Below, piece by piece: positions 1 to 41,687 of a stretch of DNA of 41,687 bases. Each line of letters starts with the position of its first letter. Positions within the stretch are counted from its first letter, which is position 1. The notes below the pieces were generated by a model, which ran no database searches, was not told the DNA's origin, and saw nothing but the letters and a program-made list of their open reading frames with translations. Source of the stretch: an uncultured bacterium. Its GTDB lineage: Bacteria > Verrucomicrobiota > Verrucomicrobiia > Verrucomicrobiales > DEV007. The translations under genes and the position numbers were made by a program. The DNA is taken from assembly GCA_965367965.1 (NCBI GenBank), contig CBDULB010000043.1, positions 1-41,687 of the forward strand, in the 5' to 3' direction.

Positions 1-3000
1 GCTCTCGGTGTAGGGGTTGCCGGCCATGACTACGGCGACCTTTTTGCCGCGCAGGTCGTAGGTGCGCGGCTGGCCCTTGTAAACTCCTTCGATCTTGCGT
101 TGCGCATCGCACAGCGAGATGAACTTCTGCAGGAACTCGGTGTGACAGTGCTGGATGTCGTCGAGGTAGATCATCACGTTGTCACCCATCTCGAGGGACA
201 GGTTGAGCTTGTGAATTTCTTCCCTGGCGCTGGCGTTGGGGGCCTCGTTGGGATCGAGCGATTTGACGTCGTGGCCGAGGGCGGGGCCGTTGATTTTCAT
301 GAAGGTGATGCCGAGCCGGTTGGCGATGTACTCCATCAGGGTGGTCTTGCCGTAGCCGGGCGGGGAGATCAGCAGCAGCATGCCCATGCGGTCGGTGCGG
401 GTGTCGTCGCCGACGGTGCCCATCTGCTTGGCGAGGTTGTCGCCGATGAGCGGCAGGTAGACGCGGTCGATGAGGCGGTTGCGCACGAAGGCGCTCATCA
501 CCTTGGGCTTGAACTCCTCGAGACGCATGCTGTCGCGGGTGGTTTCGACGAGGTGGGATTTGAGCTTGGTGTAGGCCTGGTAGTTGGGGACGGCGTGGTG
601 GAGGAAGGTGCGCAGGCGTTTGCTGAAGTCGAGGTAGTCCAAGACGTACTCTCCTTCTTTGATTTTTGGGTGGATGCCGGTCATGCCTTTGATGGTGACC
701 GTGGTTTCAATCGGGTTGATGGCGGTGAGTTGGATGGGGCCCTGGACGAGGTGGACGGCGGCTTCGGAGAGGTAGCGGGCGGATTCGGTTTGGGGTGAGG
801 TCGGGGTTGAGGGAACCTCAGGAGTGAGGTTCTTCCTTGGGGGATCGTCCACTGATGCAGAGTGCAACTCTGCACCATTTTCTTGATCGTCCACCGGGAC
901 TGGCGGGACGCCAGTATCACGTTTCTGTCCACTGGTCAGGGTGGCTCCGCGGAGCCAGTCGCGGGTGATTTCGAACTGGGCGACGGGGTCGTTTTCGAGG
1001 TCGGCGATGGCGGCCTCGAAGTCGGACTCTTTGCGGCGCATGCTGAGGGTGTGGCGGAACTGCTTGGCCAGTTCGGCGGCCTGGGGGGAGACGGTGAAGG
1101 TGTGGCCGTCGACGATCTCTTCGAACAGATATTCGGCGGCGTGCTGGGCATCGGCGGCGGCGAGTCGGGGGCAGGGGATGGCCCACTTTTGCTGGAAGAT
1201 TTCGATGTGGTGGCGGAGCTCGCCGATGGAGGCGCGCTGCGGATCGTTTTGCTCGCCTTCGGTTTGGAAAATGCCGCGCATGGTGCCGTAGGCGGTGAGC
1301 TTGCGCTCGAGGCGGGTTTTGGTTTCTGTGTCGGTCCAGGATTTCCAGAACAGCAGGGCGAGGGCGCGGTCGTCGGGGGCGTAGCGCAGCAGGCCGATGT
1401 GGGCGTGCATTTTGGCGAGCGGATCGAGGATGCGCAGGGCTTCCTGATCGTGCACGCCTTTGGTGTATCCTTCGGCGTAGCGCGGGGCCATGAAGCGCTG
1501 CACGGCGCTGAGTTTTTCTTCGGCGGGGAAATCTTCGGCCTGCCAGGCTTCGAGATCGGTTTCGAGTTGCGGGTCGTCGCCGCGGACGAGGGCGTGGAGA
1601 ACTTTCCAAGCGAGAAATTCGGCGCGGTAGACTTTGTTGTTTTCGGAAATGACTTCCTGGTCCCAGACGCTTTCGGTGTTGAGGAAGTCGGGATCGGTGA
1701 TCGGCTCGAAGAAATTGGTGCCGGCGAGGTGCAGGCACATAAGGCCATCGTGGGGGACGACGGTGAGCTCGAGGTCCTGGGTGTTGACCGAGAACTGGTG
1801 CGTGCCGAAGCGGACGATGTCTTTGCCGTCGACGAACAGCTCGGTGCGGTCCTTGAGCTGGCGGACGGCGTCTTCGCGAATGCCTTTCAGCTGGGTCTGC
1901 AGGTCGTCGGCCTTGACGCTGTCGCCGAGCTCGGCGAGCTGGGTGATGGTGTCGCGGACTTTTTCGATCATCAGATCGCCGGCCAGGTAGCCGTTGATCT
2001 CGTTGATGGTTTCGAGGCTGTCGACGCGGTGGCGGATGCTGGTGAGGATGCGCTCGGCGCTTTTCATCAGCGCGCCGGTGCGCCGGTTGCGGGCTTCGAC
2101 GAGGCTGAGCTTGCGCGCTTCGAAGGCGTTGTAGATCTCGTCGCGCTTTTCGCCGAGCTGCTCGATGTATTCGTCGAAGTCGGCGAAGCGGCCCTCCAGC
2201 TCCTCGAGCTGGATCATCATCTTGCTGAGGTATTCCTCGCACTTGTCGGGCGAGTCGCACAGGTCGAGGTAGTTGATGACCGCCTGGCTGAGCAGCTTCA
2301 TCTGCGCGCCGAACTGGGCGACGCCTTCGCTGCGGGCGAGCTCGCGGCGGCGGTTTTTGAGCGCGGCGCGGACCTGGTTGAGGGTCGAGTAGATCGTCGA
2401 AATGTCGTCGATGATCTGGGTGGTCTGGGTCGAGTCTTCGATCTTCAGGTTGCCGACGATGTCGATGAGCATTTCGAGCTCGGCGCCGGACTGGTTGAGC
2501 GCTTCTTCGACTGCGTTGGCTTCGGTGACCTTGGAAAGATCGGGAACCAGCTTCTGCTGATCGCTGACCTGGGCGCGGTAGGGATCGAGGGCGTCGGGCT
2601 GGAGCAGGAATTTTACGCAGTTTTCAGAGACCTTGGCGCTGGCATCTTCGACGTCGTCCTCGAGAACCTGCACGGCATCGGTGTCGATGTAGCGCAGGTC
2701 GCGCAGGGAAATGATCTCGCCGCGCACGGTGCGCAGTTCGGCGAGGCTGTGCACGAAGCCCATGATGTCGTCCGGGCGGGTGTTGCGCGCCTTGGTGGCA
2801 AGCTTCTTCGCGCTTTTCGAAACGCGATGCATTTCGTCGGCGGTCGAGCTGCGCAGGCGCACGACCTTGTCGAACTCGGCGATGGCGGAATCGGCGGCGC
2901 CCTTGATTTGCAGCAGCGCGGACTTGAGATCGTAGGTCGCCTGGTCGCCGATCCAGAAGTAGGCGTCGGCGATGTCGCCGGCTTTCTTGGCGAGGTCGAT

Positions 3001-4407
3001 GTAGAGATCGGCGTAGCTGTCGTCCTTGCTGAGCAGCTTGAGCACCTCGTGGCACTCGGCCATGGCGCGGACGATGTCGGCGTTGCCGATCTTGTAGAGC
3101 TGCGAATCGGTGCGCTGGTCGGCGCGGAATTCGCCCTCCATGAACGGCGTCTGCCAGACCTGCAGCGTGTGATGTTTCTGCGGTCGGTCGTCGGCGCGAA
3201 AGTAGATCAGTTCGCCGTCGGGAAATACCGAGTAGCCGTGGCAGGCGATCGGCGTCTCGACTTTCTGATCGATGATGTTGTACGACATCAGCACGTACTT
3301 GCCGGCGTCGCGGTTGTAAAAAATGTAGAGGTGGTCCTCGCCGTTGGGCGAGGGGATGCGCCGTTCGAACACCATGTTGGCGAACTCACCGCCGGAGTCG
3401 AAGATCTTGGTTTCGCCGGTCTGCAGGTGGTAGCCGTCGGAAAAAATGATGCCGTGATCGTCGGGCAGCAGCACGCACGAGTTGGCGATCGAATCGATGC
3501 GGCGAACGCTTTTGGTTTTCTCGTTGAACACCAGGTGGCGGTAATCCTTTTCCTGGTAGGGCAGAATTTTCAGCAGAATCAGGCTGCCGACGATGGCGTA
3601 GAAAATCTCGGCGTCGTCGAGCGTCTGATCGCTGTTGGTGACGTCCTCTTCGTAAATGCCTTCGCCGCTCTCGGTGTTGTCCTCGATCTTGATGGTCAGG
3701 TCGCCACCGACGGTTTCGACGAACAGGCGGTCGTCGATCGATACGTGCGGGTGCATGCCTTCGCGGTACATGCCGCGATGCGCGCGGGTCCATTCGAACT
3801 CCTGTTGCGGGGGAAACAGGTATTCGTGATCAGAGCGGTTGCCGATGTACTGCAGCTGGCCGTCGTTGAGCAGCCATTTAAAAACCTTGATGTCATCGAT
3901 GGCCTTGCCGATGCGGAAGGCCATGTAGAGGTGCGGCCCGATGACCAGGAATTTTACGAAGCGGGTGAGCTTGTAGTACTTGTAAAGGTAGGCGAAGTCT
4001 TCGGCGAAGCTGCCCTGGTGGAGCAGATCGAGCGGCTGCGGGTGAAGAGTGTGGTCGTCGGGGTGGTATTCGTAGACGGAGAGGACGTCGCTCAGTTCGG
4101 TGGTCGACTTCAGGCCGATGTGAACGTTGTAGCCGAAGATGAAGCGGTTTTTGCCAATCGCGATCATGTCGCGTGGCTCGCAGTTGTTCCCGGTCGAAAT
4201 GCGCTCGGTGGCGATCAGTTCGAGGTCGACGGCGCCGAACACTTCCTGGCGTTCGTCGTTGAGCTTGGCGAGGCGGCCGCGCAGGTCCTTGGCGTGCGAC
4301 TCGAGGCGCGCGCGGATGATTTCGTAGGCGCCGCCTTCGAGGCCGCCGGTGTAGGAGGCGGCGGGCGCGTCTTCGAGCGTGGCGGGCGCGTGTGGGTCTT
4401 CGGGCAT
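1..4407 (-). CDS. Giant multidomain P-loop (classical AAA-type) ATPase, >1468 aa. N-terminus at 4407; the C-terminus runs past the window start. Often annotated 'DNA repair ATPase'-like; function unknown.
   Basis: Minus-strand frame 0 is open from the ATG at 4407-4405 to position 1. An in-frame stop lies 18 codons upstream of the ATG (4461-4459). I translated it by hand. Domain order: N-terminal ~500 aa globular region (YEYHPDDHTL..., FYNRDAGKYVLMSYNIIDQKVETPIACHGYSVFPDGELIYF); ~500 aa coiled-coil/helical region; a P/T/S linker (DTGVPPVPVDDQENGAELHSASVDDPPRKNLTPEVPSTPTSPQTES) encoded at ~780-940; then an AAA core with Walker A MLLLISPPGYGKTTLMEYIANRLG (~coords 360-290) and Walker B VMIYLDDIQH ~55 aa later. 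It is missing from the ORF track only because no stop falls inside the window. Confidence 0.75.
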   Translation of the reverse strand, partial: MPEDPHAPATLEDAPAASYTGGLEGGAYEIIRARLESHAKDLRGRLAKLNDERQEVFGAVDLELIATERISTGNNCEPRDMIAIGKNRFIFGYNVHIGLKSTTELSDVLSVYEYHPDDHTLHPQPLDLLHQGSFAEDFAYLYKYYKLTRFVKFLVIGPHLYMAFRIGKAIDDIKVFKWLLNDGQLQYIGNRSDHEYLFPPQQEFEWTRAHRGMYREGMHPHVSIDDRLFVETVGGDLTIKIEDNTESGEGIYEEDVTNSDQTLDDAEIFYAIVGSLILLKILPYQEKDYRHLVFNEKTKSVRRIDSIANSCVLLPDDHGIIFSDGYHLQTGETKIFDSGGEFANMVFERRIPSPNGEDHLYIFYNRDAGKYVLMSYNIIDQKVETPIACHGYSVFPDGELIYFRADDRPQKHHTLQVWQTPFMEGEFRADQRTDSQLYKIGNADIVRAMAECHEVLKLLSKDDSYADLYIDLAKKAGDIADAYFWIGDQATYDLKSALLQIKGAADSAIAEFDKVVRLRSSTADEMHRVSKSAKKLATKARNTRPDDIMGFVHSLAELRTVRGEIISLRDLRYIDTDAVQVLEDDVEDASAKVSENCVKFLLQPDALDPYRAQVSDQQKLVPDLSKVTEANAVEEALNQSGAELEMLIDIVGNLKIEDSTQTTQIIDDISTIYSTLNQVRAALKNRRRELARSEGVAQFGAQMKLLSQAVINYLDLCDSPDKCEEYLSKMMIQLEELEGRFADFDEYIEQLGEKRDEIYNAFEARKLSLVEARNRRTGALMKSAERILTSIRHRVDSLETINEINGYLAGDLMIEKVRDTITQLAELGDSVKADDLQTQLKGIREDAVRQLKDRTELFVDGKDIVRFGTHQFSVNTQDLELTVVPHDGLMCLHLAGTNFFEPITDPDFLNTESVWDQEVISENNKVYRAEFLAWKVLHALVRGDDPQLETDLEAWQAEDFPAEEKLSAVQRFMAPRYAEGYTKGVHDQEALRILDPLAKMHAHIGLLRYAPDDRALALLFWKSWTDTETKTRLERKLTAYGTMRGIFQTEGEQNDPQRASIGELRHHIEIFQQKWAIPCPRLAAADAQHAAEYLFEEIVDGHTFTVSPQAAELAKQFRHTLSMRRKESDFEAAIADLENDPVAQFEITRDWLRGATLTSGQKRDTGVPPVPVDDQENGAELHSASVDDPPRKNLTPEVPSTPTSPQTESARYLSEAAVHLVQGPIQLTAINPIETTVTIKGMTGIHPKIKEGEYVLDYLDFSKRLRTFLHHAVPNYQAYTKLKSHLVETTRDSMRLEEFKPKVMSAFVRNRLIDRVYLPLIGDNLAKQMGTVGDDTRTDRMGMLLLISPPGYGKTTLMEYIANRLGITFMKINGPALGHDVKSLDPNEAPNASAREEIHKLNLSLEMGDNVMIYLDDIQHCHTEFLQKFISLCDAQRKIEGVYKGQPRTYDLRGKKVAVVMAGNPYTES
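885..932. repeat. Copy A of a ~47-nt repeat element (GATCGTCCAC-CGGGACTGGCGGGACGCCAGTATCACGTTTCTGTCCAC). Lies in frame inside the linker-coding region of the giant ATPase gene.
   Basis: About 85-90% identical to copy B at 4493-4539. Contains the hairpin CTGGCG-GGA-CGCCAG (900-914). Preceded by a second GATCGTCCAC (843-852) and the palindrome TGCAGAGTGCAACTCTGCA (856-874). Confidence 0.7.
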
Positions 4408-4427
4408 GGTGTTTGGCGCGCGGCGTT

Positions 4428-4464
4428 GCGGTTAGCTTTTCGCGATTAGCGATTAGCGGTTAGT
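4428..4464. repeat. Tandem heptamers (G/A)TTAGC(G/T): CGGTTAG, then CGATTAG CGATTAG CGGTTAG. They sit 25-60 nt upstream of the ATPase start codon.
   Basis: Read directly from the sequence: gcggttagcttttcgcgattagcgattagcggttagttttt. The same heptamer class recurs at 10189-10209. Confidence 0.7.
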
Positions 4465-4492
4465 TTTTCGTCCAGAGGGTAGCGGGTTGAGT

Positions 4493-4539
4493 CTCGTCCA
4501 CGGGGACCGGCGGGACGCCGGTATCACGTTTTCGTCCAG
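4493..4539. repeat. Copy B of the ~47-nt repeat element, in the leader/promoter region of the ATPase gene.
   Basis: CTCGTCCAC-GGGGACCGGCGGGACGCCGGTATCACGTTTTCGTCCAG. Its hairpin CCGGCG-GGA-CGCCGG (4507-4521) differs from copy A by the paired change T..A to C..G, which keeps the stem. Flanked by the direct repeat TTTTCGTCCAGAGGG at 4465-4479 and 4529-4543. Other hairpins nearby: GGACAAGCG-GGC-CGCTTGTCC (4574-4594), and CCCTACCG...CGGTAGGG (4593-4626). Confidence 0.7.
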
Positions 4540-4825
4540 AGGGAAGGGGGGGCGGGAGTCGCTCGACGTTCGCGGACAAGCGGGCCGCTTGTCCCTACCG
4601 GGAGTGGTCTGGGTAATTCGGTAGGGACGATCCGGCCCGGTCGTCCGTTGAGCGTTGCGTGGGTTGTCTGGGTGAAAGATGATCATCGGTGATTCTGCGT
4701 TCGTCGCCAGGGAGCTGATAGCTAAACGCCGCGACCATCGGGAGCGAAGAGATCGCCGGTCCAACGGCTGCCAGCTCGAAGGCTGACAGCCGGGGATCGT
4801 GCGAAGTGAGCTTCCCCCCGAAAAC

Positions 4826-6868
4826 TCACTTTGCAGTCAGTCGTTTCAGCGCCTTGCCTGCGTTCTCGCCGGCGAAGCCGAAGCGTTCGGCGGCGTTGAG
4901 CAGGCTGGTCATGCTGGTTCTGGTTTTTTCGTCCTTGGCCTCACCGACCAGTCTACCGAGCAGGGCGGAGATGGACAGGTTTTTCAGGTCTTCGCTGGAG
5001 ACACCGAACTGATCGATCCAGCCGGCGATCTGCGATTTGAAATACTCGGGGTCGCCGTTGAAGAAGGTCTCCTTGACGTCGCTGAGCGTTTCGCTGCTGT
5101 GGACCATGCGGTCGACAGCTTTGCCGGCGGTGGCCGCCTGGGTGATCTTCTCGAAGAAGTTGGTGTCGCCTCCGATGATGTCGATGTTGGAGCTCTTCAG
5201 CGCCTCGGCAACGATCTCGGAGTGTTTGCCGGCGATGTCGGCCTGGACGCGGATCTCGGCCAGTTCGACGGCTTGTTCCTTGTTGAGTTCGAGTTTGAAC
5301 TCTTCGTGTTCGCGTCCGACTTCGTCGAACTTCTTCATCGCATCGGCCTTGGCATTGATACCGTCGGCTTCGGCGGTGGCTTTGGCGCGAACGACGTCGG
5401 CCTGACCGAGTCCGGCGGCTGCGGTCTCGGCGGTGACACCGGCGGCGAGAGTCTTCTTGGCGGCAGAGATTTTCTCTGACGACGTCTGCTCGGCTTCGGC
5501 GGCGATGACGACCTCTTCGGCGTGCAGCTCGGCGGCCTGGCGATTGGCTTCGGCCATTTTGACCACTTCGTAGAGTTCCTGGTCGGCCTTGATCTGTGCG
5601 GCTTCGCGGCCGGCTTCGGCTTCTTTGATCTTGATGATCAGTTGTTCCTCGGCGGCTTTTTCAGCGAGCGTCACCGCGACGCTCTTCTCGCGCTCGGCAC
5701 CGGCGAAAGCTTCGGTATCGAGAATCTTCTGTTGTTCCTCGACCACAGTTTTTTCGACCATGACGCGTTCTTTGATGACGTCCTGAATTTCCTTTTTCTC
5801 GACCTCGACGGCCTTCTCTTTCTCGATGTCTTTGAGCGTGGTGACGCGCTCGCGGTCGATGGCTTCGAGTTCGCGGTCGCGTTTGACGCGCTCCTGTTCG
5901 ACGCCATCGGTGCGCTCCTTGTTGCGCTCGGCGACGATCACTTCGCGATCTTTGTTCTGAGTCGCAATCTGCACCTCCTCTTCGGTGGCGATGCGGGCGC
6001 GCTCGGACTTGAGCAGTTCCTCCTGGCGGATCTTCTCGGTCTCGGCGGTTTCGCGGGCCTGCACGCTTTCGACTTCGCGCTTCTGCTTGGCCTCGGTCTC
6101 GGCGAGCTGGCGCTCCAGCTCGAGAATCGCTTCGCGGGCTTCGACGTCCTGCTGCTTGATGACCTTTTCTTTGTCGCGCTGGATGTTGTTGGCCAGCTTC
6201 GCCTGGGTGGCGGTCAGTTCGGTGATCTTTTTGATACCCTCGGAGTCGAGGATGTTGTCCGGGTCCATCGACTCGAGCGGGGTCTGCTCGAGGTAGTCAA
6301 TGGCCGCGTCTTCCAGCGAGAAACCATTCAGATCGGTGCCGATCAGTTTGATGATTTCATCGCGAAAGGTGTCGCGCTCTTCGTAAAGTTCGATGAAGTC
6401 GAAACGCTTACCGATGGTCTTCAGGGCCTCGGAGAATTTCGCATCGAACAGGGCTTCGATTTCGGCCAGTGACGAGGCGCGTTCGCAGCCGATGGCGTTG
6501 GCGACGCGAATCACATCTTCGACGGTAGGATTGACCCGCACGAAAAAGGCGACCTTGATGTCGGCGCGCATGTTGTCTTTGCAGATCAAGCCGTTGCTGC
6601 CGGTGCGGTCGACCTCGATGCGTTTCACCGACAGGTCCATTTCCTCGACCCGGTGAATGACCGGGTAGACGGCGATGCCATCGAAGGCGACTTTGGTCTC
6701 GCCGAGACCGGTGCGCACCAGTGCGGTGCCTTTTTTGACCTTGCGAAAGAAGGCGGCGAACAGGGCGAGCAGTGCCAGGACGAGCACCAGCAGGCCACCC
6801 AGGCCCATGGCGAGCAAGGCGACCCCTGACGGGATGTCCGCGAGTAGTAGTGTATTCATATCAGGCAT
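4826..6868 (-). CDS. Flotillin family protein (SPFH/band-7 domain with a long E/K/A-rich coiled coil), 680 aa.
   Basis: N-terminal TM segment, then an SPFH-like segment (GIAVYPVIHRVEEMDLSVKRIEVDRTGSNGLICKDNMRADIKVAFFVRVNP), then an E/K/R/A heptad-rich region typical of bacterial flotillins (YuaG/FloT, YqiK). Partnered with an nfeD gene 5 nt upstream. Confidence 0.8.
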   Translation of the reverse strand: MPDMNTLLLADIPSGVALLAMGLGGLLVLVLALLALFAAFFRKVKKGTALVRTGLGETKVAFDGIAVYPVIHRVEEMDLSVKRIEVDRTGSNGLICKDNMRADIKVAFFVRVNPTVEDVIRVANAIGCERASSLAEIEALFDAKFSEALKTIGKRFDFIELYEERDTFRDEIIKLIGTDLNGFSLEDAAIDYLEQTPLESMDPDNILDSEGIKKITELTATQAKLANNIQRDKEKVIKQQDVEAREAILELERQLAETEAKQKREVESVQARETAETEKIRQEELLKSERARIATEEEVQIATQNKDREVIVAERNKERTDGVEQERVKRDRELEAIDRERVTTLKDIEKEKAVEVEKKEIQDVIKERVMVEKTVVEEQQKILDTEAFAGAEREKSVAVTLAEKAAEEQLIIKIKEAEAGREAAQIKADQELYEVVKMAEANRQAAELHAEEVVIAAEAEQTSSEKISAAKKTLAAGVTAETAAAGLGQADVVRAKATAEADGINAKADAMKKFDEVGREHEEFKLELNKEQAVELAEIRVQADIAGKHSEIVAEALKSSNIDIIGGDTNFFEKITQAATAGKAVDRMVHSSETLSDVKETFFNGDPEYFKSQIAGWIDQFGVSSEDLKNLSISALLGRLVGEAKDEKTRTSMTSLLNAAERFGFAGENAGKALKRLTAK

Positions 6869-6873
6869 GGTTT

Positions 6874-7617
6874 TCAGGTTGATTGGTTGGAGGTTTCATT
6901 GGAAATGGGGCGCGCGATGTGCAGGTCGCGCGTGTCGTCTTTGGCGACGATGAGGACTTCGGTGCCGCGCGGCACCGGGTCGCAGCCTTCGGAAAGACGG
7001 GCATTGATAAGCAGCGACGCACCCTTTTCGATGACTTCGATCTGGCCGTAATCTGCGGTCAGCTGCGCGGAGCGAACCGTGCCGCTCTGGCCGGTTAAGG
7101 GTTTGTGCACCTCGTTGTTGCGCATCATTTTCATCAATGGGCGCAGCGGCCGGATCGTCAGTTTGGTGAGAACGAAGGCGCTGACGGCAACGCCGACCAG
7201 CAGCAGGTTGGCGCGGGAAGTCGACTCGGCATCATTGAGGTAAAGATTGGCCGCGATGTTGCCGCACCACAGGAAAAGCACGAATACGGACATTACGAAG
7301 GTGAACGGCGCGTCGCCGACACCGAGGAATTGCATCACTGCGTGAAAGGCATTTCCGGAGCTGCTGTCGGCGTCGCCGTGCATATCGCCATCGCCGGCGT
7401 CCGCCACATCTCCCGTGTCGCCGAGGTCACCGTCGTGACCGCCGCCGATGTCGTGACCGTCGGCGCCGTCTATGCCGTCAAAGCCCATGACGCCATCGAT
7501 GGTGTCGTGATCGATCAGGCCGAACATGGCGATCACCCAGTAGACAGCGATCAGCCCCAATAGAATCGTCAGCGGCAGATTGAAACCTTTGAGGGCTTCC
7601 TGGAAAATTTCAGTCAT
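6874..7617 (-). CDS. NfeD-family membrane protein (YuaF/YqiJ-like) with a C-terminal OB-fold. Carries an Asp/Gly/His-rich low-complexity insertion.
   Basis: N-terminal TM helices. C-terminal beta-rich segment TGQSGTVRSAQLTADYGQIEVIEKGASLLINARLSEG...PRGTEVLIVAKDD, typical of short NfeD homologs that precede flotillin genes. Insert DGVMGFDGIDGADGHDIGGGHDGDLGDTGDVADAGDGDMHGDADSSS at ~7335-7512. Confidence 0.65.
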   Translation of the reverse strand: MTEIFQEALKGFNLPLTILLGLIAVYWVIAMFGLIDHDTIDGVMGFDGIDGADGHDIGGGHDGDLGDTGDVADAGDGDMHGDADSSSGNAFHAVMQFLGVGDAPFTFVMSVFVLFLWCGNIAANLYLNDAESTSRANLLLVGVAVSAFVLTKLTIRPLRPLMKMMRNNEVHKPLTGQSGTVRSAQLTADYGQIEVIEKGASLLINARLSEGCDPVPRGTEVLIVAKDDTRDLHIARPISNETSNQST

Positions 7618-7707
7618 GGCGTGGAGGGTCCTCAGGGTTCGTCTTCAGTGTGTGGATTCTGCTCCGTTCCGGCAAGGGTGAAGCGATTCGCATTGGTTAA
7701 CTTTTTT

Positions 7708-7786
7708 CCGAAGCCTTTCGGGTGTGATGCCTATTTTACGAAGAAAGTCACTTTCGCCCATTACAATGCGGCGAAAGGATTGTAAC
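7708..7786. promoter_or_regulatory. Three palindromes in the divergent nfeD / HTH-gene intergenic region; candidate operator sites.
   Basis: CCGAA-GCCT-TTCGG (7708-7721), GAAAGT-C-ACTTTC (7744-7756), TTACAAT-N11-ATTGTAA (7762-7786). The motif GATCGTCCACCG (7831-7842) lies just downstream. Confidence 0.4.
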
Positions 7787-7919
7787 GCCGTCGGCGTGTG
7801 ACTCGTTCTTTGTGCTCAGTTCTTTGCTGGATCGTCCACCGTTCAGCTCATGAGGTGGAAATGCCTCGCTGCTTTTTCGTGGCTTGTTTTCCCTCAAGGC
7901 CTACGCCAGACTGCGGACC

Positions 7920-8396
7920 ATGGAATCGCATGAGGTCATCAAAGAAGCCTTCGAAAAAACCAGTCCCAAGCTGGTCGCTTCGGAAATGGGCTTGTCGCTG
8001 TCGCTGGTTTATAAATGGGCACAGGCAAATACCGAGACCGGCTCGGGCAGTCGCAATCCTCTCGACCGGGTCGCCAAACTGATCGAATTGACCACAGACA
8101 CTCATCTGATCGAATGGCTTTGTCAGCAGGCCGGCGGTTACTTTGTTAAGAACCCGCAGAGCAGTTGCGAAAAGGGCTACGAAGTGGTGCCGGCGACGCA
8201 CGAGATTGTGCAGCAGTTCGCCAGTTTGTTGACGGTGATCTCGCAGGCGGCGGTCGACAATGAAATCACTGACGATGAGTCGGAAGAGATTCGCGACTGC
8301 TGGGACGAGTTAAAAGCCTACGCCGAAGGTTTTGTGCGCTGCTGTGAGGAAGGCGACTTTCAGCAGATCAAGCGTGGCCTCGGCGCGCGCAAGTGA
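7920..8396 (+). CDS. Small helix-turn-helix regulatory protein (phage CII / Cro-like HTH flavour), 158 aa.
   Basis: ATG at 7920 in context accATGg. The track start at 7884 is a TTG. HTH-like segment SPKLVASEMGLSLSLVYKWAQ. Acidic, Cys-containing C-terminus (DDESEEIRDCWDELKAYAEGFVRCCEEGD). Confidence 0.5.
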   Translation: MESHEVIKEAFEKTSPKLVASEMGLSLSLVYKWAQANTETGSGSRNPLDRVAKLIELTTDTHLIEWLCQQAGGYFVKNPQSSCEKGYEVVPATHEIVQQFASLLTVISQAAVDNEITDDESEEIRDCWDELKAYAEGFVRCCEEGDFQQIKRGLGARK

Positions 8397-8519
8397 GCCG
8401 GGGCGCGACGCCGGCGCGCGCTCCTGAATCGCAGGTCTTCGCGGACCGGCAGGGTCTGTTTTTCGGTCTCCTTGCGTTTCGGTGTTCGCTGCGACACAGT
8501 AGCGCTTAACGATAATTTT

Positions 8520-9146
8520 ATGGCTGACGACCCCGACATTCCCACCGATTCCCTTTCGCTGCGCCTGGCTGCGGCCAACGGCTTGATCCGCCGCCGGCGC
8601 ACCATCAAGCCCGACAAGATGAGCGACAAGCCGATCGAGAAGCTGCATCTCGCATCGATCCTGGAAAATGCCAACTGGGCGCCGACGCACGGCAAAACTG
8701 AGCCCTGGCGGTTTACGATTTTCACCGAAGACGCCCGCGAAACGCTGGGTGATGCGATGCAGGAAATCTATCTCGACATCACCCCGGGCGATGGCTTTCG
8801 CGCTGACAAATACGATAAGCTGGCGCGCAATCCGATGGCGGCACCGGTGATCATTTCGATTGGTATGAAACGCCAGGACAGCGAGAAGATTTCCGAGACC
8901 GACGAGCTCGCCGCCGTTGCCTGTGCCGTCCAGAATATGCACCTGACGGCATCGGCGATCGGTCTGGCCGGCTTCTGGTCGTCGCCGCCGGTGTGCGATA
9001 CGCCGGAGATGTTGAAATTTCTCGAGCTCGATCCCAAGCGCGACCGTTGCCTCGGCCTGTTTTACCTTGGCTGGCCCGCGGATGAAGACGACTGGCCGGA
9101 AGGTCAGCGCGGCAATCTGGCGGACAAAGTGGTATGGAGGCACTGA
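8520..9146 (+). CDS. Nitroreductase family protein (~208 aa).
   Basis: Fits the nitroreductase / NADH-dehydrogenase fold family (RRRRTIKPDKMSDKPIEKLHLASILENANWAPTHGKTEPWRFTIF...AVQNMHLTASAIGLAGFWSS). ATG at 8520. The track start at 8472 is a TTG. Confidence 0.65.
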   Translation: MADDPDIPTDSLSLRLAAANGLIRRRRTIKPDKMSDKPIEKLHLASILENANWAPTHGKTEPWRFTIFTEDARETLGDAMQEIYLDITPGDGFRADKYDKLARNPMAAPVIISIGMKRQDSEKISETDELAAVACAVQNMHLTASAIGLAGFWSSPPVCDTPEMLKFLELDPKRDRCLGLFYLGWPADEDDWPEGQRGNLADKVVWRH

Positions 9147-9661
9147 CGACAGCGCTCAGCGACGGCACGATCTACACCCTGAAAGTCAGCTGCGTGTGGT
9201 TGTTCATCGTCGGTGGCTTCATCGGCACCTTTCTGCCGGTGGTGCCCGGCACGGTGTTCATTTTTCTCGGCTGCCTGGCGCACTACGTTTTCTTCGGCTA
9301 CGAGGAGAGCGCGATCTCGTGGACGGGCCTGGTCGCCATCGCGTTGCTGCTGATTCTGTCGCTGGTGGTTGACTGGGCGGGCGGTGCGGTCGGCGCCAAA
9401 TATTATGGAGCCAGCCGATGGGGCATCGTCGGTGCGCTGGTCGGTGGACTGGTCGGTATTTTCTTTCCCTTTCCCGGACTGATCATCGGCCCGCTGATCG
9501 GCGCTTTCGCGTTCGAGATGGCCTTCGCCAAAAAGAAAATCAAGCCGGCCGGCAAGTCGACTTGGGGAACATTTCTCGGCAGTGTCGGCGGACTGGTGGC
9601 GAAAGTCGTGGTCGCCCTGGCCATGGTCGTCTGGTTCGTTGTCGACCTGATGCTCGGCTAG
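9134..9661 (+). CDS. DUF456-like small membrane protein (4 TM helices, Gly-rich).
   Basis: Highly hydrophobic protein with GxxxG-rich helices. Its start overlaps the nitroreductase stop by 13 nt (ATGGAGGCACTGA), which implies translational coupling. Confidence 0.55.
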   Translation: MEALTTALSDGTIYTLKVSCVWLFIVGGFIGTFLPVVPGTVFIFLGCLAHYVFFGYEESAISWTGLVAIALLLILSLVVDWAGGAVGAKYYGASRWGIVGALVGGLVGIFFPFPGLIIGPLIGAFAFEMAFAKKKIKPAGKSTWGTFLGSVGGLVAKVVVALAMVVWFVVDLMLG

Positions 9662-9743
9662 GCGCTGGCGCGCCGTTCTTTGGGCGTGGTTCTTTGTTCG
9701 TTGTTGCTTGCTTGCGCTTCGGGCGCGGAAGCCGTAATCTCCA

Positions 9744-10165
9744 GACGGAACGGGCCGGAGAAGATCGCTGTTTTCCCTGCATCTTCGGATGTGGGCGAGC
9801 TCAGAGGAAAGTCCGGACACCGCAAGGCAGCATCGCCGTGCGAAAGCGCGGGACGCGGAGGGCGCAAGCCACCGTGGACGGATAGTGTCGCAGAAAATAA
9901 ACTACCCCCGCCACTTCGGTGGCGACGGGAAAAGGTGAAACGGCGAGGTAAAAGCTCACCGCCCCGAGGGTAACCGAGGGGGCACGACAAACCCCGTGCG
10001 GTGCAAGACATAACAGAGCAAACGGGCCGCCTGCCCGGCTTCGCAGATTCCTTCGGGAGTCGGCGGAATGTGTTCGGGTAATAGTCGCACTAGATAAATG
10101 ATCTTCCTGTCAGGCCCCCGGGCCGAAGCAGAACAAAATCCGGCTTATTTCGGCCCGTTCCACCT
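9744..10165 (+). ncRNA. rnpB: RNase P RNA, bacterial type A (rnpB), ~420 nt.
   Basis: Conserved motifs read off the sequence: GAGGAAAGTCCGGACACC (P4 5' strand, 9804-), AGTGTCGCAGAAAATAAACTACCCCC, AAAGGTGAAACGGCGAGGTAAAAGCTCACCG (P10-P12 region), ACAGAACAAAATCCGGCTTAT (P4 3' strand). P1 pairs GGAACGGGCCG (9747-9757) with CGGCCCGTTCC (10151-10161). No long ORF is credible here. Confidence 0.9.
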
Positions 10166-10188
10166 CTTTACCCGGACCACCGCAGGAA

Positions 10189-10209
10189 GTTAGCGGTTAG
10201 CCGTTAGCC
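10189..10209. repeat. Tandem heptamers GTTAGCG GTTAGCC GTTAGCC, 24 nt downstream of the rnpB 3' end.
   Basis: Read directly. Same heptamer class as at 4428-4464. Confidence 0.7.
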
Positions 10210-10482
10210 TCTGGTCGTTGTAGGGCGAGTGCTCCGCTCGCTGACGGTGGACGAGTCGAGCTCGATTGAGGCCAATGTACGTGGCCAAGGCAACGGAGGC
10301 AGGCGGAGCGCCCGCGCTACAATTTTGCCGGTGGTGAAAGCGAGGTGCCGCTGCGCAGGTTTGTGCAAACCGTCGGGGCTGCAAACGGCTGACGGGGATA
10401 AGTATTGCCAGGCTATCTATAGTTGCCTTTCAGAGGCCGGCCCTTTGTTTTCGGGGGATCTGCATCCGCGGTTGCCGGTTTT

Positions 10483-10947
10483 TCAGCCGTCAAACCCTTC
10501 GTCGTCCTCGAGGCAGCTGCCATCGGCGGCTTCGGTGGCGAGGGCGTCGCAACGTTCGTTTTCGCGGTGTCCGGCGTGGCCTTTGATCCATTTCCACTCG
10601 ATCTCGTGACCGTCGGCGGCGCGCTCCAGGCGCACCCACAGGTCGACGTTTTTGACCGGGCTCTTGTCGCGTTTTTTCCAGCCGCGTTTTTTCCAGCCGT
10701 CAAGCCAGCCTTTGGTCATGGTGTCGACCAGGTAGCGTGAGTCGGAAGTGATGGTGACTTTGCAGGGCTCGTGCAGGGCTTCGAGGCCGGCGATGGAGGC
10801 GAGCACTTCCATGCGATTGTTGGTGGTGCGCTGGAAGCCGCCGGAGATTTCTTTGCGGAACTTGCCGAAGGTGACCAGGGTGCCGAAGCCGCCGGGTCCG
10901 GGATTGCCGCGCGACGAACCGTCGGTGTGAATGTGAACGTGTTTCAA
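10483..10947 (-). CDS. rnhA: Ribonuclease HI.
   Basis: HIHTDGSSRGNPGPGGFGTLV...TTNNRMEVLASIAGLEAL...TSDSRYLVDTMTKGWLDGWKKRGWKK...PVKNVDLWVRLERAADGHEIEWKWIKGHAGHRENERCDALA aligns along its length with E. coli RNase HI, including the DEDD catalytic residues. The track ORF is N-terminally over-extended to 11190. I chose the TTG at 10947 (giving 154 aa). An ATG at 11067 is an alternative, but it overlaps the divergent transporter gene. Confidence 0.8.
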   Translation of the reverse strand: MKHVHIHTDGSSRGNPGPGGFGTLVTFGKFRKEISGGFQRTTNNRMEVLASIAGLEALHEPCKVTITSDSRYLVDTMTKGWLDGWKKRGWKKRDKSPVKNVDLWVRLERAADGHEIEWKWIKGHAGHRENERCDALATEAADGSCLEDDEGFDG

Positions 10948-11054
10948 GCTTGGGAGAAAGGAAGTTGGGAGCTGGGAGTTAGCAGTCGTCCTGCGGCGGA
11001 TGCAAGTTGAGATCGCGGCTTGCCACAATGAATGCCATACGATGAACTGCGCGG

Positions 11055-12464
11055 GTGAATGACACATCGCAACAGGCCGGAACGGACGGAGTGCTGGAGC
11101 CGCCGGTCGGTTTTCGGGCGACGCTGAAATATCTCGGTCCGGGGCTGATCCTGGCGGGTTCGATCGTTGGCTCGGGCGAGTTGATCGCAACCACGCGAAC
11201 CGGTGCTGAGGCGGGCTACTCGCTGCTGTGGCTGATCATTGTCGGCTGCGTGCTCAAGGTGTTCGCGCAGGTCGAGATTTGCCGACACTGCATCACTCAT
11301 GGTGAGACCACGCTGACGGCGCTCGACAAGATTCCCAAATGCGGACGGGCAATCTCCGTTTTCTGGCTGGTGACGTTTCTGTTCGGTCTCGGCCAGCTCG
11401 GTGGCATTGTCGGCGGTGTCGGACAGGCGCTCGATCTGGTGTTGCCGATTCCGGAAACGCTGATGGGCGGTCGCGGCGATTTCGTGTGGGCATCCGTGGT
11501 CACCGTGGTGACCATTTTTCTGCTCACCGTCGGTGGGTTTTCGCTGATCGAGACCATTTGCGTGTGCCTGGTCGGCACCTTCACATTAATCACGGTGGGC
11601 AACGTCATGGCGTTGCAGACCTACGGTGAGTGGGCGATTCACTGGAGCGATCTGCGCGAGGGGCTGAGCTTCGGCCTGCCGGAAGCGGTCGGTGAATCGA
11701 CGCCGCTGCTGACCGCGCTGGCGGCGTTCGGCATCATCGGGGTGGGGGCCTCGGAGCTGGTGGCGTATCCCTACTGGTGCCTGGAGAAGGGCTACGGAAA
11801 ATTCATCGGTCCACGCGATCAGTCCGATTCCTGGGCGGTTCGCGCGCGCGGCTGGATTCGCGTGCTGCAGGTCGACGCCTGGGGATCGATGGTGGTTTAC
11901 ACGCTCAGCACGGTGGCCTTTTACCTGCTCGGCGCGGCGGTGCTGCATCGACTGTCGGAAGTGCCCGAGGGGCTCGACATGATTCGCACGCTGGCGAATA
12001 TGTATCAGCCGGTGTTTGGCAAAGCCGGCGAAGCGATCCTGCTGTTCGGCGCGGTGGCGGTGTTGTTTTCGACCTTCTTCGTGTCCAACGCCAACAAGTC
12101 GCGACTGATGAGTGACACGCTCGATGTGTTCGGGGTGGTTCAGCTGAAGGGCAACGACCCGCTGCGCCAACGTTGGATCAAATTTTTCTCGGTGTTTTTT
12201 CCGCTGCTGTGTTTAACCATCTACTGGTTCATTCCCAAACCGGTTGTTTTGGTGCTTCTGTCAGGATTGATGCAATCGCTGTTACTGCCCGTGGTCGCGT
12301 TCGCGGCGCTGTGGTTTCGCTTTCGGCACAGCGACGCGCGGCTGCGTCCGGGGCGGGCCTGGGACGTGATGCTGCTGATGTCGTTTTTGTGCTTCGTGGT
12401 GATTGGCGTTTATATCGCCGTCACCAAAGGCGGGGAGCTGTGGGCAAAGCTGAGCGCCGGCTGA
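11055..12464 (+). CDS. NRAMP-family (MntH-like fold) transporter with non-canonical metal-site motifs.
   Basis: TM1 region YLGPGLILAGSIVGSGELIATTRTGAEAGYSLLW aligns with MntH [34 protein letters not shown]. DPGN is replaced by GSGE. The TM6 MPH region reads GIIGVGASELVAYPYW. About 11 TM helices. GTG start at 11055. Confidence 0.7.
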   Translation: MNDTSQQAGTDGVLEPPVGFRATLKYLGPGLILAGSIVGSGELIATTRTGAEAGYSLLWLIIVGCVLKVFAQVEICRHCITHGETTLTALDKIPKCGRAISVFWLVTFLFGLGQLGGIVGGVGQALDLVLPIPETLMGGRGDFVWASVVTVVTIFLLTVGGFSLIETICVCLVGTFTLITVGNVMALQTYGEWAIHWSDLREGLSFGLPEAVGESTPLLTALAAFGIIGVGASELVAYPYWCLEKGYGKFIGPRDQSDSWAVRARGWIRVLQVDAWGSMVVYTLSTVAFYLLGAAVLHRLSEVPEGLDMIRTLANMYQPVFGKAGEAILLFGAVAVLFSTFFVSNANKSRLMSDTLDVFGVVQLKGNDPLRQRWIKFFSVFFPLLCLTIYWFIPKPVVLVLLSGLMQSLLLPVVAFAALWFRFRHSDARLRPGRAWDVMLLMSFLCFVVIGVYIAVTKGGELWAKLSAG

Positions 12465-12526
12465 GTCGGATGAAATAAATGATGGCGTAGATTTTTAATC
12501 ATGCCCTCAGGAGACAAGCCGGAGGG

Positions 12527-13537
12527 TCAATGCGCCGGGGCGGAGTGCAGCTCAGCCCTGCAGTCGATCCGGGCTGCGGCGACCGTAGCGGTGATGCCGT
12601 GGGCGAGATCGACCGTCGGTCGCCAGTCGAGCAGATCGCGGGCTTTGGAAATATCGAGCGATTTGCGCAAGGGCTGTTCGCGTTTTGCTCCGTGGAAAAT
12701 GGGGGCGCGATTTTTGCCATCGAAAGCCCGGCTGACCTGGCGGACGACGTCAGAAATGGCGACTGGATTGGCGCTGCCAAAATTGATTGCCGCGCCGTTG
12801 ACGTCCGCGCGGTCGAGTTTTTCGCCGGCGGCGAGGTAGGCGCGCGCCATGTCGTCGACCTGTAAAAAATCGAGCTCGGTGGTGCCGTCGTCGCGGTCGC
12901 CGAAGTCGTAGGCTTGGCCTTTGATCAGGCGCTGAATGGCGCCGGGGATGAGTCGGCAGAAATGCCGGTCGCCGGGACCGTAGGTGTTCATGAATCGACA
13001 CGACACGACCTTCAGGCCGTAGGCGTTGGCGTGGCTGTGAATGGCGACTTCGGCGGCGACTTTCGAGGCGGCGTAGGCGTGGTTGATCGGTCCCGGGGGA
13101 TGGTCTTCGGCGATCGGATCGGTGCAACTGAGGCTGCCGTAGACGGCGCCACTGGAGGCAAAAACCAGGCGTCGGGCGTTGCGCGAGCGGCGCATGGCTT
13201 CGAGCACCGACAGGGTTCCCTCGAGATTGATCGACCAGGTTTCGGCAGGATCGATCAGGCTCAGTGGAACCAGTGGCTGGGCGGCGAGGTGAAACACGGT
13301 GTCGATGTCTCGTTCTTCGAGCAGGCGCTGGAAGGAGGCCTGATAGCGAATGTCGGCGTCGACAAAGTGACACCGATCGCGGTCGCGGTCGCGATCGTCC
13401 GGGCGCTTGCGGTCGACAATGGTGACCCTGGCGCCGCAAGCGATCAGGTGCGTGACCAGATGGCTGCCGCCAAAGCCGCTGCCGCCGGTGACCAGCACCG
13501 GACGGCCCTGCCAATGGGAGTTTCGCCGGACGGACAT
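12527..13537 (-). CDS. NAD-dependent epimerase/dehydratase family protein (extended SDR), 336 aa.
   Basis: N-terminal Rossmann motif VLVTGGSGFGGSHL. YxxxK catalytic motif (YAASK). Last gene of the EPS operon. Confidence 0.8.
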   Translation of the reverse strand: MSVRRNSHWQGRPVLVTGGSGFGGSHLVTHLIACGARVTIVDRKRPDDRDRDRDRCHFVDADIRYQASFQRLLEERDIDTVFHLAAQPLVPLSLIDPAETWSINLEGTLSVLEAMRRSRNARRLVFASSGAVYGSLSCTDPIAEDHPPGPINHAYAASKVAAEVAIHSHANAYGLKVVSCRFMNTYGPGDRHFCRLIPGAIQRLIKGQAYDFGDRDDGTTELDFLQVDDMARAYLAAGEKLDRADVNGAAINFGSANPVAISDVVRQVSRAFDGKNRAPIFHGAKREQPLRKSLDISKARDLLDWRPTVDLAHGITATVAAARIDCRAELHSAPAH

Positions 13538-13540
13538 GGC

Positions 13541-14650
13541 CTAGGCGGCCCCCACGGTAGCGGCCTGTGGTTGCTCGTGATGTTGAACGGCCGTGTGATT
13601 GTCGGCGACGCGGTGATAAAACTCGGCGCAATGAAACAGGCCGTCGCCGAAGCTGGTGCGCGGTCGATAGTCGATGGCGGCGCGGAGTTTTTCTGCATTC
13701 AGGCGCTGCCGTTTCAGCGAGATGATCTGCTGGCCGGCGGCTTTGTGATCGATGACGCTGTAGCCGCGGGCGCGGATTTCGGCGGCGGCGTTGAGATTGT
13801 GCGGCGCGGCGACGAGGGCGGCGGCGCTGACGATTTGCTCCATCGCTTCGCGGGTCGAAAGGTGGGCGCAACCCATGAGGTTGTAAGCTTCGCCGATGCA
13901 CGCGGGACGGGCGGTCAGTTCGAGAATGATTTCGACGGCGTCGTCGATGTAGAGGTATTCACGATGGTGATCGAGTGAGTCGAGATAGAGCTCGGGACTT
14001 TCGCCGCGATAGATGCCGCTGAACGATTTTGGCACCAGCCGGTATTCGGTGTTGAAGTCGTAGGGGCCGATCAGGTTGCACATGCGCAGGATCGTCACCG
14101 GCAGACCGAACACTTCGTGGTAGGTGCGGGCGAGAATATCGGCGGCCAGTTTGGAGGCGTCGTAGACTCCGATGGCGCGCAGCGGAGTGACCTCTTCCTG
14201 GTAAGCCGGGCCATCGAGTTCGCCGTAAACTTTGTCGGTCGAGGCGTGGAAGATCCCGCGTGGTGTCTGCCCCGAAGTGCGCACCGCTTCGAGCAGGCCG
14301 ACCACACCCATGGTGTTGGTCTCGATGGTTCGGCCGGGTTCTCTGACGGCCTTTTCAATCACGGCGGCGTGGGCGGCGCAGTTGAAGATGTAGTCGAACG
14401 GCGTCTGCTGCAGCAGGGCGGTCATCTGGGCGACGTTGGTGACGTCGCCGGTGACCGTATAAATGCGTTCGCGAATGCCGTAGCCAGGGCAGTTGATCAG
14501 CGACGGCCGGCGGGTATCGGTGTCGCGGTCGAGGGCCCAGACTTCGGCGCCGGCTTCGAGCAGGCGCCGGGCCAGATGGGCACCGACAAAGCCGTAGCCG
14601 CCGGTGATGAGGATGCGTTGACCGCGATAGATTTCGTCGTTTCCGTTCAT
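13541..14650 (-). CDS. NAD-dependent epimerase/dehydratase family protein (extended SDR), ~369 aa.
   Basis: ILITGGYGFVGAHL Rossmann motif. YDASK catalytic motif. The track ORF (start 14902) carries an 84-aa Pro/Arg-rich N-terminal extension that overlaps the upstream gene. I used the ATG at 14650, which is 8 nt after the HlyD stop. Confidence 0.75.
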   Translation of the reverse strand: MNGNDEIYRGQRILITGGYGFVGAHLARRLLEAGAEVWALDRDTDTRRPSLINCPGYGIRERIYTVTGDVTNVAQMTALLQQTPFDYIFNCAAHAAVIEKAVREPGRTIETNTMGVVGLLEAVRTSGQTPRGIFHASTDKVYGELDGPAYQEEVTPLRAIGVYDASKLAADILARTYHEVFGLPVTILRMCNLIGPYDFNTEYRLVPKSFSGIYRGESPELYLDSLDHHREYLYIDDAVEIILELTARPACIGEAYNLMGCAHLSTREAMEQIVSAAALVAAPHNLNAAAEIRARGYSVIDHKAAGQQIISLKRQRLNAEKLRAAIDYRPRTSFGDGLFHCAEFYHRVADNHTAVQHHEQPQAATVGAA

Positions 14651-14657
14651 GGCAGGT

Positions 14658-16229
14658 CTAGGATTGCTGGCTGAAGTCGAAAGGGCTGTCCATCGGTGCG
14701 ATGGCTTCCGGCTCGATCGGGGCGACGACCGGATGGCCCGGTTCGGTCGGCTTCGTGTTGGGAGTTTGCGCTTCGTTCGCAGGCAAGGGCAGGGAAGCGG
14801 GTGTTGTCTCGACCTGTGGCGGCTCGGTGCTTGCGGCTTCGCTGTCGCTGTCGGCGTCAGCGAGTTCTTCAGGTGCCGTGGCGGGTTTTTCTTTTGAGCC
14901 AAACGTGTTTACCAGTGATCCGATCCAGGCCACAGGGTTGAGGTTGGAAGTGCGGATGTGGACCTGCGCGCTGATGCCGCTGCGCAGGTTGTCGACGTCG
15001 CCATCGGGTTCGATTTTCACCAGTACTTCCTCGGGGGTGAGACGCAGGAACGGCGAGTCGGCATCGGTCGCGCTGATGAAGTTGTGGCCGATCGCGACTA
15101 CCGTGCCGGTGATTGAATCGTCTAGCGCCGGGAATTTGATCGTCGCGCGGTCGCCGTAGGCGATGTTTTCGGCTTCAGCATATTTGAAGCTGGCGATGAT
15201 CCACACGCGGTCGTCGGTTTCGAGGGTGACGATGGGGTCACCGGCTTGAACCGATGAACCGGGATGATGGTGCACGGCGAACACGCGACCGGCGCGGTGC
15301 GCAGCGATGGTACTCTGGTCAACGGTGGTGCGCAGGGTGGTGGCTTCGAGTTGGGTCTGGCCAATCTCGGTGGCGACTTTGGCGGCGTGCAGCTGCAACT
15401 CATCGAGCCAGCTGCGGACGACTCCGGCATGATAGTGACGTCCCTGAGCGGCGTTTTCGGTGATCAGTTTCTGCAGTTCGAGTTCGCTGCGTTTTTCTTC
15501 AAGGCGTTTGGCGACGCGCAAACGACTGCTCTCGGCTTCGAGAAATTCAAAATTCTTGGCCGAGCCACGGCGCACGCTGCCATTCAGTTCGCTGGCGAGT
15601 TTACCGGCGAGTTCGAGTTGAATGTCGAGCTCTTCGATTTCCATGCCGAGCATGGTTTCGTTGCGCCTGGAGATTTCGTGAAGCAGTTCGAGGCGTTGCT
15701 TTTCTTCATCGATGGCACGAGCCACCTGATCTGCTTCGAGGCGTTTCAGCTCGAGAATTTCTTCGATGCGTTGCAACTGCATGCCGAGCCCTGCGGCATC
15801 GAGGCGGGCGATCACCTGACCGGTTTCGATGTCGGCGGCTTCGTTGACGTCGACTGCGGAGACGACTCCCGGGGTGACCGCGCGCAGATTGATCAAGTTG
15901 CCGACGGTGGTGCCCTGCATGCTGGCGGCGGTGGTCAGTTCGCTGATCAGGAAGTAGATCGCGAATATCCCGACAATGAGCGCGGTGACGGTCCACAACG
16001 CGGAGTTGCGGCGGGACGGCTTGGGCGCGGCGGCGTGTGCTTCGGGGGTAGGTGCGGCCGAAGCTCCGGTGGGCGGTGCCGCGGCGAAAGGCGGGTCAAC
16101 CGGTTCAGCGGCATCTTGCCTGCCCGGAGTTCCCTTCTTAAAGCGTTCGGTATCTTCGAATATCGGGTGATGACCTTGTTTCGATTCGTTGGAATCGCTA
16201 CCTTGGTTTTTGGACGACGATGGATGCAT
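14658..16229 (-). CDS. HlyD-family membrane fusion protein (periplasmic adaptor), 523 aa.
   Basis: Cytoplasmic N-terminal tail, a single TM (ALWTVTALIVGIFAIYFLI), a long coiled coil (LQRIEEILELKRLEADQ...), then barrel-sandwich/beta-barrel segments (VSAVDVNEAADIETGQVIARLD ... GDPIVTLETDDRVWIIASF). P/E/A-rich C-terminal tail. Confidence 0.75.
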   Translation of the reverse strand: MHPSSSKNQGSDSNESKQGHHPIFEDTERFKKGTPGRQDAAEPVDPPFAAAPPTGASAAPTPEAHAAAPKPSRRNSALWTVTALIVGIFAIYFLISELTTAASMQGTTVGNLINLRAVTPGVVSAVDVNEAADIETGQVIARLDAAGLGMQLQRIEEILELKRLEADQVARAIDEEKQRLELLHEISRRNETMLGMEIEELDIQLELAGKLASELNGSVRRGSAKNFEFLEAESSRLRVAKRLEEKRSELELQKLITENAAQGRHYHAGVVRSWLDELQLHAAKVATEIGQTQLEATTLRTTVDQSTIAAHRAGRVFAVHHHPGSSVQAGDPIVTLETDDRVWIIASFKYAEAENIAYGDRATIKFPALDDSITGTVVAIGHNFISATDADSPFLRLTPEEVLVKIEPDGDVDNLRSGISAQVHIRTSNLNPVAWIGSLVNTFGSKEKPATAPEELADADSDSEAASTEPPQVETTPASLPLPANEAQTPNTKPTEPGHPVVAPIEPEAIAPMDSPFDFSQQS

Positions 16230-16298
16230 GACGGGTGTTGGAAAAGAGACCGGGGGAGGGGGATTGTTTCGATGCGGCGATAGGGCTTACCTTTTAAG

Positions 16299-17810
16299 TC
16301 AGAATGGTGGCGGTACGACTTTCAGAACCACCAGCAGGAGGATGACAAAGACGGTGGCGCTCGCGGCCATGGTGACCCGCGACTGGATCATGCCGAGCAG
16401 GCTGGTGGTGCTGTTGGTGACGGCGCTTTCTTCGCCCTTCGACCAGCTCTGATGACCGAGATGAAACAGGCCGTAAATTTTGATAACCGAGCCGACCGCC
16501 TGATCGTAGAGCTGCAGTGGAATCATTACCGGCGACATCTTCAAGGTACCGCCGGACACCACCCAGAGTTGAGCCAGGCGCACCATGATGACCCAGCCGA
16601 TGTAGACCAGCAGGAGATAGGGATCGACGAAGATGGCCAGCAGCACCGCACCGAGGGGCCCGACCATGCCGGTCCACATCGACAGCCGTTGATCGAGAAA
16701 GCACAGCCACATGAACAACGGCATGCCCTGCGGGCCGAGTGCCAGACAGCGGACATTGTTGCGCAGCATGTTGCCGTACCAGCGCGACATCAGTGTTGTG
16801 GTCAGTTCGAAGAAGGGCAGGTCGCGATCTTCCATCGCGTAGACCCAGGCATCGGGCGCATACAGCATGCGCCAGCGGTTTTCTAAAACGCAGAACAGGG
16901 TGCTCTTGTCGTCGCCGAACAAAAAATCGATGCGGCCGTGGACCGGGTGATCGATGAAGTCGTGCTCGAGCCGCTCGATGAATTCGTCGGAAAAAGCGAT
17001 GCCGGCGCGCACGAAGGATCCGCGTCCCGTCAGTGTCATGACGCGACGCGACTGCGAATGCGACGACATGTAGAAATGGCGCTTGGCAAACTTCAACGCG
17101 AACCATTGGGTGATGATCCAGCGGGGTGTGTGCCGGGGCGCCTCGTTGGTGGTCATCGCGCCGAGCCCGGGATCGAGCCGGAACTGCGGCAGGCAGGTGG
17201 TGAAAATGCTGTCACCGAGTTCGCTGTCGCCGTCCATCAGCAGAACGGTTTCGTTGTCGAGGTTTGTCGAGGACAGTTGCTCGCGGTAGTCCCGCAGAAA
17301 GCGCAGTGCGTCACCGATAGCCATGCGCTTACCGTCAGCCTGCAGCGTGAAGCGTAGATCGATGTCGTCGTCGCCGTGTTTGTGAACGGCGTCACGGATC
17401 AGCTCCGCTTCGCCGCGGCTGGCGACACTGGCGACCACCACCGTTTCGCAATCGACTTTCGCCAGGGCGGCGACGATTGAGCGAAAGCAATTGCGGCTGG
17501 TTTCGGGCAGTTCTTTGTAGGAAAGCACGACCACGTACAGTCGCTCCGGAAGTTGCTCAGGAAGCCGGGCACAGAGCCGGCGCAGGCGCGGGTAGGTGAT
17601 GCCGTTGAACCACCATCCGCGGATCGCATTGCACATGAACCAGCCGTAGCGCCAGAGGCCGAAGGCGCCGATCACGAACACGGCGTGGCGATTCAAGTGC
17701 AGCACCCGGGCGGGCACCAGTGCCCAAACCCCTGCCGAGATCAGCAGTGCGATCAGCGTGGTCCGAAGGGCGGGACCGAAAAAGCTGGCAGTCGCAGGTC
17801 TTGGACTCAT
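16299..17810 (-). CDS. Integral-membrane family-2 glycosyltransferase (processive polysaccharide synthase type), 503 aa.
   Basis: N-terminal TM helices, a cytoplasmic GT-A domain (VVVLSYKE..., LLMDGDSELGD DxD-type motifs, R-W motif LMSRWYGN like Q/RxxRW of cellulose/chitin/hyaluronan synthases), then 3-4 C-terminal TM helices. Confidence 0.7.
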   Translation of the reverse strand: MSPRPATASFFGPALRTTLIALLISAGVWALVPARVLHLNRHAVFVIGAFGLWRYGWFMCNAIRGWWFNGITYPRLRRLCARLPEQLPERLYVVVLSYKELPETSRNCFRSIVAALAKVDCETVVVASVASRGEAELIRDAVHKHGDDDIDLRFTLQADGKRMAIGDALRFLRDYREQLSSTNLDNETVLLMDGDSELGDSIFTTCLPQFRLDPGLGAMTTNEAPRHTPRWIITQWFALKFAKRHFYMSSHSQSRRVMTLTGRGSFVRAGIAFSDEFIERLEHDFIDHPVHGRIDFLFGDDKSTLFCVLENRWRMLYAPDAWVYAMEDRDLPFFELTTTLMSRWYGNMLRNNVRCLALGPQGMPLFMWLCFLDQRLSMWTGMVGPLGAVLLAIFVDPYLLLVYIGWVIMVRLAQLWVVSGGTLKMSPVMIPLQLYDQAVGSVIKIYGLFHLGHQSWSKGEESAVTNSTTSLLGMIQSRVTMAASATVFVILLLVVLKVVPPPF

Positions 17811-17956
17811 AAGTGAAAAGTCTATTGATTACGATAAGTAAACAATGAAAACAAGAGTTGTTTATGGTTATTTTATTTAACATATCAGAAATGAATTTTA
17901 TTATTGCAATAATTTTCAGTAATGATATTTTCCCAGTCTCGTCATAATTACTGGAA
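17811..17956. promoter_or_regulatory. Extremely AT-rich (~25% GC) divergent intergenic region between the GT2 synthase and the TolC-like OMP. Contains perfect palindromes.
   Basis: ATTATTGCAATAAT (17900-17913) is a 14-bp perfect palindrome. TAAACAA-N12-TTGTTTA lies at 17839-17864. The GC content contrasts sharply with the flanking ~65% GC coding DNA. Confidence 0.6.
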
Positions 17957-19813
17957 ATGAACACCTCAAACTTCTCTAGCCGTATCGCTGCGGTGCTGGC
18001 CCGCGGGTCGCTCGCCGTAGCGATGATTTCACTGGCCAGCTGTGCCCTGCCGCAGCTCGCTGACAACAAGCCCTACGTGGTACCCGACGGTGCTGCGGTG
18101 GACACCCTCTACAGCAGTTCGCCCGACCAGGCCGGTCACGGCAAACACACTTACTCCGGCAGTTATGCTGACAGTCGCCACGTGCAGGGCGCCGGCATCG
18201 ACAGCCATCCGCGCGTCGAAGCGGCGCGCTGGTTTGCCGAAGGCCTGCGCGGTGAAGCCCGTGCGCTTTCCGCCGAACGTTACCCGCGACTCAACTTGCA
18301 GGCGGCATCGGGTTACGCTTACACCAACGGCGGGTCGAGCTCCGGCTCGTCGCGCTCGTCGGTGAGCAGCAGTTGTGGCTCGGGCAGCTACGGTGGCAGT
18401 TGCGGTAAGAGTACCTGCTCAAAATGCGGTGGTGGATCCACCGCCGGCAGTGGCGGGTCGATGGGCTCCAGCTGGCGCGCCCGTCATGAAGCGCGCCTGG
18501 TGCTCAGCCAGCGAGTGTTTGACGGGCGTCGTTTGAAGTACGTCGAAGAAGCCGGTTTGTCGCGTGCCGCCGCCGCCGACCTGACGGCCCACACCGTGGC
18601 GCAGACTGTCGCGATCGAATACAGCACGGCGCACATCGATTATCTCCAGGCTCGCGACATCACTTCGCTGGCCGACCGCCTCGTCGACGCGCATCGCAAA
18701 ATGCTCGCAGTTACCACCGACAAACTCGGTCGCGGTCTGCAGTCACAGGCCGATGTCGATCTGGTGCGCTCGCGCCTCGAACGCAGTCAGTCGCTTTTAA
18801 AAACCCAGCAACTGTTGATGAACGACGCCGAAGTGCGTTTCCGCACCATCTCGGGCAAGTCGCCCAACCACGTCGCTGCTCCGCCGCAACCCAGCCGGAA
18901 TCAGCTGGCTGCGCTCAAGCTCGATCAGAACTGGGAGGTCAAAGCTGCCAACGAAACCTTGCGCTCGCGCCAGTTGGAAAATCAGGCGGCCGATCGACTC
19001 AAGTATCCGAATGTCGACATCGAAGTCGGTGCCCGCGCCGGTGATGGCTTTTACGGTGTCGCGTCTGCCGACGAGGAAGTGCAGGCCCTGCTGGTATTCA
19101 GCTGGGACATTCTCGACGGTGGCTTTCGCCAGGCCGAAAAATATCGCACCGAGGCCGGTATCCGCGAAGCACAGAGCCTGGTCGAAGCCTCCAAGCTCGA
19201 CGTGCGTCAGCTCTGGGACCTCGGTCGCGAGCTGCGCGGCAAATCGGGCGAACGCCTGAGCGAGTTGAACGGCTATGTCTCCAACCTCGGCAAAGCCATC
19301 GATGCGCTCGAAGCTGACTATGCCTCGAGCAAGCAGCCGGTGCTCAACGTGCTCGACATGCAGGACGAACTGTTCGAAGCCAAAGCTGAGCGGGTGCTGG
19401 AAAAATACAACATGCTGCGCGGCGGTTACGCCATGCTCGCCGCTTCCGGCGAACTGGTGAAAACGCTGGAACACTCCGGCGTGCCGACCACTCGTCAGTC
19501 GACCGGCACCAGCCTTGCCTCGACCACCAGCTGGTTCAGGAAGGCCGCAACGCACGTGCCGGCCTATGCTACGCAGCCGGCAAAAAGTGTGCCCGGTAAA
19601 ACCGCAGCTCCCGCTACTCAAAGCGTGCCGCAACCGCGCAACGTTCGTCAGACGGCCCACGCTCAGGCGCCGGCGGTTCGCGATACCCGTCCGTCATCGC
19701 AGGTCATCAAACGCATGGCACCGGCCACTCAACAATCGCCGATCAATCGCGATTCGGTGTATCAGCGTCGCAATCCTTACGCCAACCCGCTGGGCGGCTT
19801 CTCCGGATTCTGA
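17957..19813 (+). CDS. TolC-like outer membrane efflux protein (outer membrane factor). Carries a Gly/Ser/Cys-rich insert and a P/Q/T/A-rich C-terminal tail.
   Basis: Signal peptide with a possible lipobox (MISLASCA). OMF-type helical repeat segments (HIDYLQARD...LVRSRLERSQSLLKTQQLL..., RQLENQAADRLKYPNVDIEVGARAG...). Insert NGGSSSGSSRSSVSSSCGSGSYGGSCGKSTCSKCGGGSTAGSGGSMGSS at ~18326-18472. Low-complexity tail from ~19400. Confidence 0.65.
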   Translation: MNTSNFSSRIAAVLARGSLAVAMISLASCALPQLADNKPYVVPDGAAVDTLYSSSPDQAGHGKHTYSGSYADSRHVQGAGIDSHPRVEAARWFAEGLRGEARALSAERYPRLNLQAASGYAYTNGGSSSGSSRSSVSSSCGSGSYGGSCGKSTCSKCGGGSTAGSGGSMGSSWRARHEARLVLSQRVFDGRRLKYVEEAGLSRAAAADLTAHTVAQTVAIEYSTAHIDYLQARDITSLADRLVDAHRKMLAVTTDKLGRGLQSQADVDLVRSRLERSQSLLKTQQLLMNDAEVRFRTISGKSPNHVAAPPQPSRNQLAALKLDQNWEVKAANETLRSRQLENQAADRLKYPNVDIEVGARAGDGFYGVASADEEVQALLVFSWDILDGGFRQAEKYRTEAGIREAQSLVEASKLDVRQLWDLGRELRGKSGERLSELNGYVSNLGKAIDALEADYASSKQPVLNVLDMQDELFEAKAERVLEKYNMLRGGYAMLAASGELVKTLEHSGVPTTRQSTGTSLASTTSWFRKAATHVPAYATQPAKSVPGKTAAPATQSVPQPRNVRQTAHAQAPAVRDTRPSSQVIKRMAPATQQSPINRDSVYQRRNPYANPLGGFSGF

Positions 19814-19924
19814 TTTAAAAAGCCCCCGCACTTTGTAGCCGCGTTGCCTGCTACTGAACCATTTCGTCGGTCTGCCTGATCCAGTGGCATACGAGGGCCG
19901 ACGGATGCTAGAGAAGCCCAAGTA

Positions 19925-19962
19925 AACGCCGTCCCGGGAAACCGGGGCGGCGTTGTTGGTTA
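19925..19962 (+). terminator. Putative intrinsic terminator downstream of the OMP gene.
   Basis: AACGCCGTCCCGG-GAAA-CCGGGGCGGCGTT forms a 13-bp stem (one G-U pair) with a GAAA tetraloop, followed by TTGTTGGTT. Confidence 0.5.
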
Positions 19963-20507
19963 CGATGATCGTCAGCTTCCGTTCGTGTTCGCGCAGATCC
20001 AAGATGACGTATGGATCAGTACCGCAGGGAGCGGTCTGGATAGTCGGCAGATTTTTCCCAAGGGGGTCAAGGTAGTCGGCACAAAAAGTGGGCTGAAGGC
20101 CCACCAGCACAAAGCCCATGGCCTTCAGGCCCGGGTAAGCGTTGCCTGGATTTTACCGCTCTGACGGGGCGGCAGCAGATGGCTCAATTGTCGTTGAGCT
20201 AACGTTCGATGGCGAATCTTCAGGCTGCACATTTGCGATCCGATTTTACCCGGCCGTGAACGGCTGGGTGTTGTGCTTTCGGGCTCTCAGCCCGTTAAGC
20301 CACTGCCTACCTTGATGCCAATGGTATCTATCCCCGCGATGACCTCTGCCGTGAGGATGCAGATTCATTGCGTGCTGAGAATGTGGATTGAAACTCGCGT
20401 CTGCCGGGACGGGTCGCTACGCGTCAGTTTAGACCTGGCTGAACGCTAGCGGCATTACGGAACAGCGCAGGCTTGGCGGTGATCGATAGCATCGCTAAAA
20501 AGCGGGT

Positions 20508-21836
20508 ATGAAACTGAACCCCGACGCTGCAGCGTCCGTTTCCGACAGCCGCCGCAACTTTATCAAAAAGGGCAGCGTACTGGCCGCCATCGGCAGTGCA
20601 TCGGTCGCCGGCATGGTTCACGGAGCACCGGACAACCGCATCAAACTCGGTATGGTCGGTTGCGGCGGTCGAGGTACCGGAGCCGCCAACCAGGCGATGA
20701 ATGCCGGCGACGACATCGAGCTGGTCGCGATGTGCGACGTCAACGAAAAAGTGCTGCGCGACTCGCGCGAGATTTTGCGCAAGCAGAAGCAAAAGCAGAC
20801 CACGGTCGGCGACGATCAGCTCTACACCGGCTTCGATGACTACAAGCAGGTCATTGCTGAATGCGACGTCGTCATACTCGCTACATCACCCGGGTTTCGG
20901 CCTCAGCATTTTGAAGAAGCCGTGCGTCAGGGCAAACACGTGTTTATGGAAAAACCGGTCGCCAGTGACGTCGACGGTATCAAGCGGGTGCTCGCCGCCG
21001 GCAAAGAAGCGCAGGCGAAAAATCTTAAAGTCGGCGTCGGATTGCAGCGTCGTCATCAACCCGGTTATGTCGATTTGGTCAAGCGGATCCAGGACGGCGC
21101 CATCGGCGATATTTTAATGCTGCGTGCGCTTTGGAACGGCGGCGCACGACCCGGCCGCGAACGGCTCGAGGGCGAGACTGAACTCGAGTATCAGATCCGC
21201 AACTGGTACTACTTCACCTGGCTGTCCGGTGATCACAATGTCGAGCAACACGTTCACAACCTCGATGTGGTCAATTGGATCAAAGGCGATCATCCGGTTG
21301 CCGCGCGCGGCATGGGCGGTCGACAGGTGCGCAACAAAAAGGAGAACGGTCAGATTTTTGACCACCATTTCGTCGAGTACGAATACGCCGACGGCACTTT
21401 GCTCTACAGCCAGGCACGGCAGATACCCGGCTGTGTGCGCGACATTTCCGAAAGCGCCACCGGCACCCTCGGCAGTGCCAGCCTGAGCCAGCGCGACTTC
21501 GCGATTACCGGCAAAAATGCTTACCAGAACCGGCTGCGCAAAGGCGAGGACGGTCACCAGCTCGAGCATTACCCGCTGTTCAAAGCGATTCGTGAAAACC
21601 TTCCGCACATGGAAGCGGAACAGGGCGCCACGGCGACCATGACGGCGATCCTTGGCCGCATGAGCAATTATTCCGGCCAGGAGGTGCGCTGGGACGAAGC
21701 CATGGCCGACGGTCAGAAACTGGTGCCCGACGGCCTCAAGACCTTCGCCGACACCGCCCCGGTGCAACCCGATGCCGACGGATGGTACCCCGTGGCCACC
21801 CCCGGCGTCACCAAACCGTTTGAAATCTGGTACTGA
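20508..21836 (+). CDS. Gfo/Idh/MocA family oxidoreductase with a twin-arginine (Tat) signal peptide.
   Basis: SRRNFIKKGSVLAAIGSASVAG is a Tat motif. IKLGMVGCGGRGTGAANQAMNAGDDIELVAMCDVN is the Rossmann motif of the Gfo/Idh/MocA family. Confidence 0.8.
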   Translation: MKLNPDAAASVSDSRRNFIKKGSVLAAIGSASVAGMVHGAPDNRIKLGMVGCGGRGTGAANQAMNAGDDIELVAMCDVNEKVLRDSREILRKQKQKQTTVGDDQLYTGFDDYKQVIAECDVVILATSPGFRPQHFEEAVRQGKHVFMEKPVASDVDGIKRVLAAGKEAQAKNLKVGVGLQRRHQPGYVDLVKRIQDGAIGDILMLRALWNGGARPGRERLEGETELEYQIRNWYYFTWLSGDHNVEQHVHNLDVVNWIKGDHPVAARGMGGRQVRNKKENGQIFDHHFVEYEYADGTLLYSQARQIPGCVRDISESATGTLGSASLSQRDFAITGKNAYQNRLRKGEDGHQLEHYPLFKAIRENLPHMEAEQGATATMTAILGRMSNYSGQEVRWDEAMADGQKLVPDGLKTFADTAPVQPDADGWYPVATPGVTKPFEIWY

Positions 21837-21924
21837 AAAACAAGTCGAGACTTGCATGTCGCGTCACCTGTCGAGATAACAACAAGCTGCCGGGCGCGCG
21901 CTGCGCTCAGCGAATGATTTTACT

Positions 21925-23235
21925 ATGAGTGATTTAGAAAAAAATACCGCAGGCGGTAAATGGTACCAAGGCGTCAGTCGCTACGAGTGGCTGGTGCTGA
22001 TCATCGCATCGGCGGGCTGGATTTTTGATGTCTACGAAGGCCAGATATTTAATCTGACCCGCAACCAGATGTTGCAGGACATTCTCGGCGTCGGTTCCGA
22101 TCATCCGGATATTGCCAAGTACGGAGAGTGGTTCCTCGGTATTTTTCTGCTCGGGGGAACGATCGGTGGACTCATGTTCGGCTCGCTGGCTGACCGCTTT
22201 GGGCGGCGACCGATCATGATGATCACCATCCTGATGTATTCGCTTTTTTCCGGGCTCACCTATTTCGCCCAGACGCTCGAACACGTCATGGTGTTGCGTT
22301 TTCTGACGGCCATGGGAATCGGCGGGGAGTGGGCGGTGGCCGCCGCTCTGGTATCGGAGGTTTTTCCAACCAAGGCGCGTGCTCAGGCGTCGGGAATCTT
22401 TCACGCATCGAGCGTGGTAGGCACCTGGCTGGCGACGATCGCGGCGATCGCTGTAGGCTCACAGTGGCGTTACGCCTACTTGATCGGTGTCTTGCCCGCA
22501 CTGTTAATTGTATGGGTTCGCTTCAGTGTCAAAGAGCCGAAGCAATGGCAGGATGCCGAAAAAGCGCGGATCGCCGGTGGTAAGCGGGGCAGCTTCAAGG
22601 AACTGCTCACTGTTTCCCCCTGGGCGAAGAATGCCTTCCTGGCGATGGGCCTGGCCGCGGTTGGTTTGGGAACGTTCTGGGCGGTAACCATCGCCGGTCA
22701 GGACCTGGCGCGGGAAACGCTGACCAGGGAAGCGGTGAACAACCCGGAACTGACGGCAGAGGTCATCGCCAGCAAATCCAAGTTCGCTTACGGCATCGTA
22801 CAGACGATCGGGGGCGGCGTCGGACTGTTGAGTTTTGGAATGATCGCGGCGCGCATTGGCCGCAGGAAGACCTTTATTTTTTATCACGTCGCGGCGTTGA
22901 TCATCGTGCCGATCACCTGTTTCGTTCCACAGAGCTACCAATCGCTGCTCGTTATCCTACCTTTGTTTGGTTTCTGTACTCTGGGAATGCATGCCGGTTA
23001 CGCGGTCTACTTTCCCGAGTTGTTTCCGAATCGGCTGCGAGCCACCGGCACCAGTTTCGGTTTTAACGGTGGGCGAATTCTGGCGGTGTCAGTGCTGTAT
23101 TTCTCCGGTTGGCTGAAGTCGCAGGACGGAATGCAACTGACTCATGCGTTGATGTATCTCTCCGCGTTATTTGCGGTCGGTATCGTGCTGGTGCTGTTCA
23201 TGCCCGAAACCAGGGGCAAGGATCTGCCTGAATAA
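21925..23235 (+). CDS. MFS transporter (12 TM).
   Basis: Major facilitator architecture. A conserved G-R-R-P motif after TM2 (GSLADRFGRRPIMM). Confidence 0.75.
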   Translation: MSDLEKNTAGGKWYQGVSRYEWLVLIIASAGWIFDVYEGQIFNLTRNQMLQDILGVGSDHPDIAKYGEWFLGIFLLGGTIGGLMFGSLADRFGRRPIMMITILMYSLFSGLTYFAQTLEHVMVLRFLTAMGIGGEWAVAAALVSEVFPTKARAQASGIFHASSVVGTWLATIAAIAVGSQWRYAYLIGVLPALLIVWVRFSVKEPKQWQDAEKARIAGGKRGSFKELLTVSPWAKNAFLAMGLAAVGLGTFWAVTIAGQDLARETLTREAVNNPELTAEVIASKSKFAYGIVQTIGGGVGLLSFGMIAARIGRRKTFIFYHVAALIIVPITCFVPQSYQSLLVILPLFGFCTLGMHAGYAVYFPELFPNRLRATGTSFGFNGGRILAVSVLYFSGWLKSQDGMQLTHALMYLSALFAVGIVLVLFMPETRGKDLPE

Positions 23236-23246
23236 TCTAACCGTAG

Positions 23247-24059
23247 ATGACCCCAACCGACTACGCCCTGGTGGCGTTGGTGCTCGCCGGCGCGGCCTTC
23301 GTGCAGTCGGCGAGCGGCTTTGGTTTCGCGCTGGTCGCGGTCGCCGCCCTGCCGCAGATCATCGGCCTGGAGTCGGCGATTTCGCTGATCGCTGCGTTTA
23401 ATCTATTGGTGTCACTGAGCACCCTCTGGCTGAATCGTGGCGACTTTTCGTGGCCACGAACCTGGCCGCTGGCGGTCGCGATCTGCGCCACGCTGCCGAT
23501 TGGTTTCTGGTTTTTAAAAAATGCCGATGGAACAATTTTGATCCGCGTCCTGGGGATCATTCTGATCGTCGTCGCAGTGATGGATCTGAGGATGGCAGCG
23601 GTAAACTTCTGGCAAACCCGCGTTTTAAAAACGAAGCCGACACGCGGGGCGGCTGCACCGGTGGACGCAATGACTCCCGGGGTTGACGTTCAGACCCTGC
23701 CGAAGTGGAGCGTTTGGCCGCTCGGCTTGATCGGTGGCTTACTTGGCGGGGCTTTTAATGTCTCCGGCCCGCCAGCGGTCGCCTATGCCTATTCGCAACC
23801 GTGGACCAAGCTGCAGATCGTCGCGGTTTTGCAGACCGTATTTCTCATCGCCGGACTGTTCCGCAACGGCCTGATGGTCGCTGCCGGTGACTACAATGCG
23901 CAACTGTTTCGTTGGATCCTGTGCTCCATCCCCGCCGCACTGGTTGCCATCTGGCTCGGCAAAAAGCTGCTCGATCGTTTACCGAAAAACTTGCTCAAGC
24001 TGCTCGTATTCACCTTCATCCTGGTGATGGGTCTGAAGTATTTGCTGGTCGGAATGTAG
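23247..24059 (+). CDS. TauE/SafE (TSUP, DUF81) family sulfite/anion exporter.
   Basis: Two-repeat 4+4 TM architecture with Gly-rich motifs (FVQSASGFGFALV ... LGGAFNVSGPP). Confidence 0.7.
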   Translation: MTPTDYALVALVLAGAAFVQSASGFGFALVAVAALPQIIGLESAISLIAAFNLLVSLSTLWLNRGDFSWPRTWPLAVAICATLPIGFWFLKNADGTILIRVLGIILIVVAVMDLRMAAVNFWQTRVLKTKPTRGAAAPVDAMTPGVDVQTLPKWSVWPLGLIGGLLGGAFNVSGPPAVAYAYSQPWTKLQIVAVLQTVFLIAGLFRNGLMVAAGDYNAQLFRWILCSIPAALVAIWLGKKLLDRLPKNLLKLLVFTFILVMGLKYLLVGM

Positions 24060-24074
24060 ACCGGAACCAGTCGG

Positions 24075-25244
24075 TCACTTGCGTGGTGCGGTTGTCAGCG
24101 GCGTCACCGGATCGCCTTCCGGTACACGTCCGTAAACCTCCGGGAGCTTGCAGGTTTTCAGGCGCGGCAGAACGTGCCTGGCGAACAGTTCGCATTCTTC
24201 CTTGTGCGGGTAGCCCGAGAAAATGAACGCCCGGAAGCCGAGACTCATGTAGCGCTGCAGTTTTTCGTAAACCTGATCCGGGTCGCCGACGATCGCCGAG
24301 CCGCAACCCGAGCGCGCCCGACCGATGCCCGACCAGACATTGGGCTCGATGTAGTCATCATTGTCAGCAGCCTGCTCACGTAACTCGTCCTGGCGTTTCA
24401 CCCCGGCCGACTCGGAGTCCTGCGAGCGGTGCTTGAGCTCCTCGCCGCGGCCGGCATCCAACTTCGATGCCAGTTCGCGTGCCGCCTCGCGGGCTTCCTC
24501 TTCGGTCTCGCGAACGATCATGTGAATGCGCAAACCGTAGTCGATAACGCGACCGTGTTTTTCCGCCAGCGCCGTCATGTTGCGCATCGTGTCGACCAAG
24601 CGGTCCTCGGTCTCCGGCCACATCAAAAATACGTCGCAATGCTCCGCGCAGAGTTCCTGCGCCGCCGGAGAAATGCCGCCGAAGTAAAGCAGCGGACCGC
24701 CGTTCTGCTGATAGGTCTTCAACGGATCGGTGCCCAACTCGATGTCGTAGTAGTCGCCATGAAAATCGATTTTGTCTTTGGTCCAGCCATCTTTGAGAAT
24801 CTGGATGACCTCGCGCGAACGATCGTAACGCGCCTGCGATTCCATCTTCGTTCCCGGCAGATCCGACGAGATGATATTGATCGTCAGCCGTCCCTTCAGG
24901 ATGTGGTCGAGCGTCGCAATCGCCCGTCCCAGCATCGGCGGATGGATCTCACCCATGCGCACCGCAACCAGCAGTTGCATTTGATCGAGCTGCGGTGCCA
25001 CCGCTGAGGCAAACTCAAGAGGTTCCTGGCCAACCACAAATCCCGACGGCAGCAGAATGTTCTGATAGCCACACCGATCCGCCGTTTTTACGATATCCGA
25101 GCAATGCTCCCAACTGCTGCGCAAATCTTCGTCGAGCACGCCGAGGTGACGGCAGTCCTCATTGCACAAGGCACTGAACCAGGCAATTTCAGCGGCGTCG
25201 AGGTCAGCGGAGCGGATGCGAATTCCTTCGGGTAAGTCAGCCAT
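24075..25244 (-). CDS. LLM-class flavin-dependent monooxygenase, SsuD (alkanesulfonate monooxygenase)-like.
   Basis: Extended similarity to E. coli SsuD: [71 protein letters not shown] vs [71 protein letters not shown]; and [46 protein letters not shown] vs [46 protein letters not shown]. SfnG and MsuD belong to the same family. Confidence 0.75.
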
Positions 25245-25547
25245 GCGGACACTTTGAACGCGAGACCGTTTTGATTCAATCGGTAATACCGGCCGGATCG
25301 ATCCGATCCGTTGGCGGAATCGCCGGAGCTGGCATTTTTAAACTGCAAGGTGGCAACGCTGTGAAGCGCCAAAAGTGAGCTTTCGAACCCGGCGAATGGC
25401 CAATAAGGCGGCAATAGAGAGCCGGCGGCAGCTTCGCGAGCGGCTCTGCAAACTGTCGGACCCCGGCTGTCGTAGATCGATCAATCTGCTGAAACGCCTG
25501 ATCGGTTCGCCGGCGTCGACGTGGTTGCGGGCACGTCGCCCGGCCTC

Positions 25548-26609
25548 CTACGATCTCTCGCGGCCGATCACATCCTTGCGCAGATTGCGCGCCGTGGTCA
25601 GCCCGCCCCAATCGGCACCGCGCATCGGCCGGGCACCGGACTGACGTCGCTCGCTGAATTGCTCGCGAAATTGTTCAAAGACACCGTCGACAAACCCGGC
25701 GTGCCCAAAAGCTGTGCCATCACAAAAGTAACGAACCCTGGAACGCATCAGCACGTGGACCGGCAGCCGACCTTTTTCATCCGCAATCACTCGCTCGACC
25801 GCCTGTGCATCGATGCCTGCCCGCGCGCCCGCGTGGCCACTGCGTGGATCGCCGGTGCGCCTCTCCCCGTGACCGAACAAGTGCATCCGATACGCAGGAC
25901 CGACTTCGCGCCAACTCGCCGATCGACCGTCCCAGGCTCGTGTCCGGGCATGCATTCGGGAAAGATTCCGCCGCGCCAACCTGCCGCCCGCCACCGCCTC
26001 CGCGTAACCGCACCACCGATAATCCTTCGGGTCACTGACGACGCCCGCCCGCACCGGGTTTAACTCAATATAGGCCGCCATGGTCATCAGAGCGTGTTCG
26101 TCCGCTTCGACGACGACACTCTTGAAGCGTCCCTCCCATAGCGTGCCCGAGCGATCATTGCGGGCATTGTACCAAAGGGTGAAGCGCGCCTTCAGCTCCT
26201 TGCAAAACACCGACAGATCGCCCATCCGCGCCTGATACCGCCTCAGGACTTCAGCCAACCAGATTGGTGACCCCGTCGAGCTCTGCGCATCGGCGACCGC
26301 CCGATCCAGTTCATCCACGACCAGCGCCAGTGCGTCGCCCTGATAAAGCTCAGCCAACTTGCTGCGCAGAGAATCAGCAGTCAGCGGCGCAATTGTTTCA
26401 GGGTCCGGGACCTCGAGGAGAAGATGAAAGTGATTCGACATCAGGCAATAGGTCAGCACCCGAACCTCCAAAAACGCCTCCAATCGTCGAATCATCGATC
26501 GAAACACCTCTTTCTCCACCGGCCCGAACACAAAATTGCGGTCCACCACCCGCGACACCGCATGATAGGCCCCTCCGCGAGGGAGTATAATGCGCTGCTG
26601 CTTCCCCAT
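25548..26609 (-). CDS. IS200-like / REP-associated Y1 (HuH) tyrosine transposase, long form (~353 aa).
   Basis: HuH motif CLMSNHFHLLLEV. C-terminal catalytic region GTLWEGRFKSVVVEADEHALMTMAAYIELNPVRAGVV, which is the LWQxRF...YIxxNPV signature of the Y1_Tnp/RAYT family. The track ORF starts at 26840. I chose ATG 26609 (MGKQQRIILPRG). Confidence 0.7.
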   Translation of the reverse strand: MGKQQRIILPRGGAYHAVSRVVDRNFVFGPVEKEVFRSMIRRLEAFLEVRVLTYCLMSNHFHLLLEVPDPETIAPLTADSLRSKLAELYQGDALALVVDELDRAVADAQSSTGSPIWLAEVLRRYQARMGDLSVFCKELKARFTLWYNARNDRSGTLWEGRFKSVVVEADEHALMTMAAYIELNPVRAGVVSDPKDYRWCGYAEAVAGGRLARRNLSRMHARTRAWDGRSASWREVGPAYRMHLFGHGERRTGDPRSGHAGARAGIDAQAVERVIADEKGRLPVHVLMRSRVRYFCDGTAFGHAGFVDGVFEQFREQFSERRQSGARPMRGADWGGLTTARNLRKDVIGRERS

Positions 26610-26640
26610 CGTAACCACAGTCTGCCACCCACAACCAACA

Positions 26641-26658
26641 CCGCAAGTAAATATAAGC
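26641..26658. repeat. Left copy of a perfect 18-bp inverted repeat (CCGCAAGTAAATATAAGC).
   Basis: Exact reverse complement of 34959-34976. AT-rich against the GC-rich background. Followed by the hairpin CTGCA-TATTC-TGCAG. Lies 32 nt upstream of the Y1 transposase start. Confidence 0.8.
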
Positions 26659-26821
26659 TGCATATTCTGCAGTTCTTTTACTGAGAGTAGGTGAGTGGTG
26701 CCTGTGTCGGTCGGATTGGGAGTCGACGTTAAGGCGGGCCGGGGTTGTTTGGGGCGAGCGGGGGGGGGAGCCGGGAGCCTGCGGCCCGACCCGCAGGCCG
26801 CGGGGTGGGATGGCGTTGACG

Positions 26822-27544
26822 CTAGCGGAAGTTCTGCCACCAGTCGTCGCGGGTCATCGAGGCGAGCATTTCGAGGCAGTGGGGGTAGTTGGCGCGGGCG
26901 GCGAGAATTTTGCGGCTTTCGTGGAAGTTGCCGAACTCGACGACGTCGATATCGACGTGGCGGACGCCCCAGTGATTCATTTGTCCTTTGCTGGGGAAGT
27001 AGATATCGACGGTGCGCGAACCGACCAGAGCCTTGCCGTAATCATCGACCACGAACAGCCGGTCGACGCCTTTCATGCGGAATTTTGTGCCCAGGGGGAA
27101 GCGCGACCAATCGGCGGCTACCGAGTGGTATTCGGGGGTGTAGCGGAGGTCGGTGCCGAGCGCTGTCTTTTTGCCGTATTTGATGTGGTCGGCTTCGGTG
27201 TGGGTGTAGGCGGTGGTGCGAATGCTGGTAGTGACGAGGACCGGTTGTTGGCTTGCAGCAGAGGCAGTGCCCGGCGCGGCAGTTTGTCCGAACGCTGACT
27301 GAAGGGCGCTCGGCTTGGGGCCGGCCGAAGGCAGATCCGCTCCGGCCTCCGAAGCCGGTGCTGCCGGTTCCGAATTTGTGTTTGTTCCGCCCGTAGCTGC
27401 GTCCAGAGGCGAACTCAGCAGAGGTGACTCTGCAGAGCCGGGGCCGGGTGCTACGACACCCAGATGATTAAGCGCGAAGAAACCGCCGCAGAGGATTGCG
27501 GCGGCCGCAGCGAGTGTGATAGCGGCATGTTTCAGCTTAGCCAT
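26822..27544 (-). CDS. 3D-domain (MltA/RlpA-like fold) secreted protein.
   Basis: Signal/TM at the N-terminus and a P/A/S-rich linker. C-terminal 3D-domain-like segment TTAYTHTEADH...GTKFRMKGVDRLFVVDDYGKALVGSRTVDIYFPSKGQMNHWGVRHVDIDVV. Confidence 0.55.
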   Translation of the reverse strand: MAKLKHAAITLAAAAAILCGGFFALNHLGVVAPGPGSAESPLLSSPLDAATGGTNTNSEPAAPASEAGADLPSAGPKPSALQSAFGQTAAPGTASAASQQPVLVTTSIRTTAYTHTEADHIKYGKKTALGTDLRYTPEYHSVAADWSRFPLGTKFRMKGVDRLFVVDDYGKALVGSRTVDIYFPSKGQMNHWGVRHVDIDVVEFGNFHESRKILAARANYPHCLEMLASMTRDDWWQNFR

Positions 27545-27698
27545 TTTGCGGCGGTTGGTTGCGTTGCCGCAAAGACGCTTATTTTCATCACAAAATCAAG
27601 CGCACGAGCGCAGCGCAGAAGTGCTATCTGCCCTGTCATGGCAGCGATACCGGGAGCAACCGGCGCCGTTCCGTCATCGCCACGGTTGCGGAGGAGGA

Positions 27699-28271
27699 TC
27701 AATGTGAGTGATCGCAGACGCAGGCGTATTCTTTGTTCGGGCAGTCGGGGCATTCGCTGAGGTTGAGAGCGAATCGAGCGAACACCGGTTCGGCGTCGGC
27801 ACCGGTTTGAATTTGCACGATCACCGGAAGGTTTTCGCCTGTGGGGAAGGCGCTGTCGGATACCAGCACGTCGCCTTGCTTGGTAAATTTCAGCTCGGCG
27901 GGAGCGCTGCGCTCGCCGCCGGTTACGGATATGATTTGATCGCCGATGGACGCCGCCTTGGCATCGTCGGTAAGCGCGGTGATCTGCACTTTGTGATCAG
28001 GTAAAAGCAGGAACTCGAGGTGAGGCTCGACCTCGGTGAGAATGCGGCCGCCGTTCGGTCCGGACGCTTTAAGTGCGTGGTCTTGGCCTTCTTCAGCATC
28101 GTGTTTATCGCCGTGGTCGTGTCCCTCATGATCGGCATGTTCACCGTGATCGTGTCCCTCATGGTCGTGCCCATCGTGGTCATCGCCGCCGCCGCAGGAG
28201 GTGAAAAGCGCCAGGCTGGCGACAGTGGCACAGGTGATGAGGGAGCTGAGAATTTTTTTTGATGTATTCAT
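27699..28271 (-). CDS. His-rich lipoprotein; candidate periplasmic metal-binding protein or metallochaperone.
   Basis: Lipoprotein signal (LALFTSCGGG). His-rich tract DDHDGHDHEGHDHGEHADHEGHDHGDKHD. C-terminal Cys cluster CPDCPNKEYACVCDHSH. Immediately downstream of czcA in the same operon. Confidence 0.6.
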   Translation of the reverse strand: MNTSKKILSSLITCATVASLALFTSCGGGDDHDGHDHEGHDHGEHADHEGHDHGDKHDAEEGQDHALKASGPNGGRILTEVEPHLEFLLLPDHKVQITALTDDAKAASIGDQIISVTGGERSAPAELKFTKQGDVLVSDSAFPTGENLPVIVQIQTGADAEPVFARFALNLSECPDCPNKEYACVCDHSH

Positions 28272-28361
28272 AGAATTATTGGTTTCGGTTTATGGGTTTT
28301 GCAGAGTTAGACAAGTGGAGCAGGGCGAATTGTGAAAGTAATTGAGGAAACAGAGACTGCC

Positions 28362-31300
28362 TCAGCCGCAGGCAGCGACGTTGAGGTCAACAGCCCGTTG
28401 GGCAGCTTTTCGGCAAAAATTAAAGAACACCGCCGGCGTGATTGCCAGTCCAAGCAGGGTTGAACTGAACAGGCCGCCAACGATGACAATGGCCACCGGA
28501 TTGAGGATTTCCTTGCCCGGCTCATCGGCCGCGAGGATCAGCGGTATCAAAGCGATACCGGCCGACAGGGCGGTCATCAGCACCGGGGCGAGCCGTTCGA
28601 GCGTGCCGCGGACAACCATCTCACGACTGAAATTTTCGCCCTCATGGCGCATGAGGTGCAGGTAGTGGGAAATCATCATGATCTGATTGCGCGCGGCAAT
28701 CCCGGCGATGGCGATGAAGCCGACCAGTGTCGCGATGCTGATATTGTCGAGCGTGAAACGGGTGTAGAGCACCGCTCCGATCAGGGAGACCGGGATGTTG
28801 GTCAGTACCAGCAGCACGAAGCTGAAGCTTTGAAAGTAGCTGTAGAGCAGAAAAACGATGACCAGCAAAATGATCGAAGACATGATGATGATGGTTCGCG
28901 TCGCGGCTTGCTGCGCCTGATACTCGCCCTCGAAGGAAACTGAGTAACCTTTGGGTAGCGTCAGCTTGGCTGCGACATCGCGCTGCAGCTGTTCGACGAC
29001 GCGGTTGAGGTCGTTGGTTGTCGGATTGATGGAAACTACGAAGCGGCGCAGCGTGTTTTCACGGAGAATGGTGTTCGGTCCGGTCGCGTTGCGGATTACG
29101 GCGACGTAGCTGAGCGGAATGCGCTGGCCGCTCTGGGTATCGATGTAGAGATTTTGCAATCGCTCCGGATTCTCCCGCCACTCGAGGGGGAGTCTGACGA
29201 CGACATCGTAGACGCGTTGACCTTCATAAACTTCGCTGACCGCTTCACCACCCATCAGCGAAGCAAGCTCGGTATTGAGGTCGCCCGGCGTGACCCCGTA
29301 AGCGAGCGCACGCTCCCGATCGACTTCGATGCGCAGTTGCGGGATCGGTGCCTGTTGTTCGGTGCGAGCCTCCTCAAGTCCCGGGATCGCGCGTGCGATG
29401 GCGGCAACTTCGGTGCCGAGCCGACGCAGTTCTTCGAGCTCGGGACCGAAAATTTTCACCGCCACCTTTGCGGAGACGCCGCTGAGCATGTGTCCGACCC
29501 GGTCAGCCAGTGGGCCGCTCATGGCGCTGAAGGTTCCCGGAATAGTTCCCATGGTGGCACGGATATCCTTGAGCAATTGATCGCGGTCGGCTTCGCCTTC
29601 GGGAGTGAATTCGACATCGAATTCGACGGTCGACACCGGCACGACGTGGTCGCCGCGTTCGGCCCGCCCGACCCGGTAGCCGACCGTTTCGACCCCGGGC
29701 AGTCGCAGCAAAAGGTCCTGGGCCGTGCGCGACAATTGAGTGGTGGTGCGCAGCGATGTACCGGGGGCGGTGGTCATGGCGATGACCGCGGTCGGTTCCC
29801 GGAAGGGTGGCAAAAATGCTCCGCCCATCTTGGTGTAGGTGAAATAGCTGAGCACCAGGAGCGCGCCGGTAATCGCAAAAACGGCGAGCGGCTGAGACAG
29901 CGAAAAACGCAACCACGTCGAGCTGAACAGGCCTTTCAAAAACCGTACGATGGCGCCGTCGCCGTGCGCCTGTTTGCCCTTCGGATTCAGTAAAAACGAG
30001 CTGAGCACCGGGATCACCGTCAACGAAACCACGAACGAAGCGCCCATGCTGACGATGGTGGCGATGGCGATCGGTGTGAACAGGCGGCCTTCAACACCGC
30101 TCAATGCGAGCAGGGGAAGGAAGACCAGAATGATCAAAATTGTCGCGTAGAATATCGATGAGCGAACTTCGGCTGAGGCTTGCGCGATGACTTCGATTCT
30201 CGGTTTGGGGGCGGCGAGGGCCGCGTTTTCACGCAGTCGTCGATAGACGTTTTCGACATCGACAATGGCGTCGTCGACGACCATGCCAATGGCCACGGCG
30301 AGGCCGCCGAGGGTCATCGAATTGACACTCAAATCGAGCAGGTCAAAAACCAAAATGGTGATCGCCAGCGACAGTGGTATCGCAGTCAGGGTGATGATCG
30401 TCACCCGGAAGTTAAACAGGAACAGGAACAGCACGATGGCGACCATGAGGGCTCCGTCGCGCAGGGCTTCACCGAGGTTGCCGATGGCGAGATCGATGAA
30501 GTCACGCTGTCGATAGACGGTGATCAGTTGCACGCCTTCCGGCAAAGTTTGCTGTAAATCTTCGATGATGGCTTCGACTTTTTCGGTCAGCGCGATGGTA
30601 TCGAAGCCGGGCGATTTGCGGACGTTGATGATGACGCCGGGATCACCTTTGAGCTCCTCGGCGTCGGCTTCATCGATGGCGAACCTGTCCAGATTGGTGC
30701 CAAGCCCGGCATCGCCGCGTTGCGGCTCGACGTCCCAGACGACGGTGGCGACATCGGACAGGCGAATCGCACGGTCGTTTTCGTGGGTGACCACGGTGTT
30801 GCCGATTTCGACGAGGTCGGTGGTCATGGCCAGATTGCGCACCATGATTTCCTGATCCTGCTCGGTGAGGAAGCCACCTGTGGTGTTCTTGACGGCCTTG
30901 CTCGCGGCATCGCGGATCTGTTCGAAGGACACGCCGAGGGCGAGCATTCTTTCCGGTTGGGGTTGCACCTGAATTTGCTTCACTCCGCCGCCCATCGACA
31001 GCACTTCGGCAATGCCGGGAATCGATTGAAAGCGTTTGCCGATGACCCAGTCGGCAAGTTCCCGAAGCTCACGCGGGTTGGTATTGCCACTCGGGTCGCG
31101 TACCCCAACCATCATGATATCGCCCATCAGCGAAGCGACCGGAGTCATGTAAGGGGTGATGCCGGCGGGTAAAAATTCAACGGCACCGGTCAGTCGTTCC
31201 TGCACGAACTGGCGGGCCTGATAGATGTCGGTTCCCCAATCGAATTCGACGAATACCAGCGACAGTGAGATGTCGTTGGTGCTGCGCAGACGGCTGACGC

Positions 31301-31532
31301 CGGTGACGCCCATGAGCGCATTTTCGAGCGGTATGGTGACCAGAGTTTCGACTTCTTCGGGCGCGTAGCCGGGCACTTCGGTGAGGATTGACACCGTCGG
31401 CTTGGTTAAGTCGGGCAGTACGTCCACCGGCAGTTCGATGGTCTTCTTCACGCCCAGTACGAGAAGAATCAAGGCCACGGCAAGCACCAGGGCACGCTGT
31501 GCGAGGCTGAGACGGATGAGGGTGTTGAGCAT
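28362..31532 (-). CDS. czcA: CzcA/CusA-family heavy-metal efflux RND permease (HME-RND), 1056 aa.
   Basis: Full-length RND with 12 TM helices and two large periplasmic loops. N-terminus MLNTLIRLSLAQRALVLAVALILLVLGVKKTIELPVDVLPDLTKPTVSILTEVPGYAPEEVETLVTIPLE is typical of CzcA/CusA. The gene symbol reflects the family, not a proven substrate. Confidence 0.85.
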   Translation of the reverse strand: MLNTLIRLSLAQRALVLAVALILLVLGVKKTIELPVDVLPDLTKPTVSILTEVPGYAPEEVETLVTIPLENALMGVTGVSRLRSTNDISLSLVFVEFDWGTDIYQARQFVQERLTGAVEFLPAGITPYMTPVASLMGDIMMVGVRDPSGNTNPRELRELADWVIGKRFQSIPGIAEVLSMGGGVKQIQVQPQPERMLALGVSFEQIRDAASKAVKNTTGGFLTEQDQEIMVRNLAMTTDLVEIGNTVVTHENDRAIRLSDVATVVWDVEPQRGDAGLGTNLDRFAIDEADAEELKGDPGVIINVRKSPGFDTIALTEKVEAIIEDLQQTLPEGVQLITVYRQRDFIDLAIGNLGEALRDGALMVAIVLFLFLFNFRVTIITLTAIPLSLAITILVFDLLDLSVNSMTLGGLAVAIGMVVDDAIVDVENVYRRLRENAALAAPKPRIEVIAQASAEVRSSIFYATILIILVFLPLLALSGVEGRLFTPIAIATIVSMGASFVVSLTVIPVLSSFLLNPKGKQAHGDGAIVRFLKGLFSSTWLRFSLSQPLAVFAITGALLVLSYFTYTKMGGAFLPPFREPTAVIAMTTAPGTSLRTTTQLSRTAQDLLLRLPGVETVGYRVGRAERGDHVVPVSTVEFDVEFTPEGEADRDQLLKDIRATMGTIPGTFSAMSGPLADRVGHMLSGVSAKVAVKIFGPELEELRRLGTEVAAIARAIPGLEEARTEQQAPIPQLRIEVDRERALAYGVTPGDLNTELASLMGGEAVSEVYEGQRVYDVVVRLPLEWRENPERLQNLYIDTQSGQRIPLSYVAVIRNATGPNTILRENTLRRFVVSINPTTNDLNRVVEQLQRDVAAKLTLPKGYSVSFEGEYQAQQAATRTIIIMSSIILLVIVFLLYSYFQSFSFVLLVLTNIPVSLIGAVLYTRFTLDNISIATLVGFIAIAGIAARNQIMMISHYLHLMRHEGENFSREMVVRGTLERLAPVLMTALSAGIALIPLILAADEPGKEILNPVAIVIVGGLFSSTLLGLAITPAVFFNFCRKAAQRAVDLNVAACG

Positions 31533-31589
31533 GAGCAGCGGGCAGATAGCCGGGGTTCTCTGTTGGCGGGGCTGAGCGTTTTGTCTTTG

Positions 31590-32756
31590 CTAGGCAGTGA
31601 CGCTGCCACCTTTACTGCGCCGTTTGTTCCAGAGCTGTTGCAGTGTTATCAGCAGCATCATGGTGATGACGCCCGCGTAAATCTGCAGGTAGAGGTTCAT
31701 CTTGCCGCCGTCGTGTGAATCGCCGTGGTCGTGACCGGCGTGACTGTCCGCGGAGGCGGCTTTGTCAGCGTCGGTGAGTTCGGACCCGTCTTCAGCATGT
31801 TCGTGACCGTGCGCTGCATCGAGGGCTTCCTTGAGCGAAATACCACTGCCACCACCGGCAAAACCCAGAGAATAGGACCCCTGAGTGACGACTTCTTCGC
31901 CGGGGAAAAGGCCGCCGATGACTTCGACATAGCGGTCGTTTTGCTCGCCAAGTTGAACGGGAATTTTAACGAATGCATTGGGCAGATCCAGGTGCCTGGT
32001 GAAGACGACCCGTTTGGCGGGGTCGCCCTGGATCGCAGTGCGTGGTACGGCGATGACGTCGGAGCGGCTGGCGGTGACGATGGAGAATTCGGCACGCATT
32101 CCGGGTTGGAGTTTACTTTCCGGATTGTCGATTTCAAAAATGGCATCGACGGTTCCCGCTTCGCGGTCAGCGGCCACTCGATAGCGGCTTAACTTAACGG
32201 TGATGGGTTCACCGCCGATTGCCGGAACATGAATGCGGGCGATGGTGCCGACAGCGACACCGGCGGCTTCTTTTTCCGGGATCTTGGCGATCGCCCACAT
32301 TTTTGACCGGTCGGAAATGTCGAGCAACTCCGTTTCGGGTTCGATTGGTTCGCCGAGCCGGACGTGGGAATCGATGACCAGGCCGGCTTTGGGGGCACGC
32401 AGCGCGATGGTCGGTGGCGGGTTGCCGGGCTGGCGACTTTCGACTTTGACCAGCACCTGATCCTTTTCAACGAGGTCACCCTCGAAGGCATTGACTTCGA
32501 CCGCCCGGCCGGAGATGCGCGATGACAGTACCGATCGACTGGCCGGGATGTCTTCGATGCGGCCGATGGCAAACACGGTGGTCTCGAAGTCGCGTTTCTG
32601 GACAACGACGGTTTCGATGCGCAGATTTTTCACGCCCTGTTCATCGAGAATGACCGTGTTGGCGGCGATGTCGGCATCGACCGGACCTTCGGCGCAGGGT
32701 GATGCTGCCACCAACCCGCCGATACTCAGCAGGACTGTTAAAAGAGTCGTTTTCAT
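31590..32756 (-). CDS. czcB: Efflux RND periplasmic adaptor (CzcB/CusB-like) with a His-rich C-terminal extension followed by a hydrophobic tail.
   Basis: Membrane fusion protein core (barrel-sandwich, beta-barrel). The C-terminus reads AAHGHEHAEDGSELTDADKAASADSHAGHDHGDSHDGG and then KMNLYLQIYAGVITMMLLITLQQLW, a predicted TM helix. Confidence 0.75.
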   Translation of the reverse strand: MKTTLLTVLLSIGGLVAASPCAEGPVDADIAANTVILDEQGVKNLRIETVVVQKRDFETTVFAIGRIEDIPASRSVLSSRISGRAVEVNAFEGDLVEKDQVLVKVESRQPGNPPPTIALRAPKAGLVIDSHVRLGEPIEPETELLDISDRSKMWAIAKIPEKEAAGVAVGTIARIHVPAIGGEPITVKLSRYRVAADREAGTVDAIFEIDNPESKLQPGMRAEFSIVTASRSDVIAVPRTAIQGDPAKRVVFTRHLDLPNAFVKIPVQLGEQNDRYVEVIGGLFPGEEVVTQGSYSLGFAGGGSGISLKEALDAAHGHEHAEDGSELTDADKAASADSHAGHDHGDSHDGGKMNLYLQIYAGVITMMLLITLQQLWNKRRSKGGSVTA

Positions 32757-32783
32757 AGGGATCGGATCGGAGTGTGCCGGGGA

Positions 32784-34148
32784 TTATTTTTCCGCGTCTG
32801 GGCGCGGGCGTTCGATGCCGGGATAGTTGCCGGTGACGAATCGCAGATGGGCTTCGGAGAGGTGGTAGTCCTCGACAAATCCGAGTGAGGCGTTATGCAG
32901 TTCGAGCAGCTGCTCCTGGGCCCTTTGCACCTGCAACAGGCTGGCCTGACCCTGTTCGTAGACGGTGCGAAATTCGGCCAGATTTTTCTCGGCCAGTGCG
33001 ATGACTTCGCCGGAGGCCTGCGCTGCCAATGCGTGCGCGTCGCGAGCGGCATGCAGAGCCGCTTCGTATTCGCTGCGAATGTTGAACTCGCGTGCGGCGC
33101 GGGATTTTTCCGCGGCTTCGATATCGATGCGCGCCTGCTCGATGGCATTCTCGTTGCGTTGACGGAGCGGCAGTGGGATCGAAACACCGATGCCGGTAAA
33201 GGTGTTGGCTTCAAGGCCCTCGGGTGCGTCCACGGCTTGCTCACGTTCGACGAACACTTTCAGTGAAATGTCTTCCCATCGGCCCGCGTCGGCGAGCAGC
33301 GCTTCAGCCTGGGCGACATCGTGTTGGGCGAGCGTGAGCAGGTGGTCGGGGCGTCGGCGAAACAGTTCGGCATTGCTCAATTGCGGTGGCGTCGGCTGGG
33401 TGAGGGGCAACTGCAGACCGCGCTTGATACGCACCTCGGTTTTGGGATCGATGCCGAGCAGCCTGGCGAGGTGGAGGGCCTGCTGGCGTTCGGCATTTTT
33501 TAAGCTGCCGATGTTCTGCTGCAGCGATCGGTTGGTCAGTTCAACCTGAGTGACGTCGAGCGGTGAGGCTTCGCCTTTTTCGACCAGCGGTCGCATAAAA
33601 TCGACGATCTCGGTGTTGAGTTGCACCAGCTTTTGACTGACCGAAAGCTTGGCGCGAGACACCATCAGCATGGTGCTGGCCTGATCCACCTGGTAGGCCA
33701 GTTGGCGGCGGCGTTCGGCAATTTCGGCTTCGGCGAGCAACACCTGGGCGCGGCGAACGCTGGTCTCATCGCGCAGTCGCGAGGTCAGCGGAAAGCTCTG
33801 GCTGAACGCCACTTCGAGGCTGCGTTCGTCGTCGCCGAGGCCGATGGCATCATCGGCCGCCGTGACTTCGAGTTCGGGATTGTCGAGCCGGCCCGACCAG
33901 CGGGCTCGGGATTTGGCGCGTGCGATCTCCAGCTCGGCGACCTTCAGATCGGGATTGTTTTTTAGCGCGATGGCGATGGCCTCGGACGGCGCCAGCGAGC
34001 GGATAGCGGCTGGTTCAGCGTGCAGCGGGGAGATCAACGAAAGTGGCGATGACGGCAGCTCAGCCCACGCCAAAAGCGCGATGACCGCGATCGCCCGGAA
34101 ATGCCATCGAGGCAGTGATCGGAGGCCGGGTGAATAATGAAACAACAT
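32784..34148 (-). CDS. czcC: TolC/CzcC-family outer membrane factor of the HME-RND system (~454 aa).
   Basis: OMF-type repeats (ALKNNPDLKVAELEIARAKSRARWS..., LQVQRAQEQLLELHNASLGFVEDYHLSEAHLRF). The track ORF (start 34442) has a ~98-aa Cys/Pro/Arg-rich extension. I chose ATG 34148 (MLFHYSPGLRSLPRWHFRAIAVIALLAWA, signal-like). Confidence 0.7.
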   Translation of the reverse strand: MLFHYSPGLRSLPRWHFRAIAVIALLAWAELPSSPLSLISPLHAEPAAIRSLAPSEAIAIALKNNPDLKVAELEIARAKSRARWSGRLDNPELEVTAADDAIGLGDDERSLEVAFSQSFPLTSRLRDETSVRRAQVLLAEAEIAERRRQLAYQVDQASTMLMVSRAKLSVSQKLVQLNTEIVDFMRPLVEKGEASPLDVTQVELTNRSLQQNIGSLKNAERQQALHLARLLGIDPKTEVRIKRGLQLPLTQPTPPQLSNAELFRRRPDHLLTLAQHDVAQAEALLADAGRWEDISLKVFVEREQAVDAPEGLEANTFTGIGVSIPLPLRQRNENAIEQARIDIEAAEKSRAAREFNIRSEYEAALHAARDAHALAAQASGEVIALAEKNLAEFRTVYEQGQASLLQVQRAQEQLLELHNASLGFVEDYHLSEAHLRFVTGNYPGIERPRPDAEK

Positions 34149-34356
34149 GAATCGGAAGCGTGAGTGATGTAGCAGACTGAAAGGAAAGACGGTATGGCGG
34201 TAAGCCCCTGCGCATGGCGGCAGGCATGGCGCTGCACGGCGAATGGCGGCAGGCCGGGGCGGCGAACAGGGCGAAATACCAATCGCGAAACGACGACGCT
34301 TCGCGATAGAGACGTTTCGCACGCAGAAAAATGCGCCGCGAAGTGGACCCCGGGGA

Positions 34357-34797
34357 TCAGACCAGAAAGCGGCACAGCTGTGCCGCCAGGGTGGGCGGAG
34401 AACCGCGCCGGGAAGAATCAGACAGCGTGTGAGACTGCGCACCGCCGGTCAGCAGGCTGGCCGACATAGGTGGTACTGTCACGGTTGCCGGAAGCAGGCC
34501 AACGAAAGGCGAGGCGATCGGCGCCGGAGAATCCGGTGTTAATGCCGTCAGCTCACGGCCATCTTCTTTGTGGCTGTCATCACAGGGAATCGCCGGAATG
34601 TCGCAGTCTGCAGCGGCGTCTGAACATAGCGCCGGATGGGCATGGGCCGAGTCGTGCGACTGCGACAACTGCGCTTGCGAATGGTGGTGGTGCTCAAGTG
34701 CCAGACTTGCCCAGACTTTGCACAGGCCGGTGCTGCCGCCGATCAGAAGATAGATCGACAGTGCCATCAAAGTCAGGCATCGGTACAGATTGCGCAT
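34357..34797 (-). CDS. Small secreted or membrane-anchored His/Cys-rich protein upstream of czcC. Candidate CzcI/CusF-like accessory metal-binding protein.
   Basis: N-terminal hydrophobic segment, then LEHHHHSQAQLSQSHDSAHAHPALCSDAAADCDIPAIPCDDSH. Its position (first gene of the czc-like operon) is consistent. Coding status is unverified. Confidence 0.4.
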   Translation of the reverse strand: MRNLYRCLTLMALSIYLLIGGSTGLCKVWASLALEHHHHSQAQLSQSHDSAHAHPALCSDAAADCDIPAIPCDDSHKEDGRELTALTPDSPAPIASPFVGLLPATVTVPPMSASLLTGGAQSHTLSDSSRRGSPPTLAAQLCRFLV

Positions 34798-34958
34798 CGC
34801 GGAGCAAAGTTTCTACCGCGGGATCGGTTGTGTCAAACGAAGTGTGCAGAGCGCTCTCCTGGTGGTAGCGAAACTCAGCGGGAGGGATCAGGCGGCTCGG
34901 TTAGCAGCCGCGTTCAGTTCAGAGCTGTTCAAAGCTCTTATCAGTGTAGATATAAGCC

Positions 34959-34976
34959 GCTTATATTTACTTGCGG
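34959..34976. repeat. Right copy of the perfect 18-bp inverted repeat (GCTTATATTTACTTGCGG).
   Basis: Exact reverse complement of 26641-26658. Overlaps the local palindrome ATATAAGC-C-GCTTATAT (34951-34967). Confidence 0.8.
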
Positions 34977-35030
34977 TTAAAAGCGGCAAACAAATATCCG
35001 CTTCGCAAAACTGTGCCGCTCATCGCGGAA

Positions 35031-35435
35031 TCAAATTCCCCGATAAATCTTCTGCCGGTTTTCCGTTGTCATCTCGGCTTTTTCGATGGTCTTAACCGCG
35101 CCGCTCTGTGGTTCGATGAGCTTTAACGAGACAAACTTGGAGTTAGGTGCTCCTGCGGCTTCGAGGACCTCGGCGATGTCCTCGATGATTCGTTTTTGCC
35201 AGTGGTCTTTAAATGTCTTTCGCGATGTCTCAATGATCTTGGAACTGGAGATTCCTGCGATGGCAGAGACTTCGTAAAAGGCGCCTTGGTACTGAGCGAG
35301 GATCTTTTCATTTTCGATTTGGACGGCTGTAAACGGTGAGATTTTTCTCCATTCATCCGTGGAGCGGATTGGCCAGGCCACGGCCACCAGGATTAAGATC
35401 GTCAGGGCTGAGATAACGATTGCGTAGGTCTTCAT
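35031..35435 (-). CDS. Hypothetical membrane-anchored periplasmic protein (134 aa) in a lower-GC patch.
   Basis: N-terminal TM or signal anchor (MKTYAIVISALTILILVAVAW). Local GC is about 50%, against ~65% in the flanks. Last gene of the ECF-sigma operon. Confidence 0.45.
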   Translation of the reverse strand: MKTYAIVISALTILILVAVAWPIRSTDEWRKISPFTAVQIENEKILAQYQGAFYEVSAIAGISSSKIIETSRKTFKDHWQKRIIEDIAEVLEAAGAPNSKFVSLKLIEPQSGAVKTIEKAEMTTENRQKIYRGI

Positions 35436-35473
35436 TGTTTTGTCGTGTCTTCGAGTTAAAAAATGGCCAGGGA

Positions 35474-36100
35474 TTAATCGCCGGTCTTCTCGGCTTCAAG
35501 TTTTGAGAGCAGCGCTTCAAGCTCCCGCTTTTGCGGCAGTAGATGCGTGCGAACGCCCCGTTGGTTGATCCAGTAGATGACCCCGAAAACGCTGGCGAAG
35601 AACAAGCCGCGACCGCCGGCTTCGAGAGCGCCCTCATCCGCAGTTGCGATGAGAAACAGGATCATTCCGGGGACCAGAGGAAAAAGATACCACCAGGCGA
35701 CGTTGCGCAGCAGGCGGATCTGATAGTTCACATTGGCGAGCAATTTTTGCAGGTTGCCCTCAATCGACTGCTCGAAGGCACCGTCCCGTGCTTTTTGTCG
35801 CTGGCGACCGATGAATAGAAAGGTTCCGACAAAGGCGACGCCAATCGTCATTAGAATGAGCGCCATGCTCATCAATGAAAATGGACTGCCGTCTTCTGCG
35901 GCACTGCGAATGGCTCCGCGCAGGAACTGGACAAACAGAATCGCTGCGATGCTGATTTCGAGGTAGTCCCTGAACAGGATACTGCTGCGGAAGCGTTGCG
36001 CCTTTTTGAGGACGATACGGTGCAGTGCATCCGCGTCGAAGGTGTACGTAGGGCGCGAGGTTTCTTCGTCCCAGACGACTTTTAGATCTTCAAAATTCAT
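35474..36100 (-). CDS. Polytopic membrane protein, putative anti-sigma factor partner of the upstream ECF sigma.
   Basis: Overlaps the sigma gene by 11 nt. Three or four predicted TM helices. No recognisable ZAS or RskA motif, so the anti-sigma assignment rests on position only. Confidence 0.45.
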   Translation of the reverse strand: MNFEDLKVVWDEETSRPTYTFDADALHRIVLKKAQRFRSSILFRDYLEISIAAILFVQFLRGAIRSAAEDGSPFSLMSMALILMTIGVAFVGTFLFIGRQRQKARDGAFEQSIEGNLQKLLANVNYQIRLLRNVAWWYLFPLVPGMILFLIATADEGALEAGGRGLFFASVFGVIYWINQRGVRTHLLPQKRELEALLSKLEAEKTGD

Positions 36101-36593
36101 GGTCTGTCGCTTTCCGGGTGAGATCTTTTCTTAGGCGTGAAAGTTTTACCCCGACGTTCTTTTCGGAAATGCCGAGAATGTCGGCGATTTCGCCGTAGCT
36201 CTGCCCTTCGAGGTGCAGGACGATCAGCGATCGGTCGATTGGATCTAGCTGTCGGATCTGCTCGTAGATCCATTCGAGTTTTTCGTTGCGTGGCTCAGTG
36301 GTTGCCTTCAAAAAGCGTGCGTTCTCCGCCAGATTGCGGTGCTTCTCTCGCTGGCGTTTTTCCTTTTGCCCCCAGCTGATGGCTGTGTTCAAGGCCACCC
36401 GGTAGATCCAGGTCGACGCCTTGCAGTCGCCGCGAAAATTCGGAATCGAGTTCCAGATCTGCAGCGAAATCTCCTGAATCAGATCCTCTTGAGCGGCGAG
36501 GTTGAGCTCGTTGGCACGGGCAATGCGCAGGATGATTCCCCGATGTTCGCGGTGCCATTCCCGGAAAAGGGAACTCTGAGCGCTTTCTGCCAT
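36090..36593 (-). CDS. RNA polymerase ECF-type sigma-70 factor.
   Basis: Sigma-70 region 2 (EDLIQEISLQIWNSIPNFRGDCKASTWIYRVALNTAISW) and region 4 (LDPIDRSLIVLHLEGQSYGEIADILGISEKNVGVKLSRLRKDL). Confidence 0.85.
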   Translation of the reverse strand: MAESAQSSLFREWHREHRGIILRIARANELNLAAQEDLIQEISLQIWNSIPNFRGDCKASTWIYRVALNTAISWGQKEKRQREKHRNLAENARFLKATTEPRNEKLEWIYEQIRQLDPIDRSLIVLHLEGQSYGEIADILGISEKNVGVKLSRLRKDLTRKATDHEF

Positions 36594-36765
36594 ACCCGAT
36601 CAGTATGAAGGACCGGGGAAATCCCTACAGAAAAATTGCAGGGGTCGCTGAGTGTCTGCTTAGCCAGGCTTGTCACCCGGGGAGCTATTTGCCCGGAGGT
36701 GACCCGTCCACTGCCGGTAAGCGGGGTGCTTGCCCTGCAATGACAGGATTGTCGGCGGCTTACCT

Positions 36766-38133
36766 TTAATCCTTAAACTGCGCCACCAGATTGGTCACCG
36801 TCTCCTTGGCATCGCCGTAGAGCATGTTGGTGTTGGGGCGGAAGAACAGGGTGTTGACCAATCCTGAGAAGCCGGCGCCCTGGCCGCGCTTGAGGGCGTA
36901 GACGGTGCGCGCCTGGTGGGCGTTGATAATGGGCATGCCGTAGATCGGGCTGGTCTCGTCCTCGGCAGCGGCGGGATTGACGACGTCGTTGGCGCCGATG
37001 ACGATGCACACGTCGACGCTGGTCATGATCGGATTGACGTCATCCATCTCCGCGAGTTGCTCGTAGGGCACGTCGGCTTCAGCGAGCAGGACGTTCATGT
37101 GGCCGGGCATACGGCCGGCGACGGGGTGAATAGCAAATTTAACTTCGCAGCCATTGGCTTCGAGCACTTCGCCGAGTTCTTTGACGGCGTGCTGGGCCTG
37201 GGCGACGGCCATGCCGTAACCGGGGATGATGACCACGCTGGAAGCGGCTTCGAGTACGTAGTAGGCATCCTCGACGGAAGCGGCTTTCATTTCACCTTCG
37301 ACCTCAGCGCTGGAACCACCACCGGCGGCGGCACCGAATCCACCGAACAGAACGTTGCCGAGCGTGCGGTTCATGGCTTTGCACATGATGATGGTGAGGA
37401 TCAATCCGCTGGCGCCGACCAGGCAGCCGGCAACGATCAGCACCGTGTTGCCGATGGCGAAACCGGCAGCTGATGCGGCCAGGCCGGAGAAACTGTTGAG
37501 CAGGGCGATGACGACCGGCATGTCGCCACCACCGATGGGAATGACGGCGAGCACGCCGAGTAACACGGACAGACCGATGACGGCGTAGAGCGCCCATGCG
37601 GCACCGGTTATCGTAAAAGCGACACCGCAGCCGATCAGGCCGAGAAAGACCACTGCGTTGATGGCTTTTTGTCCGCTGAAAACGGTGGCGGATCCGCCCA
37701 TTTTACCGGCCAGTTTGAGGAAGGCGATCAGGCTGCCGGTAAAGGTCACACCGCCGATCAAAATGGTCAGCACCACGGCGATGGCGGTCGCGGCATCCAG
37801 GTTCGGACGGGCGACCACTTCGGCCCAGCCGACCAGCAGCGAGGCGAGGCCGCCGAAGCCGTTGAAAAGTGCCACCAACTCGGGCATGCCGGTCATTTGC
37901 ACACGCTTGGCGAGCACCGCACCGATGGCGCTGCCGATGATGAGTCCGGCGAGAATCCAGGGCCACTCAAGGCCGCGGGTCAGGAGCACGCCAACCACGA
38001 CGATGAGCATGCCGAAAGCGGACAGCCGGTTGCCGCGCCGTGCGGTGTCGGCCGAGCCGAGCATTTTGATCCCGAAGATGAACAGGATCGAGGCGGCGAT
38101 GTAGGCCAGCTTGATGATGGAGTCGAGTTCCAT
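36766..38133 (-). CDS. pntB: NAD(P) transhydrogenase subunit beta.
   Basis: N-terminus aligns with E. coli PntB (MELDSIIKLAYIAASILFIFGIKMLGSADTARRGNRLSAFGMLIVV vs [45 protein letters not shown]). C-terminal NADP(H)-binding domain III (HPVAGRMPGHMNVLLAEADVPY). Confidence 0.9.
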   Translation of the reverse strand: MELDSIIKLAYIAASILFIFGIKMLGSADTARRGNRLSAFGMLIVVVGVLLTRGLEWPWILAGLIIGSAIGAVLAKRVQMTGMPELVALFNGFGGLASLLVGWAEVVARPNLDAATAIAVVLTILIGGVTFTGSLIAFLKLAGKMGGSATVFSGQKAINAVVFLGLIGCGVAFTITGAAWALYAVIGLSVLLGVLAVIPIGGGDMPVVIALLNSFSGLAASAAGFAIGNTVLIVAGCLVGASGLILTIIMCKAMNRTLGNVLFGGFGAAAGGGSSAEVEGEMKAASVEDAYYVLEAASSVVIIPGYGMAVAQAQHAVKELGEVLEANGCEVKFAIHPVAGRMPGHMNVLLAEADVPYEQLAEMDDVNPIMTSVDVCIVIGANDVVNPAAAEDETSPIYGMPIINAHQARTVYALKRGQGAGFSGLVNTLFFRPNTNMLYGDAKETVTNLVAQFKD

Positions 38134-38192
38134 TGAGGGCTAAGGATTAAGGCGAAAGGAGTAAGGCTGAATGATTTAGCAACGAGCAGGCG

Positions 38193-38474
38193 TTACTTTT
38201 TCTTGCTGCGGAACATGCCGAGCATGCGGTCGGTGACCATGTAACCGCCGACGACGTTGATGGTGGCGAGCACGAGCGCGACGAAGCCGAGCACGGTGCC
38301 GAAGGTTCCCTCGATAGTGCCGGCGGCCAGAATCGCGCCGACGATGGTGATGCCTGAGATCGCGTTCGAACCGGACATCAACGGGGTGTGCAACTGTGAG
38401 GGAACTTTCTGGATCAGCACGTAACCGGTGAAGGCGGCGAGGGTGAAGATGTAGAGGTAGTCGATGAGGTCCAT
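38193..38474 (-). CDS. pntA: NAD(P) transhydrogenase subunit alpha part 2 (PntAB membrane subunit), ~93 aa.
   Basis: MDLIDYLYIFTLAAFTGYVLIQKVPSQLHTPLMSGSNAISGITIVGA matches split-alpha PntAB proteins. I took the ATG at 38474; the track ORF is extended to 38540. Confidence 0.8.
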   Translation of the reverse strand: MDLIDYLYIFTLAAFTGYVLIQKVPSQLHTPLMSGSNAISGITIVGAILAAGTIEGTFGTVLGFVALVLATINVVGGYMVTDRMLGMFRSKKK

Positions 38475-38499
38475 TTTTTTAGGAGCAAGGAGCAAGGAG

Positions 38500-39645
38500 C
38501 TAGGATGCGGTGTCTTTGAAGCGTTCGTGAACGATGGCACCGCCGTGGGTGATAGCGCAGCCTTTGAGGATTTCGTCTTCGAGATCGGTGTTGATGCCTT
38601 TGGCTTCTTCGTCCCAGAAGTGTTCGATCATGTTGGCGAAGTTCGCGGCGAGCACCTGGGTGGCGTGGCGGGGAACGCGGCCTTCGTAGAGGGTGTGGCC
38701 GATCAGAGTGACGCCGTTTGCGGTGACGATTTCTTCATCGGCGACGACGCCCTCGACGTTGCCGCCACCTTCAGCGGCGAGGTCGATGACCAGGCTGCCG
38801 GACTGCATTTGATCGACGACGTCCTTTTTGACGAGCACGGGCGGCTTGCGGCCGAAAACTTTGGCGGTGGTGATGACGACGTCGGACTGGGCGCACACTT
38901 TGCCCTGCTCCTGGCGTTGTTTTTCCAACTGCCCGGGGGTGAGCTCTTTGGCGTAGCCCTGGTCGGTGCCGCTGGTGTCGCCGCCGAGATCGATGCGCAG
39001 CGCTTTGGCACCGAGTGATTCGGCCTGTTCGAGGGCTTCGGGGCGAACGTCGAACGCGGTGACGCGGGCGCCGAGGCGTTTCGCGGTGGCGATGGCCTGC
39101 AGGCCGGCGACGCCGATACCGATGATGAAAAATTTCGCCGGGGAGATGGTGCCGGCGGGGGTCATCATCATCGGGAGAATGCCGCTCATGCGATCGGCGG
39201 CGAGAATGACCGAGGCGTAGCCGGCGAGGTTGGCCTGCGAGCTGATGGCGTCCATTTTCTGCGCCAGCGTGGTGCGTGGCACCATCTCGAGGGAGATGGC
39301 GGTAACGCCCGCGTCGGCGAAGGCTTTGATCAATTCGGGTTCGTTGAACGGATCGAGAAAGCTGATGTGGACGGCGCCTTTTTTCAGCCCGGAAATGTCG
39401 GCGGTTGAGGGCTTGCGGACGCGCAGCACGCAGTCGGCGTCACCGAGCGTGGCATTGCGCTGGCTGTCCTGGATGATGGTCGCGCCGGCGGTCTGGTAGT
39501 CGCTGTCGGAGTGGCTGCTGCGAATGCCGATACCGGTTTCAACCTGGACTTCGGCGCCGAGGCCGGCGAGTTTTTTGACGGCGGCCGGGTCGAGCGCGGC
39601 GCGCGTTTCGCGGGGATCGGTTTCCTTGAGGGCAAAGAGCTTCAT
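38500..39645 (-). CDS. pntA: NAD(P) transhydrogenase subunit alpha part 1 (PntAA; alanine dehydrogenase/PNT domain).
   Basis: NAD(H)-binding domain I with Rossmann motif IIGIGVAGLQAIATAKRLGARV. 381 aa. Confidence 0.85.
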   Translation of the reverse strand: MKLFALKETDPRETRAALDPAAVKKLAGLGAEVQVETGIGIRSSHSDSDYQTAGATIIQDSQRNATLGDADCVLRVRKPSTADISGLKKGAVHISFLDPFNEPELIKAFADAGVTAISLEMVPRTTLAQKMDAISSQANLAGYASVILAADRMSGILPMMMTPAGTISPAKFFIIGIGVAGLQAIATAKRLGARVTAFDVRPEALEQAESLGAKALRIDLGGDTSGTDQGYAKELTPGQLEKQRQEQGKVCAQSDVVITTAKVFGRKPPVLVKKDVVDQMQSGSLVIDLAAEGGGNVEGVVADEEIVTANGVTLIGHTLYEGRVPRHATQVLAANFANMIEHFWDEEAKGINTDLEDEILKGCAITHGGAIVHERFKDTAS

Positions 39646-39771
39646 GACGGGCGTTGTCGCGATCGGTCGGGTCGGGAAAGTAAGAAGTGGTGCGATGACT
39701 GCCTGCGTTAAAGCAGGCAGCGATCAGGACTCAGCAAAGGTAAAGATGCTAACGTCAGTGTCGACTACAAA

Positions 39772-40494
39772 TTATCTGGCAACGAGCAGAGCGTAGGCGG
39801 ATTGCGAAGTCGGTCGGGCTGCCAGTTCACCGCGCTCGGGAGCAAGCAGTTCGGCGGTGATGTCTATTTTGATGGGGCCTTTTTCGCCGCGCACCATCAC
39901 GGTGTAAGTCTTGCCGGGCAGGGCGCGGACGAAGAACGGTGTGGCGCGCGATCCGAACACGGGCAGGTTGTGGCGGTTCTCGGTGATGACGATGCGTTGG
40001 TCATTCGTGAAGATGGTGCCGATGCCCTCGCCAACGGCCGCATTGTCGGTTGTGCCTTCCTTCCAGCGGACGACGATGCGACCGCTGATCTCGATGAAGC
40101 CGCCGACGATTTCGGGCGTGCATTCCAGCGACAATCCGGTTGGCGCTTCAGTGAAGTCTTCCGGGGTCGCCGGGGCCACCGGAAAGAGATTGCCGTCATC
40201 GCCGGTCGATTCGGGCGTCGGTTTCGCGAGGCTGTAGCGGGTTGGGTAGACATCTTCCGTGGCGAGCTCGATGGCGGCGGTCTGGCCGCTGTGGGTGGTG
40301 ACGGAGGGGGCGGCGAGTTCTTTGGCGCCGTCGCTGAAACGGGTTTGAATTTTGACGGCGCGACCGGTGGGCAGGTCGTCGAGTTGTTCGAGCGCGACAA
40401 TATCGGCGGCGGTCAGGCGGGCGGCATTGGTTTGGCCGAGTTGGGCGCAGTTGGGGAGGAGTGCGCAGAGGGTCAGGATGGGGAGCAGGCGCAT
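39772..40494 (-). CDS. Hypothetical secreted protein or lipoprotein (240 aa).
   Basis: Signal peptide MRLLPILTLCALLPNCAQ. No family assignment possible by eye. Confidence 0.45.
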   Translation of the reverse strand: MRLLPILTLCALLPNCAQLGQTNAARLTAADIVALEQLDDLPTGRAVKIQTRFSDGAKELAAPSVTTHSGQTAAIELATEDVYPTRYSLAKPTPESTGDDGNLFPVAPATPEDFTEAPTGLSLECTPEIVGGFIEISGRIVVRWKEGTTDNAAVGEGIGTIFTNDQRIVITENRHNLPVFGSRATPFFVRALPGKTYTVMVRGEKGPIKIDITAELLAPERGELAARPTSQSAYALLVAR

Positions 40495-40556
40495 TTGTTT
40501 TAAGGATTAAGTGGTTAAGTTTTAAGTTTCCGCCATCGATCGGCTATCGGGCTCGT

Positions 40557-41153
40557 TCACTTGAGCGGTAAGAGAATTCCAAAATCAGGCGCTTCCTTTG
40601 GCACAAAGATGAGATCGTACGTTTCGACAGTCAAAAGTTTGAACTTTTCATCGGCTAGTTGGTGCTCGTCCTCCGATGCTTCTTTGTGAATATTTTTCGC
40701 GCAGACGAAGAGGCTGTAGTCGCCTTTTGCCAATGATACGTTGAATGAATCCCCAATGGTGATTTCGCTTTCTGAGGCACTGAAACGAACGCAGGCAACC
40801 GACTCGTAGGCCGCCAGGTTTGGGAATTTTTGCGACGTTAAAACCCTCACCCATCGGGCATTAAATTCGTCGGTCGTTGCCACGGCAAGTATTCGGCGTG
40901 GTTGATTGGAACCGTCGTCGGCGCCGTATTCCGGGCCTACGAATTTTACATTGGCTACCGTTTCGTAGTCGGCAATAGTCGATGTGTCTTGAATCCAGAA
41001 ACCGTAGTGTTCTGCATCGATCCTGCCCTCGGCGACCAGCCCTTCGGATGTTAATGTGGGGGATATCCAGGGCGGGGGAGGCATTGGAGACGGAGATCTG
41101 TCGCTGCAGGCGGCAAACAACAGGGCGGCTGTGATGAACAGAAAAGTTTTCAC
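40557..41153 (-). CDS. Hypothetical lipoprotein in a lower-GC patch (~198 aa).
   Basis: The GTG at 41153 gives MKTFLFITAALLFAACSD, a classic lipoprotein signal. The track start at 41189 is another GTG. Local GC is about 50%. Confidence 0.45.
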   Translation of the reverse strand: MKTFLFITAALLFAACSDRSPSPMPPPPWISPTLTSEGLVAEGRIDAEHYGFWIQDTSTIADYETVANVKFVGPEYGADDGSNQPRRILAVATTDEFNARWVRVLTSQKFPNLAAYESVACVRFSASESEITIGDSFNVSLAKGDYSLFVCAKNIHKEASEDEHQLADEKFKLLTVETYDLIFVPKEAPDFGILLPLK

Positions 41154-41216
41154 AACGGCGATGAGATGCCAGCCAACGCAACGGGCCACTCGCAGACGCT
41201 CGCAGCTACCTGGAGA

Positions 41217-41687
41217 CTACGGAGCTTTCCATTTCACCGGGACGTCCTGGGTTTGGTTGAAGCGGTTGGTGTATTTTACGAAACCGTGTTCGACGCCGTA
41301 CTCGTGGACCATCTTGGTGACTTTGACGTCGAAGGCGCAGTACTCGGCGATCTCCATGATCTTGCCTTCGCGCCACCACTTGATGGCCTGCGTGCCTTCG
41401 GCGGTTTTGCCGACTCCGAGCGAGGCGGCGGCGACGGCGTCGAGCTTGGGGCGGTGGCCGATTTCCTCTTCGAGGTCGACCATCAAATCGAGGCTGCGGC
41501 AGCTTTCCTTGAGGTCGAGGATGGTGTAGCCCATCAGCACTTCGTAATCGAAGCTGATGTGGTTGAAGCCGACGACCATGTCAGCGCGCTGCAGTTGATC
41601 GATCAGGTCGTTGACTTTGTCTTCGCCAAAGATGCGGTAGCGACCTTCGGCGGTGCTGTAGGTGACACCGACGGACATCATCATTTT
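41217..41687 (-). CDS. DEDDy-type 3'-5' exonuclease (RNase H-like fold) domain protein. Its N-terminus may lie beyond the window end.
   Basis: Exo II-like motif VVGFNHISFDYEVL and Exo III-like motif YCAFDVKVT (Y-x3-D). The reading frame stays open to the window edge. Confidence 0.45.
   Translation of the reverse strand, partial: KMMMSVGVTYSTAEGRYRIFGEDKVNDLIDQLQRADMVVGFNHISFDYEVLMGYTILDLKESCRSLDLMVDLEEEIGHRPKLDAVAAASLGVGKTAEGTQAIKWWREGKIMEIAEYCAFDVKVTKMVHEYGVEHGFVKYTNRFNQTQDVPVKWKAP

Follow-up and report, generated by a model that had tools for sequence, protein, structure and literature searches.

The window (the whole stretch of 41,687 nucleotides analysed here, from an uncultured member of the Verrucomicrobiales) opens within a minus-strand gene for a 'DNA repair ATPase' with DUF3686 (residues 41-484), DUF7902 (605-689) and AAA (1344-1419) domains, which is separated from a flotillin-like gene by a 418-nt spacer (4408-4825). 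One copy of a short repeated sequence, copy A, occupies ATPase codons ~1159-1175 (SGQKRDTGVPPVPVDDQ), in frame in the minus-strand reading, and another, copy B, is located in the spacer, 86-135 nt upstream of the ATPase ATG (Table 1). The two are identical at 40 of 46 nt (87%; 887-932 versus 4494-4539), within the range of about 85-90% given in a preliminary description of this DNA, and form a direct-repeat family (D15, 887-944 and 4494-4551) with 83% identity across 58 nt. The core sequence GGCGGGACGCCNGTATCACGTTT has exactly two matches in the window when up to three mismatches are allowed, against an expectation of 0.00 (100 shuffles); on this evidence, and on that of further copies detected by nhmmer, a chance resemblance of A and B was rejected. 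Each copy contains a hairpin, ACTGGCG-GGA-CGCCAGT in A and ACCGGCG-GGA-CGCCGGT in B, with compensatory stem differences (T/C on one arm, A/G on the other); these are the stem-loops first described, each lengthened by one further A-T pair. The CGTCCA words that had been seen to bound both copies are real and belong to a 7-nt box, TCGTCCA, that marks unit boundaries and recurs on the same strand (Table 1), the second box of copy A being degenerate. A covariance model found only these two strong copies in the 41.7-kb window, and copy B is unchanged across three strain-level contigs, save for one box substitution in L003.

Table 1. Features of the repeat-bearing region and of the syntenic RAYT locus in a relative (window coordinates unless another locus is named)
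Feature	Position	Strand	Details
DUF3686/DUF7902/AAA 'DNA repair ATPase', N-terminal 1469 codons	1..4407	-	ATG at 4407; gene runs off the left end of the window
Repeat-derived part of in-frame interdomain linker	790..933	-	~48 codons; lower bound approximate
Third linker hairpin (U3)	814..831	+	AACCTCA-GGAG-TGAGGTT; in centroid folds; within 45 nt that the 91%-identical orthologue lacks
Probable REP unit U2	845..893	+	box 845-851; hairpin TGCAGAGT-GCA-ACTCTGCA 856-874; box 887-893
Probable REP unit U1 (copy A)	885..935	+	nhmmer 48.9 bits, E 7.8e-14; covariance model 67.9 bits, E 5.5e-16
Parts of U1		+	box TCGTCCA 887-893; head CCGGGA; hairpin 899-915; tail TATCAC; degenerate box CTGTCCA 925-931
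Partial unit beside copy B	4468..4500	+	box 4468-4474; 19 nt without hairpin; box 4494-4500
Probable REP unit, copy B	4492..4542	+	nhmmer 53.9 bits; covariance model 74.3 bits, E 1.2e-17
Parts of copy B		+	box 4494-4500; head CGGGGA; hairpin 4506-4522; tail TATCAC; box 4532-4538
REPIN-like composite hairpin in leader	4574..4646		palindromes GGACGACCGGGCCGGATCGTCC and GGACAAGCGGCCCGCTTGTCC, also pairing mutually
Solitary TCGTCCA box ('empty site')	7832..7838	+	sister genome has a filled site at the aligned intergenic position
Syntenic RAYT	L036 711-1352

The unit measures 38-39 nt from box to box in a box-hairpin-box scan, and on the plus strand of the window it consists of the TCGTCCA box, a C(G/T)GGGA head (variants AAGGGGA and AGGGGGA), a hairpin with a GC-rich stem of 6-7 bp and a GGA loop, and TATCAC-N4 leading to the next box; the side of the stem opposite the head carries GTGA/GTAA. 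The unit can be written as the pattern GTGANACNNNNNTCCNNNNNGTCCN{3,4}TGGACGA. A flank-anchored pattern, in which the five inner stem pairs were left free, gave 15 matches, spread over 12 contigs, in one Verrucomicrobiales metagenome-assembled genome (MAG; JBBKXR01), in addition to 3 unrelated hits; JGI metagenomes yielded another 4 genuine copies alongside 9 unrelated hits, and no copy was found in the viral contigs searched. By nhmmer, 35 copies were detected in the retrieved DNA, 30 of them in ~94 kb of repeat-selected loci, the MAG copy counts resting on loci picked for containing the repeat. The contig of a sister genome (L007; 91% identical) has three copies within 25 kb, two of them intergenic. 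The preliminary description had proposed a repeat family, to be abandoned if no further copies existed; at least 24 pattern-defined and ~35 model-defined copies are now known from the sister genome, the MAG and a few metagenome contigs. The family is narrow in range, being that of an uncultured Verrucomicrobiales clade. No published description of it was found; the only match to Rfam 15 at the gathering score in the window is RNase P (9749-10163), and nothing meaningful was obtained for region 700-5000 at E values up to 1.

According to crude gene calls in repeat-selected loci, ~12 of ~15 sites are intergenic, and most copies have co-directional genes on both sides, to which they may be oriented either way. 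The flanking 7-mer is identical at nearly all copies. Head-to-tail arrays, in which one box is common to each junction, reach ~10 units (L015 517-887), and inverted doublets have partners 10-60 nt apart (L017 3243-3392, L021 1849-1943, L020 6824-6969, L009 6398-6563, L027 889-990, L034 987-1098). A CRISPR-like array was rejected, the units of L015 being contiguous and without spacers.

The hairpin is conserved throughout the family. Pairing is complete (6/6 stem positions) in 22 of the 24 pattern-defined members, whereas none of 12 chance hits of the pattern pairs at more than 4/6. Across a 30-copy alignment 96% of stem cells are paired; pair 2 is C-G in 14 copies, U-A in 9 and A-U in 2, and pair 4 is G-C in 26 and C-G in 4. 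The covariance check that had been suggested at the outset identified two of the 7 stem pairs as covarying, with a score reached by 0 of 500 shuffles, and sliding the register lowers the paired fraction to 17-56%. In the tandem array, pair 2 is mismatched (C.A) in five units. A 7-bp stem with a 3-nt loop is present in centroid folds of both strands, and the loop and flanks are constant while the stem changes by compensation. In the ATPase frame both positions at which A and B covary are third codon positions (ACT/ACC, Thr; CCA/CCG, Pro), so that this pair alone cannot separate structure from synonymous drift, but the family-wide data do, in agreement with the selection on structure originally proposed. 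Of the original alternatives for what is selected, an RNA or a protein-bound palindrome, the structural constraint stands; a single-strand hairpin at the DNA level is favoured over RNA because copies are found in either orientation and related REPs (repetitive extragenic palindromes) flank genes for REP-associated tyrosine transposases (RAYTs).

In the ATPase gene, copy A (U1) is followed by U2, of which the sequence GATCGTCCAC (843-852), earlier linked to the repeat, is the end. The box-to-box distance of U2 is 42 nt, its hairpin is present in centroid folds, and it encodes ...QENGAELHSASVDD; the third hairpin (U3) has no terminal box, and its membership of the family is therefore uncertain. 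The linker peptide is predicted to be SGQKRDTGVPPVPVDDQENGAELHSASVDD. Comparison with orthologues, as the preliminary description had advised, bears out its view of copy A as an insertion that keeps the frame: the linker motif is found only in the window and two close orthologues (P0001, 99% identity; P0002, 91%); the 58 orthologues with identities no higher than 68% lack it, and linker length varies by up to ~75 residues. An array of two or three units, beginning with copy A, would have inserted into this hypervariable linker and be translated with it. Such an insertion would be tolerated because the unit is open in five of its six frames (our reading of the consensus) and the linker is under little sequence constraint; the peptide would be a by-product and not what is selected.

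Between the window and the sister genome, whose ATPase genes have 92.7% overall DNA identity, the differences in the linker are of whole units. U1 is shared by the two; in U2, 10 of 16 stem bases differ (~1.2 expected) with 8 of 8 pairs intact, 5 of the 8 being altered on both sides in the sister homologue and all still paired; U3 is present only in the window and an extra 33 nt only in the sister genome. A relative, L037, carries its own, different REP in frame at the same linker. Outside the ATPase gene, the word at 7831-7842 that had been associated with the repeat is a single box at the position where the sister genome has box-U1-box-U2-box (L007 5769-5851), in the same intergenic region beside a CII-like gene. 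Between genomes with ATPase genes 93% identical in DNA, units have been acquired, lost and exchanged, in register with the box. They are, as far as sequence comparison can indicate, probably mobile; arrays would also lengthen and shorten through slippage or recombination at this 7-nt word. No evidence was found for the suggested 3.6-kb deletion driven by A and B, whose longest common exact runs are only 11 nt.

A second host protein is the class A penicillin-binding protein (PBP) of the MAG (L010 1901-4516), the open frame of which contains two or three copies, read in two different frames, one of them in a variable transpeptidase-domain loop; in-frame insertions absent from orthologues were thus found both in the ATPase linker and in this PBP, with the unit read as PLDGNVIPASRRSKLDD in the PBP frame and as SGRIDDTGVPQV in the ATPase frame.

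The spacer containing copy B has further elements of this kind (Table 1), of which the second leader palindrome is a weak match to the covariance model (12.7 bits, E 0.14). The leader (4400-4830) folds unusually stably as RNA (z = -4.8). A scan of it for promoters and terminators found nothing and no T-run; an intrinsic terminator at the repeat was rejected because the T run is absent, and programmed frameshifting or an upstream ORF at copy B was rejected for lack of support. Copy B would be an ordinary intergenic copy. Separately, individual copies of the family may have incidental effects at the RNA level.

In three relatives (L036, L037 and L038) the position exactly between the flotillin-like and ATPase genes is occupied by RAYT orthologues with inverted REPs on both sides. 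These RAYTs are 63% mutually identical (NF047646, 78.7 and 79.7 bits), and their flanking REPs have in common with copies A and B an 11-mer, GGCGTCCCGCC, and a nearly identical head, CCACCGGGAC. The head of the family resembles the CTGGGAGC and CCACCGGGAC of these REPs, nearly identically in the case of CCACCGGGAC, and relative to the head its loop is the complement of theirs. No remnant of a RAYT pseudogene was found in the spacer of the window or of L007; the L007 spacer contains a Y1 gene of IS200 type flanked by different hairpins. A RAYT-like gene elsewhere in the window (25551-26609, minus strand; Y1_Tnp E 1e-8; NF047646 57 bits, cutoff 80) has no repeat copies beside it, and no RAYT flanked by this exact family was found in the window, L007 or the MAG loci. 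A tblastn search of the retrieved loci with the L007 Y1, window RAYT-like and L036/L037 RAYT proteins found no Y1/RAYT gene beside copies, and a RAYT profile search (7902 hits), which revealed the third syntenic RAYT (L038), had no top hit on the L007 contig or an identifiable MAG contig.

Taken together, copies A and B are probably units of a REP-type (REP/REPIN-like) interspersed repeat of a narrow Verrucomicrobiales clade, copy A being in frame in the ATPase linker. The hairpin would be maintained because a Y1 (HUH) tyrosine transposase of RAYT type, working in trans, recognises this form in single-stranded DNA; by analogy with known systems, and from the syntenic RAYT genes, we infer that the family is mobilised by a RAYT. 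It is like the REP/REPIN-RAYT systems of Pseudomonas and E. coli (PMC3116915, PMC3337134, PMC5581495) in its short unit (~38 nt), GC-rich imperfect palindrome and conserved unpaired head, in its occurrence as singletons, inverted doublets and clusters, mostly intergenic and in a narrow lineage, and in that REPs with the same core and head flank a RAYT at one syntenic position in three relatives. It differs in having the head C(G/T)GGGA rather than GTAG, an additional TCGTCCA box at unit boundaries and direct tandem arrays with a 38-39-nt period, and in that the spacer of the window has no RAYT gene. The canonical REP tag is given as an unpaired GTAG or CGTC tetranucleotide adjoining the stem in a survey of such elements (PMC3733652), which also notes a degenerate GTAG head (GTGG) in one Opitutus terrae family (Di Nocera et al. 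2013); no such tag was found beside the stem here, CGTC being confined to the box, at a distance of 7 nt from the stem.

The BIMEs of enterobacteria are likewise clusters of several REP units with variant stems between the genes of operons. They alternate REP orientation and include linker motifs as well as IHF and gyrase sites; the arrays described here are, in contrast, head-to-tail with a shared box and no known protein sites. Rickettsia palindromic elements (RPE) are also in-frame, translated and at positions that the protein tolerates, but they have AT-rich, obligate intracellular alphaproteobacterial hosts. Most are longer (~100-150 nt for RPE-1); the present family has no known sequence relationship to them and is set apart by host phylum, GC content and unit length. 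As that survey (PMC3733652) describes them, those RPE that are tagged bear CGTC, and no transposase is associated with them. The GTAG-tagged REPs of O. terrae belong to the same phylum and are inserted in frame, often more than once per gene, whereas the present family is of the order Verrucomicrobiales and, judging by the published description, would have a different unit sequence. In-frame REPs, with clusters encoding 43-82 residues, are documented in the same survey as commonest in O. terrae and R. conorii, and many of the genes with intragenic REPs listed there are DNA-repair genes (PMC3733652).

An RNA-level cis element (protecting transcripts from 3'-5' exonucleases, serving as an RNase processing site, or attenuating translation or transcription between cistrons), by which copy B would regulate the ATPase from its leader, is an unlikely alternative explanation. 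Because intergenic copies mostly lie between co-directional genes they are probably transcribed, a pattern that PMC3733652 reads as support for RNA roles of REPs; the structured leader is in keeping with this, and, read from the other strand, the C.A mismatches of the array are G.U pairs. However, copies in both orientations, some of them in divergent promoter regions (L007 5768-5853), the absence of a T-run terminator and of any Rfam match, and covariation that passes, in single-copy units, from C-G through T-A to A-T and from G-C to C-G with no G.U step all argue against an RNA role, as does the end of copy B 86 nt before the ATG, clear of any ribosome-binding site; such a role would also leave the tandem arrays and unit-scale turnover in a coding region unexplained.

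The preliminary description called the element MITE-like. A conventional MITE moved by a DDE-type transposase, with TCGTCCA as its target-site duplication, would account for the same 7-nt word bounding each unit and for the arithmetic of duplication on insertion (one box at the empty site, three boxes for two units at the filled site), and MITEs such as Correia elements (PMC10969869) are likewise small, non-autonomous and interspersed in or near genes, altering their products or expression. This is nevertheless quite improbable: target duplications would vary by site, whereas virtually every copy is flanked by one and the same word; the 38-39-nt unit has no terminal inverted repeats besides its central hairpin; head-to-tail arrays share a single box per junction; and related elements flank Y1/RAYT genes rather than DDE transposases, MITEs being derived from DDE-type insertion sequences. 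A REP/REPIN-like element, with its constant flanking box, is preferred instead.

Still less probable is a double-stranded DNA site (an operator, iteron or nucleoid-protein site) bound by a dimeric protein, a reading suggested by the perfect short palindrome with constant flanks and by copies in promoters, such as that upstream of the CII-like regulator gene (L007 5768-5853). A binder that reads bases in the duplex would conserve the stem sequence and is therefore unlikely, since stem bases change while staying complementary and second-unit variants have a wholly different stem; copies inside coding regions, arrays of ten and the conserved asymmetric 3-nt loop likewise speak against it. A protein-level repeat, in which the conserved feature is the peptide SGxKRDTGVPPVPVD and copy B is a small uORF or an ATPase pseudogene fragment, is scarcely credible: copy B in the register of A does read SGRKRDTGVPPVPVDET within a 44-codon open stretch, and three A/B differences, including both stem changes, are synonymous in that frame, but this synonymous pattern follows from the position of the stem relative to codons, the frame of copy B is not that of the ATPase and has only a possible TTG as its start, identical DNA lies between genes in both orientations, the PBP reads the unit in a different frame, and a search with five open-frame peptides matched only three short ORFs without domains, at least two of them across REP arrays (in a database of 5.8 billion sequences, where short matches cannot reach significance and so provide no count of decorated proteins).

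Within the preferred REP-type interpretation, a tentative and rather doubtful extension is that the linker array is an actively turning-over module, a translated segment of an expressed gene being rewritten by RAYT-type activity or templated conversion from other copies, as might be suggested by the replacement of U2, the gain or loss of another unit and of 33 nt, and the different REP in the linker of a relative. If this were true, then together with the conserved RAYT upstream in three lineages it would represent local, transposase-driven diversification of a protein linker.

In-frame REP insertion is already documented (O. terrae, Rickettsia), and what is described here adds to a known type a well-circumscribed REP family whose hosts are an uncultured clade of Verrucomicrobiales, for which the evidence includes a natural negative control for the hairpin, a pair of filled and empty sites, unit-scale turnover in a translated linker, and the PBP. 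For annotation, the linker peptide and the 40-44-codon open frame of the leader are by-products of a DNA repeat, and short ORFs called across repeat arrays are spurious; in assemblies of this lineage the repeat is a likely break point. The RAYT position is kept beside the DUF3686 ATPase in relatives and is without a RAYT in the window lineage, where REPs persist, which makes this lineage a tractable case for asking what becomes of a REP population after its transposase locus is lost or replaced.

The pair of repeats, copies A and B, is real: identity is 83% across 58 nt (887-944 versus 4494-4551) and 40/46 in the core, and a 22-base core pattern, allowed ≤3 mismatches, matches the window only twice and 100 shuffles not at all; chance resemblance was excluded. 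Copy A is translated within an ATPase gene, related to those for the "DNA repair ATPases" of Verrucomicrobiales, and copy B lies upstream of the same gene. The stems, which enclose a GGA loop (+ strand) in both copies, are ACTGGCG/CGCCAGT in copy A and ACCGGCG/CGCCGGT in copy B, a difference of a single compensated pair. Because both changed bases are third codon positions in the ATPase frame, and because copy B translated in the register of copy A reads SGRKRDTGVPPVPVDET, this pair alone cannot separate a structural from a coding explanation. The ATPase belongs to a conserved gene order (window 4826-8396; also in the relatives' loci L001-L007, L037 and L038) that consists of a divergent CII-like HTH gene, a protein of 229-285 residues with no Pfam match, a flotillin-like protein (674-686 residues; Band_7 in L037) and the DUF3686 ATPase; the arrangement suggests one functional module.

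Locations of repeats and associated genes
Feature	Location	Strand	Details
ATPase gene, N-terminal 1469 codons	window, ATG at 4407, runs off left end	minus	left 4.4 kb of window
ATPase domains (domain search)	residues 41-484; 605-689; 1344-1419		DUF3686; DUF7902; AAA
Copy A	window 885-935; ATPase codons about 1159-1175		SGQKRDTGVPPVPVDDQ, in ATPase reading frame; GTCCACCGGGAC-TGGCG-GGA-CGCCA
Copy B	window 4492-4542; 86-135 nt upstream of ATPase start codon		in 418-nt spacer 3' of 680-residue flotillin-like gene
RAYT genes in flotillin-like/ATPase spacer	L036 711-1352; L037 3712-4467; L038 7001-7912
Matching spacers	window 4408-4825; L007 9214-9666
RAYT-flanking REP	L036		CACTGGGAGC-GCGGGCG-TCC-CGCCCGC
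RAYT-flanking REP	L038		CCCACCGGGAC-CGCGGGCG-TCT-CGCCCGC
RAYT-like protein, 353 residues	window 25551-26609	minus	Pfam Y1_Tnp, E 1e-8; NCBIfam REP_Tyr_transpos, 57 bits (cutoff 80)
Head-to-tail array, about ten units	L015 517-887
Class A penicillin-binding protein (MAG)	L010 1901-4516		transglycosylase, transpeptidase and PBP C-terminal domains
Repeat copies in L010 protein	about residues 10-25, 540-556, 703-718
RNase P RNA, bacterial class A	window 9749-10163		183.7 bits; sole Rfam match at gathering score in window

A covariance model found strong matches in the window only at copies A and B, and the family proposed in the preliminary description extends to other genomes. The sister genome locus L007 (on a 2.4-Mb ENA contig encoding the 91%-identical ATPase orthologue P0002) has the element at the same linker position and two further intergenic copies within 25 kb. 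A pattern anchored on the flanks and loop only, with the five inner stem pairs left free, was scanned against GTDB (one genome per species) and gave 15 matches on 12 contigs of a single Verrucomicrobiales metagenome-assembled genome (MAG), JBBKXR01, the 3 other matches being unrelated; there were 4 true copies and 9 unrelated matches in JGI metagenomes, and no copy in viral contigs. A profile made from these matches defined 35 copies in the fetched DNA.

Each unit opens and closes with a 7-nt box, TGGACGA (TCGTCCA on the + strand of the window), at a box-to-box distance of 38-39 nt; the interior comprises GTGA(T/A)A, a GC stem of 6-7 bp whose loop is TCC, and a tail rich in C. Units occur as singletons, as inverted doublets (L017, L020, L021, L009, L027 and L034) and in a head-to-tail array. 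In L007, as in the window linker, unit 1 precedes a second unit that shares its layout but has another stem. Both related words of the preliminary description fit this anatomy: GATCGTCCAC (843-852) is the closing box of the second unit in the ATPase linker, which also has a third hairpin (814-831), and the other, at 7831-7842, is a box standing alone. The aligned position of L007, in the same intergenic region, reads box-unit-box-unit-box, and the two form a filled/empty site pair in register with the box. Heptamer runs (GATTAGC/GGTTAGC) adjoin copies in three loci (window 4430-4465, L012 5511-5531 and L014 about 94-121), and strain-level contigs disagree by a two-unit indel (14 nt) in the run of the window leader, L006 standing apart from the window, L003 and L005.

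Across the family, the hairpin is selected as a structure. Of 24 flank-defined members, 22 are paired at all six stem positions, and 12 chance matches to the same flanks are paired at ≤4. In 30 aligned copies 96% of stem cells are paired, with C-G (14), U-A (9) and A-U (2) at pair 2 and G-C (26) and C-G (4) at pair 4; the exceptions are five C.A cells, in the tandem array. A covariation score as high as that observed was reached in 0/500 shuffles, pairing falls to 17-56% if the stem register is slid, and the stems of second-unit variants are wholly different and pair completely. Crude gene calls place most intergenic copies between genes that run in the same direction; relative to these genes, copies point either way.

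Copies that face either way speak against a role as strand-specific RNA, and stem bases that change identity speak against a protein that reads duplex DNA; together they point to the hairpin itself as the thing recognised, single-stranded DNA being the simplest setting. A regulatory or stabilising element in RNA is improbable as the primary constraint, and copy B may have incidental effects: besides the indifferent orientation, no terminator-like T run was found at the repeat in the leader scan, and there was no Rfam match. A DDE-type MITE with 7-bp duplications is less probable again, and the label "MITE-like" of the preliminary description is better replaced by "REP-like" (REP, repetitive extragenic palindrome). 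A duplex DNA operator is very unlikely, given stem bases that change identity, and a protein-level repeat or upstream ORF is less likely still.

Copy A is an insertion in a permissive linker, as had been proposed. When 60 ATPase orthologues are aligned, the stretch between the conserved "...DW(L/I)xG" and "EAAVHL" blocks differs in length by up to about 75 residues, and the motif TGVPPVPVD is restricted to the window and its 99%- and 91%-identical relatives. The ATPase genes of the window and L007 have 92.7% DNA identity overall, and their linkers differ by whole-unit events. Unit 1 is conserved; in unit 2, 10 of 16 stem bases differ where about 1.2 would be expected, and all eight pairs still form; the window alone has a 45-nt segment that includes the third hairpin, and L007 alone a 33-nt segment. 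These differences look like replacement or conversion, not point substitution. No support was found for the suggestion that copies A and B drive deletion or rearrangement.

Five of the six reading frames of the unit consensus are free of stop codons, so in-frame insertions are easily tolerated. Copy A is not the only such case: a penicillin-binding protein of the MAG has three copies in its open frame, and these use two different frames. The middle copy is within the transpeptidase domain, in a loop of variable sequence; another is in a linker between domains, and the N-terminal copy may precede the true start codon. In L037, whose ATPase is 67% identical to that of the window, a REP of a different family (7959-7999; GCGGGCG-GGA-CGCCCGC-ACTCCCAG, reading APGRAGRPHSQS) is in frame at the same linker, which suggests that the linker has been repeatedly colonised by REPs.

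In three relatives with ATPases 63-67% identical to that of the window (L036, L037 and L038), the spacer between the flotillin-like and ATPase genes contains an orthologous gene for a REP-associated tyrosine transposase (RAYT), with inverted REPs on both sides. The proteins of L036 and L037 share 63% identity, and their scores against NCBIfam REP_Tyr_transpos (78.7 and 79.7 bits) fall just short of the cutoff of 80. This position in three lineages may reflect vertical inheritance of a single-copy RAYT, or the spacer may be a preferred home for Y1 transposases. Since copy A shares the ten-base head CCACCGGGAC with the L038 REP and the 11-mer GGCGTCCCGCC at the hairpin top with L036 and L038, the family of copies A and B is related to the REPs on either side of the RAYT genes at the same locus in these relatives. 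No RAYT gene flanked by the family itself was found in the window, L007 or the MAG loci. The window spacer contains no transposase gene or remnant; it holds copy B, a partial unit, a composite hairpin (4574-4646) resembling an inverted REP doublet (REPIN) and the heptamer run, and folds far better than shuffles (z = -4.8). In the L007 spacer lies a Y1 gene of the IS200 type, with other hairpins on either side. Around this gene, direct and inverted copies of a ~90-nt cluster (9100-9200 and 9680-9910) comprise three hairpins (GATGCT-GAA-AGCATC, CCCCGGATT-TCA-AATCCGGGG and GYGTCC-TGAA-GGGACRC) of another repeat family.

The RAYT-like protein of the window has the HUH motif NHFHLLL, the sequence YIELNPVRAG, an internal insertion and a long C-terminal extension, and no repeat copies flank its gene. 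About 30 nt upstream of its start is one arm of a 26-nt AT-rich inverted repeat (26640-26665/34952-34977; 92% complementary; ...TTATATTTACTTGCGGT), which may be a shared promoter or regulatory word; the other arm is 8.3 kb away. A second interspersed element of about 200-280 nt (window 20056-20334, L013 6090-6294, L014 7039-7315 and L015 275-483; 72-76% identity) had no Rfam match at gathering score and, in L013 and L015, lies within about 150 nt of REP copies. Because its ends pair across about 25 nt (GGGCTGAAGGCCCACCAGCACAAAG/CTTTGTGCTGTCGGGCTTTCAGCCC), it is MITE-like or a structured RNA.

The observation and main interpretation of the preliminary description hold, and copies A and B very probably belong to an element of the REP/REPIN type. 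The repeat family and its anatomy are established, as are covariation in the stem, a bias to intergenic sites, the arrangement in doublets and arrays, units gained and lost in register with the box, and tolerance in frame. Mobilisation would fall to a Y1 transposase of the RAYT type that acts on the hairpin in single-stranded form, which, taken on its own, has roughly even chances, and slippage at the box would lengthen arrays. The literature on REPs, REPINs and RAYTs is well established (PMC3116915, PMC3337134, PMC5581495). Di Nocera et al. (PMC3733652) describe REPs that lie wholly inside real ORFs; Rickettsia conorii and the verrucomicrobium Opitutus terrae have the largest numbers of them, and a gene often has two insertions; intragenic clusters encode 43-82 residues, and many host genes take part in DNA repair. 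In-frame REPs are therefore already known, and copies A and B represent a new family of that kind, of which no published description was found; it lacks the GTAG or CGTC tag that REPs formally have directly by the stem, and it has an extra conserved boundary box and head-to-tail arrays. What could raise its interest is the evidence that a translated segment, beside a RAYT locus that is itself conserved, is still being turned over in a way that preserves the hairpin.

Follow-up and report, generated by a model that had tools for sequence, protein, structure and literature searches.

Organization of the locus

The sequence analysed here, referred to as the window, comprises positions 1 to 41,687 of contig CBDULB010000043.1 (GCA_965367965.1) of an uncultured Verrucomicrobiales bacterium, lineage DEV007. 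It carries a glycosyltransferase gene (GT2), followed on the same strand by the genes for a HlyD-type adaptor (MFP) and two SDR proteins, and, in divergent orientation, the gene for a TolC-like outer membrane factor (OMF). All five ORFs, which an earlier note on this DNA had read as a polysaccharide export module, were found where the note had placed them and with the domains it had assigned (Table 1).

Table 1. Features of the module and other window regions considered in the text
Feature	Coordinates	Strand	Description
GT2	17810..16299	-	503 aa; Pfam Glyco_tranf_2_3, E 1e-24
MFP (HlyD-type adaptor)	16229..14658	-	523 aa; Pfam HlyD_3 + HlyD_D23
SDR1	14650..13541	-	369 aa; Pfam Epimerase + GDP_Man_Dehyd
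SDR2	13537..12527	-	336 aa; Pfam Epimerase + GDP_Man_Dehyd
OMF (TolC-like)	17957..19813	+	618 aa; Pfam OEP, two stretches
GT2/OMF divergent intergenic region	17811..17956		AT-rich, 146 bp
Sigma-70-like site	17877-17904	+	
MFS gene	21925-23235	+	436 aa
RND pump with its own OMF	34442..28362		complete; separate from the module

The gaps separating GT2, MFP, SDR1 and SDR2 measure 69, 7 and 3 nt, respectively, a spacing compatible with a single operon. The mechanical ORF list has SDR1 starting at a TTG (14902), upstream of the ATG at 14650; the latter is the more plausible start, because it avoids an overlap with the MFP gene. The arrangement is kept in relatives, a point that the earlier note had left to be checked: the operon and the divergent OMF are found together in all six loci of the window's lineage, each of which also retains the SDR pair. 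Synteny within this lineage, however, extends to flanking genes (Nramp, RNase H, MFS, TauE and GFO), so that lineage conservation alone is no proof of a functional link.

The region between GT2 and OMF has a GC content of 24.7%, against 59.7% for the window, and contains the only sigma-70-like site found between positions 12000 and 20600. No Rfam family was matched within it at E<=0.1. It is predicted to be a divergent promoter region, common to the GT2 operon and the OMF.

The synthase and its adaptor

The AF2 model of GT2 (pLDDT 88.6) features two N-terminal and about five C-terminal TM helices; the protein has no C-terminal cytosolic domain. The top 20 matches of a Foldseek search against PDB are hyaluronan, chitin and cellulose synthases, the best folds being those of hyaluronan synthases (E 2e-14, TM up to 0.65), followed by chitin synthases and BcsA. 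D193-G-D195, T261-G-R263, G299-D-D-K-S303 and R343-W344 show no variation among 35 homologues, and the TM-flanked core thus contains the DxD, the GDDKS-type loop and the xxRW acceptor motif of the Alg8 family. These residues presumably match those mutated in Alg8 (Remminghorst 2009). The modelled fold and the invariant motifs are those of a membrane-integrated processive synthase, and the protein would be active as such, in keeping with the earlier note; a lipid-linked, non-processive transferase, the finding which that note had set against its own reading, is disfavoured by the processive-synthase fold and the intact motifs.

Over its full length, GT2 is 33-39% identical (E 1e-78 to 1e-87) to the GT2s of alginate-like clusters, and its homologues bear, in their sources, the name "glycosyltransferase Alg8". 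Based on the synthases of such clusters and on these source names, we assign GT2 to the Alg8 (alginate synthase) family, paired with an Alg44 counterpart. The relatives at about 35% identity lie near AlgD-, AlgK-, AlgG-, AlgX-, AlgL- and AlgA-like genes: by gene clustering, a UDPG/GDP-mannose dehydrogenase was found in 35 loci, an alginate lyase in 25, a NosD/AlgG-like gene in 20, ManC in 17 and AlgX in 11. The suggestion of a little-characterised pathway has therefore to be given up, since GT2 and MFP belong to the Alg8/Alg44 family, with relatives in full alginate-like clusters.

In the MFP model (AF2, pLDDT 69 overall, with low confidence outside residues 73-430), residues 1-71 form a disordered cytoplasmic tail and residues 73-98 a TM helix; the model further contains a lipoyl domain, a long alpha-hairpin (148-305) and a beta-barrel (343-426), and its C-terminal tail is Pro-rich and disordered. 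The cytoplasmic tail, previously put at about 85 aa, is accordingly shortened to about 72-75 aa. Three helices (148-220, 226-261 and 274-305), the longest measuring 73 residues, form a hairpin of sufficient length to reach an OMF, as in tripartite TolC-dependent exporters. In PDB the fold is closest to those of EmrA (4tko, E 5.5e-20), EmrAB-TolC and MacA, which come from TolC complexes. The N-terminal TM anchor, lipoyl domain, long hairpin and beta-barrel, the lack of a membrane-proximal domain, EmrA as the best match and an OMF of the TolC family are all shared with EmrAB-TolC and HlyBD-TolC. The inner-membrane partner, in contrast, is here a glycosyltransferase synthase and not an MFS or ABC transporter, and a polysaccharide chain would be carried as it grows.

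As in Alg44-type proteins, the MFP is encoded next to the synthase and has a single TM segment and a periplasmic MFP-like domain. [quoted passage not shown] DxSxxG): no PilZ domain match was found in it, as already remarked in the earlier note, nor was the pattern RxxxR...[DN]xSxxG, whereas PilZ plus HlyD, the Alg44 architecture, is found in 46 out of 78 partner MFPs. From its sequence, the window MFP appears to be an Alg44-like, PilZ-less protein which has lost the c-di-GMP sensor. Since PilZ is missing from MFP and a C-terminal cytosolic domain from GT2, the module is probably controlled through transcription from its AT-rich divergent promoter, and not through either protein binding c-di-GMP.

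Two short motifs are kept in the MFPs of the lineage, HPIFEDTER in the tail and PMDSPFDFSQQ at the extreme C-terminus. The TolC-docking motif RxxxLxxxxxxS is not found at the hairpin tip, its sole regex match being located mid-helix, at residue 179. The tip itself (residues 221-230, RGSAKNFEFL) is unlike the RLS motif in sequence, and is the best-conserved stretch of the first two hairpin helices (conservation 0.85, against 0.58-0.80 in the other segments of residues 141-250).

The outer membrane factor and its linkage

The OMF shows the two-repeat OEP architecture of the TolC family and is predicted from its lipobox (LASC, Cys29) to be a lipoprotein; TolC structures, including that of E. coli, align to residues 178-498. 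Its best NCBIfam model is TIGR01844 (type_I_sec_TolC), and it is considered a divergent member of the family because the score, 106 bits, falls under the model cut-off. Residues ~125-176, some 50 aa, form a Ser/Gly/Cys-rich stretch, and the protein ends in a tail of about 100 aa. A search of 1.84 billion cluster representatives returned only 7 sequences at E<=1e-30, and relatives outside the window lineage are at most 30% identical. Of the 11 indexed OMF homologues, 6 are on contigs whose reported lengths match those of contigs which also bear a GT2 homologue. Because the RND pump of the window has its own OMF, the TolC-like protein is a second, independent outer membrane factor. The window ORFs that were scanned include no gene of the Wza/Wzc, AlgE/AlgK or BcsC type, which agrees with the earlier statement that the route is of neither the Wza/Wzc nor the BcsC/AlgE type.

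Linkage was evaluated over 89 loci of the Alg8/Alg44 family. In 87 of them (84 out of 86 in an earlier locus set), spread over many phyla, the MFP gene is the co-oriented neighbour of GT2, so that the MFP is to be regarded as the synthase's own partner. Fifteen distinct loci, belonging to the window's Verrucomicrobiales lineage, to Planctomycetota and to one Spartobacteria genome, with one locus untyped, have an OEP gene no more than about 2 kb away from the pair; the position of a TolC-like OMF beside the synthase/adaptor pair, pointed out in the earlier note, is thus a recurrent one. Gene order is GT2-MFP in the window lineage and MFP-GT2 in Planctomycetota, where the genes beyond the OMF differ from locus to locus. 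The linked OMFs form three clades, mutually undetectable by phmmer, and the corresponding GT2s two separate clades. A Sel1/AlgK-like gene was detected by profile search near the pair in 35 of the 89 loci, and none of these coincides with an OMF-linked one. The periplasmic part of the MFP spans 367-448 aa in OMF-linked loci (252 in one case), against mostly 171-307 aa in Sel1-linked ones.

These data bear on the possibility that the Alg8/Alg44-like pair is genuine, but that the OMF serves type I secretion or efflux, the polymer leaving by another way or staying in the periplasm or at the cell surface. Some findings are in its favour: most of the family, about 70 retrieved loci, has no OMF gene within 10 kb; the nearest OMF relative outside the lineage (30% identity) adjoins what looks, by eye, like a putative C39-type ABC exporter fragment; the best model is that of a type I secretion TolC; and the synteny of the lineage reaches unrelated flanking genes. 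The recurrence of the linkage in three OMF clades, in two gene orders and with variable outer flanks, its strict mutual exclusion with AlgK-like Sel1 genes and the long hairpins of OMF-linked MFPs all argue for a channel working with the pair, as do the single divergent promoter region serving OMF and operon and the finding of no ABC or type I secretion gene among the window ORFs scanned with Pfam. We regard a separate role of the OMF as rather unlikely.

A different assignment would join MFP and OMF with the MFS protein into an EmrAB-TolC-like efflux pump, leaving GT2 as a mere neighbour, or the MFP as only a co-polymerase. EmrA, from an MFS-type tripartite pump, is indeed the top structural match of the MFP, and the OMF is followed, on its own strand, by the MFS and TauE genes, which recur in loci L001 and L086. 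Such a pump is nevertheless highly improbable. The MFP is co-operonic with GT2 and adjoins it nearly everywhere; a GFO oxidoreductase gene separates OMF and MFS in the window; the MFS is best matched by aromatic-acid/sialate symporter models, not by EmrB-type exporters. Moreover, a homologue of it lies near the pair in only three of the first 86 loci (L001, L006 and L017), a called MFS gene being found near the pair also in L086, while planctomycete loci feature OMF, MFP and GT2 without any MFS.

Putative precursor genes

Both SDRs score under every NCBIfam equivalog cut-off. SDR1 best matches, in PDB, the dTDP-glucose 4,6-dehydratase 6bi4 (115 bits), its STDKVYG and YDASK motifs, conserved across the lineage, aligning with STDEVYG and YSSSK; T-D-K replaces the T-D-E of RmlB, while Tyr and Lys are retained. 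Identity with RmlB was rejected, in view of this substitution and of a score of 150 bits against TIGR01181, whose cut-off is 365, and SDR1 is described as dehydratase-like only. It resembles an NDP-hexose 4,6-dehydratase and may act in precursor-sugar synthesis. Similarly, SDR2 is closest to the UDP-glucose 4-epimerase 4zrm (128 bits), conserves SSGAVYG and YAASK across the lineage and reaches 136 bits, under the cut-off, with the GalE model TIGR01179; its likeness is to an NDP-sugar 4-epimerase or 4-ketoreductase, with a putative role, again, in precursor supply.

The membership of GT2 in the Alg8 family could also mean that the product is ordinary alginate (polymannuronate), with GDP-mannuronate made via an AlgD encoded elsewhere and the SDRs as unrelated passengers, and in planctomycete OMF-linked loci a PL14 lyase gene does lie directly after GT2. 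Neither the window nor the other five lineage loci, however, revealed an AlgD or other dehydrogenase, a lyase, a C5-epimerase or a gene for acetylation; only 7 and 3 nt separate the SDR genes from the MFP gene and from each other, a translationally tight spacing, and the pair is kept in all six lineage loci; and GT2 is only about 35% identical to the members of alginate-like clusters. Alginate is, on this evidence, a very unlikely product.

Proposed export route and comparison with known systems

The reading that we consider probable is that of an Alg8/Alg44-family synthase-dependent exopolysaccharide module, in which a dedicated TolC-like channel replaces AlgK/AlgE as the exit. The cytoplasmic SDRs would turn a common NDP-hexose into a modified donor, in the simplest case by reduction or epimerisation of a 4-keto-6-deoxy intermediate. 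The Alg8-like GT2 would polymerise this donor and thread the chain through its own TM channel. Around the periplasmic exit of the synthase, the EmrA/HlyD-like MFP, held by its one-TM anchor, would assemble and reach the OMF with its alpha-hairpin; the partnership with GT2 is shown by their near-universal adjacency, and the putative docking to the OMF is supported by genetic linkage. The lipoprotein OMF, linked to the operon, would finally provide the outer-membrane duct. Compared with the earlier note, the synthase/MFP pairing, the OMF linkage and the conservation of gene order are retained, while the module is not an unclassified pathway and is less new than supposed.

With the Alg8/Alg44 and AlgK/AlgE system of Pseudomonas and Azotobacter the module shares the GT2 family and a synthase with a single-TM, MFP-like partner. 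It differs in the lack of PilZ, found in most partner MFPs, in the size of the MFP's periplasmic portion (about 430 aa, long hairpin included, against ~170-300 aa in AlgK-linked relatives), in the proposed TolC-like exit taking the place of the AlgK/AlgE porin route, and in the two SDRs standing in for the AlgD, lyase, epimerase and acetylation genes. "Atypical alginate operons" without algKE have already been described (PMC7112194).

Export by a synthase, a HlyD-like protein and TolC has itself been proposed before, as XcsAB-TolC and BgsBA-TolC. The XcsA-XcsB-TolC model of cyanobacterial cellulose secretion (Maeda 2018), as summarised in PMC8892547 and PMC12430437, likewise combines a membrane GT2 synthase, a HlyD-like adaptor and a TolC-like channel into a continuous route; in these accounts its TolC is unlinked and common to other systems, whereas the OMF is here dedicated and divergently linked. 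According to a review (PMC12430437), the Xcs model lacks validation and its genes are not in one operon. In Sinorhizobium meliloti, the two-gene operon of BgsB-BgsA likewise pairs a GT2 synthase with a HlyD-like MFP, and TolC is genetically required for production of a mixed-linkage beta-glucan; the C-terminal domain of BgsA, however, senses c-di-GMP, and TolC is a housekeeping channel encoded elsewhere, whose role could be indirect (PMC13438883). The window GT2 probably belongs to a family other than that of BgsB; a tblastn search with it against PLSDB plasmids returned no Sinorhizobium record.

To these systems the locus adds an OMF that is dedicated and genetically linked, an adaptor that has lost PilZ, and another complement of precursor genes. 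It thus provides gene-linkage support for a synthase-adaptor-TolC route which has so far been proposed only in cyanobacteria and rhizobia. A more far-reaching version, which we advance tentatively and hold to be possible rather than probable, is that the five genes encode a self-contained, c-di-GMP-independent machine, in which an Alg8-type synthase feeds straight into a type-I-secretion-like MFP/TolC duct and the product is an undescribed polymer, for example one based on a 6-deoxyhexose made by the dehydratase and reductase/epimerase pair. Were this true, the locus, its channel being both dedicated and linked, would be the cleanest system for settling whether TolC-type channels carry polysaccharide, and the Ser/Gly/Cys-rich stretch of the OMF could be a specific adaptation to the cargo, as could the terminal motifs conserved in OMF and MFP.

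Organization of the locus

The five ORFs described in the earlier note were all recovered by ORF listing and by Pfam and NCBIfam scans (see the table). The four minus-strand genes, encoding the Alg8-like synthase (GT2), a HlyD-type adaptor (MFP) and two extended SDRs (SDR1 and SDR2), are separated by gaps of 69, 7 and 3 nt. The region between GT2 and the divergent TolC-like channel gene (OMF) is 146 bp long, has a GC content of 24.7%, versus 59.7% for the window, and contains the sole sigma-70-like site found in the interval 12000-20600. An Rfam scan of the window revealed neither a c-di-GMP riboswitch nor any other RNA element as a substitute for PilZ: apart from RNase P RNA at another position of the window, it gave just a snoRNA match in the intergenic region, at chance level. 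No genes for Wza/Wzc, AlgE/AlgK or BcsC were found among the window ORFs scanned, in agreement with the previous view that the route is not of the Wza/Wzc or BcsC/AlgE type. The OMF is not the only channel of the cell, since a complete RND efflux operon has an OMF of its own.

Features located in the window
Feature	Position	Strand	Description
GT2	17810..16299	-	503 aa; Pfam Glyco_tranf_2_3
MFP	16229..14658	-	523 aa; Pfam HlyD_3 and HlyD_D23
HPIFEDTER	16141-16169		MFP residues 21-29, within the cytoplasmic tail
PMDSPFDFSQQ	14661-14700		extreme periplasmic C-terminus of MFP, after a Pro-rich linker of ~80 aa
SDR1	14650..13541	-	extended SDR, epimerase/dehydratase type
SDR2	13537..12527	-	extended SDR, epimerase/dehydratase type
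OMF	17957..19813	+ (divergent)	618 aa; OEP/TolC-family protein
Ser/Gly/Cys-rich stretch	18329-18484		OMF residues ~125-176, ~50 aa
OMF C-terminal tail	19460-19813		Pro/Ala-rich, ~100 aa, ended by conserved YQRRNPYANPxGGFSGF
GFO/IDH/MocA oxidoreductase, symporter-like MFS and TauE/SafE genes	20508-24059	+	follow OMF
RND tripartite efflux operon, complete	34442..28362	-	OMF 34442..32784; MFP 32756..31590; AcrB-type pump 31532..28362
RNase P RNA, bacterial class A	9749-10163	+	183.7 bits (Rfam)
Long ORF, off the window edge	2-4407	-	DUF3686 'ATPase involved in DNA repair' (623 bits), DUF7902, AAA domain
ORF opposite the long ORF	862-4449	+	1195 aa; without Pfam match
430-aa ORF	25548-26840	-	IS200-like Y1 transposase domain, residues 91-149 only

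The synthase and adaptor as members of the Alg8/Alg44 family

GT2 matched none of the NCBIfam models at E<=0.01 and, even at E<=10, no sequence in the PDB; the protein was therefore classified through fold search and gene context. Its AlphaFold model is confident (pLDDT 88.6), and the best PDB fold matches are hyaluronan synthases (E 2e-14, TM-score up to 0.65), chitin synthases and the BcsA cellulose synthase, all membrane-integrated processive enzymes. An alignment of 35 GT2 relatives shows four invariant motifs, D193-G-D195, T261-G-R263, G299-D-D-K-S303 and R343-W344: in processive GT2 synthases, these bind the donor, form the catalytic loop and supply the acceptor tryptophan. Fold and motifs fit the processive membrane synthase proposed at first, rather than a non-processive lipid-linked transferase.

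Many of the 275 relatives found in the protein database are named 'glycosyltransferase Alg8' at source; among genome records, the highest identity, 91%, is to a Verrucomicrobiales MAG (L006), which suggests that the window, too, originates from Verrucomicrobiales. With each species represented by a single genome, one scan detected relatives in at least 595 species: the family extends far beyond alginate producers. The loci analyzed were the 80 best plus those recovered through protein look-ups, and their gene content was determined by profile searches of all six-frame ORFs, which avoid the selection of shadow ORFs in this high-GC DNA. An MFP gene lies directly beside GT2, on the same strand, in 84 of 86 loci, the window and two near-duplicates counted, and in 87 of 89 after the addition of three loci, both exceptions being short contigs. 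A Pfam PilZ domain precedes the HlyD domains in 46 of 78 partner MFPs, an order which is the Alg44 architecture. Clustering counts of neighboring genes include UDPG/GDP-mannose dehydrogenases (35 loci), alginate lyases (25), NosD/AlgG-like proteins (20), ManC (17), AlgX (11) and AlgK-like Sel1-repeat genes (23, or 35 by a more sensitive profile search): these are the families of alginate operons. Source names, PilZ/HlyD partners and alginate-operon neighbors place the window pair, GT2 plus MFP, in the Alg8/Alg44 synthase and co-polymerase family, and the pathway, which was at first suggested to be possibly little characterised, is thus not an unclassified one. 'Atypical alginate operons', lacking algKE and modification genes, were reported in a 2020 survey (PMC7112194).

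Some relatives feature a different arrangement. In loci L007-L020, L027, L032 and L035, from Desulfobulbaceae, Desulfovibrionaceae, Aquificota, Campylobacterota and others, GT2 is ~800-950 aa long, with a C-terminal extension of ~300-440 aa. The PilZ motif of the partner MFPs is clear, and neither OMF nor Sel1 genes were found within 10 kb. A Pectate_lyase_3 domain is present in one such GT2 (P0018), and the extension could represent a fused domain for modification or export in the periplasm.

Linkage of the channel to the pair

An OEP gene linked to the GT2/MFP pair was found at 15 distinct loci: six forming the window lineage (the window, L001, L006, L086, L087 and L088), one untyped metagenome locus (L004), one Spartobacteria genome (L037) and seven Planctomycetota, including Stieleria marina and Rubripirellula obstinata. 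The linked OMFs form three clades, which pairwise phmmer cannot join, and the linked GT2s fall into two separate clades of a neighbor-joining tree; gene order varies (GT2-MFP versus MFP-GT2), and the planctomycete loci differ in the genes beyond the OMF. These differences suggest that the linkage reflects function and not synteny passed on by descent. OMF linkage and linkage to an AlgK-like Sel1 gene, found at 15 and 35 loci respectively, never occur together.

That the OMF serves something other than the pair is, in our opinion, less probable than that it serves the pair; such a role would be in keeping with the lineage flanks, which are syntenic as well, and with the MFP hairpin tip, where the RLS TolC-docking motif was not found. 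The GFO/IDH/MocA, MFS and TauE/SafE genes recur in part in L001, L086, L087 and L088, and could either provide sugar uptake or modification for the polysaccharide module or be a matter of mere lineage synteny.

Five planctomycete loci (L021, L026, L028, L029 and L033) show a divergent OMF followed by MFP, GT2 and, directly after GT2, a PL14 lyase; they define a different variant of the OMF-linked module, whose product is probably a polyuronide. PL14 genes lie near the pair in 18 further retrieved loci, for a total of 23 by profile search, versus 29 by clustering. In Stieleria (L029), an MMPL transporter adjoins the OMF and was considered as its partner, but was discarded, not being conserved in the other planctomycete loci.

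The adaptor

Pfam and motif-pattern searches detected no PilZ in the MFPs of the window and of its lineage, and the structural model likewise supports its absence, as already suggested in the earlier note; the cytoplasmic tail, there estimated at ~85 aa, spans about 72-75 residues instead. According to the AF2 model and the lineage alignment, this tail is disordered save for the conserved HPIFEDTER. The model features a TM helix (73-98), a lipoyl domain, a three-helix hairpin (148-220, 226-261 and 274-305) and a beta-barrel (343-426), and lacks a membrane-proximal domain. Both HPIFEDTER and the C-terminal PMDSPFDFSQQ are conserved within otherwise disordered tails, and may be docking peptides, with the synthase and the OMF or the cell wall as candidate partners.

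Of 13 OMF-linked MFPs, 1 has a canonical PilZ motif, versus 44 of 71 others, and the periplasmic part measures 367-448 aa in OMF-linked MFPs (with one exception, of 252 aa) versus mostly 171-307 aa in Sel1-linked MFPs; these figures are descriptive and carry no statistical test, the sequences being phylogenetically related. Both the outer-membrane exit and the c-di-GMP sensor of the Alg8/Alg44 family appear to be exchangeable modules.

The best PDB folds for the MFP model are EmrA alone, EmrA in the EmrAB-TolC complex and then MacA. MFP and OMF might accordingly be imagined as parts of an EmrAB-like pump, together with the nearby MFS, but this is unlikely, given that adjacency of GT2 and MFP is near-universal, that the window MFS is of the symporter type by NCBIfam, and that the planctomycete loci contain no MFS.

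The outer membrane channel

The OMF is predicted to be a divergent TolC-family lipoprotein, with a putative LASC lipobox; E. coli TolC aligns to residues 178-498 only. A search of 1.84 billion cluster representatives returned only 7 at E<=1e-30, every match outside the lineage being at most 30% identical, and 6 of the 11 indexed homologues are apparently on contigs also carrying a GT2 homologue. The nearest relative outside the lineage lies beside a gene fragment which, read by eye, resembles a C39-type ABC exporter, and the best NCBIfam model is type I secretion TolC: both hint, weakly, at a possible origin from T1SS-type channels.

The Ser/Gly/Cys-rich stretch is conserved in the lineage, as is the extreme C-terminus; most members keep its four Cys, and it is shorter in L088. 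It lies outside the TolC-aligned region; going by the TolC strand pattern, it would connect predicted barrel strands one and two as the first loop on the extracellular side. Together with the C-terminal tail, it might act as a lid at the surface or anchor the polymer.

Precursor genes and likely product

SDR1 and SDR2 are conserved in all six lineage loci, and both score under every NCBIfam equivalog cut-off. SDR1 aligns best to dTDP-glucose 4,6-dehydratases (115 bits) and keeps the catalytic Thr, Asp, Tyr and Lys, with a Lys at the position of the catalytic Glu (STDKVYG versus STDEVYG); an Asp-Lys pair is presumably shared by CDP-glucose 4,6-dehydratases. For SDR2, which contains the Ser-Tyr-Lys triad, the best alignment is to small UDP-hexose 4-epimerases (128 bits).

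Family membership would suggest alginate as the product, but the gene content of the lineage loci makes plain alginate unlikely: profile searches found no dehydrogenase, lyase, C5-epimerase or acetyltransferase beside the pair, and the product is therefore probably a different one. The simplest guess, by inference only, is a polymer of a 6-deoxy or 4-epimerised hexose.

Proposed export route and its relation to known systems

The best-supported reading, which we regard as reasonably probable, is that of a pathway leading from the SDR pair, through synthase and adaptor, to a dedicated channel. The SDRs would make the donor sugar, the Alg8-like synthase would polymerise it and move the chain across the inner membrane, the EmrA-like adaptor would bridge the periplasm, and the OMF would provide the exit. 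Since neither a c-di-GMP-binding module nor a riboswitch can be detected, control would be at the level of transcription.

For the cellulose of cyanobacteria, a synthase/HlyD/TolC route has been put forward (Maeda 2018, as related in PMC8892547); according to a 2025 review, this XcsAB-TolC model lacks validation and its three genes do not share an operon (PMC12430437). In S. meliloti, production of mixed-linkage glucan by BgsBA needs tolC (PMC13438883, 2026), although its authors do not exclude an indirect role of the housekeeping TolC. Unlike the unlinked Xcs genes, the window OMF is private, and divergently transcribed beside synthase and adaptor. Literature searches found no description of an Alg8/Alg44 pair with a linked TolC-like gene, nor of such modules in Planctomycetota or Verrucomicrobiota: what is new here is the combination, in a module of the Alg8/Alg44 family, of a swapped exit with the loss of the sensor and with new precursor genes.

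Three cyanobacterial loci (L061, L062 and L071) encode Alg8-like GT2s of 587-725 aa and PilZ-less MFPs, which resemble the window MFP in their short N-tails (36-58 aa) and long periplasmic parts (380-394 aa). No linked OMF was found at these loci, which would be compatible with reliance on a TolC encoded elsewhere, of the kind proposed in the Xcs model.

Loci like that of the window touch the question of whether TolC-type channels truly carry polysaccharides. A private OMF, mutually exclusive with the AlgK-type route across the family, provides comparative-genomic support for the tripartite model, and the small five-gene cassette could be studied by expression and dissection, free of the pleiotropic effects that tolC mutants show: the value of the locus thus lies in linked-gene evidence combined with a compact test system. 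Its practical interest, a possible new exopolysaccharide from Verrucomicrobia, is moderate.

Other features of the window

Mechanically listed ORFs overlapping the RNase P RNA, such as 9104..9820, are probably not genes, because of this overlap. The long minus-strand ORF at the window edge is, by its domain matches, a real gene, and the plus-strand ORF opposite to it was dismissed as a shadow ORF. The 430-aa ORF with a Y1 transposase domain is of unusual length for the IS200-like family.
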